Part shown: piece after piece, positions 1 through 49,006 of the stretch
Layout of the letters: each line of letters begins with the position of its first letter
Position numbering within the stretch: the first letter of the stretch is position 1
Source: an uncultured Spirochaetota bacterium
Lineage (GTDB): Bacteria > Spirochaetota > Spirochaetia > SZUA-6 > CAVTHK01
DNA length: 49,006 nucleotides
Assembly: GCA_963734495.1 (NCBI GenBank)
Contig: CAVTHK010000017.1
Span: forward strand, 1-49,006
Direction: 5' to 3'
Notes under the pieces: model-generated
The model's input: only the letters and a program-made list of their open reading frames with translations
The model's database searches: none
What the model was told of the DNA's origin: nothing
Made by a program: the position numbers and the translations under genes

Positions 1-616
1 GGTCGATGGCCGAGAGCGCGGCGAGGTACACGATGCTGGCCCAGCCCACGTGCTGCCAGATGTCCGAGGCGACGTAGATCGCGCGGAACCAGCGCGGCTC
101 CAGCAGGTAGTTGACCCGCTCGATCCCCGCCAGCGCGAGCAGGTTGTTGATGAGGCCGTCGCGGGCGAGAAAGTTCACCAGCATGCCCGAGATGACAATG
201 ATGGAGATGAAGTGGGGCATGTAGCTGATGGTCTGCACCGTCCGCTTGAACAGGCGCAAGCGCACCTCGTTGAGGAGCAGCGCCAGGATGATCGGGGCCG
301 GAAATCCGAACGTGAGGTTCAGCACGTTGATCAGCAGCGTGTTGCGGATCAGGCGCCAGAAGTAGATGTTGCGGAAGTAGTCGACGAAGTTCGCGAACCC
401 GACCCACCGGCTGCCGAAGATCCCCCGTCCGGGGGAGAAGTCCTTGAACGCGATCTGCGCCCCGTACAAGGGCCCGTAGTGGAACAGGATGTAGTAGGCT
501 ACCACGGGGACGAGCATCAGGTAGACGTAGCGGTTGACCGCCAGGTCGCGCCTGATGACGGTCCACTCGCTCACGCGCGGCGGGCGGCCCCCCGCGCCGG
601 ATCGGTCGACGGCCAT
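1..616 (-). CDS. Carbohydrate ABC transporter permease (LplB-like), runs off the window start
   Basis: Manual translation of the minus strand: MAVDRSG...NRYVYLM...IYVASDIWQHVGWASIVYLAALSAID, a typical CUT1 permease motif; GGAGG RBS upstream of the ATG at 616; follows a solute-binding protein gene. Confidence 0.88.
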   Translation of the reverse strand, partial: MAVDRSGAGGRPPRVSEWTVIRRDLAVNRYVYLMLVPVVAYYILFHYGPLYGAQIAFKDFSPGRGIFGSRWVGFANFVDYFRNIYFWRLIRNTLLINVLNLTFGFPAPIILALLLNEVRLRLFKRTVQTISYMPHFISIIVISGMLVNFLARDGLINNLLALAGIERVNYLLEPRWFRAIYVASDIWQHVGWASIVYLAALSAID

Positions 617-638
617 CCCCTGTCCCTCCGGAACGGAA

Positions 639-716
639 ACGGGGCCGCCGATTCGCAATCGGCCAGCCCCGTCGATTCGCACGCTGCGCGCGGCCCGCCC
701 GCCGTATTCGGCGGGC
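639..716 (-). other. Intercistronic stem-loops after the solute-binding protein gene
   Basis: ACGGGGC(639-645)/GCCCCGT(666-672) enclosing GCCGATT/AATCGGC; second hairpin GCCCGCCG-TATT-CGGCGGGC (697-716). No U-tract. Confidence 0.6.
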
Positions 717-2362
717 TACCTCTTGCCGTAGCGGTCGAGGGCCGCCTGCTGGATCGCGACCAGGTCATCGATCCCGATGGATTTGAGCTGCGCGATGTAG
801 GAGTCGAACTCGCTGATGGGTTTCTGGCCCATGATGAACTTGGTCGTGGCTTCGTGCGTGAGGGTCCAGACGTCGTTCATCTTCGAAGCGAACTTCGAGG
901 CTTCGGCCGACGTCAGGGTGATCGGCGGCATCTGGCGCGCCGGGCCCTGGTCCCCGTTCCACAGCAGGGACGCCTCGCGCTGCACCGGCATCGACCACAT
1001 CCGGTACTGCCGGACCACCGCGTCGAGGATCTGCGCCTCGCCCGAGGCTCCCTGTGTGTACTGACCGAGCGCGACGTCGATCGAGTAGCCCTTGGGGTTC
1101 TTCAGGACCTCGTCGGTGAGCACCGGAACGCCGTTCTGCATCGTGTAGCTGACCCCTTCGACCCCGAAGTTCATGAGCAGGTGCCCGCCCTGCTTCTGGT
1201 CGTAGTGGTAGTCGAGCCACTTGGTCGCCTCTCTCGCGTGCTTGGTCTTCGTGGAGATGGCGGCGCCCTGCCCGGTGGTGATGGTATCGAACTGGAAGTT
1301 CCAGCCCTTCTCGCCCTTTGCGAGCGACGGGGCCGCGATGGGTTTGACGTAGAAGTTCGACTTCGGGTCCTTCTTGTACGCGGCGATGTAGCGGCCCATG
1401 GTGTCGCCGAGGCCGCCGAACCAGCAGGCGGCCTCATTGTTGGCAACTTTGCTGTCGTACGAGGTGTTCGTGGTGGTGGTGGCGAAGTCCTTGTCGATGA
1501 GACCTTCCTTGTACCACTGCGCCATGCGGGTGAGGTAGTCCTTGTAGGCGGGCTCGTACGGCCCGAACTTGGCCTTCCCGCCGGTCTGGAACCAGCCGTA
1601 GTCCATGCCGTACGCGTACAGGAAGATGCGCGGACCGCGGAGGTGCCTGACCTCGTACAGAACGATGGGGACGGTCTTGCCGTTGCCGGCGGGGTCCTTC
1701 TCCTTGAAGGTCTTGAGGAAGGTGTACCACTCGTCGAGGGTCTGGGGCGCGGTCAGGCCGAACTTGTCCATCCAGTCTCCGCGCGCCTGCCACCCGTAGG
1801 GCGCCAGGATGCTCTGGTTGTAGCGGACGATCGGGAAGGAGTAGAGCGTCCCGTCGTCGGTCACGACCATCTTCTTGATCGACGTCTCCTTGTCGAGGAA
1901 GGCCTTGATGTTCGGCGCCCATCGGGCGACCAGCGGGTTCAGGGGCTGGATGACCTTGTCGTCGATCATCTTCTGCGGCCCGCCGGGCTGGGTGGCCCAG
2001 TTGCGGTACATCATGTCGGGGAGGTCGCCGGAGGAGACCATGAGGTTGAACTTCTCGTTGTCCTGGCCGGCTGCGGGATGGATGAACTCGACCTTGATGC
2101 CGGTCCTCTTCTCCATCTCCTTGTATCCCGCGATCTTGGCGTAGTTGTCCGTGTGGACGCCGATCTTGGGAAAGTCCATCGCGATGAAATAGGTGAGCGT
2201 GACGGGCTCCTTCGCGATCGGGAGCGTCAGGTCCTCGGGCTTCGCCGGCAGGGCGCCTGCGTCGGCGGGCTGCGCGGCAGGACCTTCGGTCGTTCCGCCG
2301 GCCCATGACGCGACGGCAAGGCCCGCGAGAGCGAGCAGTATAAGACCAATCCTGTTGGGCAT
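716..2362 (-). CDS. Extracellular solute-binding protein (family 1, LplA-like)
   Basis: Signal peptide, then EMEKRTGIKVEF, SSGDLPD, PQTLDEWYTFLKTFKEKDP, NFGVEGVSY motifs; AGGAGG 7 nt upstream of the ATG at 2362. Confidence 0.9.
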   Translation of the reverse strand: MPNRIGLILLALAGLAVASWAGGTTEGPAAQPADAGALPAKPEDLTLPIAKEPVTLTYFIAMDFPKIGVHTDNYAKIAGYKEMEKRTGIKVEFIHPAAGQDNEKFNLMVSSGDLPDMMYRNWATQPGGPQKMIDDKVIQPLNPLVARWAPNIKAFLDKETSIKKMVVTDDGTLYSFPIVRYNQSILAPYGWQARGDWMDKFGLTAPQTLDEWYTFLKTFKEKDPAGNGKTVPIVLYEVRHLRGPRIFLYAYGMDYGWFQTGGKAKFGPYEPAYKDYLTRMAQWYKEGLIDKDFATTTTNTSYDSKVANNEAACWFGGLGDTMGRYIAAYKKDPKSNFYVKPIAAPSLAKGEKGWNFQFDTITTGQGAAISTKTKHAREATKWLDYHYDQKQGGHLLMNFGVEGVSYTMQNGVPVLTDEVLKNPKGYSIDVALGQYTQGASGEAQILDAVVRQYRMWSMPVQREASLLWNGDQGPARQMPPITLTSAEASKFASKMNDVWTLTHEATTKFIMGQKPISEFDSYIAQLKSIGIDDLVAIQQAALDRYGKR

Positions 2363-2557
2363 GTGCATTCCTCCTTGGAATGCGGCGGATTATCCGTCGT
2401 AGCCGATCCGGCTGTCAACGGAAGTGCGCACCCCGGGCCTTCGGGCGCGCTTTCCGCGGGCATGCGCTTCCATAGCGCCGCGTGGGACGATCCGCCCGCG
2501 GTCCCGGCCAACCCCGGCGCGGCCCGGAACGACCCGCCTGCGCGGGTCTACGCCGCC

Positions 2558-2609
2558 CCGACACGCCCCGACACGGCACTTGAAATTCCGACACGAGAAG
2601 TCATACATT
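2558..2609 (+). promoter_or_regulatory. Putative sigma70 promoter of ppa with three phased CCGACACG direct repeats
   Basis: TTGAAA (2580-2585) - 18 nt - TACATT (2604-2609); CCGACACG at 2558, 2568 and 2588. Confidence 0.5.
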
Positions 2610-2638
2610 TGAACGTAGTCCCCAAGTAGAGGCACAGC

Positions 2639-3229
2639 ATGAACCCGTGGCACGACTTCCCGGTCGACAGGATCGCGGGGGATGATTTCTACGCGATCAT
2701 CGAGATCCCCAAGGGCAGCAAGAAGAAGTACGAGCTCGACAAGGAGACCGGCCTGCTGCGGCTCGACCGGATCCTGTTCACAGCCACGCACTATCCGATG
2801 AATTACGGGTTCGTGCCCCGCACGCTGGCCCAGGACGGCGACCCGCTGGACGTCCTCGTGCTGTGCTCGGAGACCCTGGATCCCCTCACCGAGGTGCAGT
2901 GCTTTCCAGTCGGGGTGGTCAAGATGATCGACAACGAGGAGATCGACGAGAAGATCATTGCCATCCCTTTCAAGGACCCCTGGTTCTCGGGATTCCGCGA
3001 CATCCACACGCTGCCTCGCCACATCGTCCAGGAGGTCTCGCACTTCTTCGAGGTGTACAAGGCGCTCGAGCACTCGAGCACGTCCGCCCAGCAGACCGGC
3101 TCTCGCGACGAAGCCGTGGAGATCGTCGAGCGCTCCATCCAGCGGTACCTCGACGCCCACGCGCCGGGGGAGCCCGAGGGGAGCCCGGTCGCCGAGAGCA
3201 ACGGCGGCCGGCCCAAGCGGAGCCGGTGA
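2639..3229 (+). CDS. ppa: Inorganic pyrophosphatase, family I
   Basis: EIPKGSKKKYE, YPMNYGFVPRT, DGDPLDV signature, HFFEVYKALE. Confidence 0.95.
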   Translation: MNPWHDFPVDRIAGDDFYAIIEIPKGSKKKYELDKETGLLRLDRILFTATHYPMNYGFVPRTLAQDGDPLDVLVLCSETLDPLTEVQCFPVGVVKMIDNEEIDEKIIAIPFKDPWFSGFRDIHTLPRHIVQEVSHFFEVYKALEHSSTSAQQTGSRDEAVEIVERSIQRYLDAHAPGEPEGSPVAESNGGRPKRSR

Positions 3230-3366
3230 TCCGCGCCGATGCCGGGTCCCGGTCCGGCCGCGCCGGCCGGGCTGTCCCGGCCGTCAGACGGGGGCGTCGG
3301 GGCCGCGGCGGAGCTTCGTGATCAGCCCCTCGCGGCGGTATCTTGAACCTGGGAAGGGAGCGTTGC

Positions 3367-3747
3367 ATGGCCCACGTCCTCGTCGTCGATGGCGACCTTC
3401 TGGTGCTCAGCATGGTCGGCGACGTCCTCGAAGGCTCGGAGCACACGGTTTCGAAGGCCAACTCATGGAACGAGGCCATCAAGCTCCTGCGGGGACCGGA
3501 CCGGTTCGATCTCCTGATCACCGAGGTGGAGATCGGTGACGCGACGGGCGTCAAGCTCATCCAGCAGGCGCGCAGCCGGCAGCCGGCCCTGCAGGTCGTT
3601 GCCATCTCAGAGCTGGACGGCGCCGAACCCACCGCGGCGCTGCGTCAGTCCCTGCGCAGGCTCGGCGTCGCTCACCTGCTGAGAAAGCCGCTGAGCACCC
3701 AGGTGCTGGAGGAAGCGATCAGCGAAGTCCTCGGGGACAGGCGGTAG
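3367..3747 (+). CDS. Single-domain response-regulator receiver, atypical (phosphoacceptor Asp replaced by Glu)
   Basis: VLVVDGD...FDLLITEV...VVAIS...LRKP receiver pattern; AGGGAG RBS before the ATG at 3367. Confidence 0.8.
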   Translation: MAHVLVVDGDLLVLSMVGDVLEGSEHTVSKANSWNEAIKLLRGPDRFDLLITEVEIGDATGVKLIQQARSRQPALQVVAISELDGAEPTAALRQSLRRLGVAHLLRKPLSTQVLEEAISEVLGDRR

Positions 3748-3811
3748 CCCCCGCCTCCTCCGCCATTGCATCCTCGCCGCCGGCCCTCCCGAGAGTCCGA
3801 AGCGGCCTGGC

Positions 3812-6298
3812 CTACAGCCTTCCTCCCGCGGCGAGGTTTCCCGTGCCTTTCCACAGAGCTACTTCGTCGCCCGCGCTGCGGCCGAGCAGCCCGACGCGCA
3901 GCGCGCGATACACCGCCTGTTTGAGCAGGTCCTTCAGCAGCAGCCACGCCGCGGCCCAGGCCCAGACGGCCGCGGCCCACCTCCACCCGAGGGGCGCCAT
4001 CAGCACGCCGTAGACCGCGATCAGGGTCGCGGCGGCCTGCGCGGCGATCACCGCGGCTGCGAGGGCCGCCGAGGGGCGGGTCCCCCAGAGGGGGCCCTCG
4101 GTCCTGGCGGCGAAGATCGTGAGCTGCCCGGCGACGGAGAGCTCGAGGTAGACGAGCGTGCGAACCGTATCCGGGCTCACGTGGTAGAGATGCCCGGCGA
4201 TGAAGACGAGGGCGAGGGTCGACACGACGCCCGCGAGCCCGAGCGCCGCCGCGACGCCGAGGATCACGTTGAGGTCACCTCTCTGGGGCCGAGGCGCCTC
4301 GGGCGCGCGGTCCCGCGCCGCGGCCAGCATCACCGCTTCGTTCAGCAGCGCGAGCAGCGCGAGCGCCGCCGCGCTCACCGGGTAGAAATCGAGGCACAGG
4401 ATCGCGAGCGCGACGAACAGGAGGATGCGGACGGTTTCGGCGACCCGGTAGAGCGTGTAGCCCTCGATGCGGCTGATGATGGCGCGCGCCTCCCTGACGG
4501 CGGCGACGATGGGCGAGAGGCCCGGCCTCGTCAGCACGACCCTGGAGGCGACGCGGGCCGCATCGCTCGCTCCCGCGACTGAGATCCCGACGTCGGCCCT
4601 CTTGATGGCAGGCGCATCCGTGACCGTTTCGCCCGTGACGCCGACCGTGTGTCCGCGGCGACGCAGGATGTCGACGATCCGCGTCTTGTGCTCGGGCAGT
4701 GCGGCCGCGACGCCGTCCGCGTGCTCGACGGCTTCCTCGACACCGTCGCCCTCCCGCCCCTCCGGGAGCATGGCCGCGGCATCGAGGATCCTGTCGCCCA
4801 TGCCGAGGCGGCGTGCAATCTCGCGCGCGATGGGCGGCGGATCGCCGCACACCATCCTGACCTGGACGCCCATCGACCGGGCGGCGGCCAGCGCCTCGCG
4901 CGCTTCCTCGCGGGGCGGCTCGATCACCGGAAGAACCCCCAGGAAGCGCCATCGTCCGCTCTCGTCCGTCCGGGCGACTCCCAGCGAGCGGTAGCCGCCG
5001 GCTGCGAAGCGCCGGACGGCCCGCTCGACTTCGGGCTCCAGCGCCGGCCCGTTCTCGGCGAGCGCGAGAACCGCGTGCGGCGCCCCCCTCGAGACGCGGA
5101 AAGCGCCTGCCCCTCCCGGCGCGGCGACCGTCGCTTCGAGGCGGTGCCGCTCGCGGTCGAATGGGAGCACGCGCAGGACGCGGACCTCGCGGCCCCCGCG
5201 GGCCGCCCCCGACCGCTCGAGGAGAGCCGCGTCCACCGGGTCCCGCGCCCCCTCGTCGCAGGCGAGGGCCGCGGCTTCGAGCACGTCCTCCTGCGTTGCG
5301 CCGCCGACGGGCAGCGGCTCGCCGAGGCCGGCGCGGTCCTCCGTGAGCGTTCCCTGCTTGTCCGCCCACAGGACGTCGATGCCCGCGAGGTCGTCCACCG
5401 CGCCCGGCCGGGTGAGCACCGCCCCCAGCCCGGCCAGCCTGCGCGCGCCCGCCGCCATCGTGGCGGACAGAATCCGCGGCAGCGTGATCGGGATGGCGAC
5501 GACGCTGAGGACGAGGGCCAGCCGGGTGACCGGGAGCATCGGCTCACCCCGGAAGAGGGCCGCCGCGAGGAGCACGATCACGACGAGCAGAGCCGCGGCG
5601 GCCAGCGCGTCGCCCGCCCTCACCGCGGCCTTCTGCAGCCGGCCGGTCGTGTCCGTCTCGCTCACCAGCATCGCGGGGCGGCCGGCGCGGCAGTCGGCGC
5701 CGGTCGCGAACACGACGGCTTCGGTCTCCCCCTGCCGCACCACCGAGCCCGCGTAGACGGTGCTTCCGCTCGCCGCGTCGACCGGCGAGGACTGGCCTGT
5801 CAGGGCTGCCTGCTCCAGGCTCAGCGGGTCTCCCTCGAGCAGCCGCGCATCCGCGGGGACGACGTCGCCGAGCCGCAGGCTCACCACGTCGCCGGGCACC
5901 AGCTCGCGCGCGGGCACGACGCGCCACTCCCCGTCCCGGAGGACACGCGCCCGGACCGACGCCTGCGAGTCGAGGAAGCGGAACGCCGCCGATACCTGCC
6001 GCTGCACCCACAGGGCGGCGGCCGCGTTCGCGGCGAGAAGAGCGGCGATGACCGCCAGCTCGGCCCACTGCGCGGAGACGGCGCAGAGCACGGCGGCCAG
6101 CTCGATCGTCCAGGGGAGCGGCCCCCAGAAGCAGGCGATCACCCTGCCCGCGGCGCCCGCGGGGCGTGAGACGACCTCGTTGGGCCCCTTGCGCCGCAGG
6201 CGCCTCGCGGCCTCGGCAGCGCTCAGTCCGTCGCGGCTGGTATCAAGCTGCTGCAGGAGCTGCCGCATCGGTATGGAGAGGATTCCGCGTTCGTTCAT
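3812..6298 (-). CDS. P-type ATPase of the plasma-membrane H+-ATPase (P3A) type with degenerate catalytic motifs
   Basis: GLSAAEA...GPN, FWGPLPW, LVPGDVV, GDVVPADARL, IPITLP, PEHK, YRVAETVR, FAART identify the family; motifs read DKQGT, TGQS, RGAP, EPPR, CGD, GETVTD, LLNE. Start chosen by the GAGGT RBS (alternative GTG at 6313). Confidence 0.85.
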   Translation of the reverse strand: MNERGILSIPMRQLLQQLDTSRDGLSAAEAARRLRRKGPNEVVSRPAGAAGRVIACFWGPLPWTIELAAVLCAVSAQWAELAVIAALLAANAAAALWVQRQVSAAFRFLDSQASVRARVLRDGEWRVVPARELVPGDVVSLRLGDVVPADARLLEGDPLSLEQAALTGQSSPVDAASGSTVYAGSVVRQGETEAVVFATGADCRAGRPAMLVSETDTTGRLQKAAVRAGDALAAAALLVVIVLLAAALFRGEPMLPVTRLALVLSVVAIPITLPRILSATMAAGARRLAGLGAVLTRPGAVDDLAGIDVLWADKQGTLTEDRAGLGEPLPVGGATQEDVLEAAALACDEGARDPVDAALLERSGAARGGREVRVLRVLPFDRERHRLEATVAAPGGAGAFRVSRGAPHAVLALAENGPALEPEVERAVRRFAAGGYRSLGVARTDESGRWRFLGVLPVIEPPREEAREALAAARSMGVQVRMVCGDPPPIAREIARRLGMGDRILDAAAMLPEGREGDGVEEAVEHADGVAAALPEHKTRIVDILRRRGHTVGVTGETVTDAPAIKRADVGISVAGASDAARVASRVVLTRPGLSPIVAAVREARAIISRIEGYTLYRVAETVRILLFVALAILCLDFYPVSAAALALLALLNEAVMLAAARDRAPEAPRPQRGDLNVILGVAAALGLAGVVSTLALVFIAGHLYHVSPDTVRTLVYLELSVAGQLTIFAARTEGPLWGTRPSAALAAAVIAAQAAATLIAVYGVLMAPLGWRWAAAVWAWAAAWLLLKDLLKQAVYRALRVGLLGRSAGDEVALWKGTGNLAAGGRL

Positions 6299-6390
6299 CA
6301 CAGCCGACCTCACTCGCGCTTCGAAGCCGCGCGGCGGCTCGGGCGGCGGCCCGCCGGCGTGATCGCCGGCCCCGCCGACCCTTTCGGTCG

Positions 6391-6433
6391 AGTGTAGGCA
6401 GGCGCGCTTTCGCGCGACTTACCGCAGGCTTAA
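6391..6433 (-). promoter_or_regulatory. Candidate OmpR-family direct-repeat box and -10 element upstream of the P-type ATPase
   Basis: Minus strand TTAAG-N6-GTAAG (6433-6418, 11-bp period), then TACACT (6396-6391). Confidence 0.4.
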
Positions 6434-6453
6434 CAGTTTGAAAGGCTGGGCGC

Positions 6454-7860
6454 TCAGAGCCGCTCGCGGGCCGCCGGGATGCCGGCCGGCAGCCGCACGA
6501 TGAACGTCGACCCCCGCCCGAGCGTGCTGCGCACGTCGACGGAGCCGCCGTGAGCGGCGACCACGGCCTTGACGAGGTTCAGCCCGAGGCCCAGGCCGGG
6601 CTCGACACGGCTGTGGCGGCCGCGGAACAGACGGTCCCAGATGCGGCCGATCTCGTCGGGCGCGATTCCGATGCCGGTGTCCTCGACTTCGATCACGATC
6701 TCCCCGTCCTCGGGACGGGCTCGGACCTCGATCGAGCCGCCGCCGCGGGGCGTGTATTTCACGGCATTGTCGAGAAGATTCGCCATCACCTGGCGGACCC
6801 GCGATGCGTCGACGACCGCCGGAAGAGTCGGGGGCATGATCACGCGGATGGCGATGCCCTTTTCGTCCGCGACGTACCCGTACAGCTCCGCCAGGTCGGC
6901 GATGATCGGCGCCAGGTCCTGCTCCTTCGACTCGAGGCGCATCGCCCCGGTCTCGGCCTCGGAGATGTCCATGAGCTTGCGGATAAAGGCCAGGAGCTCC
7001 CCGCTCTGCTCGATGCACTCGGCCAGGCCGAGGCGCCACCGCTGAGGCTCCTGCGGCTCCTGCAGCGCGACTTCGGCTGCGGCCCGCAGGCGCGTGAGCG
7101 GCGTGCGCAGGTCGTGCGCCACGTTGTCCAGCGCGCCGCGCATGCCCCTGACGAGCGACTCGATCTTCTCGAGCATCGTATTGAAGAGCCCGACGAGCTG
7201 GCCGAGCTCGTCGTTCACGCGCGGGGCGGGGATCCTGGCCTCCAGGCTCCCCGTCTCGATGATCCGGCGTGTGGTCTGGATGAGGCGCCGCACCGGGCTC
7301 AGGGCCCCCATGGCGAAGTAGAGGCCGCCGGCGAAGCTCACGATCAGGGTGGGGACGCTGACCATCAGGAACGCCCTGCGGAACCGCAGGACAATCCTGT
7401 CCCGGACCGCCGCGTCGACCGCGACCTGGAGGACGGTGCCGTCGTCGAGCACCCGCGTGGCGACCAGCAGCCCGCCGTTTCCGCGCGGGAGCGCGAGCCT
7501 GCGGAACGGCGTCGTATCCGGCGTGGCGTCGTGCTCGAGGGCGGCCTGCGCGGGGCTGCGCCAGAGATCGGAGGCGAGCACGGAGAGCGTGCGGTTGCCC
7601 GCGTCGGCGAACCGCACAAAGAAGTGCCAGTCGCCGACGAGGTCGGTCTCCGTGGAGATCCCGCTCCTCACCAACTCGATGCCGCCGGTCTTGTACAGCG
7701 CCTCGACTTCGAGCAGCCGCGCCTGCAGGGTGTCGCTCTCCTCCCGGGCGACCGAGGCGTCCAGGATCAGGTAGGTCGCGGCGAAGAGGGCCAGCGTTCC
7801 CGCCACGAAGATGGCGGAGAAGAACGCCGTCACGCGGAGGTCAAGGGACCTTGAGCGCAT
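6454..7860 (-). CDS. Sensor histidine kinase (HAMP-HisKA-HATPase, CusS/QseC-like)
   Basis: Two TM segments, HAMP (DELGQL..LFNTML), H-box AHDLRTPL, N-box NLLDNAVKY, G-boxes DTGIGI and GLGLGL. Confidence 0.92.
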   Translation of the reverse strand: MRSRSLDLRVTAFFSAIFVAGTLALFAATYLILDASVAREESDTLQARLLEVEALYKTGGIELVRSGISTETDLVGDWHFFVRFADAGNRTLSVLASDLWRSPAQAALEHDATPDTTPFRRLALPRGNGGLLVATRVLDDGTVLQVAVDAAVRDRIVLRFRRAFLMVSVPTLIVSFAGGLYFAMGALSPVRRLIQTTRRIIETGSLEARIPAPRVNDELGQLVGLFNTMLEKIESLVRGMRGALDNVAHDLRTPLTRLRAAAEVALQEPQEPQRWRLGLAECIEQSGELLAFIRKLMDISEAETGAMRLESKEQDLAPIIADLAELYGYVADEKGIAIRVIMPPTLPAVVDASRVRQVMANLLDNAVKYTPRGGGSIEVRARPEDGEIVIEVEDTGIGIAPDEIGRIWDRLFRGRHSRVEPGLGLGLNLVKAVVAAHGGSVDVRSTLGRGSTFIVRLPAGIPAARERL

Positions 7861-8515
7861 ATCCGACACCGCGCACCGTCTGCAGGAGCTTCGGCTCGAA
7901 GTCCTGGTCGACCTTGCGCCGCAGCCGATGGATCAGCACGTCCACGACGCCGCTCTGCGGGTCGAAGTGGTAGTCCCACACGTGCTCGAGGATCATCGTC
8001 TTGGAGACGACGTGCGGCGAGGCGCGCATCAGGTATTCGAGGAGGGCGAACTCCTTGGGCTGGAGGTCGAGGCCGCGCCCCGCGCGCTTGACTTCGCGCG
8101 TGAGCAGGTCCATCGAGAGGTCGCCCACGTCGAGCCGCATCGCCGCGGGCGCGCGGCCGGCCCTGCGCATCAGGGCCTCGAGGCGCACGAGCAGCTCGGA
8201 GAACGAGAAGGGCTTGGTCAGGTAGTCGTCGCCGCCGGAGCGGAAGCCGCGGACCTTGTCGTCGACGGACTGCAGCGCGCTCAGGATGAGCACGGGAGTG
8301 GAGTTGCCGCGGCCGCGCAGCTGCCCGATCATGGCGATGCCGTCCATCCCGGGGAGCAGGATGTCCACGATCATCGCGTCGTACGCGTTCACGCGCGCCA
8401 TCGACAGCCCGTCCTCGCCGTTGTCGACCGGGTCGACGGCGAACCCCGCCCGCCGCAGACCCTCCCCCACGAAGCTGGCGATCTTCTTGTCGTCCTCGAC
8501 CAGGAGCACCCGCAT
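7841..8515 (-). CDS. OmpR/PhoB-family response regulator (CusR-like)
   Basis: LLVEDD, IVDILLPGMDG with intact Asp, DYLTKPF, winged-helix C-terminus LQTVRGVGY. Confidence 0.95.
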   Translation of the reverse strand: MRVLLVEDDKKIASFVGEGLRRAGFAVDPVDNGEDGLSMARVNAYDAMIVDILLPGMDGIAMIGQLRGRGNSTPVLILSALQSVDDKVRGFRSGGDDYLTKPFSFSELLVRLEALMRRAGRAPAAMRLDVGDLSMDLLTREVKRAGRGLDLQPKEFALLEYLMRASPHVVSKTMILEHVWDYHFDPQSGVVDVLIHRLRRKVDQDFEPKLLQTVRGVGYALKVP

Positions 8516-8559
8516 CCCCGCGGTCCTCCGTCACCGGGGCGCCGTCCGCAGCGCCCGCC

Positions 8560-8577
8560 CGGCTTAAGCTTAAGCCG
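8560..8577. promoter_or_regulatory. Perfect 18-bp palindrome upstream of the response regulator (candidate operator)
   Basis: CGGCTTAAGCTTAAGCCG is its own reverse complement; AT-rich core in a GC-rich context, about 45 nt upstream of the regulator start. Confidence 0.5.
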
Positions 8578-8633
8578 TCGCGAGATGCGCGGGCAACCCC
8601 GGGCGCTCCTGTCGCGGCGCGGTACGCTCCTCC

Positions 8634-9698
8634 TTACCGCCCGGGGCCCGCCGCGCCGGCGGCGGCGACCGCACGGCGCAGCTGGCCGAAGCTGATCAGG
8701 GTCCCCTTGTCCTCGTCCCAGAGGTTCAGGAAGACCGACTTGAGGCTCCGCCCGATGGTGAGACAGTCGGGCAGCTGCAGCTCCGGGATCGCGTCGAGGC
8801 ATCGCTGCAGGTGGTAGTTGGGAATGCGCGGCCTGAGGTGGTGCACGTGGTGCAGCCCGATGTTGCCGCTCACCCACTGCAGGACTTTCGGCAGCCGGTA
8901 GTAGGAGCTGCCCTGGAGCGCGGCCTCGATGGAGCCCCACTGCTCGTGCCTCGCCCAGTAGGAGGGGTCGAACTGGTGCTGCACGTAGAAGAGCCAGATC
9001 CCGCCCATGCCGCCGATGATCATGATCGGCACCTGGATCTCGAGGTAGGTGAGCCAGCCGAACGAGAAGCCGATCGCGGCCGCGAACAGGAGCACGCCCG
9101 CGTTGGTGAGCATGACGCTGCGGACCTGCTTCGCACCGACCCCTTTCTTGGGCACCCGGTTCGCGATGAAGAACGTACCGATGGGTCCCAGGAGGAACAT
9201 GACGAACGGGTTGCGGAACAGCCTGTAGGCGAGGCGCGTCCGCAGGGGGGCGGCGCGATACTCGGCGACGGTCATCGTCCAGACGTCTCCGATGCCGCGC
9301 CTGTCCAGGTCCCCGGCGGTCGAGTGGTGGACGCCGTGCGTGTAGCGGAACCCCGCATAGGGGGTGAACGTGAGGATCCCCAGGACGGTGCCCAGCGCCG
9401 TGTTCGCCCTGGAAGAGCGGAAGAAAGAGCCGTGGCAGCAGTCGTGAAAGAAGATGAACACGCGGACGAGAAAGGCGGCGGCCACGGCGGCCAGCGCGAG
9501 GGTCACCCAGTAGGGCAGGCCGCGGCGGACGGTCGCGATCATCGCCACCCAGAGCGCGGCATATGGCAGGAGAGTGTTCAACAGCTGTCCCAGCGCTCTC
9601 TTCCGGTCCGCGGCTTCGAACGGCTTCATGGCGGCGAGCCATGGCGGCGTGCCAGGCTTTGCCGCGCCGGCCTTCACCTTGTTTTCCTGCTCGATCAT
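8634..9698 (-). CDS. Membrane fatty acid desaturase (Bacillus Des-like)
   Basis: His boxes HDCCH, HGVHH and HHVHH; WLFYVQHQF; PRIPNYHL. Confidence 0.93.
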   Translation of the reverse strand: MIEQENKVKAGAAKPGTPPWLAAMKPFEAADRKRALGQLLNTLLPYAALWVAMIATVRRGLPYWVTLALAAVAAAFLVRVFIFFHDCCHGSFFRSSRANTALGTVLGILTFTPYAGFRYTHGVHHSTAGDLDRRGIGDVWTMTVAEYRAAPLRTRLAYRLFRNPFVMFLLGPIGTFFIANRVPKKGVGAKQVRSVMLTNAGVLLFAAAIGFSFGWLTYLEIQVPIMIIGGMGGIWLFYVQHQFDPSYWARHEQWGSIEAALQGSSYYRLPKVLQWVSGNIGLHHVHHLRPRIPNYHLQRCLDAIPELQLPDCLTIGRSLKSVFLNLWDEDKGTLISFGQLRRAVAAAGAAGPGR

Positions 9699-9794
9699 GC
9701 TGGTGCCCCCTCTGCGTGTGCGCTCGTCCGGCCCGATCGGCCGACAGCGGGATCACCGCCCGCGTCGCCGAGCACTATCATGACCAGTTTTCTA

Positions 9795-9852
9795 AGGCTT
9801 TGGTTGCACGCAGTGATCAGGCTTTGACTCCACCGACGGCCGTCATTAAGCT
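9795..9852 (+). promoter_or_regulatory. Putative sigma70 promoter of the nar operon with an 8-bp direct repeat
   Basis: TTGACT (9824-9829) - 17 nt - TAAGCT (9847-9852); AGGCTTTG at 9795 and 9819. Confidence 0.5.
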
Positions 9853-10011
9853 GGTGCAATAAACCCTCTGGGAGCAACCAGTGACTGAGTCGCCCGGAGC
9901 CAGCCGGACGAACGCGAATCCCGCTTCGACTGTCCGCTCGCGAACCCGACCCGATCCACTCGTTCCTTACCTCGAAAAGGAAATTCCGATCCCAGCGCGA
10001 GAGAGGTCGCG

Positions 10012-13000
10012 ATGAGCCATTTCACGGACACGCTCCTGTTCTTCAGAAAGAGGGCCGGCTCGTTCTCCGATGGGCACGGCGTGGTGACCACCGAGAGCCG
10101 CGCCTGGGAGGAGGGCTACCGCAACCGCTGGCAGCACGACAAGGTCGTGCGCTCCACGCACGGGGTCAACTGCACCGGAGGGTGCAGCTGGAAGATCTAC
10201 GTCAAGGGCGGCATCGTCACCTGGGAGACCCAGCAGACCGACTACCCGCGCACGCGGCCGGAGATGCCCGACCACGAGCCGCGCGGGTGCTCGCGCGGCG
10301 CGAGCTACTCCTGGTACCTCTACAGCGGCAACCGCCTCAAGTACCCGATGGTGCGCGGGCGGCTGCTGCGGATGTGGCGCGAGGCGAGAGCGAGCCGGCC
10401 GCCCGTCGATGCGTGGGCGGGAATCGTCGAGGACGCCGAGCGGCGGCGCTCCTATCAGTCGGTGCGCGGCCTGGGCGGCTTCGTCCGCTCGACCTGGGAA
10501 GAGGTCAACGAGATCATCGCCGCGGCCAACGTGTACACGGTGAGGAAGTACGGGCCGGACCGGATCTGCGGGTTCTCGCCGATCCCCGCGATGTCGATGA
10601 TCTCCCACGCGTCCGGGATGCGCTACCTCTCTCTCATCGGCGGCGCCGCGCTCTCGTTCTACGACTGGTACTGCGACCTGCCCCCGAGCTCGCCGCAGAC
10701 CTGGGGCGAGCAGACCGACGTGCCCGAGAGCGCCGACTGGTACAACGCCATGTTCCTGATCCTCTGGGGCTCCAACGTGCCCCAGACCCGCACGCCCGAT
10801 GCTCACTTCTACACCGAGGCCCGCTACAAGGGGACGCAGAGCGTCGTGGTCTCCCCCGACTACAGCGAGGCCTCGAAGTTCGCCGACATCTGGCTGCACC
10901 CCAAGGCCGGGACCGACTCGGCCCTCGCGATGGCGATGGGCCACGTGATCCTCACCGAGTTCCATGTCAGGCGGCGAAGCGAGTACTTCACCGACTACTG
11001 CCGCAGGTACAGCGACCTCCCGTTCCTCGTGCGCCTCGCCCGCAGGGGCAAGGGGGACTCGTTCGTCCCCGAACGCTTCCTTCGGGCGAGCGACTTCGCG
11101 GATTCCCTCGGCGAGCGCAACAACCCCGACTGGAAGACCGTGGCCTGGGACGAGAGTGTCCGGCCGCGTCGTCGCGCCGCAAGGCTCGATCGGGTTCCGC
11201 TGGGGCGAAGAGGGGAAATGGAACCTCGAGGAGAAGGAAGGCAGGACCGGCGCGACGGTGAAGCTCTCGTTGACGACGCTCGACCGTCCGCACGAGGTGC
11301 TTCCGGTGGCGTTCCCGTACTTCGGCAGCCGGGGCAGCGACCATTTCGCCGGGACAGATCACCCCGAGGTCCTGGTGCGCAGCGTGCCCGCGGCAAAGGT
11401 CGCCACGCGCGAGGGCGAGGTTCTTGTCGCCACCGTTTTCGACCTGCTGGCGGCCAATTACGGTGTCGACCGCGGGCTCGGCGGGCAGTGGGCCGCCGCG
11501 ACCTACGACGACGACGTCCCGTACACGCCGGCGTGGCAGGAGCGGATCACCGGCGTCGATCGCCGCCTCGTGATCGCGACGGCGCGGCAGTTCGCGGAGA
11601 CGGCCGAGAAGACCAAAGGCAAGTCGATGGTCATCCTCGGCGCCGGCATCAACCACTGGTTCAACAGCGACATGGCCTACCGCGGGATCATCAACATGCT
11701 GGTCCTCTGCGGTTGCGTCGGGAAGCCGGGCGGAGGCTGGTCGCACTACGTCGGCCAGGAAAAGGTGCGGCCGCAGACCGGATGGGCGACGCTCGCGTTC
11801 GCGACCGACTGGTACCGGCCGCCGCGTCATATGAACGGCACGTCCTTCTTCTACTTCCACGCCGACCAGTGGCGCTACGAGACCGTGACCCCCGCCGAGA
11901 TCCTCTCGCCGACCGCCCCCGACGGCGACTGGGGCGGGAGCCTCGTCGACTACAACGTGCGCTCCGTTCGCATGGGGTGGCTGCCGGCCGCGCCGCAGCT
12001 CGCCCGCAACCCGCTGGAGGTGGCCCGGGCGGCCGAAGCAGCGGGCGAAGAGCCGGCGGCTTACGTGACGAAACGCCTCAAGAGCGGGGAGCTGCGCTTC
12101 GCGTTCGAGGACCCCGACGACCCGGCGAACTTCCCGCGCAACATGTTCGTCTGGCGCTCGAACATCCTGGGCTCGAGCGGCAAGGGGCACGAGTACTTCC
12201 TCAAGCATTTTCTCGGGACGCAGAGCAGCATCCTCGGCGAGGACCTCGGCGCCGCGGGCCGCGAACAGCACCGCGAGGTGGTCTGGCGTGACGAGGCTCC
12301 GCAGGGCAAGCTGGACCTTGTGGTGACGCTGGACTTCCGCATGTCCACCACCTGCCTGTACTCCGACATCGTGCTGCCCACCGCGACCTGGTACGAGAAG
12401 AACGACCTGAACACCACGGACATGCACACCTTTATCCACCCGCTCTCGGCCGCCGTCGACCCGGTGTGGGAGAGCCGGACGGACTGGGCGATCTTCCGCG
12501 GGATCGCGGCAAAGTTCTCCGAGGTGGCGCACGGAGTGCTCGGCGTCGAAAAGGACATCGTGCTCACGCCCATCATGCACGACAGCCCGGCGGAGCTGGG
12601 CCAGGCGCTTGACGTCAAGGACTGGAAGAAGGGCGAGTGCGAGCCGGTCCCGGGAAAGACCACGCAGGCGATGACCGTGGTTTCCCGCGACTATCCCAAC
12701 GTCGGGAGGATGTTCACGGCCCTCGGGCCGCTGATGAGCAAGGTCGGAAACGGCGGCAAGGGCATCGCATGGAAGACCGAGGAGGAGGTGGAGCATCTCA
12801 AGCGGCTGAACGGCGCCGTCACGGAGCCAGGAGTCACGCAGGGGCTCCCGCGCATAGTGAGCGAAGTCGACGCGTGCGAGACCGTGATGGCGCTTGCGCC
12901 CGAGACCAACGGCGCGGTGGCGGTTCGCGCCTGGAAGTCGCTTTCCGTGCGTACCGGCCGGGAGCACGCGCACCTCGCGCTCGGCCGGGAGGAGGAGCGC

Positions 13001-13771
13001 GCGCGGTTCACCGACATCGTGGCGCAGCCGCGCCGCACGATCACCTCGCCCATCTGGAGCGGCATCGACTCGGAGGAGACCACCTACAACGCCGGCTATA
13101 CCAACGTGCACGAGCTGATCCCCTGGCGGACCGTCACCGGACGCCAGGAGCTCTACCAGGACCACCTCTGGATGCGCGCCTTTGGCGAGGCGCTGTGCGT
13201 GTACAAGCCCCCCGTGGACACCAGGACGATCCGGCCCGCGGAGAAGATCCTGGACAACGGCCAGCCTCACGTGGTGCTGAACTTCCTCACCCCTCACCAG
13301 AAGTGGGGCATTCACAGCACCTACTCCGACAACCTGATGATGCTCACGCTGTCGCGGGGAGGGCCCATCGTCTGGATCAGCGAGGCGGACGCCAGGCGCG
13401 CCTCGCTCGTGGACAATGACTGGATCGAGGTCTTCAACTGCAACGGCTCGCTGGTCGCCCGCGCCGTCGTGAGCCAGCGCGTGAAAGAGGGGACGGCGAT
13501 GATGTACCACGCCCAGGAGAAGATCGTGAACACCCCCGGCAGCGCGATCACCGGCAACAGGGGCGGCATCCACAACTCCGTGACGCGGACGCTCGTCAAA
13601 CCGACCCACATGATCGGCGGGTACGCGCAGCTCGCCTACGGGTTGAACTACTACGGGACGGTGGGCTCCAACCGGGACGAGTTCGTCATCGTGCGCAAGC
13701 TCGAAAAGGTGGACTGGATGGACGAGCCGGCCGCCGGGGGCAGGCCGCCCGTGAAAGGAGCACACGCATGA
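10012..13771 (+). CDS. narG: Respiratory nitrate reductase alpha subunit (one frameshift near 11155)
   Basis: RSTHGVNCTGGC FS0 motif, SFYDWYCDLP, GGWSHYVGQEK, TPHQKWGIHSTY, YYGTVGSNRDE; the N-terminal part lies in ORF 10012.., the rest in ORF ..13771. Confidence 0.95.
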
Positions 13772-15267
13772 AGGTGCGCGCCCAGATCGGCATGGTGATG
13801 AACCTGGACAAGTGCATCGGGTGCCACACCTGCTCGGTCACCTGCAAAAACGTGTGGACCTCGCGCGAGGGCATGGAGTACGCCTGGTTCAACAACGTCG
13901 AGACCAAGCCCGGCATCGGCTACCCCAAGGACTGGGAGAACCAGCGGCGCTGGTACGGCGGCTGGCAGCGCGTAAGCAACGGCGCGATCAAGCCGACCCA
14001 GGGCGGCAAGTGGCGACTGCTCGCCAAGGTCTTCGGCAACCCCCACATGCCGGAGATCGACGACTACTACGAGCCGTTCACCTATGAGTACGAGCACCTG
14101 CAGGCGGCCCCCGAATCGCGCACGACCCCGGTCGCCAGGCCGGTGAGCGTGATCACAGGCGAGCGCATGGAGAAGATCGAATGGGGGCCCAACTGGGAGG
14201 AGATCCTGGGAGGGGAGTTCTCCAAGCGGAGCAGGGACCGCAACTTCGAGCAGGTGCAGAAGGAGATCTACGGGCAGTTCGAGAACACCTTTATGATGTA
14301 CCTGCCCCGGCTGTGCGAGCACTGCCTGAACCCGTCCTGCGTCGCCTCGTGCCCCACGGGCGCGATCTACAAGCGCGAAGAGGACGGCATCGTCCTGATC
14401 GACCAGGACAAGTGCCGCGGCTGGCGCATGTGCGTGAGCGGCTGCCCCTACAAGAAGGTCTACTACAACTGGAAGACCGGCAAATCGGAGAAGTGCATCT
14501 TCTGCTATCCCCGCATCGAGGCCGGTCTGCCGACGGTGTGCTCGGAGACCTGCGTCGGCCGCATCCGTTACCTCGGCGTGCTCCTTTACGACGCCGACCG
14601 GATCAAGGAGGCCTCGAGCGCTGAGAGCCTCGAGGACCTCTACGAGGCGCAGCTCTCCGTGTTCCTCGATCCCTCGGACCCCGACGTCGAGCGGCAGGCG
14701 CTCGCCGACGGCGTGCCGTCCGCCTGGATCGAGGCGGCGCGCAATTCGCCGGTCTACAAGATGGCCATGGACTGGCGCGTCGCCTTCCCGCTGCACCCGG
14801 AGTACCGGACGCTCCCGATGGTGTGGTACGTGCCGCCGCTGTCCCCGGTGCAGGCCGCGGTGGCCAACGGCTTCGTCGACCGGTCGGACATCATCCCCGA
14901 CGTCGAGAGCCTCAGGATCCCCGTCCGCTACCTGGCGAACCTGCTCACCGGGGGCAGGGAGGAGCCGGTCGTGCTCGCGCTCAGGCGGATGCTCGCGACG
15001 CGCTCCTACATGAGGCGCAGGAACATCGAAGGCGTTCTCGACCACGCGGTGCCCGCGAAAGTCGGCATGAGCGCCGAAAGCATGGAAGAGATGTTCGTCC
15101 TCATGGCCATCGCCAACTACGAGGACCGTTACGTCATCCCCACGGCCCACCGCGAGCTGACCGAGGACGCCTACGCGCTGCGGGGCGGCTGCGGCTTCAG
15201 CTTCGGGGGAGGGTGCGCCTCGGGCGGGCTGACGGGCGGCGCGCCGGCCCGGGAGGGCGAGACGTGA
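13768..15267 (+). CDS. narH: Respiratory nitrate reductase beta subunit
   Basis: NLDKCIGCHTCSVTCKNVW, CEHCLNPSC, CRGWRMC, CIFCYPR Fe-S motifs; ATGA overlap with narG. Confidence 0.97.
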   Translation: MKVRAQIGMVMNLDKCIGCHTCSVTCKNVWTSREGMEYAWFNNVETKPGIGYPKDWENQRRWYGGWQRVSNGAIKPTQGGKWRLLAKVFGNPHMPEIDDYYEPFTYEYEHLQAAPESRTTPVARPVSVITGERMEKIEWGPNWEEILGGEFSKRSRDRNFEQVQKEIYGQFENTFMMYLPRLCEHCLNPSCVASCPTGAIYKREEDGIVLIDQDKCRGWRMCVSGCPYKKVYYNWKTGKSEKCIFCYPRIEAGLPTVCSETCVGRIRYLGVLLYDADRIKEASSAESLEDLYEAQLSVFLDPSDPDVERQALADGVPSAWIEAARNSPVYKMAMDWRVAFPLHPEYRTLPMVWYVPPLSPVQAAVANGFVDRSDIIPDVESLRIPVRYLANLLTGGREEPVVLALRRMLATRSYMRRRNIEGVLDHAVPAKVGMSAESMEEMFVLMAIANYEDRYVIPTAHRELTEDAYALRGGCGFSFGGGCASGGLTGGAPAREGET

Positions 15268-15935
15268 CCGCGACGCTGCGCGCGCTCTCCGCGCTTCTCA
15301 CGTATCCCACGGAGGAGCTCAGGGCGTCGGCGTCCGAGATGCGGGAGGCCCTCGACCGCGAGGCGCTGCTCGCTGAGGACGAGCGGGCGGCGATCGCTCC
15401 CCTCATCTCGGAGCTCGCCAACCGCGATCTCTACGAGCTGCAGGAACGCTACGTCGACCTCTTCGACCGCGCGCGCCATTTCTCCCTTTATCTGTTCGAG
15501 CACCTCTACGGGGAGTCGCGCGACCGGGGAGGGATGATGGTCGAGCTCGTCGAGCGCTACCGGGCGCACGGGCTGGAGATCGCAGCGAGGGAGCTGCCGG
15601 ACTATCTCCCGCTGTACCTGGAGTACCTCTCGCTGCTGCCGCTGGAGCAGGCCCGGCGCGAGCTCGGCGAGCCGGTCGCCGTCATTTCCGCCCTGGCGCG
15701 CAGGCTCGAGAAGCGCGGGAGCCCGTATGCGCCCGTGCTCGCGGCGCTCGAGAAGCTTGCGGCGGCCGAGCCTGATCCGCGCGACCTCGGCGACCTCGAG
15801 CGGGAGGCCGATCTCGACGGCAACGACCCGGCCGCTCTCGACCGGCAGTGGCAGGAGGACCCCGTGGTGCTTGCGGCGGCGCTTGAGCAGCGCAAGCTGG
15901 CGCGATCCCACCGAACGAAAGGGGGCAAGCCGTGA
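15264..15935 (+). CDS. narJ: Nitrate reductase molybdenum cofactor assembly chaperone
   Basis: LSALLTYP, YVDLFDR, LFEHLYGESRDRG, ELPDYLPLYLEY; GTGA overlap with narH. Confidence 0.93.
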   Translation: MTATLRALSALLTYPTEELRASASEMREALDREALLAEDERAAIAPLISELANRDLYELQERYVDLFDRARHFSLYLFEHLYGESRDRGGMMVELVERYRAHGLEIAARELPDYLPLYLEYLSLLPLEQARRELGEPVAVISALARRLEKRGSPYAPVLAALEKLAAAEPDPRDLGDLEREADLDGNDPAALDRQWQEDPVVLAAALEQRKLARSHRTKGGKP

Positions 15936-16645
15936 TCGCCTTTCTCGACAGCCTCGTGTTCGGCTATTACCCGTACGTGGCGCTCTCGATCTTCATCGGC
16001 GGGGGAATCATCCGCTTCAACCGCGGCCAGTACTCCTGGCGCAGCGGCTCGAGCCAGCTCCTGCGCAGGCGCCAGCTCGTGGTCGGAAGCTCCCTCTTCC
16101 ACTTCGGCGTGCTCGTCGTGCTGGCGGGCCATTTCGTCGGCTTCCTCACGCCCGAGGTGGTCCTCAAGGTGCTCGGCGTGAGCGTCACGGCCCACCAGCT
16201 CCTGGCGATCGTGGTCGGCGGGACCGCGGGCATCGTCGCCTGGGTGGGGCTCACGATGCTCGTCCATCGCCGGCTCTTCGATGCGCGCATCCGCCGGACC
16301 AGCGGCGTCATGGACATCGTGGCCGTGCTCCTGGTGTGGGTGCAGCTCACCTTCGGACTCGCCACGGTGCCGATCTCCGCGCAGCACCTCGACGGCGCGG
16401 TCTTCCTCAGGCTCGTCGCCTACGTGCAGTCCATCGTCTACTTCCAGCCCGACCCGGTGTCGCTCCTCTCGGGGGTGCTGTGGGTGTACAAGGTGCACAT
16501 ATTCCTCGGCTTCACGTTCTTCCTGATCTGGCCGCTCAGCAGGCTGGTGCACATCTGGAGCGCCCCCGTCTGGTACCTGGGCCGCATGTACCAGGTGGTT
16601 CGAAGGCGGGTGCCCGCGCGCGCGAGGCGCGGCATGCCCGCATGA
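15932..16645 (+). CDS. narI: Respiratory nitrate reductase gamma subunit (cytochrome b)
   Basis: YYPYVAL, QYSWRSGSSQLL, heme His ligands in LFHFG, GHF, VHIFLG and SRLVHIWS. Confidence 0.95.
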   Translation: MIAFLDSLVFGYYPYVALSIFIGGGIIRFNRGQYSWRSGSSQLLRRRQLVVGSSLFHFGVLVVLAGHFVGFLTPEVVLKVLGVSVTAHQLLAIVVGGTAGIVAWVGLTMLVHRRLFDARIRRTSGVMDIVAVLLVWVQLTFGLATVPISAQHLDGAVFLRLVAYVQSIVYFQPDPVSLLSGVLWVYKVHIFLGFTFFLIWPLSRLVHIWSAPVWYLGRMYQVVRRRVPARARRGMPA

Positions 16646-17424
16646 TCACGGTCAACGGCAGGGTCATCTCCGACCGCGACGTCGCGCGCGAGGTGCAGTA
16701 CCACCCCGCCGCGACGCTCGAGGAGGCCACGCGCGAGGCGTCGGTGGCGCTCGTGCTCCGGGAGCTGCTGCTGCAGGAGGCCGCCGCCCTCGGCGTCGAG
16801 GCGGAACCCGTGCCGGAACCCGCCGTCACCCCCGAGGAGCGGGTCATCAACCGGCTCCTCGAGCGCGAGGTCAGAGCTCCCGAGGCGGACGACGAGACGT
16901 GCCGCCGCACCTTCGCAGCCAACCCCGACCGGTTCCGCAGCCCGGACATCTTCGAAGCCTCGCACATCCTCTTTCCCGCGCCTCCCGCGGACGACCAGGC
17001 CCGGGCAGGGGCGCGCGCCGCGGCGGAGGCCACGCTGCGCGAGCTCGAGCGCGACCCCGAGGCGTTCGCGCGCCTGGCAAAGGAGCGCTCCGCGGACTCC
17101 GCGACCGCGGAGCAGGGAGGCGCGCTCGGCCAGATCACGCGGGGGCAGACGACGCCGGAGCTCGAGGCGTGCCTGTATACGCTCCGGCCGGGCGAGACCT
17201 GCCGCCAGCCTGTCGAGACGCGGTTCGGGTTCCACGTGATCCGCCTCGACCGGGCGAGCCGCGGGCGGCCGCTTTCGTACGAAATGGCGCGGGAACAGGT
17301 CGCCGGATACCTCCGCGACCGGGCCTGGAACCTTGCGGTCCGGCAGTACATGCGGATCCTGGTCGGCAAGGCTTCGATCCAGGGCATCGAGCTCGAGGGC
17401 GCCTCGACCCCTCTCGTCCGATAG
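16642..17424 (+). CDS. PpiC-type peptidyl-prolyl isomerase (nar-associated, NifM-like)
   Basis: ITVNG..I...EVQYHPA, ASHILF, FARLAKERS, GGALG, VETRFGFHVI; ATGA overlap with narI. Confidence 0.88.
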   Translation: MITVNGRVISDRDVAREVQYHPAATLEEATREASVALVLRELLLQEAAALGVEAEPVPEPAVTPEERVINRLLEREVRAPEADDETCRRTFAANPDRFRSPDIFEASHILFPAPPADDQARAGARAAAEATLRELERDPEAFARLAKERSADSATAEQGGALGQITRGQTTPELEACLYTLRPGETCRQPVETRFGFHVIRLDRASRGRPLSYEMAREQVAGYLRDRAWNLAVRQYMRILVGKASIQGIELEGASTPLVR

Positions 17425-17477
17425 GGGCGGCTTGCCGCGAGCTGCGCGCCGTCGCGATACTCGTGCGGGGGTAAACC

Positions 17478-18416
17478 ATGGAATACCGCAACATCGGCGG
17501 CTCGGGCCTGCAGGTCTCAGTCGTCGGGCTCGGCTGCAACAACTTCGGGCGGCGCCTCGACGCCGACGCCACGAGGGCGGTCGTGAACCGCTGCCTCGAT
17601 CTCGGGATCAACTTTTTCGACACCGCCGACGTCTACGGCGGGGAGGGGCGCTCCGAGCAGCTGCTCGGAGCCGCGCTCAAGGGCAGGCGCGGCGAGGTCG
17701 TGATTGCGACCAAGTTCAGCAGCAAAATGGGCGACGGGCCCATGATGTCGGGTGGGTCCCGGCGCTGGGTGATGCGCGCGGTCGAGGACTCGCTGCGCCG
17801 TCTCGGCACCGACACCATCGACCTGTACCAGCTGCACCACCCCGATCCGCGCACGCCGATCCTCGAGACGATGCGGGCGCTCGACGACCTCGTGCGCCAG
17901 GGAAAGGTGCGCTACATCGGCCACTCCAATTTCGCCGGGTGGCAGGCGGCAGAGGCGGACTGCATCGCGCGCTACGAGCACCTCACGCCGTTCGTTTCGG
18001 CGCAGAACCAGTGGAGCCTCGTCCACCGCGCGGCGGAGCAGGAGCTCGTGCCCGCGGCCGAGCGCTTCGGGCTGGGCGTGCTGCCTTACTTTCCGCTCGC
18101 GAGCGGGCTGCTGACCGGCAAGTACCGCCGCGGCCAGGCCGTGCCGCAGGGCACGCGCCTCGCGGAAAAAGCCGCGGCTGAGCGCTGGCTCACTGACGCG
18201 AACCTCGACCTCGCCGAAAAGCTCGAAGCCTTCGCCCGACAGCGCGGCCGCAGCCTCCTCGAGCTCGCGATCGGATGGCTCGCGAGCCACCGCGTCGTGC
18301 CGAGCGTCATCGCGGGGGCGACGAAACCGGAGCAGGTGGACGCGAACGTCGCCGCGGCCGCGTGGAAGCTCTCTGAAAGCGAGATGACCGAGGTCGACCA
18401 GCTCTCGAAGCGATAA
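17478..18416 (+). CDS. Aldo/keto reductase
   Basis: GLGCNNFG, FFDTADVYG, IATKF, IDLYQLH, GKVRYIG, YFPLASGLLTGKY. Confidence 0.93.
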   Translation: MEYRNIGGSGLQVSVVGLGCNNFGRRLDADATRAVVNRCLDLGINFFDTADVYGGEGRSEQLLGAALKGRRGEVVIATKFSSKMGDGPMMSGGSRRWVMRAVEDSLRRLGTDTIDLYQLHHPDPRTPILETMRALDDLVRQGKVRYIGHSNFAGWQAAEADCIARYEHLTPFVSAQNQWSLVHRAAEQELVPAAERFGLGVLPYFPLASGLLTGKYRRGQAVPQGTRLAEKAAAERWLTDANLDLAEKLEAFARQRGRSLLELAIGWLASHRVVPSVIAGATKPEQVDANVAAAAWKLSESEMTEVDQLSKR

Positions 18417-18420
18417 TGGA

Positions 18421-18469
18421 CAGCCGGACGAGGAGGCCCTTGCCTCGGCGCAGGGCCTCCGTCCGGTTG
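18421..18469 (+). terminator. Long GC-rich hairpin after the aldo/keto reductase (possible terminator or stability element)
   Basis: CAGCCGGACG-A-GGAGGCCCT...AGGGCCTCC-GTCCGGTTG; no clear U-tract. Confidence 0.4.
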
Positions 18470-18582
18470 ACCGCGAAACCAAAAGGCAATCGGGTTCACC
18501 GGAGGCGATACCAGGCGCGGCCGCGAGGGCGCGCTGCGGAGGGCGCGCACGGAGCCCGGGCTCGAGGCGCGCGGAGGCGGCC

Positions 18583-19552
18583 ATGGCGAATATCTACCCG
18601 GAGATCGAGCCGTACGCGCACGGCCTTCTGGACGTCGGCCAGGGGAACCATGTCTACTGGGAGACGTGCGGCAACCCGCGCGCGAAGCCGGCCGTCGCGG
18701 TTCACGGCGGTCCCGGGTCGGGCTGCTCGCCCTGGTTCGGCAGGTTCTTCGATCCCGCCGCCTACCGCATCGTGCTCTTCGACCAGCGCAACTCGGGCCG
18801 CAGCCTGCCGCACGCGGGCTCGCCGGGAACCGACCTCTCGGCGAACACGACGGCCCACCTCGTGGCGGACATGGAGCTGCTGCGCCGGCATCTCGGGATC
18901 GAGCGGTGGCTGGTCCTGGGCGGGCTCCTGGGGCAGCACGCTGGCGCTTGCCTACGCTGAGGCGCACCGCGACCGCGTCACGGAGATGGTCCTCTTTGGC
19001 GTCACGACCGGAAGGAGATGCGAGTTCGACTGGCTCTTCCGCGGGGGAGTGGCCGTCCTCTTTCCGGAGCAGTGGCACAGGCTGCGCGCATCGCTTCCGC
19101 CGGGCGAGCGCGACGGCGACGTCGTGGAGGCGTACCACAAGCTCCTGAACGATCCGGACGCGGAAGTCCGCCGGCGGGCGGCCGAAGCCTGGTGCCTCTG
19201 GGAGTCCGCGACGCCGGAGTGGCCCCCGTCGACAGGGCTCGCGGCGCGCTTCAGGGACCCGCTGTTCACGCTGGGCTTTGCGCGCCTAGTGACGCACTAC
19301 GTGCGCGCCGGGGCCTTTCTCGAGGACGGGAGCCTCCTGCGCGCCGCTGGCGCGCTGGCCGGCATCCCGGGGGTCCTGGTGAACGGGCGCTTCGATCTGC
19401 AGGCGCCGCTCGCGAACGCCTGGGAGCTCGCGCGCGCGTGGCCCGGCGCCGAGCTCGTCGTCGTGGACGATGCCGGCCACGCGGCCGGCCACAGCGGCAT
19501 CGCCGGCGAGCTCGTGCGGGCGACCGACCGCTTCGCCGCGCTCGTGCGCTGA
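18583..19552 (+). CDS. pip: Prolyl aminopeptidase (frameshift near 18925, in the GGSWG nucleophile motif)
   Basis: YPEIEPY, HGGPGSG, FDQRNSGRS, (G)GSWGSTLALAYA, GRFDL, DAGH; split across ORFs 18583..18960 and ..19552. Confidence 0.9.
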
Positions 19553-19611
19553 GCCTCCCGCGCGACCCCGTCTCGGTGCTTCCCGTCGACGAGCGCGGAG
19601 GTGCCGCGAGC

Positions 19612-20583
19612 CTATCGCAGCGCTTCGACGATGCGCGCGAAGTCCTCCGGGATGGGCGCGGCGATCTCGATGCGTTGGCCGCCGCTGGGATGGGCGAATT
19701 GCATGCTCTCGCAGTGGAGCGCGTGCCGGGGCGGCAGGTCCGGGTCCAGGCGGCAGCCGTTGGCACAGTAGCGCAGGAACAGCGCCTCGTCCTGGTAGAT
19801 GAGGTCGCCCCATACCGGGTGGCCGAGCGATGCGAAGTGTACGCGGATCTGGTGCTGCCTGCCCGTCCTCGGCCACGCGTCGAGCAGCGTGGCGCCGCGC
19901 AGGGGCTCCCGCGTCTCGTACTCGGTGACGGCGGGCTGCCCGCCGGCCCTCGCGGCGCGGCGGATGCGCACCGCCGACCCGTCGTCGCGGCCGATCGCGA
20001 GGTCGATCACGCCGACCGGCGGCTCGACGTGCCCGCGCACCACGGCGAGATAGCGCTTGCCGATCTCGCCGGCGCCGATCGCCCGGTGCAGCGCCGCGAG
20101 GGTCGCGCGGTCCTTGCCGATCAGCACGACGCCGCTGCTGAAGAGGTCCAGGCGGTTGACCAGGCCGGGGTAGAAAGACCGGTCGCCGCGCGCGAGGCGC
20201 GACGCGATCTCGCGGCCCAGGCGCTCGCGCACCGCTTGGATGATCGAGCCCGCCTGCTTGCGGCCGACGGGATGGACCGGCACGCCGGCGGGCTTGTCGA
20301 CCGCGAGCAGGCACCCGTCCTCGTAGAGAACCCGCAGCTCGGGCGCCGTCGTGGAATCGTCGCTCGGCCGCCAGTGGACCTCGAGCGCGTCGCCGGCGCG
20401 CAGGCGGGTGGAGGAGGCGAGCCGGTGGCCGTTCACGAGCGCGTCGCCGGTCTGGATGATGCGCTTGACCTGGGCGCGCGAGAGGAAGGGCGCCCTGAGG
20501 CAGAGGAAGACGTCGGCGCGCAGGCCGGCCTCGTCGGGCGCGGCGCGGAAGAGGCCGTGCTCGTAGCCGCCGGGCGTCTCCAT
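19612..20583 (-). CDS. RluA/RluD-family pseudouridine synthase with S4-like domain
   Basis: LRADVFL, VLYED..LLAVDKPAG..VHP, NRLD..SSG (catalytic Asp kept), TGRQHQIRVH, GHPVWGD..Y. Confidence 0.92.
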   Translation of the reverse strand: METPGGYEHGLFRAAPDEAGLRADVFLCLRAPFLSRAQVKRIIQTGDALVNGHRLASSTRLRAGDALEVHWRPSDDSTTAPELRVLYEDGCLLAVDKPAGVPVHPVGRKQAGSIIQAVRERLGREIASRLARGDRSFYPGLVNRLDLFSSGVVLIGKDRATLAALHRAIGAGEIGKRYLAVVRGHVEPPVGVIDLAIGRDDGSAVRIRRAARAGGQPAVTEYETREPLRGATLLDAWPRTGRQHQIRVHFASLGHPVWGDLIYQDEALFLRYCANGCRLDPDLPPRHALHCESMQFAHPSGGQRIEIAAPIPEDFARIVEALR

Positions 20584-20662
20584 CGCCCCATCGTAGCACG
20601 AACATGAATATATTGGTCGCGGACCCGGCGACCCCACCGCCCCCGCAGGAAAGAGAGGACCC

Positions 20663-21334
20663 ATGAGCCGAGAGCTTTGGACCGCAGTCGACCGCTACAT
20701 CACCGACCTGCTCGTAGATCACGGAGACGGCCTGGAGGCTGCGCTGCGCGCCAGCGCCGAAGCCGGCCTCCCGGCCATCCAGGTCTCGCCGCCGCAGGGC
20801 AAGCTCCTGCACGTGCTCGCGCTGGCGTGCGGAGCGCGCTCGATCCTGGAGATCGGGACGCTGGGCGGCTACAGCACGATCTGGCTCGCGCGGGCGCTGC
20901 CTCAAGGCGGGCGGCTGGTCACGCTCGAGGCCGATCCCCGACACGCCCAGGTCGCCCGCGCAAACCTCGCCCGAGCCGGTCTCGCCGACGTGGTCGAGGT
21001 GATGGTGGGGCCCGCGCTGGAGACGCTGCCGCGACTGGAGTCCGAGGGGCGCGGGCCGTTCGACATGTTCTTCATCGACGCGGACCGGCCGCGCATGGCA
21101 GAATACCTCGCCTGGGCCGTGAGGCTCGCCCGCCGCGGCAGCCTGATCGTCGGCGACAACGTCGTCCGTGACGGGGCCGTGGCCGACCCCGACAGCACGG
21201 ACCCGGGCGTGCGGGGAGTGCGGCAATTCAACGAAGCGGTCGCGCGCGAGCCGCGCCTCGCCGGCACGGTGATCCAGACCGTGGGCAGCAAGGGCTACGA
21301 CGGCTTCGCGATCGCGGTCGTGACCGCGGGCTGA
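20663..21334 (+). CDS. O-methyltransferase (COMT/CCoAOMT-like)
   Basis: SPPQGKLL, ILEIGTLGGYS, FDMFFIDAD, GDNVVRDG, VGSKGYDGF. Confidence 0.92.
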   Translation: MSRELWTAVDRYITDLLVDHGDGLEAALRASAEAGLPAIQVSPPQGKLLHVLALACGARSILEIGTLGGYSTIWLARALPQGGRLVTLEADPRHAQVARANLARAGLADVVEVMVGPALETLPRLESEGRGPFDMFFIDADRPRMAEYLAWAVRLARRGSLIVGDNVVRDGAVADPDSTDPGVRGVRQFNEAVAREPRLAGTVIQTVGSKGYDGFAIAVVTAG

Positions 21335-21351
21335 AGAGAAAGGGACGAAGC

Positions 21352-22353
21352 ATGGCGAAAAAAGTGGCGTGGGGGCTGCTGTCGACGGCCCACATCAACG
21401 AGGCGGTGATCGGCCCGATGCGCAAGTCGCGTCGCGGCGAGCTGCTGGCGGTGGCCAGCCGCGACGGGGCCCGCGCAAAGGCGTACGCGGCCGAGCGCCG
21501 GATCCCTCGGGCGTACGGCAGCTACGAGGAGCTGCTGTTCGATCCCGACGTCGACGCCGTATACGTGTCGCTCCCCAACTCCCTGCACGCGGAGTGGACC
21601 GTCAAGGCGCTGCAGGCCGGCAAGCACGTGATGTGCGAGAAGCCGATGACCGTGACGCTCGAGGAGCTCGATCGGGTGGAGCGCGCGGCCTCGGCTTCGG
21701 GGAGGACGGTCTTCGAGGCCTTCATGTACCTGCACCACCCCCAGATGCGGCGGCTGCGCGACCTCGTGGCCAGGGGCGAGATCGGGGCGCTGCAGCTCGT
21801 TTCGAGCACCTTCAGCTTCTATCTTCCTCCGGAGAAGGCCTCGAACATACGCCTGCGCGCCGACGTTTCGGGCGGCTCGCTCTGGGATGTCGGGGTCTAT
21901 CCCGTCAGCCTCTCGGTGTTTCTCAACGGAGGAAAGGCGCCGGAATCCGTGTGGGCCCAGGAGACGACGGGCGAGACCGGCGTCGACGTGTCGGTCCGCG
22001 GCCAGATGCGGCTCAACGGAGCCGCGAGCGCGCACGTCTTTGTGGGCTTCCGCGCGCCGTCGCTGCACACGGCGTTCGTCGTCGGCGAGCGCGGCCGCAT
22101 CGAGATCGGCGAGCCGTGGAAGCCGGCGCTCGCCGGGGCGCCGAGCCGACTGACGGTGACGCCGGTGAGCGGCAGGGACAAGGTGATCAGGTTCGCCCGC
22201 AGGGACCCGTACCTGTGCGAGATCGAGGCGATGGAGGCGTGCATCCTCGACGGGGCGCAGCCGGTGGTGCCGCTGGGGTTGAGCCGAGAGATCCTCAGGA
22301 CGGTGCTCGCGCTTCACCGATCGGCGCGGACGGGGCAGCCCGTGAGCCTGTAG
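21352..22353 (+). CDS. Gfo/Idh/MocA-family oxidoreductase
   Basis: WGLLSTAHI, DAVYVSLPNSLH, GKHVMCEKP, GGSLWDVGVY. Confidence 0.92.
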   Translation: MAKKVAWGLLSTAHINEAVIGPMRKSRRGELLAVASRDGARAKAYAAERRIPRAYGSYEELLFDPDVDAVYVSLPNSLHAEWTVKALQAGKHVMCEKPMTVTLEELDRVERAASASGRTVFEAFMYLHHPQMRRLRDLVARGEIGALQLVSSTFSFYLPPEKASNIRLRADVSGGSLWDVGVYPVSLSVFLNGGKAPESVWAQETTGETGVDVSVRGQMRLNGAASAHVFVGFRAPSLHTAFVVGERGRIEIGEPWKPALAGAPSRLTVTPVSGRDKVIRFARRDPYLCEIEAMEACILDGAQPVVPLGLSREILRTVLALHRSARTGQPVSL

Positions 22354-22392
22354 AGCCGCGCCGCACGAGGGCAGTCAGACCCGGGGGAAACG

Positions 22393-23040
22393 ATGCTGGA
22401 CCTCTCTCCGCAGGATCTCCTGCGCGGCATCCTCGCCGCGCTCGTGGGGTTCACGGTCCACGAGTTCGCGCACGCCTGGGTGGCCCTGCGGCTCGGCGAC
22501 ACGACCGCCCGCGACGAGGGCCGCGTCACGCTGAACCCTTTTCGCCACATCGACGTGATGGGATTCATCCTGCTGGTCGTCGCAGGCTTCGGCTGGGGGA
22601 AGCCCGTCATGGTGGACCGCTCGCGGCTCAGGCATCCGGTGCGCGACGACATCGCGATCTCTCTCGCCGGACCGCTCGCCAACCTCGTCCTGGCCGTCCT
22701 CTTCACCGCGGCCTTCAAGGCGCTGGTGTCTCTCGTGCGCTTTCCGTCGCGGACGGCTGCAAGCGCGACCGCGTCGATTTTCGAGGCCCTGATCCTCACC
22801 AACCTGGGCCTGGGTCTCTTCAACCTCCTGCCCCTCCCTCCGCTGGACGGGCATCGGCCGGTGGCCTACCTGCTCGCGCGCGTCAACCCCGCGGCGGCCG
22901 CCTTCTACCTGAAGTACGGACCCGTGCTGCTCTTCGCCTGGATCGCGCTCGAGTGGTTCGCGAGGATCGATGTGCTGCCGATCGCGGCCGCGATCAGGGC
23001 CGTGGCCCGCGCGATGTTCAGGGTCTTCGCACTGATCTGA
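22393..23040 (+). CDS. Site-2 protease (peptidase M50)
   Basis: HEFAH zinc motif, GFGWGKPV, LAGPLAN, FNLLPLPPLDG. Confidence 0.92.
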   Translation: MLDLSPQDLLRGILAALVGFTVHEFAHAWVALRLGDTTARDEGRVTLNPFRHIDVMGFILLVVAGFGWGKPVMVDRSRLRHPVRDDIAISLAGPLANLVLAVLFTAAFKALVSLVRFPSRTAASATASIFEALILTNLGLGLFNLLPLPPLDGHRPVAYLLARVNPAAAAFYLKYGPVLLFAWIALEWFARIDVLPIAAAIRAVARAMFRVFALI

Positions 23041-23073
23041 GCGGAGGGCAGGAGCCGCTGCCGGAGGAGCGGG

Positions 23074-23544
23074 ATGGAGATCACCAAGCGGATCGCTCTC
23101 GTGGCCCACGATAACTGCAAGCGGGACCTGGTCGAGTGGGCGGACTGGAACTGGCGCCTGCTGCTGGGCCATCAGCTCATCTGCACCGGCACGACGGGCA
23201 GGCTCGTCGAAGAGGCGCTCTCCCGCCGGGTCGACGCCGAGCATCCTCTCGGGCACCCGATGATCAGGCTCAAGTCCGGGCCCTTCGGCGGAGACCAGCA
23301 GCTCGGCGCGATGATCGCCGACGGGCAGGTGGACATCCTCATCTTCTTCTGGGACCCGATGCAGCCGCACCCGCACGACGTGGACGTCAAGGCGCTCCTG
23401 CGGATCTCGGTGCTTTACAACATCCCGACCGCGTGCAACCGCTCGACGGCGGACTTCCTGATCTCCTCCGAGCTCATCGAGAAGCCCTACAAGCCGGTGA
23501 CGCGCGACTACTCCTCGTACCTCGAGCGGAACCTCGACGTCTGA
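23074..23544 (+). CDS. mgsA: Methylglyoxal synthase
   Basis: IALVAHD, TGTTG, SGPFGGDQQ, FFWDP..PHDVDVKALLR. Confidence 0.95.
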   Translation: MEITKRIALVAHDNCKRDLVEWADWNWRLLLGHQLICTGTTGRLVEEALSRRVDAEHPLGHPMIRLKSGPFGGDQQLGAMIADGQVDILIFFWDPMQPHPHDVDVKALLRISVLYNIPTACNRSTADFLISSELIEKPYKPVTRDYSSYLERNLDV

Positions 23545-23641
23545 CCGGAATTGCCTCGCACCCGGCGTGTCCGCTATTGTTGTCGGGAGACCGAGGCGTC
23601 GGGCAGCGAGCCGACGACCGACGACGGAGGAGGTACTCCAG

Positions 23642-24644
23642 ATGAAGTACGCCTGCATGGGGCGGGCCAACGTGACCGTCAGCCGAATCTGCCTCGGCAC
23701 GATGCACTTCGCCGTCCACGCCGACAAGGACGAAGCGTTCCGCATCATGGACCGGGCGCTGGAGATGGGGATCAACTTCTTCGACACCGCCAACGTGTAC
23801 GGGAGGGCCGCCGGGTTCGGCGCCACGGAGACGATCATCGGCGAGTGGCTCAAGCAGGGCGGCGGCAGGCGCGACCGCATCGTGCTGGCCACCAAGGTGT
23901 ACGGGTCCACGGGCAAGACCGCGGGCCCCAACGAGGGCGCCGGGATCTCGCTGTACAAGGTGCGGAAGCAGGTCGAGGACTCCCTGCGGCGCCTGGCCAC
24001 CGACCGCATCGACCTCTACCAGGTGCACCACATCGATCGCAGGATCAGCGGAGAGGAGTTCTGGGGCACCTTCGAGCAGCTGCAGCGCAAGGGCGACGTC
24101 ATCTACGCCGGCACCAGCAACTTCCCGGGCTGGGGGCTCGCGAAGTACCAGATGATCGCGCAGCAGCGCGGAAACCTCGGGATCGTGTCCGAGCAGTCGA
24201 TGTACAACCTGCTCTGCCGCTACCCGGAGCTGGAGGTGATCCCCGCCGCCCGGGACCTGGGGATCGGCGTTCTGCCCTACATGCCGCTCGCGGGCGGGCT
24301 GCTGACCGGCAAGAGCCGCAGCGAGCAGGGCAGCCGCACCGCGGAGGTGGAAAAGGAGTACGGCATGCCGATCGGCGGGAACCGGCAGCTCGAGGACTTC
24401 GCCCGCATCTGCCGGGAGCTCGGCGAAAAGGAGCACATCGTCGCCATCGCGTGGGTGCTCGCCAATCCCGGCGTCTATTCGACCATCGTCGGGATCCGCA
24501 GCGTGCAAGCACCTCGAGGGGCTGGAGCGCGCCGCCGAGCTCGAGCTCTCCGCCGAGACCATGAGCCGGCTCGACGCGCTGTTCGCCGTCGGCAAGGGGC
24601 GTCCGCTGCGGAACGCCGCGGCGCCCGAGGCGTACGCCTGGTAG
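23642..24644 (+). CDS. Aldo/keto reductase (frameshift near 24505)
   Basis: CLGTMHF, FFDTANVYG, IDLYQVHH, PLAGGLLTGK; the shifted frame ends ...APEAYAW* at 24644; GGAGG RBS. Confidence 0.88.
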
Positions 24645-24759
24645 ATCGGCTGGTGCTCGTAACCGGCGGGACCGGGACTGTGAATCTCACTCCGGCCCGT
24701 GCCGTCGGGCGCATCGGCCGGGGCGCTTTCGTGCGCGCCCTCGCCGCCGCGGAAAGCCC

Positions 24760-25729
24760 GTGACCCCCGCCGAGGCCGCCGCCGCGCTCGCCAGCGCCGG
24801 CGCGACGCTGCCGCCTGGCCCGCTTCGGGTCGAGAAGCGGGGCGAGCGCTGGCTCGTCCGCCTCGCGGAAGACCGCGTCGCGTGGATCGCAGCGACGCCC
24901 GCGGCGGTCTCGCGCATGAGCGCGGAGCGGCGGGTTCTCCGCCTGCTCGCGGAGCGGTGCCGCTTCGAAGCGCCCCGCGTCGTGCTCGAAGCGGCCGACG
25001 GCTCGCTCGACGTCCGCACGATCGTGCCCGGCACGGCGGACGGGCAGGGGGTCTATCGGCGCGCGGAGCGCGACCCCGGGCTCGCGGCGCGGATCGGCCG
25101 CGGCGTGGGCGCGATGCTGGCTGAGCAGCACACGCGCATCGGCGCCGCGGACGCGGCCGGCTGGCTCCCGCGGCGTCCGCTGTGGCCCATCCCGCGGGCC
25201 GAGGCGCGCGAGCTGCTGCCGCGGCACGTCCGTGACCGCGAGCTCGCGGCGCGGGCCGACGCGGTCCTCGCCGCGTACGAGGCGCTGCCGGTCGCCGAGG
25301 CGGATCGGGCGCTGGTGCACTGCGATCTGGGCTTCCACAACCTCGCGTTCGACCCCGCCACGCTCGCCGTGCGCGGCGTCTTCGACTACGACGAGGCTGC
25401 CTGGGCGGACCGGGCCCACGATTTCCGGTACCTGCTGTTCTGCTGGCCGGTGGAGACCGTCTTCGAGGCGGCCGTCGCGGCCTACGAGCCGGCGGTCGGC
25501 CGCTCCGTCCCGCGCGGCCGTGCGCTCCTCTACAACGCCGGGTGCGCGATCAGCTTTCTCGCGTCCCGCGGCGACGCGCGCCCCGAGGACCGCCCCTGCG
25601 GCCGGACGCTGCGGGAGGACCTGGTGTGGACCGCGAGCGCGATCGAGCGGGCGCTCGCAGCCGGGCCCGCAACCGGGCGCGCCGGGGCCCGCAGCCGGGC
25701 CCGCCGCCCGACCCGCGGAATTCTGTTGA
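24760..25729 (+). CDS. Aminoglycoside phosphotransferase-like kinase (APH/choline kinase fold); 3' end inferred
   Basis: Brenner motif HCDLGFHN and metal-binding FDYDEA; the stop at 25729 is reached only if the 10-bp unit at 25681-25690 is restored to 12 bp. Confidence 0.75.
25657..25702 (+). repeat. Imperfect 12-bp tandem repeat (GCAGCCGGGCCC), four units, third unit 10 bp
   Basis: GCAGCCGGGCCC / GCAACCGGGCGC / GCCGGGGCCC / GCAGCCGGGCCC read directly. Confidence 0.7.
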
Positions 25730-25860
25730 AGCGCGGCCGCCGGTCGCTTATGTTTGACTACATTGGCCTGTCGGTGCGACAGGCCGCGGTCCGCGATGCT
25801 TCGGCAGGTGGGGCGCCGGCCCACGCCGAGCCGCGCCCAGATGTCCACGAGGAGGTGGCA

Positions 25861-27135
25861 ATGAAACGACTCTTCGCCTTGCTGGCGCTTCTCTGCGCCG
25901 GGGCGGCCGTGTTCGCGTCCGGGACCCAGGAGCCCGCCGCGACCGCCCAGCAGCCGGTCTCGATCGTCTACTGGCAGTACTTCTACGAGTCCAAGGTGCA
26001 GGTGATCGACCAGCTGATCCAGAAGTTCCAGACCGACAACCCGAACATCAAGGTCGAGCAGGTGACCTTCCCCTATGAGAACTACAACCAGAAGGTCGCC
26101 TCTTCGCTTCCGGCCGGGACCGGCCCGGACGTCATCAACCTCTTCTACGGGTGGCTGCCCCTCTACGTGAAGTCGGGCTACCTGCAGCCCCTCTCGCCCT
26201 CCGACTTCAGCCCCGACAGCTTCAAGAGCGGCTTCTTCCCGTTCGTCGCCGAGAGCGTCCAGTTCGACGGCAAGTACTACTCCGTGCCGACGGCGGTTCG
26301 CACCCTGGCGCTGCTGTGGAACAGGAAGCTCTTCCGGGACGCGGGGCTCGACCCGGGCAAGGCGCCGCAGGACCTCGATGAGCTCACGGCCACGGCGAAG
26401 AAGCTTTCCAAGTTCGACGGCCAGGGCAACCTGGTCCAGGCCGGGCTCGCCATGCAGCCCACCGGACAGGGACACAACTGGCTGCGCGACGTCCTCATCC
26501 GCCAGTTCGGCGGCACGCCGTACAGCGCCGACGGCCGAAAGGTCACGTACAACACGCCCGAGGGGGTCGCGGCGCTCACGTGGTACACCGACCGCATAAC
26601 AAAGGACAAGGTGGGCTACCCCAACTTCGCCACCGACGACGTCACCGCCTTCAAGTCGCAGAAGGCCGCGATGAACATCGACGGCTCCTTCAGGATCGCC
26701 ACGCTCAACGCGGTCAAGGACCTCGACTGGGCCGTCGCGGAGCTGCCCTCCTACCACGGCATCAGGAGCAACTACGCCTCGTTCTGGACCCACGGCATCA
26801 CCGCCGGGGTCAAGGGCGCCAGGCTCGCGGCGTCGGTCAAGTTCCTCAAGTACATCACCTCGCCCGAGGCCATGGACCTCTGGCTCGCCAAGGTCGGCGA
26901 GCTTCCCGCCAACCCCGGGTTCGCGGCGAAGCAGAAGGACACGCCGTTCGTCGGCGTCTTCCTCAAGGGGCTCGACTACGCCCACGGCACGACGTTCGTG
27001 GACGAGGCGGGCCAGCGCACGGTCTTCGTCGACATGGTGGACCAGGTCGTGCTCAAGAAGAGCGCGCCGGCCGACGCCCTCAAGGAGGCGGCGGCGAAGG
27101 AGCAGAAGCTCATCGACGACTTCTGGAAGATGTAG
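25861..27135 (+). CDS. Extracellular solute-binding protein (family 1)
   Basis: GGAGGT RBS, signal peptide MKRLFALLALLCAGAAVFA, GTGPDV, DGKYYSVP, WNRKLFRDAGLDP. Confidence 0.92.
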   Translation: MKRLFALLALLCAGAAVFASGTQEPAATAQQPVSIVYWQYFYESKVQVIDQLIQKFQTDNPNIKVEQVTFPYENYNQKVASSLPAGTGPDVINLFYGWLPLYVKSGYLQPLSPSDFSPDSFKSGFFPFVAESVQFDGKYYSVPTAVRTLALLWNRKLFRDAGLDPGKAPQDLDELTATAKKLSKFDGQGNLVQAGLAMQPTGQGHNWLRDVLIRQFGGTPYSADGRKVTYNTPEGVAALTWYTDRITKDKVGYPNFATDDVTAFKSQKAAMNIDGSFRIATLNAVKDLDWAVAELPSYHGIRSNYASFWTHGITAGVKGARLAASVKFLKYITSPEAMDLWLAKVGELPANPGFAAKQKDTPFVGVFLKGLDYAHGTTFVDEAGQRTVFVDMVDQVVLKKSAPADALKEAAAKEQKLIDDFWKM

Positions 27136-27144
27136 AAATTCGAA

Positions 27145-27192
27145 GGCAGGCGTCCGGCGGGGCCCCGCGCGGCCCCGCCGGCGCCGCCTGCC
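27145..27192 (+). other. Intercistronic stem-loop after the solute-binding protein gene
   Basis: GGCAGGCG-T-CCGGCGGGGCC...GGCCCCGCCGG...CGCCTGCC. Confidence 0.6.
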
Positions 27193-27203
27193 CGGGTGGC
27201 AAG

Positions 27204-28091
27204 ATGACGCTCGCCAGGAAGCAGGTCGTCACGGCCTACGTCTTTCTCTCGGTCCCCCTGCTGTTCTACCTGTTCGTGCGCATCGCGCCGATGGCCTATG
27301 CCCTGATGATGGGGACCACGAACTGGAGACTGCTCGCGCGCAGCCTGCGGTTCGTGGGCCTCGACAACTTCCGCTCGCTCTTTGCCGATCGCGTCTTCCT
27401 CACCGCGCTCGGCAACACGCTCCGCTACGCCGTGATCGGGGCGCCGCTGACCATCGTCATCAGCCTCTTCTTCGCCCTCCAGCTCAACGCGATCTGGAAG
27501 GGGAGGGCGCTCTACCGCCTGCTGTACGTCCTGCCCTACATCACGCCGGTGGTCGCCGTGAGCTGGGTGTGGCGCTGGATGTTCCAGCCGCTGCCGATCG
27601 GGATCGTCAACGGGCTGCTCGGGCGGCTCGGCCTGCCGCAGATGGGCTTCCTCAACGACCCCAACCAGGCCCTGTATTCGATCACCGCTGTCAACGTGTG
27701 GGTCGAGCTCGGCTACTGCATCACGATCTTCCTCGCGGGGCTCCAGGGCATCCCCGCCGACTTCATCGAGGCGGCGAAGATGGACGGCGCCTCCGAGCGC
27801 AGGGTCCTCACGGGGATCGTCCTGCCGCTGCTGCTCCCCGTGACGCTCTTTCTCACGGTCATCGAGGGCATCCAGTTCCTGCGCATCTTCACGCAGGTCT
27901 ACAACATGTCGACGCAGGCCACGGGAGGCCCCCTGGACTCGACCAAGTCCATGGCGCTGTACGTGTACCAGGCGGCCTTCACGAAGTTCCAGATGGGGCT
28001 CGCCGCGAGCGCGAGCCTCGTCCTGTTCGCGATCATCCTCTTCGTGACGCTGGTGCAGATCCGCTTCTTCGACAGGAGGATCGACACCTGA
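27204..28091 (+). CDS. Carbohydrate ABC transporter permease
   Basis: FVGLDNF, LPYITPVVA, FLAGLQGIP..FIEAAKMDGA EAA loop. Confidence 0.92.
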   Translation: MTLARKQVVTAYVFLSVPLLFYLFVRIAPMAYALMMGTTNWRLLARSLRFVGLDNFRSLFADRVFLTALGNTLRYAVIGAPLTIVISLFFALQLNAIWKGRALYRLLYVLPYITPVVAVSWVWRWMFQPLPIGIVNGLLGRLGLPQMGFLNDPNQALYSITAVNVWVELGYCITIFLAGLQGIPADFIEAAKMDGASERRVLTGIVLPLLLPVTLFLTVIEGIQFLRIFTQVYNMSTQATGGPLDSTKSMALYVYQAAFTKFQMGLAASASLVLFAIILFVTLVQIRFFDRRIDT

Positions 28092-28103
28092 ACGGGGGTT
28101 CTC

Positions 28104-28931
28104 ATGCCGGCGGATAGGCGCCGGGCGGCGGCGTTCGCGTACACCGTCCTCTCGCTGCTCTCCATCGTGATGGTCTTTCCCTTCTCGTGGATGCTGATGT
28201 CGTCGCTCAAGGACGCCACGCAGATCTTCCACCTGGCCTATTTCCCCAGCCGCCCGACGCTGGAGAACTACGGCCTGCTCCTCTTCGCGAGGCGCTCGCA
28301 GTTCCCGGTCTGGTTCGCCAACAGCGTGCTGGTCGCGTGCGCGACGACGGCGTCCGTGCTGTTCTTCGATACCCTGCTCGGCTACACCCTCTCGAAGTTC
28401 TCCTTTCCCGGCAAGCGGCTCGTCTTCGTGCTGATCATCAGCACGCTGATGATCCCCACGGAGATGCTCGTGATCCCGTGGTACGCGATCTCGGTCAAGC
28501 TCAGGTGGGTCGACACCTACTGGGGCATCATGTTCCCGGGCATGATGAGCGCCTTTGGCGTCTTCCTCATGCGGCAGTTCGCCGCGGGCATCCCCGACGA
28601 GCTGATCGCGGCCGCCCGCATCGACGGCCAGGGCGAGTTCAGGATCCTGATCACGATCGCGATGCCGCTGATGGCCTCGGCCATGGCCACGCTGGCCATC
28701 TTCAATTTCATCGGCAACTGGAACGCGTTCATCTGGCCGCTGATCGTGGCCTCGAAACCGGCCCGCTTCACCCTCCCGGTCGGGCTGGCGAACTTTTCCG
28801 GCGAGGCGGGCAGCGACTGGCACCTGATCATGACCGGGGCCACGGTGGCGATGGCGCCGCTCATCATCGTGTTCCTCGTATTCCAGAGGCGCATCATCAG
28901 AGGGATTGCCCTCACGGGCCTGAGAGGATGA
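28104..28931 (+). CDS. Carbohydrate ABC transporter permease
   Basis: PFSWMLMSSLK, FLMRQF..IPDELIAAARIDG, WNAFIWPL. Confidence 0.93.
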   Translation: MPADRRRAAAFAYTVLSLLSIVMVFPFSWMLMSSLKDATQIFHLAYFPSRPTLENYGLLLFARRSQFPVWFANSVLVACATTASVLFFDTLLGYTLSKFSFPGKRLVFVLIISTLMIPTEMLVIPWYAISVKLRWVDTYWGIMFPGMMSAFGVFLMRQFAAGIPDELIAAARIDGQGEFRILITIAMPLMASAMATLAIFNFIGNWNAFIWPLIVASKPARFTLPVGLANFSGEAGSDWHLIMTGATVAMAPLIIVFLVFQRRIIRGIALTGLRG

Positions 28932-28934
28932 AGG

Positions 28935-29870
28935 ATGCGAGTCATAGACTCCCACGTTCACTTTCCCGCGGACAAGATCATCGACGACGGCGCCCCGGGC
29001 GGGCGGGCGTCGGGGGCGCCGCGGCCGCCGAAACCGGCGCCGCACGGGGAGACCTCCGCGTGGCTGCGCCGGGAACGGGAGAAGTGGGCGCGCGCGTGGA
29101 GGTTTCCCGAGGAGCAGAAGCTCTCGCCCGAGGAGAACCTCGCGCGCTGGAAGGCCGAGGCGGACCGCTACCCCTACCTCGAGCGCATCGTCTTCGTGAC
29201 CACCGGGAGCAACGACTTTGCCGCAAACCTGGTGCGGCAGCGGCCGGACAAGTTCGTGGCCTACGCGCATCACGACCCGCTGCTTCCGGACGCCGTCGAG
29301 AGACTCGGGCGCGCGGTCAGGGAGCAGGGCCTCAAGGGGTACAAGCTGATCGCCCCGACGATCGAGCGCAGGGTCGACGACCGCTCGCTCTTCCCGTTGT
29401 GGGAGACCGCGCGCGACCTGGGGATCCCGGTGCTCATCCATTTCGGGATCCTGGGCGGGGCGGGCGGGATCGCCAGCCACGTGAACATCAACCCGCTCGT
29501 CATCCATGACGTAGCCAAGGCCTTTCCCGAGCTTCCGATCATCATCCCGCATTTCGGGTGCGGCTATCTCTTCGAGACGCTGAACCTCTGCTGGGCCTGC
29601 CCGAACGTGCGCGTGGACACGAGCGGCTCCAACCAGTGGATGCGGTGGATGCCCTACGAGCTGAACCTGGAGATCCTCTTCCGCAAGTACCGGGAGACCA
29701 TCGGCGCGGAGAGGATCCTCTTCGGCACGGACTCGAGCTGGTTCCCGCGCGGCTTCGCGAGCGCCTACCTCGACGAGCAGGTGCGCGCGATGACCTACGT
29801 CGGGTACTCCGAGGCGGAGGTCGACGCGGTCCTCTATGGCAACGCGGCGCGGCTGCTGAAGCTCGAGTAG
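28935..29870 (+). CDS. Amidohydrolase_2-family metallo-hydrolase
   Basis: IDSHVH, GLKGYKL, PVLIHFG, PHFG, ILFGTDS, GNAARLL. Confidence 0.88.
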   Translation: MRVIDSHVHFPADKIIDDGAPGGRASGAPRPPKPAPHGETSAWLRREREKWARAWRFPEEQKLSPEENLARWKAEADRYPYLERIVFVTTGSNDFAANLVRQRPDKFVAYAHHDPLLPDAVERLGRAVREQGLKGYKLIAPTIERRVDDRSLFPLWETARDLGIPVLIHFGILGGAGGIASHVNINPLVIHDVAKAFPELPIIIPHFGCGYLFETLNLCWACPNVRVDTSGSNQWMRWMPYELNLEILFRKYRETIGAERILFGTDSSWFPRGFASAYLDEQVRAMTYVGYSEAEVDAVLYGNAARLLKLE

Positions 29871-30085
29871 GCCGGACGCGGTCCCCCGCGTCCAGACCCG
29901 CGGAAACAGAGCGGACGGTGGCCGGCGGCAAGTCCGACCGGCTGCTATGCGGTCGCCGCCCTGGCGCCGGTCGCCTCCGCATTCACGGCGACCGCCCGCA
30001 CGCGCCGGAGACACGCGCCGGAGACGCAGTTGACTGGTCAATGGGGGGTCGTTACCCTTGGGGCTTGCCCGACGAGGAGGCCCTG

Positions 30086-30769
30086 TTGGCTCGAGCCGGC
30101 TATCGGTATCTGAACCTCGTGACCGCGGCGTTCGTGACGACGCTCGTCACCGCCAACATCATCGCGGTCAAGGTGGTCGACGTCTTCGGGATCGTGGTGC
30201 CCGCCGCGGTCATCGTGTTCCCGATCAGCTACATCTTCGGCGACGTGCTCACCGAGGTCTACGGGTACGCCCGCGCCCGCCAGGTGATCTGGATCGGCTT
30301 CGCGTGCAACGCGCTGGCCGTGGCCGCGATCGTCATCGGCGGGCTCCTCCCGCCCGCCCCCTTCTGGCACGGCGAGGACGCCTACCAGCGCATCCTCGGC
30401 TACACGCCCCGGCTCCTCGCGTCCTCGTTCCTCGCCTACCTCGTGGGCTCGTTCCTCAACTCGGCCGTGCTCGCCCGCATGAAGATCCTCACGAGCGGGC
30501 GCTGGCTCTGGACGCGCACCATCGGGAGCACGCTGGTCGGCGAGGGCGCCGACTCGCTCGTCTTTATCACGCTGGCCTTTGCAGGGACGATGAGCGGCGC
30601 GAACCTCGGGCGCCTCATTGTCACGCAGTGGCTCGTCAAGAGCGCCTACGAGACGATCGCGACCCCGCTCACGTACGCGGTGGTGCGCTTCCTCAAGCGC
30701 GCCGAGGCCGAGGACTTCTACGACCGCGGAACGGACTTCAACCCCTTCAGGCTCAAGGACGGAACATGA
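30086..30769 (+). CDS. yhhQ: Queuosine precursor transporter (YhhQ/Vut_1)
   Basis: ANIIAVK, FPISYIFGDVLTEVYG, ASSFLAYLVG, WTRTIGSTLVG..DS; GAGGAGG RBS before the TTG at 30086; adjacent to queF. Confidence 0.9.
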   Translation: MARAGYRYLNLVTAAFVTTLVTANIIAVKVVDVFGIVVPAAVIVFPISYIFGDVLTEVYGYARARQVIWIGFACNALAVAAIVIGGLLPPAPFWHGEDAYQRILGYTPRLLASSFLAYLVGSFLNSAVLARMKILTSGRWLWTRTIGSTLVGEGADSLVFITLAFAGTMSGANLGRLIVTQWLVKSAYETIATPLTYAVVRFLKRAEAEDFYDRGTDFNPFRLKDGT

Positions 30770-30778
30770 GGACAGGAA

Positions 30779-31213
30779 ATGGACGACATGAAGAAGGCCG
30801 CCGCCCGCCCGCCCGGCGCCGGCCTCACGATCCTCGCCCGCAGAAGGGCGCGGCCCGTGCGCAGGCTCGAGTGCTTCCCGAACAGGCACCGCGGCCGTCC
30901 GTACGTGGTGACGATGGTCTGCCCCGAGTTCACCTGCGTGTGCCCGATGACCGGGCAGCCCGATTTCGGGACGATCACGATCCGCTACGTCCCCGACCGG
31001 CTCATCCTCGAATCCAAGTCGCTCAAGCTCTACCTCTGGTCCTACCGTGACGAAGGCACCTTCCACGAGCACGCCACGAACCGCATCCTCGACGACGTGG
31101 TCAAGGCGCTGGATCCGCTTTCCTGCAAGGTGACCGGCGCGTTCAACGCGCGCGGGGGCATCTCCATCACGGTCGAAGCCGAGTACGAGAAGGGCTCACG
31201 GCTGCATGCCTGA
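30779..31213 (+). CDS. queF: NADPH-dependent preQ0 (7-cyano-7-deazaguanine) reductase, unimodular
   Basis: PEFT..CPMTGQPDF with catalytic Cys, QueF motif ESKSLKLY, FHE, FNARGGI. Confidence 0.93.
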   Translation: MDDMKKAAARPPGAGLTILARRRARPVRRLECFPNRHRGRPYVVTMVCPEFTCVCPMTGQPDFGTITIRYVPDRLILESKSLKLYLWSYRDEGTFHEHATNRILDDVVKALDPLSCKVTGAFNARGGISITVEAEYEKGSRLHA

Positions 31214-32804
31214 AAACGTCGCCCCCGCCTCCCCGCTGAGGGTCGCCTGCGTCGGTGACGCGGACGGCAGCGCGGCTCTCGTGCGCCGCCTGCGCGCCGC
31301 GGGGATCGAGTCCGTCGGGCTGCGGCTGGAAGACTGGCCGGGGGGCGGCGAGAGCTTCGACGCCCTCGTCGTTTCCTGCGCGGCATTCCCGTCGGCGGCC
31401 CGGCTGGCCGCGTTCGCGCACGCCGTGGCCGCGGAGACCGCGGTCCTGGCCGTGGCGCGCGACGCCGCCGAAGAGGCGGCCGTGCTTTGCGCCGCCGCCG
31501 CGATGCCGCCGGCGCCCCGGCTGGACGCGTGCACGGACGGCGAGCTCGAACGGCTGGCGGCTTCGCGCCTGTCGCTCCTCGTGGCGCGGCGCGACGTCGC
31601 GGAGGAGCGGGACCAGCTCACGGGGCTGGGGACCCGATCGGCGATGCGGCGGCACATCGCGCGCGTGCTCGGCGCGCCTCCGGCCGGGAGCGCGGCCGCC
31701 GTCTTCATCCTCGACTTCGACTACTTCAAGCGCATCAACGACACCTGGGGGCACGTCGCGGGGGACGCGGTGCTGCAGCGGGCCGCCGCCCTCCTCGCCG
31801 AGTCGGGTGGCCCGGCGATAGGCGCCTACAGGCTCGGGGGCGACGAGTTCGGGGGAGTCGTGACGGGCCGCGACCGGGCCGAGGTCGCCGCGATCCTCGA
31901 GGAAGCGAGGCGCCTCGCGGCCGACACGCCGATCCGCGTCGCCGCCGCCGTCGTGCGCATCACGGTCAGCATCGGGTTCGCCTTCCTGGACAAGGGCATG
32001 GACGTCGAGGCGGCGTACCGGCAGGCCGACGAGGCGGTCTATTCCGCCAAGAGCGCCGGCCGCAACCGGGTCGTCTGCCGCGACCTGTTCTGGGACGCCG
32101 CGGCCGAGAGCCCGACGCAGGCAGCGCTCGCTCACTTCGAGAACGTGACCCGGGTCTGGACGCAGAGGATGTCGGAGCTCATCACCTCGGTGGGGCGCCG
32201 CGCGATCGAGGAGTCGCGCAGGAGCGCCGAGCACGACGGCCTGACCGACGTGTTCAACCGCGGCTACTTCGACCGGAGGATCGTGAGGGAGATGGAGAAC
32301 GCGCGGCGCACCGCGACACCGCTCTCGCTGGTGATGCTGGACGTCGACGACTTCCACTCAGTGAACATGCGCTGCGGCTATCCCACGGGGGACCTGGCCC
32401 TCAAGGCCGTCGCCGACCTCGCTCGCAACCATTCGCGCTCCACGGACTGGGTGGCGCGCTATGGGGGCGAGGAATTCTGCGTTGTGATGCCCGGCGCGCA
32501 GCCCGCCGAGGCCGCCCTCGCCGCCGAACGATTCCGCGCCGCGCTGGAGGCGGCGACGATCAAGGGCTACGAGCAGCGCGAGCTCAGGCTCACGGCGAGC
32601 CTCGGGGTGGCCTCCGTCGGCGAGCTCGCCCCGGGGTCGGTCGAGGGCGCAGCGCTCGTCCAGGTGGCGAGCGACCGCGTCATCGCGGCCAAGAAGGGCG
32701 GCAAGAACCGAGTCGTGGCGCCGGGAACGGTCACCTCGGGGCGCCCGGTTGCGGGTGGCGACGGGCCCGAGCGCCTCCCGCGGCACGAGGCCCACGCCGG
32801 CTGA
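31206..32804 (+). CDS. Diguanylate cyclase with two tandem GGDEF domains
   Basis: Domain 1: DQLTGL, DFDYFKRINDTWGH..GD, RLGGDEF, AKSAGRN. Domain 2: DGLTDVFNR, DVDDFHSVN, RSTD I-site, RYGGEEF, AKKGGKN. Confidence 0.9.
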   Translation: MPENVAPASPLRVACVGDADGSAALVRRLRAAGIESVGLRLEDWPGGGESFDALVVSCAAFPSAARLAAFAHAVAAETAVLAVARDAAEEAAVLCAAAAMPPAPRLDACTDGELERLAASRLSLLVARRDVAEERDQLTGLGTRSAMRRHIARVLGAPPAGSAAAVFILDFDYFKRINDTWGHVAGDAVLQRAAALLAESGGPAIGAYRLGGDEFGGVVTGRDRAEVAAILEEARRLAADTPIRVAAAVVRITVSIGFAFLDKGMDVEAAYRQADEAVYSAKSAGRNRVVCRDLFWDAAAESPTQAALAHFENVTRVWTQRMSELITSVGRRAIEESRRSAEHDGLTDVFNRGYFDRRIVREMENARRTATPLSLVMLDVDDFHSVNMRCGYPTGDLALKAVADLARNHSRSTDWVARYGGEEFCVVMPGAQPAEAALAAERFRAALEAATIKGYEQRELRLTASLGVASVGELAPGSVEGAALVQVASDRVIAAKKGGKNRVVAPGTVTSGRPVAGGDGPERLPRHEAHAG

Positions 32805-32856
32805 GCCAGGCCTGCCGGTTTGCCGGCGCGGGCTGCGCACAGCTATCCTCCCTTGT

Positions 32857-33369
32857 ATGAACGCGGAAGAGCTGCGGGCGCTCCAGGCGCCGCTGAAGCA
32901 GAGGTACCGGGAGGTCCCCGAGCAGGCCCTCATCACCCTCGAGGCGCGGGGCCGCCTCGGCGAAGGCGTGAGCTGCAGCGTCCAGACCGGCCGCGCCCTC
33001 GCGGCGGCGGGCCTTCACCGCGCCGCCGGGGGGACGGGCTGGCCGTCTGCTCCGGCGACATGCTGCTGGAGGCGCTGGTCGCGTGCGCGGGCGTCACGCT
33101 GCGAGCCGTCGCAACGGCGATCGGCGTCGAGGTCCGGGGCGGCACGGTGAAGGCCCGAGGGGAGCTGGATTTCCGGGGGACCCTCGGCGTGTCCAAAGAG
33201 GTTCCCGTCGGCTTTCAGAGGATACGGCTCGAGTTCGACCTCGACACCGACGCGATCGGAGGAGCAGATCGCGACGCTCCTTCGGCTGACGGAGCGCTAC
33301 TGCGTGGTCCTGCAGACGCTCCGCGAGGCGCCCGAGCTGAGCGTCTCCTGCCGCCGCGGCGCCGCATAG
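32857..33369 (+). CDS. OsmC/Ohr-family protein (two frameshifts, near 33030 and 33255)
   Basis: MNAEELRALQAPLKQRY..AGLH, CSGDMLLEALVACAGVTL, LDFRGTLGV, TERYCVVLQTL pieces across three frames. Confidence 0.82.
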
Positions 33370-33378
33370 CCGCGTCGC

Positions 33379-35286
33379 CTACTGCTCCAGCGTGCTCACG
33401 TCCCCTTCGGGGAGGCCCAGGGCGCGCGCCTTGAGCAGGCGGCGCATGATCTTGCCGCTTCGCGTCTTGGGCAGCGCGTCCACGAACGTGATCGTCTCCG
33501 GTTTCGCGATCGGGCCGATCTCGTGGCCCACGTGCTCGCGCAGGGCCTCGGCCAGCTTGTCGCCGCCCTGCAGGCCCGTCTTCAGGATGACGTACGCGTG
33601 GATCGCGTTGCCCTTGACTTCGTGGGGAAGGCCGATGGCCGCCGCCTCGGACACGTTCGGGTGGCTCACCAGCGCGCTCTCGACCTCGGCGGTCCCGAGG
33701 CGGTAGCCGCTGACCTTGATGACGTCGTCCATGCGGCCGATGACCCAGAAGTAGCCGTCGGGGTCCCTGCGCGCGGAGTCTCCCGTCTGGTACATGGTCT
33801 TGAACTTGCCCCAGTACTGCTCCACGTAGCGGTCCGGGTCCTTGTAGATGGTGCGCAGCATCCCGGGCCAGGGCGTCTTCACCACGAGGTAGCCTTCTTC
33901 ATCATCCTTGACCGGCTTGCCCTCGTCGTCGACGACGTCGGCCACGATCCCGAAGAACGGCCGCGTCGCCGAGCCGGGCTTGAGCGGCGTGACGGGGATC
34001 GGGGTGATCATGAAGCCGCCGGTCTCGGTCTGCCACCAGGTGTCCATGATCGGGCAGCGCTCCTTGCCGATGACCGTGTGGTACCACTTCCAGGCCTCGG
34101 GGTTGATCGGCTCGCCCACCGAGCCGAGCAGGCGCAGGCTGCTCAGGTCGTGGCGGTTGGGCCACGCGTCGCCGAAGCGCATGAGGCCGCGGATCGCCGT
34201 GGGCGCGGTGTAGAGCACCGTGATGCCGTAGCGCTCGATGAGCTGCCACCAGCGGTTCGGGAACGGGTAGGCCGGGGCCCCTTCGTACATGAAGCTCGTC
34301 GCGCCCATCAGCAGCGGCGAGTAGACGATGTAGCTGTGGCCGGTCACCCAGCCCGGGTCCGCGGCGCACCACCAGCGGTCGTCCTCCTTGAGGTCGAAGA
34401 CGTACTTGAGGGTCGTGTAGGTGTGCACCATGTAGCCGCCGTGGGTGTGCACGACGCCCTTGGGCCTTCCGGTCGTCCCGGAGGTGTAGAGGACGTACAG
34501 CATGTCCTCGGCGTCCATCTGCTCGGTCGGGCAGTTGGGGCTCGCCACCGGCAGGCCCATGAGGTCGTGGTACCAGTAATCGCGCTCCGGCGACATGTGA
34601 ACGCCGTGGCCCGTGCGCTTGACGACGATGCAGGTCTCCACGGTAGGCTGCCGCGCCATCGCCTCGTCGGCGATCGCCTTGAGCTCGACGATCTTGCCGC
34701 GCAGGAACCCGCCGTCGGCCGTGATGAGCACGCGGCTCTGCGCGTCCTCGATCCTCCCGGCGAGCGCCTCGACGCTGAAGCCGCCGTAGACGACGCTGTG
34801 CACGGCGCCGATTTTGGCGCACGCGAGCATCGCGATCACCTGCTCGGGCACGCGCGGAAGGTAGATGGTGACGATGTCGCCCTTGTGCACGCCCATGCTC
34901 TTGAGGACGTTGGCGAACTGGCAGACGACGCGGTTGAGCGAGAAGTAGGAGAATGTCCGCTCCTCGCCGTTCTCGGCCACCCAGATCAAGGCGAGCTTGT
35001 TCCGGCGCCAGGTCTTGAGGTGCCGGTCGAGGGCGTTGTGCACGATGTTCGTCTTGCCGCCCACGAACCACTGGTAGAACGGAGGGTTGCTCCGGTCGAG
35101 GACGCGGTCCCATTTCCGGAACCACTCCAGCTCCCCGGCGCGCTCCTCCCAGAACCGCTCCGGGTCCTTGATCGACTGCTCGTACAGGCTTTCGTACTCC
35201 TTGACGTAGGCCTTCTCCAGGATCTCTGCCGGCGGGCGGTAGAGCTCGCCGTCGTGCTGGTCGCCGGGACCGTTGGCATTCTTCAT
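33379..35286 (-). CDS. acs: Acetate--CoA ligase (AMP-forming acetyl-CoA synthetase)
   Basis: YTSGTTGRPKG, ADPGWVTGHSY, GSVGEPINPEAW, DTWWQTETGG, PKTRSGKIMRR; GGAGG RBS before the ATG at 35286. Confidence 0.96.
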   Translation of the reverse strand: MKNANGPGDQHDGELYRPPAEILEKAYVKEYESLYEQSIKDPERFWEERAGELEWFRKWDRVLDRSNPPFYQWFVGGKTNIVHNALDRHLKTWRRNKLALIWVAENGEERTFSYFSLNRVVCQFANVLKSMGVHKGDIVTIYLPRVPEQVIAMLACAKIGAVHSVVYGGFSVEALAGRIEDAQSRVLITADGGFLRGKIVELKAIADEAMARQPTVETCIVVKRTGHGVHMSPERDYWYHDLMGLPVASPNCPTEQMDAEDMLYVLYTSGTTGRPKGVVHTHGGYMVHTYTTLKYVFDLKEDDRWWCAADPGWVTGHSYIVYSPLLMGATSFMYEGAPAYPFPNRWWQLIERYGITVLYTAPTAIRGLMRFGDAWPNRHDLSSLRLLGSVGEPINPEAWKWYHTVIGKERCPIMDTWWQTETGGFMITPIPVTPLKPGSATRPFFGIVADVVDDEGKPVKDDEEGYLVVKTPWPGMLRTIYKDPDRYVEQYWGKFKTMYQTGDSARRDPDGYFWVIGRMDDVIKVSGYRLGTAEVESALVSHPNVSEAAAIGLPHEVKGNAIHAYVILKTGLQGGDKLAEALREHVGHEIGPIAKPETITFVDALPKTRSGKIMRRLLKARALGLPEGDVSTLEQ

Positions 35287-35324
35287 GGGACCCTCCGAAC
35301 GAACAGGAATGATCTGCGACATTT

Positions 35325-35346
35325 CTTACCAAAAATATAAGGTAAG
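35325..35346. promoter_or_regulatory. Inverted repeat CTTACC-N10-GGTAAG upstream of acs (candidate operator)
   Basis: Read directly; the spacer AAAAATATAA is entirely A/T. Confidence 0.45.
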
Positions 35347-35435
35347 CTCCGCCCAGTCAAATTGAAGGCTGGTGCAGGCATGCACGGCGCGGTTCGAAGG
35401 GAGCCTGGCGTGCGAGCGCGCCGCCTCGCCTGCGC

Positions 35436-35467
35436 AAAAAAAAGCAGCCCGGGACCGGGCTGCTTTT
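35436..35467 (-). terminator. Intrinsic terminator downstream of the COG4315 gene (possibly bidirectional)
   Basis: A8-GCAGCCCGG-GA-CCGGGCTGC-T4. Confidence 0.85.
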
Positions 35468-35501
35468 CGTCGCGTTGTAGTCGTGCAGTCGCGGCCGATC
35501 G

Positions 35502-36260
35502 CTACCTGGATGCCGCCATCGGGTTGAACTTCGCGGGATCGACGACGTACCAGTTGTTGCCGACGCCCTGGCCCACGAGGTCTCCGCGCATCTTGTCCTT
35601 GGCGTAGTAGTACAGCGGGAAGCCCTTGTAGGCGAGCTGCTTGGTCCCGTCCGGCCGGTCGATCATCGAGAAGTCCGAGGCGTTCAGCGCCGAGGGCATG
35701 ACGAGCTGGTCCGGAGCGAAGACCGGCCAGTTCTGGATGCAGTTGCCGGTGCAGGCGCTCTGTCCGACCGAGTCCTTGGCGAAGTAGTAGAGCGCGTTCC
35801 CGCTGCCGTCGACGAGGTAGTTGCCGACGTCCTTCTTGGTCCCGATCATGACGGTGTACGCGGGCACCTCCAGGACGTACCAGACCTTGCCGACCCCTTC
35901 GCCGAGCATGTCGCCGGGGTTCTTGTCCTTGTACCAGTAGTACAGCGGCCACCCCTTGTACGTGGTCTCCTTGGTCCCATCGGTCCGCGTGATGGTGCCG
36001 AAGTCCGCGGCATCGAGGGGCGACGAGACGGAAACCGTGTCCGAGTAGAAGATGGGCCACTTGTCTGCGCACGGGCCGTAGCAGGCGCTCTGGCCGTTGG
36101 TGTCGAGCGTGTAGTAGTAGAGCGTCATCCCGTTGGCGTCCGTCAGGAACTTGACGCCGTTGGATGCGACCTGGACTTTGACGGACTCCATGGACTGCGC
36201 CCAGACGGCGCCGGTTGCGAGAGCGAGAACGAGAAGCGCGATCAGAACCCTTACCTTCAT
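35502..36260 (-). CDS. Secreted repeat protein, COG4315 / Lipoprotein_15 type, duplicated unit
   Basis: Signal peptide; two copies of G.TLYY...D....SAC...C...WP...R.DG..Q/E..YKG.PLYY...D...GD..G.GVG..WYV. Confidence 0.85.
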   Translation of the reverse strand: MKVRVLIALLVLALATGAVWAQSMESVKVQVASNGVKFLTDANGMTLYYYTLDTNGQSACYGPCADKWPIFYSDTVSVSSPLDAADFGTITRTDGTKETTYKGWPLYYWYKDKNPGDMLGEGVGKVWYVLEVPAYTVMIGTKKDVGNYLVDGSGNALYYFAKDSVGQSACTGNCIQNWPVFAPDQLVMPSALNASDFSMIDRPDGTKQLAYKGFPLYYYAKDKMRGDLVGQGVGNNWYVVDPAKFNPMAASR

Positions 36261-36335
36261 CTGTTTGTTCCTCCTTCAGGAAAACAGCTTGTCAGGGAAT
36301 ATACTGCTCGGAGCGATCATAAACTACTATTTTTG

Positions 36336-36869
36336 TCAAGTAACTGCGCCATGGTCTACCCTCGCGTCCGGCCGGGGAGCGGCGCCGCCGAAGAGCGAAC
36401 CGAAGCGGTCTTCGGCTCCGAACATACGCCTGTCGAGGGAAAGCCCGCGGGCGGGGAACGCCAGCATCGCGAAGGTCGGCAGACCGAGCGCGAAGTCGCG
36501 CAGCATGGTGCCGATCCCGACCGAGGAGCCGACCCCTGTCCCGAAGCAGCCGCAGTCGATGACGAGCCCGCGGGCCCAGGCCTGAGCCTGGGCGACGAGG
36601 AACGCGGCGAACAGCGCAGTGCCGACCGCGGCGGTCCCGCGCACGAACAGGCCCGCCGCGAGGTAGAGCCCCAGGCCGATCTCGAGGAACGGCAGCGCGT
36701 AGGCAAAGGGCGCGGCCGCGGCGGCCGGCAGGAGGTCGTAGCGTCCGACCGCCTCGCGGAACGCTTCGAGGTGCGGCGCCTTGGCCGCGCCCGCGACCAG
36801 CCACACGGCCGCGGCCGCCAGACGCAAGGCCACGCCGAGCCGCGAGAGCGTCCTACTGCTCGGAGGCAC
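36336..36869 (-). CDS. MauE/DoxX-family membrane protein
   Basis: AGAAK, YDLLP, LPFLEI, RGLVIDCGCFG, MLRD. Confidence 0.85.
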   Translation of the reverse strand: MPPSSRTLSRLGVALRLAAAAVWLVAGAAKAPHLEAFREAVGRYDLLPAAAAAPFAYALPFLEIGLGLYLAAGLFVRGTAAVGTALFAAFLVAQAQAWARGLVIDCGCFGTGVGSSVGIGTMLRDFALGLPTFAMLAFPARGLSLDRRMFGAEDRFGSLFGGAAPRPDARVDHGAVT

Positions 36870-37629
36870 GCGTGAGCTCCTGCTGGATCAGGATGTCGGG
36901 CTGCTCCCTGTCGGCGCGCCAGCGGATGCGGCCGTCGCCGCCGATCACGTAGAACGTCGGGTACGAAGCGACCCTGTACTGCCGGCTCACGCGGCCCGGC
37001 CCGCTCTCGCGCTTGGAGTCGCCCTCGAGCCCGCCCGGATCGAGCAGGGTCGCGTAGGGGATGCCGTAGAAGCGGTCGTAGGCGAGGACCGTCGCCGCGT
37101 CCTCGCTGTCGACGTTGACGGCGAGAAAGGCGAGCCGGTCCGTCGCAAGCTTCTTGTGCAGCTCGACCATGTGTCGCGCCTCGCGCTGGCAGTGCGGGCA
37201 CCAGGTCGCGAAGAACTCCAGCAGGACCGTCTTGCCCTTGTAGTCGGAGAGCCGAACCTTCTCGCCGGTCGGGGTCCAGAGGGTGAAGTCGGGCGCCTGG
37301 GAACCCACCGCCAGGAGGGTCGGGCTGGGAGCGGGAAGGGGAGCGTCGGCGGGCATCCTCTCGATGATATCGGAGGTCCCGTCGTTGCTCGGCCGGAAGC
37401 TCACGGTGTCGGCGGCCTTCGCCACCGCCTCGGGCGAGGGCGGAGGTGCGGCGTCCCGCGGCGGGGCGGCCGCGGAGCGGGCCGCGAGGACGGCCGCCGC
37501 GGCTATGCCGATGGCCACGACGGCACCGGTGGCCGCGAGCGCAATCGCGCGGACACTGCGGCCGCCCGCGCCGGCCGCCCCGCCGCTCGCGGGAGCCATC
37601 TCGCGCCTGGGTCGCTTCTTCCTTCCCAT
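36853..37629 (-). CDS. Membrane-anchored TlpA/ResA-like thioredoxin (CPHC)
   Basis: N-terminal TM, APDFTL, LSDYKGKTVLLEFFATWCPHC, YPTFYVI. Confidence 0.88.
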   Translation of the reverse strand: MGRKKRPRREMAPASGGAAGAGGRSVRAIALAATGAVVAIGIAAAAVLAARSAAAPPRDAAPPPSPEAVAKAADTVSFRPSNDGTSDIIERMPADAPLPAPSPTLLAVGSQAPDFTLWTPTGEKVRLSDYKGKTVLLEFFATWCPHCQREARHMVELHKKLATDRLAFLAVNVDSEDAATVLAYDRFYGIPYATLLDPGGLEGDSKRESGPGRVSRQYRVASYPTFYVIGGDGRIRWRADREQPDILIQQELTRASEQ

Positions 37630-37674
37630 TACTTTCTCCTCGTCCCGGTCCGGCCGCGGAGGAGCGCGGCCGGC

Positions 37675-39504
37675 TCAGCCGAACGTGAACGCGAACAGCC
37701 GCAGCTTCCCTTTGACCGCGAGCCGCAGCACGTGGGCACCGCGCTTCGGAAGGCCCACGACCTGATACATACGGCTCTCGCCCGGCGCCAGATTGCCCTT
37801 CCTGACGTCGGGAGTATCGGGCGCCGGCCGCCCGTCGAGCGCCACCTCGATGCTGCCTCCCGGGCCCTGCGGCTCTACCACGAGAAAGACGTTCTTCGCG
37901 TCGAAGCCGAGCTCGAGCGTCCCCTGCGTCTCCGGCACCGCATACTGCGGGGTGATCGTCCACCGGCCGTCGAGGCTCCACTCGCCGTTTCCCGCCGGGT
38001 GCGCGGGCCTGTAGTCGGCCGGGGTGTCGGGCGCGAGCTTGACGGCGGTCGCGAAACCGCTGATGCGGTCGTAGCCGAGGTAGGTCTCGGGCGTCTGGGA
38101 GTCGATCGTCGCGGCCTTCGACGGCGCCCTCGATGCCACGCCGGAGAGATCCGCGCCGGCTTCCCGCAGCAGCGCCTGGATCACGCGCTCGGAGACGTCG
38201 TACTCGCCTTCGCCGAAATGGAAGTAGCGCACCTCTCCCTTGGCGTCGATAAAGTAGTGCGCCGGCCAGTACTGGTTGGCGTAGGCGTTCCACTCCTGGT
38301 AGTCATTGTCCTGCACGACGGGCCAGGTGACGCCGAGCTCGCGCATCGCCTTCGCGACGTTGGCGGGGCTCTTCTCGAACTCGAACTCCGGAGTGTGCAC
38401 GCCGACGATCACCAGGCCGCGGCTCTTGTACGCGTCGTACCAGGCGCGCAGGTAGGGCAGCGTCCGGACGCAGTTCACGCAGCTGTAGGTCCAGAAGTCG
38501 ATCACCACGACCTTGCCCTTCAGGTCGTCCATGGAGAGCGGCATCGACCCGCCCTGCGCGGGCTGGCCCGTCGCCGGGGCGATTCCCTCGGTGTTGAACC
38601 ACAGGCCGCGGGTGACGAACCGCGGCGCGACGCCGTAGTCGCCGAGCGTGCCGTTCTGCGGCGCGGCGTAGGGCGGCGCGGAGAAGGCCGCCGGATCGGC
38701 CGCGCCGGCTCCGCCGCGTCCCGCGCCGCCGGCCGCCTCCCTCGCCTGCAGCGCCGTGCGCACGGGCGCGGTGTTCTCGAGGGCGGTCAGCCCGGAGCCG
38801 TAGCTCGGAAGGGCGGCGAGCACCGCCGTCTGGAACCGCCGGTCCCATCCCAGGCCGATCGCGACAGCCACGAGGATCATGACCACGCCGAAGCCGCGCT
38901 GGATGCCGGCCGTGTTCCTCGAGAGGGCGGGCACGCGGGCGATGAGGGCCCGCCCGCCGAACATGACGGCCAGCATCGGGACGGCGGTGCCGAGCGAGTA
39001 CGTAAGCGTGATCAGAACCGACCCGCCGTCGACGCGGTGCGTGAGCGCCAGGCTGATGACCGAGGCCATGATCGGCCCCACGCAGGGGGTCCAGACCAGG
39101 CCGAGGCTCAGCCCGACGAGCACGCCGCCCCAGAACCCCGCGGGCGCCGCCCCGCCGCCGGCGCGGCGTCCGGCGCCCCCCCGCCCGATGTTGGCGACGC
39201 GCGAGGCGAGCAGCTCGAAGCGATCGCGAAGCGCCGGGACGATCATCACGGCCCCGAACGCCGCGATCAGGACGACGGCGACCACCCTCAGGGAGTCGGC
39301 GTTGATGCCGATCGCCTGGACGAGCGCCGAGAGCGTCACCGTGAAGACGGTGAAGCTGGCCACGAACCCCGCGATCACCCCGAAAGGGCGGGCCCTCCCG
39401 CCGCTCACTCCCCCCGACAGCACGATCGGGAGCACCGGCAGGATGCACGGGGAGAGGATGGTGATCACCCCCGAGACGAATGCGAACGCGAGCAGCACTG
39501 TCAT
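37675..39504 (-). CDS. dipZ: Cytochrome c biogenesis protein DipZ (CcdA/DsbD TM domain + thioredoxin + C-terminal domain)
   Basis: SPCILPVLP, WTPCVGP, DFWTYSCVNC, GVHTPEFEFEK, HFGEGEY, TPETYLG, FTFG C-terminus. Confidence 0.9.
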   Translation of the reverse strand: MTVLLAFAFVSGVITILSPCILPVLPIVLSGGVSGGRARPFGVIAGFVASFTVFTVTLSALVQAIGINADSLRVVAVVLIAAFGAVMIVPALRDRFELLASRVANIGRGGAGRRAGGGAAPAGFWGGVLVGLSLGLVWTPCVGPIMASVISLALTHRVDGGSVLITLTYSLGTAVPMLAVMFGGRALIARVPALSRNTAGIQRGFGVVMILVAVAIGLGWDRRFQTAVLAALPSYGSGLTALENTAPVRTALQAREAAGGAGRGGAGAADPAAFSAPPYAAPQNGTLGDYGVAPRFVTRGLWFNTEGIAPATGQPAQGGSMPLSMDDLKGKVVVIDFWTYSCVNCVRTLPYLRAWYDAYKSRGLVIVGVHTPEFEFEKSPANVAKAMRELGVTWPVVQDNDYQEWNAYANQYWPAHYFIDAKGEVRYFHFGEGEYDVSERVIQALLREAGADLSGVASRAPSKAATIDSQTPETYLGYDRISGFATAVKLAPDTPADYRPAHPAGNGEWSLDGRWTITPQYAVPETQGTLELGFDAKNVFLVVEPQGPGGSIEVALDGRPAPDTPDVRKGNLAPGESRMYQVVGLPKRGAHVLRLAVKGKLRLFAFTFG

Positions 39505-39594
39505 TCTGTCGGCTCCCTGCGGCGGCGGGCCGGCGCCGGCGTCGGGCCCCGCGAGGACGCGGGCCGCCGGCCGTCGCCCCGTCCGCCGCGGGCG

Positions 39595-40203
39595 CTACAT
39601 CGCGGCCGGCAGCTCGAAATTGATCGTCGAGGCCACGACGGCGCCGTCCTGGCCGGCCGTGCCGCGCACGACGATGTGCATGCCTGGCCTCAGGTCGCCC
39701 ACGCTCTGCGTGATCGAGCGGTGGATCTGCGCGTCCCGCGGCACCGTGATCTGTTCGGTCCGGTCTTCGACCTGCATGGTCAAGACGCTGCCGTTCACGG
39801 TGGTGTCGGTCTGGGTAACGACCGCGTTCGTCATGGTGTCTCCCGATTGCATCGGGAACTGCCCCTTGCGGGTGATGCGGTTCCACAGCTCCGGCGAGAA
39901 GATGTTGATGTTGCTCGCGATCATCTCTCCGTTGGAGCGGTGGGACGTCACCGCGAGCGCATCGCCGGCCTTGATCGAGTCCAGCGTCGTGGTCTGGCGC
40001 GCCAGTATCAGCGTGCCGTCGCCGATGGTCACCGTCTTCGTGGTGCCGTCGGCGGCGGTGAGAACGACGTCGTTCCCGCTCACCGAGACGACGTTGCCGT
40101 CGATCATCGCAACGGGCGCCTGAGCCTGCGCCCATCCGCCTGCCGCCGCGGCGACGGTCAGAATGACTACGGCCAGAACGACCGGCCTGTTTCCCCTGCG
40201 CAT
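39595..40203 (-). CDS. Secreted beta-rich hypothetical protein (DUF5666-like tandem domains)
   Basis: Signal peptide; two repeats ending IKAGDALAV / LRPGMHIVV; AGGA/GGAGG RBS. The family is an inference. Confidence 0.65.
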   Translation of the reverse strand: MRRGNRPVVLAVVILTVAAAAGGWAQAQAPVAMIDGNVVSVSGNDVVLTAADGTTKTVTIGDGTLILARQTTTLDSIKAGDALAVTSHRSNGEMIASNINIFSPELWNRITRKGQFPMQSGDTMTNAVVTQTDTTVNGSVLTMQVEDRTEQITVPRDAQIHRSITQSVGDLRPGMHIVVRGTAGQDGAVVASTINFELPAAM

Positions 40204-40294
40204 GTTAAAAGTCCTCCGGCCGTCAATGTAGCCATGGGGGACAGCAGGCGGATAGATCGAAAGGAGCGGGTCGCATCGGCGCGGCCGGGGCCCG

Positions 40295-41374
40295 CTACCG
40301 GTACTTCAGGTCGACCCCCTCGAAGAGCGGCGCGAGCGGATTGTCCTGGAGCGGCAGCATCGAGGAGTACAGCAGGCACTTCGTCCTGAAGTAGGTCGCG
40401 ACGAGGTCGCTCTCCAGGGGCTTCGCGAACCAGGCTGCCGTGTTGAAGTACTCGTACTCCTCCAGGCTGTAGAAGCCGCCGTCGTCGTTCCACGTGCCGA
40501 TCTGCGCGTCGAGCAGGCGGGCGGCAGCCTTCAACATGTCCTCCTTGCGATAGTCGCTGCGTTTCGCGAGGAAGAAGAGCCCGAACGCCAGGTCGTAGTC
40601 CGTCTGGCCCATGCCCCGGCCGCAGTGCCCGTCGCGCCTCTGCATCAGCAGGGTGTTGTCGATCGACTTCTCCAGGTGGCGCATGGGCCGCTCGAACTGC
40701 TCGTAGAGGATCCAGTGGTGAAAGGCCGCGCCGAAGCCCTGGTAGAGCGAAGCGCCCCGGTCGGTGCTCCAGAAGCCGGTGCGCTCGTCCTGGTGCCGGT
40801 CGAGCCACGCGAACACGGCGTCGAGCCAGCCCTCGCGCCCGGCCTCCGACGCGCCCCGCGCTTCGAGCTCGCGCACCTTGAGCAGCGTGGACATCATCAG
40901 CCACACCGACGCCATCCACGGGTCGCTCATCCAGGAGAGCGACTCGAGCCAGGTCGTGAGCTCCTGGCCCGACATGGACAGGAACCTGATCGCGTGCGCG
41001 GGCCGGGCGCCGAGGCACTCGAGCGCCACGTCCGCGAAGCTCGACTGGTGGAAGTACTCTTCGACGCCGCGTTTTCCCGATCGGAAGAACGGAATGGCGG
41101 GATCGTTGAACCACCCGCTTCCGGGGTCCTGGTAGCCGCGGAGGTATTCGACCCACTGGCCGCGCTCCCAGGCGCTCAGCCGGCCGAGGTCGCGGTAGAA
41201 CCATCGGACCAGGGCTGCATAGCAGGACTGGTACATGCCCGCGGGGACGGTCCCCTCGCTGCTGCCCCGGTAGACGCCGCAGGTCTTGCCTTCGACCCGC
41301 AGCGACTCGACCCATGCGAGGACGCGCCGCTTGAGATCGGCCGCGTCGACGTCGCGATAGCTCTGCCGTGTCAT
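40295..41374 (-). CDS. Hypothetical protein with QW-like (prenyltransferase/squalene-oxidase) alpha/alpha-barrel repeats
   Basis: YQDPGSGWF, HQDERTGFW, MQRRDGHC, WNDDGGF; GGAGG RBS; high-GC3 frame. Confidence 0.65.
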   Translation of the reverse strand: MTRQSYRDVDAADLKRRVLAWVESLRVEGKTCGVYRGSSEGTVPAGMYQSCYAALVRWFYRDLGRLSAWERGQWVEYLRGYQDPGSGWFNDPAIPFFRSGKRGVEEYFHQSSFADVALECLGARPAHAIRFLSMSGQELTTWLESLSWMSDPWMASVWLMMSTLLKVRELEARGASEAGREGWLDAVFAWLDRHQDERTGFWSTDRGASLYQGFGAAFHHWILYEQFERPMRHLEKSIDNTLLMQRRDGHCGRGMGQTDYDLAFGLFFLAKRSDYRKEDMLKAAARLLDAQIGTWNDDGGFYSLEEYEYFNTAAWFAKPLESDLVATYFRTKCLLYSSMLPLQDNPLAPLFEGVDLKYR

Positions 41375-41386
41375 CGCGCGCCTCCC

Positions 41387-43596
41387 TCAGCCGCGAATCA
41401 CCAGTGAGGACAGCGCGGGCATCTCGATCTCGAGCGCGCCGTCCTGGACGCGTGCCTTCTCCCTGCGGCCCGAGTCCCGCTGCACTTCGAGCGCGCCGTC
41501 CGCCGTCGCGCCGAGCCTCACTCGCGCCTTCTGCGCCGCGGTCGTGTGGTTGATGAGCACCGTGCCGCGCTTCCCCTCGGGCGAGGTCCACGACGAGCCG
41601 ATGACCGCGGGCACCGCGAGGTGAAAGTCGCTTACCGCGTCGGTTGGAGTGGCCGTCGGCGCTCCGTCGGGTGCAGTCGTCGCCTTCGAGGATCGTCGCG
41701 ATCGCGCACGAGATCTCCGGCGGCCGCTCCATGCGGCCGAGGACGAGGAACTCGCGGGCGTGCTCGCGCCGCAGCCGGTTCAGCTCCCTCAGGTACTTCT
41801 CCGTCTGCTCCGGCGGGTAGACGCTCTCGATCGTCTGGTCGAAGTCGTCGATCTCGTGCGTCTGCATGGCGATCTTGCCCTCTTCGCTGAGGTTGACCAT
41901 GAGCATGTCGCCGCTGGCGATCGTGATCGCGCTCAGGAAGTAGAAGTTGTCGGGCGTGTTCCACGAGCCGGCATTCTCTCCGCAGAACCCCTGGGCGTAC
42001 TGGTGGTAGACGAACTGGAAGAGCGGGATCATCTCCCACCCTTTGAAGCGCATCGGGGCGAGCCCGCGCTCGACGAAGCCGTGCCCCACCTGCAGCAGGG
42101 CCTCGGTCGGCTCGCCTTCGACGGTAAAGATGAAGGGCTTCGAGGCCGCCTGGATCTCGCGGATCAGCGACACCGCCAGGTCGCTCTGCCATCTGCCCGG
42201 CCCGGGAGTGTGGCCGTGCTCGGCGCTCCAGCAGTCGTAGAGCCGGCCATTGAATGTATCGAGCTGAAGGTAATCCGCCCCGCACTCCGCGAGCCTGCGG
42301 AAGCTGTCGACGATCTCGGACCGGGTCACCGGGGCGCCGCCGCACATGAAGTAGCGCTTGCGCCACTCCCAGTCGTACTTGCTCGTGATCGGCCTGCCCT
42401 GCTCGTCGACGCAGGCGTTGCCCATCGCGTCGTGCTCCTCGAACCAGCGGCTGCCGTCGTAGCCGGTGGAGTGGGCGCGCAGGCACCACTTGAGCGGCAG
42501 GATGTAGAAGCCTCCGTAGTGGCCGTGTTCGTGCAGCAGGTCCAGGAAGCGCTTGACGCCGTCGAAGCCGGAAAGCGGCGGGAAGTGCTCGCCGTTGACA
42601 AAGGCGCCGTTGGCTTCCCAGTGGAAGACCTGCACCTTGAAGGTGCTCTCGAGCCGCTTCGCGAGATCGAGGATGTGCGGCACGCCCTTGTCCAGGGGGT
42701 GGCACCACTGCGAGGGCCTCTGGCCCATGTCGGAGTTCCGCTTGCCGCGCTCCTTGATCGAAAGCACGATCGGCGACTCGAGCCACCACTTCGGCACGTC
42801 GGGGCGTTCGGAGAGCTTGCGCGACGTCCACTCCTGGGTGTAGGCCCACTCGCGGTACTTTTCCGCCGCGGCGCACCACGACCCGTCCGGCGAGGATCTC
42901 GAGGCCGACGGGGTAGGGCAGCGTGAACTTCGCGTCTGGTCCGCCTCGTCGAACAAGTGAGTCGAGGACACCTTGAGGTTCCTGCCGTCCCAGATCGGCT
43001 GGAGTTCTTCGAGCAGTGGCGGCCGTCCATCGGGCACAGGTAGACGCTCTCCGACCGCGTCCCGAAGGCGATCATCTGGAGGGGCGCGGCGAAGCTGCCG
43101 TCGAAACGGCTTGCGCGGGGAGCTGAACGCGTTCTCGAAGCCGTGAAACACGATCCCGTTGTTCATCGCGTCGCTCGCCAGCGCCCAGTCGGAGGAGGGC
43201 CCTTCGAGGGCGGGCGGAAGCAGGAGCAGCGGGTACTCGACGGAGACGAGCCTGTGCCCGGTCCTGTTGCGGATCGAGATGCCGAACGAGAGGGCCGTCC
43301 GGTCGCCCGGCTCGACGGTGCAGGTCACGCAGAGGTTCGCGCCGCCGAGAAAGTTGTACCAGAGGCGCAGCCCGCTGCCCTCCGGGGAGACTCGACGTGC
43401 GCCGTGGCCGCGTCAGCGGCGGTGAAGACGCAGCTCCTTCCCGTCGGTCGGTGCGCAGCACGACCGCGAAGACCGGCTGCGGGACGCCGCGCAGGTACTC
43501 CATGCCGCTCTCGGTGTTCCTGAGCACCGAGAGCAGCCCCGTGTCCTTGTTGAAGCCCACCATCGTCCGGCCGCCGGCCAACAGGGCGAGACTCAT
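41387..43596 (-). CDS. DUF6259-like putative glycoside hydrolase, multiple frameshifts
   Basis: GAGGAGG RBS; pieces MSLALL..., EYPLL, W..AAEKYREWA, FMCGG, DYLQLD, CWSAEHGHTPGPG, PLFQFVYH, FLVLGRM spread over several frames. Confidence 0.6.
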
Positions 43597-43620
43597 GCGA
43601 ACGACCTCCTCACGCAAAGA

Positions 43621-43645
43621 GAGCCGGCCCCGGCGGGGCCGGCTC
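43621..43645 (-). other. Intercistronic stem-loop after the solute-binding protein gene
   Basis: GAGCCGGCCCCG-G-CGGGGCCGGCTC near-perfect inverted repeat. Confidence 0.6.
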
Positions 43646-43675
43646 CCGAAATCCCGATCGGCGTCGCCGCCGGAG

Positions 43676-45186
43676 CTACTTCTTCTGGCTCTTGTACCAC
43701 TCGGTGTAGAGCCGGATCCACTCGTTGCCGCCCGCCTTGCGCCAGTTGGCGATAAAGCCGTCCCACTCCTTGTCGATGTCGAGCTGGCCCATGATCGCCT
43801 TGTTGCGGAAGGCCCGCTCCTGCGTGTTGAGATCGTACTTGGCGAGATCGAGGAAGTAGGGGGCCTGGAGGCTGATCGTGTCGTACTTGCCGAGATCGTC
43901 GCTCATCCTGAGCTGAGCCAGGCCGTCGTCGCCCCAGGACTGCTTGAGCAGCGCCTGGACCTGGTCGTCGATCTTGACCTTCTGCATGCCCGTCGTGATC
44001 CAGCGCCAGGCCCAGTTCTTGCCCTTGCGATCCGGCCGTATCACGACCTGGCCGTCCTTGAGGTCGTAGTCCAGGCCCGGCAGGCCGGCGTGCACGAAGG
44101 TGCCGCCCTCGGGCGAGAGGGCCCAGTCCTCGAGCGCGATCACCTTTTCCGGGTGCTTCGAGGACTTCGTGATCCCGATGTAGTGCCTCACGGGTCCGCC
44201 GTAGACGAACTTGGCGGGGCTGCCGTCGGCCCTTGCCGGGGGGCCCATCGCGATGAGGTCGTCGCGTGTGCCGCCGATGCTCCGGTACTCCTGGATGCTC
44301 CAGAACCAGTAGAAGCTGCCGTACTTGCCGCTCTTGGCCTTTTCCCACTCCTGCTGGTTCGTGGTGGTGACGTACTCGGGGTCAATGACCTTTTCGGAAT
44401 AGAGGGTGCGCATGAACTTGAGCCAGTTCTTGTACCCCTGCTGGATGTAGAAGGGCCTCACCTCCCCGTCGATGAACCGGGTCTCCGCCGCGTCGAACGA
44501 GTCGAGGAACATCGTCACGCCATGGCCCGGGATGTCCACGTCCTGCGCGGTGATTCCGTACGTGTCGGCTTTGCCGTTCTTGTCCGGATCGTCGGTGACG
44601 AAGCGCAGCAGCATCTTGTGGTAGTCGTCGAGGGTCTTGACCTTCGTGGTGTCGATGCCCAGGTTCTTCACGAAGTCCTTGCGCACGAAGTAGAGGTACG
44701 GCGACTTGTCGAAGCGCTGCATCGGCAGGGCATAGATCTTGCCGTCCACCGTGGCCATGTCCCAGGAGGCCTGGTCCAGGTCGGTCTTGATGTACCTGGT
44801 GGACTTGATCAGGTCGTCGAGCGGGATGATCAGGCCCTCCTTGGCCCAGCGGGTGAGCTGCGCCTTTCCGCCGGTGCGCGTGATCTGCAGGTAGTCCGGC
44901 AGGTCGCCCGAAGCCATGATCGTGGCCACCTTGGTGTCGTACTGTTGGAGTTGGGCTCGTTGATGATCTCGATGTCTACGTTGTTCTTTTCCTCGATGAA
45001 CTTGATGTAGGGGTTGTCATTGACGTCGTGGCCCTCGGTGTCGACGTTGATGTTGGTCAGGAAGACCAGCTTGATCCTGCCCCCCGCCGCCCCTTCCTTC
45101 TGGGCGGACGCGAAGCCGGCCGCGGCGATCAGCGCGAACGCGAGGGCCAGCGACAGCGACTGCGCGCCCCTTGAATCTGCACCCAT
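43676..45186 (-). CDS. Extracellular solute-binding protein (LplA-like; frameshift near 44935)
   Basis: Signal peptide then NPYIKFIEEKNNVDI in one frame; ASGDLPD, DGKIYALP, DPDKNGKADTYG, WRKAGG in the next. Confidence 0.85.
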
Positions 45187-45278
45187 CTTGCCTCTCCTTT
45201 GAATGACCGTGTTTCCAGCGGAGTCAACGACTCCGTCGATGCCCGATTTGCGGCCGGACTCCCGGACTCCGCCCGCGC

Positions 45279-46146
45279 TCATCCCTTGATCGCCCCGATC
45301 ATCACCCCCTTGATGAAGTACCTCTGGATGAACGGGTAGACCAGCAGGATCGGCAGCGTCCCGGCAAAGACCGCGGCGGTCTGGATCGAGAGCGTCGGCA
45401 TGTCCTGCTCCGACATGCTCGCGAACATGTCGATCATCTGGGAGCGCTGGACGAGGTCCAGCAGGTAGATCTGCAGGGGCTTGAGCGTGGACTTGTTGAT
45501 GTAGATGACCGCGTCCATCACCGCGTTCCAGTGCTGCACCGCGACGAAAAGCGTGATCGTCGCCACAGCCGGAAGGGAGAGCGGCACGATCAGCCTGTTG
45601 AAGATCGTGATGTCGTTCGCTCCGTCGATCTTGGCCGAGTCCACGATGCTGTCGGGGATCGAGGAGAAGAAGCTCACGAGGATGATGACGTTCCACGCGC
45701 TGATCGCGTCGGGGATGATGAGCGCCCAGATCGTGTTGAGTATCCCCGTGTACCGCACGATCAGGTAGGTCGGGATGATGCCGCCGTTGAACAGCAGCGT
45801 GAAGACCACGTAGAACACGAAGAAGCGGCGGCCCCAGAGGTTCTTGCGCGAGAGGGGATAGGCGACCATGCAGCTGCAGCGCGAGGTTGATCGCGGTCCC
45901 CAGGACGGTCCTGATCACGGAGACCTTGAAGGCGTTGTAGAAGATCGCCTGCCTGAGGATGATCTTGTAGGCCTCCGTGGAGAAGCCGCGAGGCAGGAGC
46001 ATGACCTGGCCCTGCTTGACGAACGCCGGGTCGCTGAACGAGACGGTCAGGACGTAGTAGAAGGGCAGCAGGCACAGCCCCGCGATGACCGCGAGGAGCG
46101 CCGCGTTGATCGCCGGAAAGACCCTCGGAAGCCGCTTCTCGCTCAT
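45279..46146 (-). CDS. Carbohydrate ABC transporter permease (frameshift near 45875)
   Basis: LLPFYYVLTVSFS, AYPLSRK, FNGGIIPTYL, DSAKIDGA, YPFIQRYFIKGVMIGAIKG. Confidence 0.88.
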
Positions 46147-47110
46147 GCGCCTTCACCAGATGCTCTTGCCCGACGAGCTTCTGCGAAACAAAGTTGCTCG
46201 CGTAGATCATCAGCGAGCCCGATGAGCGACTGGAACAGGCCGATGGCCGTCGTGATGCTGAACTGGGCGTTGCCGATCCCGATGCGGTAGACGTAGGTGC
46301 TGATGACGTCGCCGACGTCGTAGACCGTGGGGTTGTAGAGCACGTAGATCTGGTCGAAGCCGATCATCATGATCCGCCCCACGTTCAGCAGCAGGATAAA
46401 GACGATGGTCTCGCTGATGCTCGGCAGCGTCACGTGCCAGATCTGGTCCCAGCGGTTGGCGCCGTCGATCCTGGCGGCGTCGTAGAGCTCGGGGTCGACC
46501 CCCGTGAGCGCGGCCAGGTAGATGATGGTGCCCCAGCCCGTGTTCTTCCAGATGTCCGAGATCACGACGATCGGCCTGAACCACGCCGAGGTGGTCATGA
46601 AGAAGATCGGCTGCCGCCGAGCGCCTTGATCAGCCGCGTTGACGATGCCGGTGCTCGGCGAAAGGAACTGGATCACGATGCTGCCGAAGATGACCCAGGA
46701 GACGAAGTGGGGAATGTAGATCGGCGGTCTGGACGAACTTCTTGAAGCGCGTCCGTGCGCAGCTCGTTGAGGAGAAGGGCGATGACGATCGGGGCGGGAA
46801 AGGAGAAGATCAGCCGGTACACGTTGATCAGCAGCGTGTTGCGGACGATCTTGTAGAAGTCCGCCTGCTGGAAGAACAGGAACCTGAAGTTCTCCCAGCC
46901 GATCCAGCGGCTGCCGAAGATGCCCTTCGAGAAGCTGAAGTCCTTGAAGGCGATCACGAGGCCGAGCATCGGCAGGTAGCGGTAGATGAAGAACCAGAGG
47001 ACCCCGGGCAGAAGCAGCGCCAGCAGGTAGCGGTCGTTCAGGAAATGCCGCCACCTCCGGCCCCGCCTCTTCGTCCGACACCGTGGAAGCTCGCGCGCTG
47101 CGTCGGCCAT
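46143..47110 (-). CDS. Carbohydrate ABC transporter permease (LplB-like; several frameshifts)
   Basis: YLPMLGLVIAFKDF, WIGWENF, IPHFVSW, WKNTGWGTIIYLAAL, AARIDGANR, DVISTYVY in alternating frames. Confidence 0.85.
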
Positions 47111-47196
47111 GACCCCCCCGGGGACGCACGATTGTAGAGCGTCCGGCGCGGAAAGGGAAGTGGTCGCAGAGCCGTCGGGGCCGGCGGCCGCTGGGT

Positions 47197-47712
47197 CTAC
47201 GCCAGCATCGACTTCCAGGCGCCGTGGATCTGCCGCCCCATGACGAGCTCGCCCAGGTGATAGGCGGTGTGATCGACGATGATGAACGCCGAACGCAGGA
47301 TGCTGCGGTTCTCCATGTGAGCGACGGGCGCCAGCAGGTTGACCTGAGGGTCCTCGACGAGCGCGATCAGGTCCGCTCGATCCGACAGGTACTGCTCGAT
47401 CGTCCGGTCCCAGCCGGCACGGTCGGTCGTCGCGCCCTGATCCGGCCAGTACCCCCGCGGCCATTCGGGGGACACGTGCTTCGGGTCCGCGATGTAGCGC
47501 AGCATGTCCCACTGCGTGATCCGGATATGCTCGAGCTGGTGCCAGAAGGTGTACGGCACGTGCGAAGGCTTCGTGTTCATGAGGCTCTGCGGAAAGTCGC
47601 GGACGGCCTCCTCGAACGTCAGGTGAGCGCCCTTGCCCTCCAGGCCGGCCACCAGCCGCGTCCTCGCTTCCCGGTTCATCGCCTCGACGGTCATCTCTTT
47701 TCCGGCAGGCAT
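47197..47712 (-). CDS. DinB-family protein
   Basis: AHLTFEEAV..FP, WHQLEHIR, YWP, DHTAYHLGE metal-binding His set; GGAGG RBS. Confidence 0.88.
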   Translation of the reverse strand: MPAGKEMTVEAMNREARTRLVAGLEGKGAHLTFEEAVRDFPQSLMNTKPSHVPYTFWHQLEHIRITQWDMLRYIADPKHVSPEWPRGYWPDQGATTDRAGWDRTIEQYLSDRADLIALVEDPQVNLLAPVAHMENRSILRSAFIIVDHTAYHLGELVMGRQIHGAWKSMLA

Positions 47713-47824
47713 GTCGTCCTCCTGATCCGCGTGTGCTTCCAGTGTACTTCCGCCGGAAGAGGTCGTGCACCGGCCGCATCGAGGGCCCGCGCGCGCGTTA
47801 TCTTCGGGCGCGGGAGGAAGTGCC

Positions 47825-48412
47825 ATGGCGAAAGGTGCGCCGCGGGGCGACGAGACGCTGGCGTTTCGCACGCAGCGGGAGTGGGCGGCATGGCTGGCGA
47901 AGAACCACTCGGGCCCGACCGGAGCCTGGCTCGAGTTCGCCAGGGCCGCGGGGCGAGGCGCGGCCTTTTCGCATGACCAGGCGCTCGAGACAGCCCTCTG
48001 CTACGGCTGGATCGACGGCAGGTCAAAGAGGGTGGACGCGTCGTCCTGGGTGCAGTGGTTCGGCCCTCGCCGCCCCAGGAGCATCTGGTCGAAGATCAAC
48101 CGGGAGAAGGTCGAAAAGCTCATCAAAGAGGGCAAAATGAAGGCTGCCGGCCTGGCGGCCGTCGAGAGCGCGCGGCGGGACGGCCGCTGGGACGCGGCCT
48201 ACGACTCGCCCGCCAGGGCTTCGGTGCCGCCCGACCTGCAGCAGGCGCTGGACGCGAGCCCCCGGGCCGCCGCCTTCTTCGCGACCCTTGACAGCCGCAA
48301 CCGATACGCCATCCTGTTCAGGACCCACAACGCGCGAAGGCCCGAAACGCGCGCGAGGCGGATCGCCGCATTCGTCGGGATGCTGGAGCGAGGCGAAAAG
48401 ATCCATCCGTGA
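47825..48412 (+). CDS. YdeI/OmpD-associated family protein
   Basis: EW.AWL..NH, ALCYGWID, PRR.RS.WSKIN, G.M..AG, GRW..AYD, ETRARRI. Confidence 0.9.
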   Translation: MAKGAPRGDETLAFRTQREWAAWLAKNHSGPTGAWLEFARAAGRGAAFSHDQALETALCYGWIDGRSKRVDASSWVQWFGPRRPRSIWSKINREKVEKLIKEGKMKAAGLAAVESARRDGRWDAAYDSPARASVPPDLQQALDASPRAAAFFATLDSRNRYAILFRTHNARRPETRARRIAAFVGMLERGEKIHP

Positions 48413-48807
48413 ACGCAGAAGAGCCCCGGTCCCGCCGCTTCCACGAGTACACGGTCGCCGGCCGCTGGAAGGTCCTGGCGGGCCGCACCGACGAAGACAA
48501 CGACACTCTCAGCCTCCGCGTCGCGAGCCCGAACGACCGCTGGTTCCACGTGAGGGGCATGCCCGGCAGCCACGTGCTGCTCCGGTGTCCCGCCGGCGAG
48601 GAGCCGGACCGGGAGACGCTCCGGACTGTGGCGGCGATCGCGGCGTACCACAGCAAGGCGCGGGAGGCGGGCGTGGTCGCGGTCTCGTGCGTGCGCGCCG
48701 TCAACGTCTCGAAGCCGCGCGGGGCAAAGCCTGGCACGGTGCAGATCCGCAGGGAGACAGTGCTCAGGGTCCGGCCCGGGCTCGGCCCCGCCGTCGTAAA
48801 GCTCTAG
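48409..48807 (+). CDS. Stand-alone NFACT RNA-binding (DUF814) domain protein
   Basis: GRTDEDNDTL, WFHV...PGSHV, AAYHSKAR, VSKPRGAKPGTV; GTGA overlap with the upstream gene. Confidence 0.88.
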   Translation: MNAEEPRSRRFHEYTVAGRWKVLAGRTDEDNDTLSLRVASPNDRWFHVRGMPGSHVLLRCPAGEEPDRETLRTVAAIAAYHSKAREAGVVAVSCVRAVNVSKPRGAKPGTVQIRRETVLRVRPGLGPAVVKL

Positions 48808-49006
48808 ATCCCCGCTGCCTGCAGCCGCGCCGCGAACTGATCGAGCTGCTCCCGCGAGCCCGCCTCGGCGAGCCCGAGGAGGGCGAGGACCGGATCGAGC
48901 AGGGGCCCGAGGGACACCCGCAGGAGCTCGCTCTCGAAGGCGGTCGTGTCGTTCTCTCCCGCCGAAAGGGCGAGCTCCTCGGCGTCCGCGCCGCGCGCTA
49001 GGCACG
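48764..49006 (-). CDS. 3' end of an unidentified gene entering from the window edge
   Basis: Open GC3-rich frame ...DAEELALSAGENDTTAFESELLRVSLGPLLDPV...EQLDQFAARL...* ending at 48764. Confidence 0.45.

Follow-up and report, generated by a model that had tools for sequence, protein, structure and literature searches.

A full-length P3A-type ATPase homologue with altered catalytic motifs behind a two-component system in an uncultured Spirochaetota bacterium

The closest solved relatives of the protein described here are AHA2 (5ksd, E=2.6e-149, residues 13-800) and Pma1 (7vh5, 7nxf, 9ugb). AHA2-like P3A pumps share with it the domain order, the ten helices and the equivalents of Asn106, Arg655 and the phosphorylated Asp. 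Among bacteria, proteins annotated as 'plasma-membrane proton-efflux P-type ATPase' (P0044 from Geobacter metallireducens and those of genomes G025 and G043) are 44-50% identical to it over 93-97% of the length. These canonical proteins match the same TIGR01647 model and stand in the same place, behind an OmpR-type response regulator (RR) and a HAMP-HisKA histidine kinase (HK). According to the accessible part of a 2023 review (PMC10654040), prokaryotic P3A pumps have an undetermined transport function. P-type modules also occur in a signalling context in the alveolate fusions of P4-ATPase-like proteins with guanylate cyclases, as described in the available portions of three reports (PMC7858053, PMC6592433, PMC13466520), one of whose titles calls ATPase activity essential; a first-pass annotation of the gene had suggested a role of this sort.

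We analysed a stretch of 49,006 nucleotides (the window) from an uncultured Spirochaetota bacterium, which carries a gene that is, judged by its sequence, an intact relative of the bacterial P3A proton-pumping P-type ATPases, and in which about one third of the residues for ATP-driven pumping are replaced. Compared with AHA2, the encoded protein is 36% identical, has no long regulatory termini, is altered in each of TGES, DKTGT, KGAP, DPPR, TGD and GDGVND, and carries Glu at the Asp684 position. Relative to the canonical consensus, the two helix-2 glutamates are replaced and the residue after the M4 proline is Arg. The canonical bacterial P3A proteins (118) are all canonical in their motifs and contain less Gly, Ala, Arg and Pro, and the window ATPase differs further in having no adjoining HtrA gene. 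Unlike the alveolate proteins, which are eukaryotic, cyclase-fused and of the P4 lipid-flippase subfamily, it has neither a fusion partner nor a signalling output domain.

An open frame with altered catalytic motifs

The open reading frame spans 3812..6313 on the minus strand and encodes 833 residues from an in-frame GTG at 6313. Starting five residues later, at the ATG at 6298, and running to the stop codon at 3812-3814, the product has 828 residues and is identical to the protein on record (P0002), so the first-pass annotation was right about an intact frame of this length. Codon periodicity is intact (G+C of 0.78, 0.54 and 0.91 at codon positions 1, 2 and 3). The protein scores 710.4 bits against TIGR01647, the P3A plasma-membrane H+-ATPase family (cut-off 615.5), over model positions 1-755 of 755, and the runner-up family, TIGR01524, reaches 243.8 bits. 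Its Pfam architecture comprises PF00690 (Cation_ATPase_N), PF00122 (E1-E2_ATPase) and PF00702 (HAD hydrolase). An AF2 model (pLDDT 86, pTM 0.84) superposes on AHA2 (5ksd) with a TM score of 0.87 and an rmsd of 3.5 Å, the model itself being steered by aligned canonical pumps. The end-to-end family match and this model agree with the earlier proposal that the fold is maintained. Two long spurious open reading frames, of 506 and 364 residues, overlap the gene in other frames.

Motif coordinates were mapped by script and residues paired with AHA2 (5ksd) by residue-by-residue alignment (Table 1). All seven motif changes noted in the first-pass annotation are real and lie where it placed them, and its remark that Thr-to-Gln needs at least two base changes is correct. 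Its description of nearly every catalytic motif as rewritten is overstated, because the phosphorylated Asp and both phosphate-site lysines survive.

Table 1. Mapped features of the ATPase gene and the two genes upstream of it
Feature	Coordinates	Strand	Details	Basis
CDS, divergent P3A-type ATPase homologue	3812..6298	-		TIGR01647 score, ORF list, AHA2 alignment
M6 LLNE (canonical LLND)	4337..4348	-	Glu654 (codon 4337-4339) at the proton-acceptor position	Mapping
M5 Arg624	4427..4429	-	Equivalent of AHA2 Arg655 (built-in counter-ion), kept	AHA2 alignment
Hinge GETVTD (canonical GDGVND)	4616..4633	-	Final Asp561 (4616-4618) kept	Mapping, relatives
PEHK	4685..4696	-	Catalytic HAD motif-III Lys538 (4685-4687) kept	Mapping, relatives
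CGD (canonical TGD, HAD motif II)	4841..4849	-	Thr484 to Cys	Mapping, relatives
EPPR (canonical DPPR)	4910..4921	-	Asp460 to Glu	Mapping, relatives
Nucleotide-domain RGAP (canonical KGAP)	5078..5089	-	Lys404 to Arg	Mapping, relatives
Phosphorylation loop DKQGT (canonical DKTGT)	5348..5362	-	Thr315 to Gln; Asp313 (5360-5362) and Lys314 kept	
M4 Arg275, right after the conserved Pro	5474..5476	-	Mostly Thr in canonical relatives; also in P0003	
Actuator TGQS (canonical TGES)	5789..5800	-	Gln169 for the water-activating Glu	Mapping, relatives' alignment
M2 Asn91	6026..6028	-	Equivalent of AHA2 Asn106, kept	AHA2 alignment
Histidine kinase (HAMP, HisKA, HATPase_c), upstream, co-directional	6454..7869	-		Domain and match search
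OmpR-type response regulator, upstream, co-directional	7841..8515	-	29-base overlap with the kinase gene	

The HAD core consists of a nucleophilic Asp in motif I, a Ser or Thr in motif II, a Lys in motif III and an acidic pair in motif IV. In the window protein motifs I and III are present as Asp313 and Lys538, motif II has Cys484, and motif IV reads Glu557...Asp561. Asp313, Lys314, Gly316, Thr317, Asp486 (the Asp of TGD), Lys538 and Asp561 are all retained. Position 315, Thr in 118/118 relatives, is Gln. In the hinge, Asp557 has become Glu, Gly558 Thr and Asn560 Thr, giving GETVTDAP where the Mg2+ site reads GDGxNDxP. The adenine-pocket lysines are changed to Arg404 and His385 (Arg at the latter position in the relative P0003). 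The replacements are mostly conservative, with three Asp-to-Glu and two Lys-to-Arg. Some metagenome contigs, three of run X2, have SGD in place of CGD (4848 C>G).

The actuator change stands apart from the others. It is private to the window, P0003 retaining TGES, and comes down to one base (GAG to CAG) known from this assembly alone, which has frame breaks elsewhere. Glu183 is the catalytic Glu of this motif and acts as general base in dephosphorylation, as stated in the accessible part of PMC11468904. In the proton path Asn91, Arg624 and Asn653 of the M6 motif are retained, and the M6 Asp is replaced by Glu654. The LLNE motif had been taken as loss of the proton site; this reading finds no support, since AHA2 D684E, in the portion of the report available (PMC5387105), retains proton transport and rescues a yeast pma1 knock-out, and the Asn106 and Arg655 equivalents are present.

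Relatives and gene neighbourhood

All 118 other close homologues (118/118) are canonical at the seven changed motif columns, so that the changes go well beyond chance, and 149 diverse representatives of 50% clusters, among the matches listed, carry DKTGT in 136 cases, TGES in 130, TGD in 142 and GDGVND in 126. P0003, from another assembly and 85% identical, is the sole close relative and has six of the seven changes, which are therefore not errors of the window's assembly; the earlier view of the substitutions as genuine thus stands for these six, and Gln169 is seen in this assembly alone. Homologues with the full motif set, which had been proposed as a check, were found in part: P0003 shares six motifs and not TGQS, and the 118 others are canonical. 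The lineage is tiny: apart from metagenome fragments, it comprises two proteins in a set of 5.8 billion clusters. The search for P3A homologues gave 59,360 hits, of which 150 were covered. Nothing closer than 49% identity to the window ATPase occurs in 92 genomes from across the order; a scan of genome contigs for P0003-like DNA returned 12 loci, at best 45% identical, and a scan of metagenome contigs with two N-terminal peptide patterns only two unrelated loci of 25-26% identity.

Logan contigs 94-98% identical to the gene span the motif codons, with no motif difference among the 40 listed of 217 differences. One contig from an RNA library (218 bases, 6 differences) spans the Gln169 codon, again with no difference there among the 40 listed of 217. 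A single metatranscriptome library covers 25 of 30 bins at a likeness of at least 80%, with long pieces at 94-97%, and DNA carry-over is possible in it; uncovered bins in the metagenome and metatranscriptome runs carry no information. A canonical P3A paralogue, which the first-pass annotation had suggested looking for, is present on contig C1 of the same genome. No orthologue of the window ATPase was found in G001 (99% complete), the only other genome of the genus.

The ATPase gene lies directly behind an intact HK-RR pair, at a distance of 140 bases. At E<=1e-60 the window kinase has a sole match in G025 and in G043, which represent two further families within the order, and in both it is the kinase of a co-directional cluster with a canonical P3A pump, ordered RR-HK-HtrA-P3A-HtrA in G025 and RR-HK-HtrA-HtrA-P3A in G043. 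The window module has no HtrA gene beside the ATPase. The window gene may thus be the positional counterpart of the canonical P3A pump that elsewhere follows a two-component system of envelope-stress type and HtrA proteases, an assignment that, taken jointly with the crippled-pump reading set out below, we would put at an even chance. We also considered an RR-HK-HtrA cluster in G001 as counterpart of the window module and rejected it: this cluster is orthologous to a second module in the window's genome, on contig C10 (68% identity for HK, 85% for HtrA), and G001 therefore shows only the absence of a detected window-type module. A scan of 3300-8700 gave no promoter-like element and one terminator-like element, inside the kinase gene; the counts are no higher than in shuffled sequence and so carry no information on operon structure.

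Several other full-length P3A homologues (P0149, P0130, P0205 and P0241) resemble the window ATPase in having several degraded motifs and long branches. P0149 (source name Rhodospirillum rubrum) has TGDR, DQSGT, TPE and GATGED, and P0130 has TGQW, NKTGT and GSAVTD; P0130 and P0205 too have Gln for the TGES Glu. The phosphorylated Asp is lost in three of the four, whereas the window ATPase keeps it. FastTree placed the window pair together with P0130, P0139 and P0149 (98), as a shared ancient degenerate clade would require. We rejected such a clade: an IQ-TREE C20 run that included the nearest canonical kin of each split them, P0130 falling among canonical actinobacterial pumps under this mixture model and P0149 into a different canonical group (both at 99 SH-aLRT), and derived positions are shared no more often than with degenerate proteins of other subclades. 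The FastTree grouping with the window protein was long-branch attraction, and the other degenerate proteins arose independently.

Accelerated divergence and flattened constraint

The ATPase has diverged about 2.5 times faster than its own kinase and regulator neighbours. Identities to G025 and G043 are 65 and 62% for the RR (70% between those two genomes) and 44 and 39% for the HK (46%), compared with 47 and 44% for the ATPase (66%). The stem of the window lineage measures 1.09 changes per site in the FastTree tree (median end branch 0.19) and 1.4 in the IQ-TREE C20 tree (median 0.33); its position among the P3A proteins has weak support (82) and varied between trees. Along this stem 7/23 core catalytic residues changed, compared with 76/264 other invariant sites, defined as at least 97% conserved among relatives. 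In all, the window protein is altered at 91/287 sites that are at least 97% conserved in the 118 canonical relatives. P0139, equally diverged but canonical, is changed at 83/287 such sites and flagged at 0/6 motifs. These figures support the view that the canonical pump cycle would no longer be what selection preserves in the window lineage, in line with the suggestion of the first-pass annotation that the cycle is lost or altered.

Constraint on the window ATPase is flattened, not gone. Across classes of sites ordered by falling conservation, P0002 and P0003 differ at 9.4, 12, 18.8 and 22.1% of positions, compared with 0.6, 7.6, 26 and 50% in canonical control pairs (n=122, 80-90% identity); differences are thus 2.3 times rarer at the most conserved than at the variable sites. 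Composition has shifted, with Gly, Ala, Arg and Pro making up 43.6% of the window ATPase, compared with a mean of 30.4% (maximum 35.7%) in the 118 relatives and 28.7% in the canonical paralogue of the same genome; the window protein has 8 Lys against 33. Lys is kept at 4/22 consensus-Lys sites, both phosphate-site lysines among them. Identity between the two copies is 94% in M5-M6 and 93% in the phosphorylation loop (85% overall), and derived states at once-invariant sites are identical in 71/83 cases (85.5%), compared with a protein average of 85.3%.

Both known copies are open and separated by one 1-codon indel. Single substitutions create stops in 2.1% of cases in this gene, and neutrality would predict 3.7 stops where none is seen (P=0.025). 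The metagenome fragments give a rough pN/pS of 0.36 (12 synonymous against 11 non-synonymous, 23 usable of the 40 listed among 217 differences), from hand-selected rows of mixed short contigs and with a rough 95% range of 0.16-0.8. Taken together the pattern looks more like relaxed selection than new constraint, because of the flattened site rates, the drift towards Gly, Ala, Arg and Pro, and the missing orthologue in G001. As regards pseudoenzyme status, the protein retains its nucleophile and the two lysines, whereas the residues that position Mg2+ and phosphate have given way to others, as has the TGES Glu in the window copy; in terms of selection, two lineages are intact, with the stop statistic, rough pN/pS and flattened site rates just given.

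A proposed compromised pump and the alternatives

The account that we prefer, and to which we give about half of our belief, is that the window ATPase is a catalytically compromised pump, hypomorphic or near-dead, under relaxed or weak purifying selection. Selection on the catalytic cycle would have weakened in this lineage while a full-length, ten-helix P-type fold is presumably still made. The phospho-acceptor Asp313, Lys314, Lys538, Asp486, Asp561 and the Asn91/Glu654/Arg624 proton path are retained, and the Mg2+- and gamma-phosphate residues (now Gln315, Cys484, Glu557, Thr558 and Thr560), the adenine-pocket lysines and Glu460 have drifted. The protein could still bind nucleotide and perhaps become slowly phosphorylated at Asp313, with turnover predicted to be slow or absent; in the window copy, with Gln for the TGES Glu, any phosphoenzyme should be long-lived. 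Pumping could be left to the other P3A gene of the genome, which is canonical.

An active site that functions despite its unusual make-up is conceivable, especially in P0003 with its TGES. We think it unlikely that the protein still works as a P-type pump, be it for protons or some other small cation, by means of an atypical, co-adapted site whose Glu/Asp, Arg/Lys, Cys (via Ser)/Thr and Gln/Thr swaps would together maintain phosphoryl transfer, if with changed kinetics or a different choice of metal. The retention of all seven residues from Asp313 to Asp561 listed above is consistent with function, as are the intact Asn/Glu/Arg proton path, with D684E functional in AHA2, and the 93% identity of the phosphorylation loop. 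Both phosphate-site lysines are kept while nine other consensus-Lys sites are Arg in both copies (hypergeometric ~0.03), and the SGD variant suggests a functional Thr-Ser-Cys path. Yet Thr315, Asp557, Gly558, Asn560 and Thr484 are invariant in 118/118 relatives and nearly so in the 149 representatives, the corresponding SERCA mutants of Thr353, Asp703, Asn706 and Thr625 are severely impaired in phosphorylation, and Gln169 would remove the general base of dephosphorylation in the window. The catalytic residues, moreover, were replaced just as fast as the other invariant sites, and site rates are flattened. The conserved phosphorylation loop and M5-M6 could instead mark new constraint. In another reading the protein is a repurposed pseudo-pump, and its fold, perhaps with a long-lived phospho-Asp or nucleotide state, is put to some use other than transport, for instance sensing or the modulation of the neighbouring two-component system. 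The frame kept open in two lineages fits this improbable reading, as do the position directly behind the HK-RR pair (a single context), the 94-97% identical contigs in one metatranscriptome library, and the isosteric Glu-to-Gln change in three independent degenerate lineages (P0002, P0130 and P0205). However, we found no new conserved feature, derived states being no better kept than the average residue; the lineage is tiny and the gene missing from the only other genome of the genus; and the link to the kinase already existed in canonical pumps and was passed on from them, which calls for no new function. The earlier suggestion of a regulatory subunit, sensor or passive channel accordingly finds no direct support in a pattern that looks like relaxed selection. 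A more specific version, in which a pocket of Gln315, Cys484, Glu557 and Thr560 (with Gln169) makes Asp313 a slow, long-lived, receiver-domain-like phospho-switch, strikes us as very improbable, and so does its corollary that the protein, no longer pumping, reports or gates the proton path or the adjacent kinase by phosphorylation or nucleotide state. If true, it would be a bacterial P3A 'transceptor' evolved from a two-component-controlled pump.

At the other extreme, the gene may be dead, its frame open only through the rarity of stops at 75% G+C. The low share of stop-creating substitutions and the overlapping spurious frames of 506 and 364 residues speak for this, as do the flattened constraint, the shift in composition, the canonical paralogue and the orthologue missing from G001. 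Against it, a stem of 1.1-1.4 changes per site has brought no frameshift when the gene is compared with canonical pumps, and the copies differ by a single in-frame indel, where neutrality would bring many frameshifts besides the 3.7 stops; differences are rarer at the most conserved sites, pN/pS is 0.36 (from 23 of 217 differences) and codon periodicity is intact. We regard a dead gene as improbable, including one whose function went, at the latest, when Gln took the place of Glu169 in the window's lineage; that the window allele alone died very recently is conceivable.

Most likely this is a crippled pump in drift under relaxed selection; it is no proven sensor of a new kind. The canonical P3A genes in RR-HK-HtrA clusters of several families of the order suggest membership of an envelope- or acid-stress regulon. 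Among the matches listed, whose titles and abstract openings were compared, no paper described a degenerate bacterial P3A pump or an RR-HK-HtrA-P3A cluster. Together with P0130, P0149, P0205 and P0241, the window protein indicates that degenerate P3A homologues arise repeatedly, yet databases label them proton pumps, which calls for caution when acid tolerance is inferred from annotation. With the proton path and phosphorylated Asp kept and the Mg2+- and phosphate-positioning shell replaced, the lineage is a natural experiment that would show which invariant residues of the P-type active site are indispensable, or how a pump decays.

Gene, fold and catalytic motifs of the divergent ATPase

P0002, the divergent P3A-type ATPase homologue of the window, is encoded by a frame that is open over its entire length, in line with the intact frame of about 828 aa described by the first-pass annotation. 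It covers the whole of TIGR01647, the NCBIfam model for P3A plasma-membrane proton-efflux P-type ATPases, and scores 710.4 bits (cut-off 615.5 bits), the second-ranking family reaching 244 bits. Its Pfam domains are Cation_ATPase_N, E1-E2_ATPase and the HAD hydrolase domain; the active-site geometry of HAD domains is common to receiver domains. The nearest solved structure is the plant proton pump AHA2 (PDB 5ksd; E=2.6e-149, residues 13-800). The earlier proposal that the fold is maintained agrees with an AF2 model (54-row alignment; pLDDT 86, pTM 0.84, residues 807-828 disordered) that superposes on AHA2 with a TM of 0.87, although this predicted match shows fold compatibility and says nothing on activity. 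The open frame by itself means little at 75% G+C, given that other frames across the gene also contain spurious ORFs (506 and 364 aa).

The seven motif variants reported in the first-pass annotation, TGQS, DKQGT, RGAP, EPPR, CGD, GETVTD and LLNE, were recovered by script mapping at exactly the same coordinates, and align with TGES, DKTGT, KGAP, DPPR, TGD, GDGVND and LND of AHA2. Each altered position is canonical in all 118 other best homologues (MAFFT alignment). Diverse representatives of 50%-identity clusters (n=149) show DKTGT in 136 cases, TGES in 130, TGD in 142 and GDGVND in 126. A search of 5.8 billion protein clusters yielded one close relative from another assembly, P0003, an NCBI-derived protein of 829 aa with 85% identity whose contig does not exceed 9,274 bases; the next-best match is only 50% identical. 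Of the seven changes, DKQGT, RGAP, EPPR, CGD, GETVTD and LLNE recur in P0003, but the seventh change does not, P0003 reading TGES. The six shared changes are therefore older than the split of the two lineages and are not errors of the window's assembly. The apparent Glu-to-Gln substitution is confined to the window's copy and takes a single base change, in an assembly where other genes show frame breaks. Logan contigs 94-98% identical to the P0002 gene derive from one metatranscriptome library and from metagenomes of wetland and soil belonging to at least three studies; examples span 498 bases (15 differences), 480 (13) and 304 (8). Among the 40 of 217 differences listed, none lies in the DKQGT, RGAP, EPPR, CGD or GETVTD codons. 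Three contigs of metagenome run X2, from more distant relatives, carry SGD instead of the window's CGD.

P0002 keeps the phospho-acceptor Asp313, Lys314, Gly316, Thr317, Asp486, Lys538 and Asp561. Of the proton-path equivalents, Asn91 (AHA2 Asn106) and Arg624 (Arg655) are retained, and the residue aligned with Asp684 still bears a carboxylate. The earlier counting of LLNE as a proton-site loss is not borne out, because AHA2 D684E, alone among Asp684 mutants, retains proton transport and complements a yeast strain lacking pma1 (PMC5387105). Among the changed residues, Gln replaces the first Thr of DKTGT and Cys replaces the motif-II Thr; GDGxND has Glu, Thr and Thr for its first Asp, its Gly and its Asn, and DPPR begins with Glu. 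Of two altered nucleotide-pocket lysines, one is now Arg and the other His in the window or Arg in P0003. At the cytoplasmic end of helix 2, both glutamates are replaced in the window (Val, Gln); in P0003 the first is retained and the second is Arg. An Arg follows the M4 proline. Mutagenesis of the SERCA equivalents Thr353, Thr625, Asp703 and Asn706 severely impairs phosphorylation. The Glu of TGES activates the water that hydrolyses the aspartyl phosphate, as stated in PMC11468904; given this role, Gln169, if genuine, should block or greatly slow dephosphorylation in the window's copy.

Divergence and residual constraint

Between the window and G025 and G043, genomes of two other families of its order, response-regulator identity is 65% and 62% (70% between G025 and G043), kinase identity 44% and 39% (46%) and ATPase identity 47% and 44% (66%). 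By our own arithmetic from identities and tree paths, the window ATPase lineage is ~2.5 times faster than its neighbour genes predict. The stem to P0002 and P0003 measures 1.09 changes per site with FastTree (median end branch 0.19) and 1.4 with IQ-TREE under the C20 mixture (median end branch 0.33), its exact attachment being weakly supported (82). Gly, Ala, Arg and Pro make up 43.6% of P0002, whereas relatives average 30.4% and reach 35.7% at most, and it has 8 lysines against 33 in the canonical paralogue of the same genome; this composition drift exceeds that of the window's own kinase and regulator.

At 83 of the 287 sites that are at least 97% conserved in 118 relatives, both P0002 and P0003 are altered. 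The stem changes affect 7 of 23 core motif residues (30%; TGES, DKTGT, K of KGAP, DPPR, TGD, K of PEHK and GDGxND) and 76 of 264 other invariant sites (29%). P0139, a canonical homologue, has an equal load (83/287), yet is flagged at none of six motifs. Because the core motifs changed as often as other invariant sites, unlike in P0139, the lineage has lost its catalysis-specific protection. Constraint between P0002 and P0003 is also strongly flattened: in site classes conserved in canonical relatives at ≥97%, 80-97%, 50-80% and <50%, the two differ at 9.4%, 12%, 18.8% and 22.1% of sites, against 0.6%, 7.6%, 26% and 50% in 122 canonical control pairs of 80-90% identity.

The P0002/P0003 lineage does not appear to evolve neutrally. 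Both genes are open with one 1-codon indel between them, and no frameshift separates either copy from canonical pumps. Only 2.1% of single substitutions in the P0002 gene create stops; under neutrality the 122 amino-acid differences imply ~175 substitutions and 3.7 expected stops (P=0.025), indels uncounted. GC3 is 0.91 and periodicity is normal. The Logan-contig differences comprise 12 synonymous and 11 non-synonymous changes (pN/pS 0.36, a rough value from mixed short contigs that uses 23 of the 40 listed of 217), after exclusion of 10 on a diverged contig (4814-4852) and 7 at 5855-5881, a high-depth conserved stretch attracting other ATPases. Between the two copies identity is highest in M5-M6 (94%), the phosphorylation loop (93%) and M7-M10 (91%), and it drops to 76% in M1-M2, 81% in the A domain and 82% in the N domain, the least-kept regions. 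Nine of 22 consensus-Lys positions are Arg in both copies and only four are still Lys in both, among them the DK-motif Lys314 and the PEHK Lys538.

Clear degenerate P3A homologues number four among the 149 representatives (P0130, P0149, P0205 and P0241), with P0242 and P0258 as milder cases; all retain full length, and their motifs are degraded. The phospho-Asp is missing from three of them (NKTGT, NKSGT, NKSST), and the TGES Glu-to-Gln change recurs across three independent lineages. P0149, Rhodospirillum rubrum by its source's naming, is labelled a proton pump. The four clear cases are best placed as independent offshoots of canonical groups, and no close kin sharing their defects were seen. 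Titles and abstract openings in the literature yielded nothing on degenerate bacterial P3A pumps or on an RR-HK-HtrA-P3A gene cluster, and a 2023 review (PMC10654040) describes the transport role of prokaryotic P3A pumps as not established.

Genomic context

Features of the window and of related loci (RR, OmpR-type response regulator; HK, histidine kinase; HtrA, HtrA/DegP protease; G000, the window's genome; G025, G043 and G077, other genomes of its order; G001, another genome of its genus)
Feature	Location	Strand	Details
P0002 ORF, intact	3812..6313	-	833 aa from GTG; 828 aa from ATG at 6298 (form on record)
Spurious ORF	4649-6169	+	
Spurious ORF	4275-5369	-	
HAMP-HisKA-HATPase_c HK	6454-7869	-	Co-directional with ATPase gene, 140 bases upstream
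OmpR-type RR	7841-8515	-	Overlaps and precedes kinase gene
Receiver-only protein	3343-3747	+	Tail-to-tail with ATPase gene, 65 bases away
Oxidoreductase genes	10964-15267	+	
ABC-transporter permease fragment	2-682	-	
Solute-binding protein	716-2368	-	
G025 cluster	L043 (G025:C33) 6603-14424	co-directional	RR-HK-HtrA-P3A-HtrA, canonical P3A
G043 cluster	L045 (G043:C26) 7973-16165	co-directional	RR-HK-HtrA-HtrA-P3A, canonical P3A
G077 cluster	L044 (G077:C39) 664-6352		HtrA-P3A-HtrA behind IS21 fragment
Second RR-HK-HtrA module	G000:C10:55518-58395		Orthologue of G001:C49 (HK 68%, HtrA 85%)
Canonical P3A paralogue	G000:C1:362369-364585 (L001 1414-3855)		33% identity to P0002

Within the order, an HtrA gene lies no more than 1.5 kb from the pump in 5 of 13 genomes, against 0 of 6 loci outside it; the P3A locus of G012, also of this order, is without RR-HK-HtrA-type context. 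The clustering of these genes with a canonical pump in several families suggests that the canonical P3A pump of this order belongs to an envelope- or acid-stress regulon. In G025 and G043 alike, the only match of the window kinase at E<=1e-60 is the P3A-cluster kinase, so the window gene is the positional counterpart of the canonical pump linked to the two-component system. Recent import or tandem duplication is not an obvious origin. In the second module of the window's genome, in-frame TGA stops in the kinase match and a protease match split over two frames look like assembly indel noise. Neither a window-type module nor a close P3A homologue was found in G001 (99% complete).

Elsewhere in the window, the receiver-only protein (Pfam 47.9 bits) is a possible pseudo-receiver: Glu (ITEVE) stands in place of the phospho-acceptor Asp of the aligned OmpR-type receivers (IVDIL), and the Ser and Lys positions are conserved. 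A respiratory DMSO-reductase-family pair consists of a molybdopterin oxidoreductase (935 aa) and, after it, a 4Fe-4S subunit whose C-terminal domain is of the nitrate-reductase-beta type. Over 25 places in G001 match the window's first 540 bases (65-71% identity), a pattern that indicates a large family of paralogous permeases rather than a mobile repeat.

Readings of the protein

On the most parsimonious reading the protein is a hypomorphic or near-dead pump, in which the catalytic cycle would have slipped outside normal selection and the full-length protein would be weakly maintained; we put its chances at about even. A working pump with an odd active site, considered mainly for P0003, seems unlikely. 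Slightly more doubtful still is a repurposed pseudo-pump tied to the adjacent kinase, which draws positive evidence only from the open frame and from a kinase context inherited from canonical pumps. We think equally little of a dead gene awaiting disruption, which is disfavoured for the history of the lineage, though not for the window's allele.

The canonical paralogue that the first-pass annotation suggested looking for is present on contig C1, with DKTGT, TGES and GDGVND and in another subclade; the assignment of the window's contig to this genome (83% complete, 18 contigs, 4.7% contamination) is only as reliable as the binning. Its G+C is 62.4% and its GC3 0.83, the 2-kb bins of the window spanning 62-75%. 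The window's pump may have become redundant through later acquisition of this paralogue.
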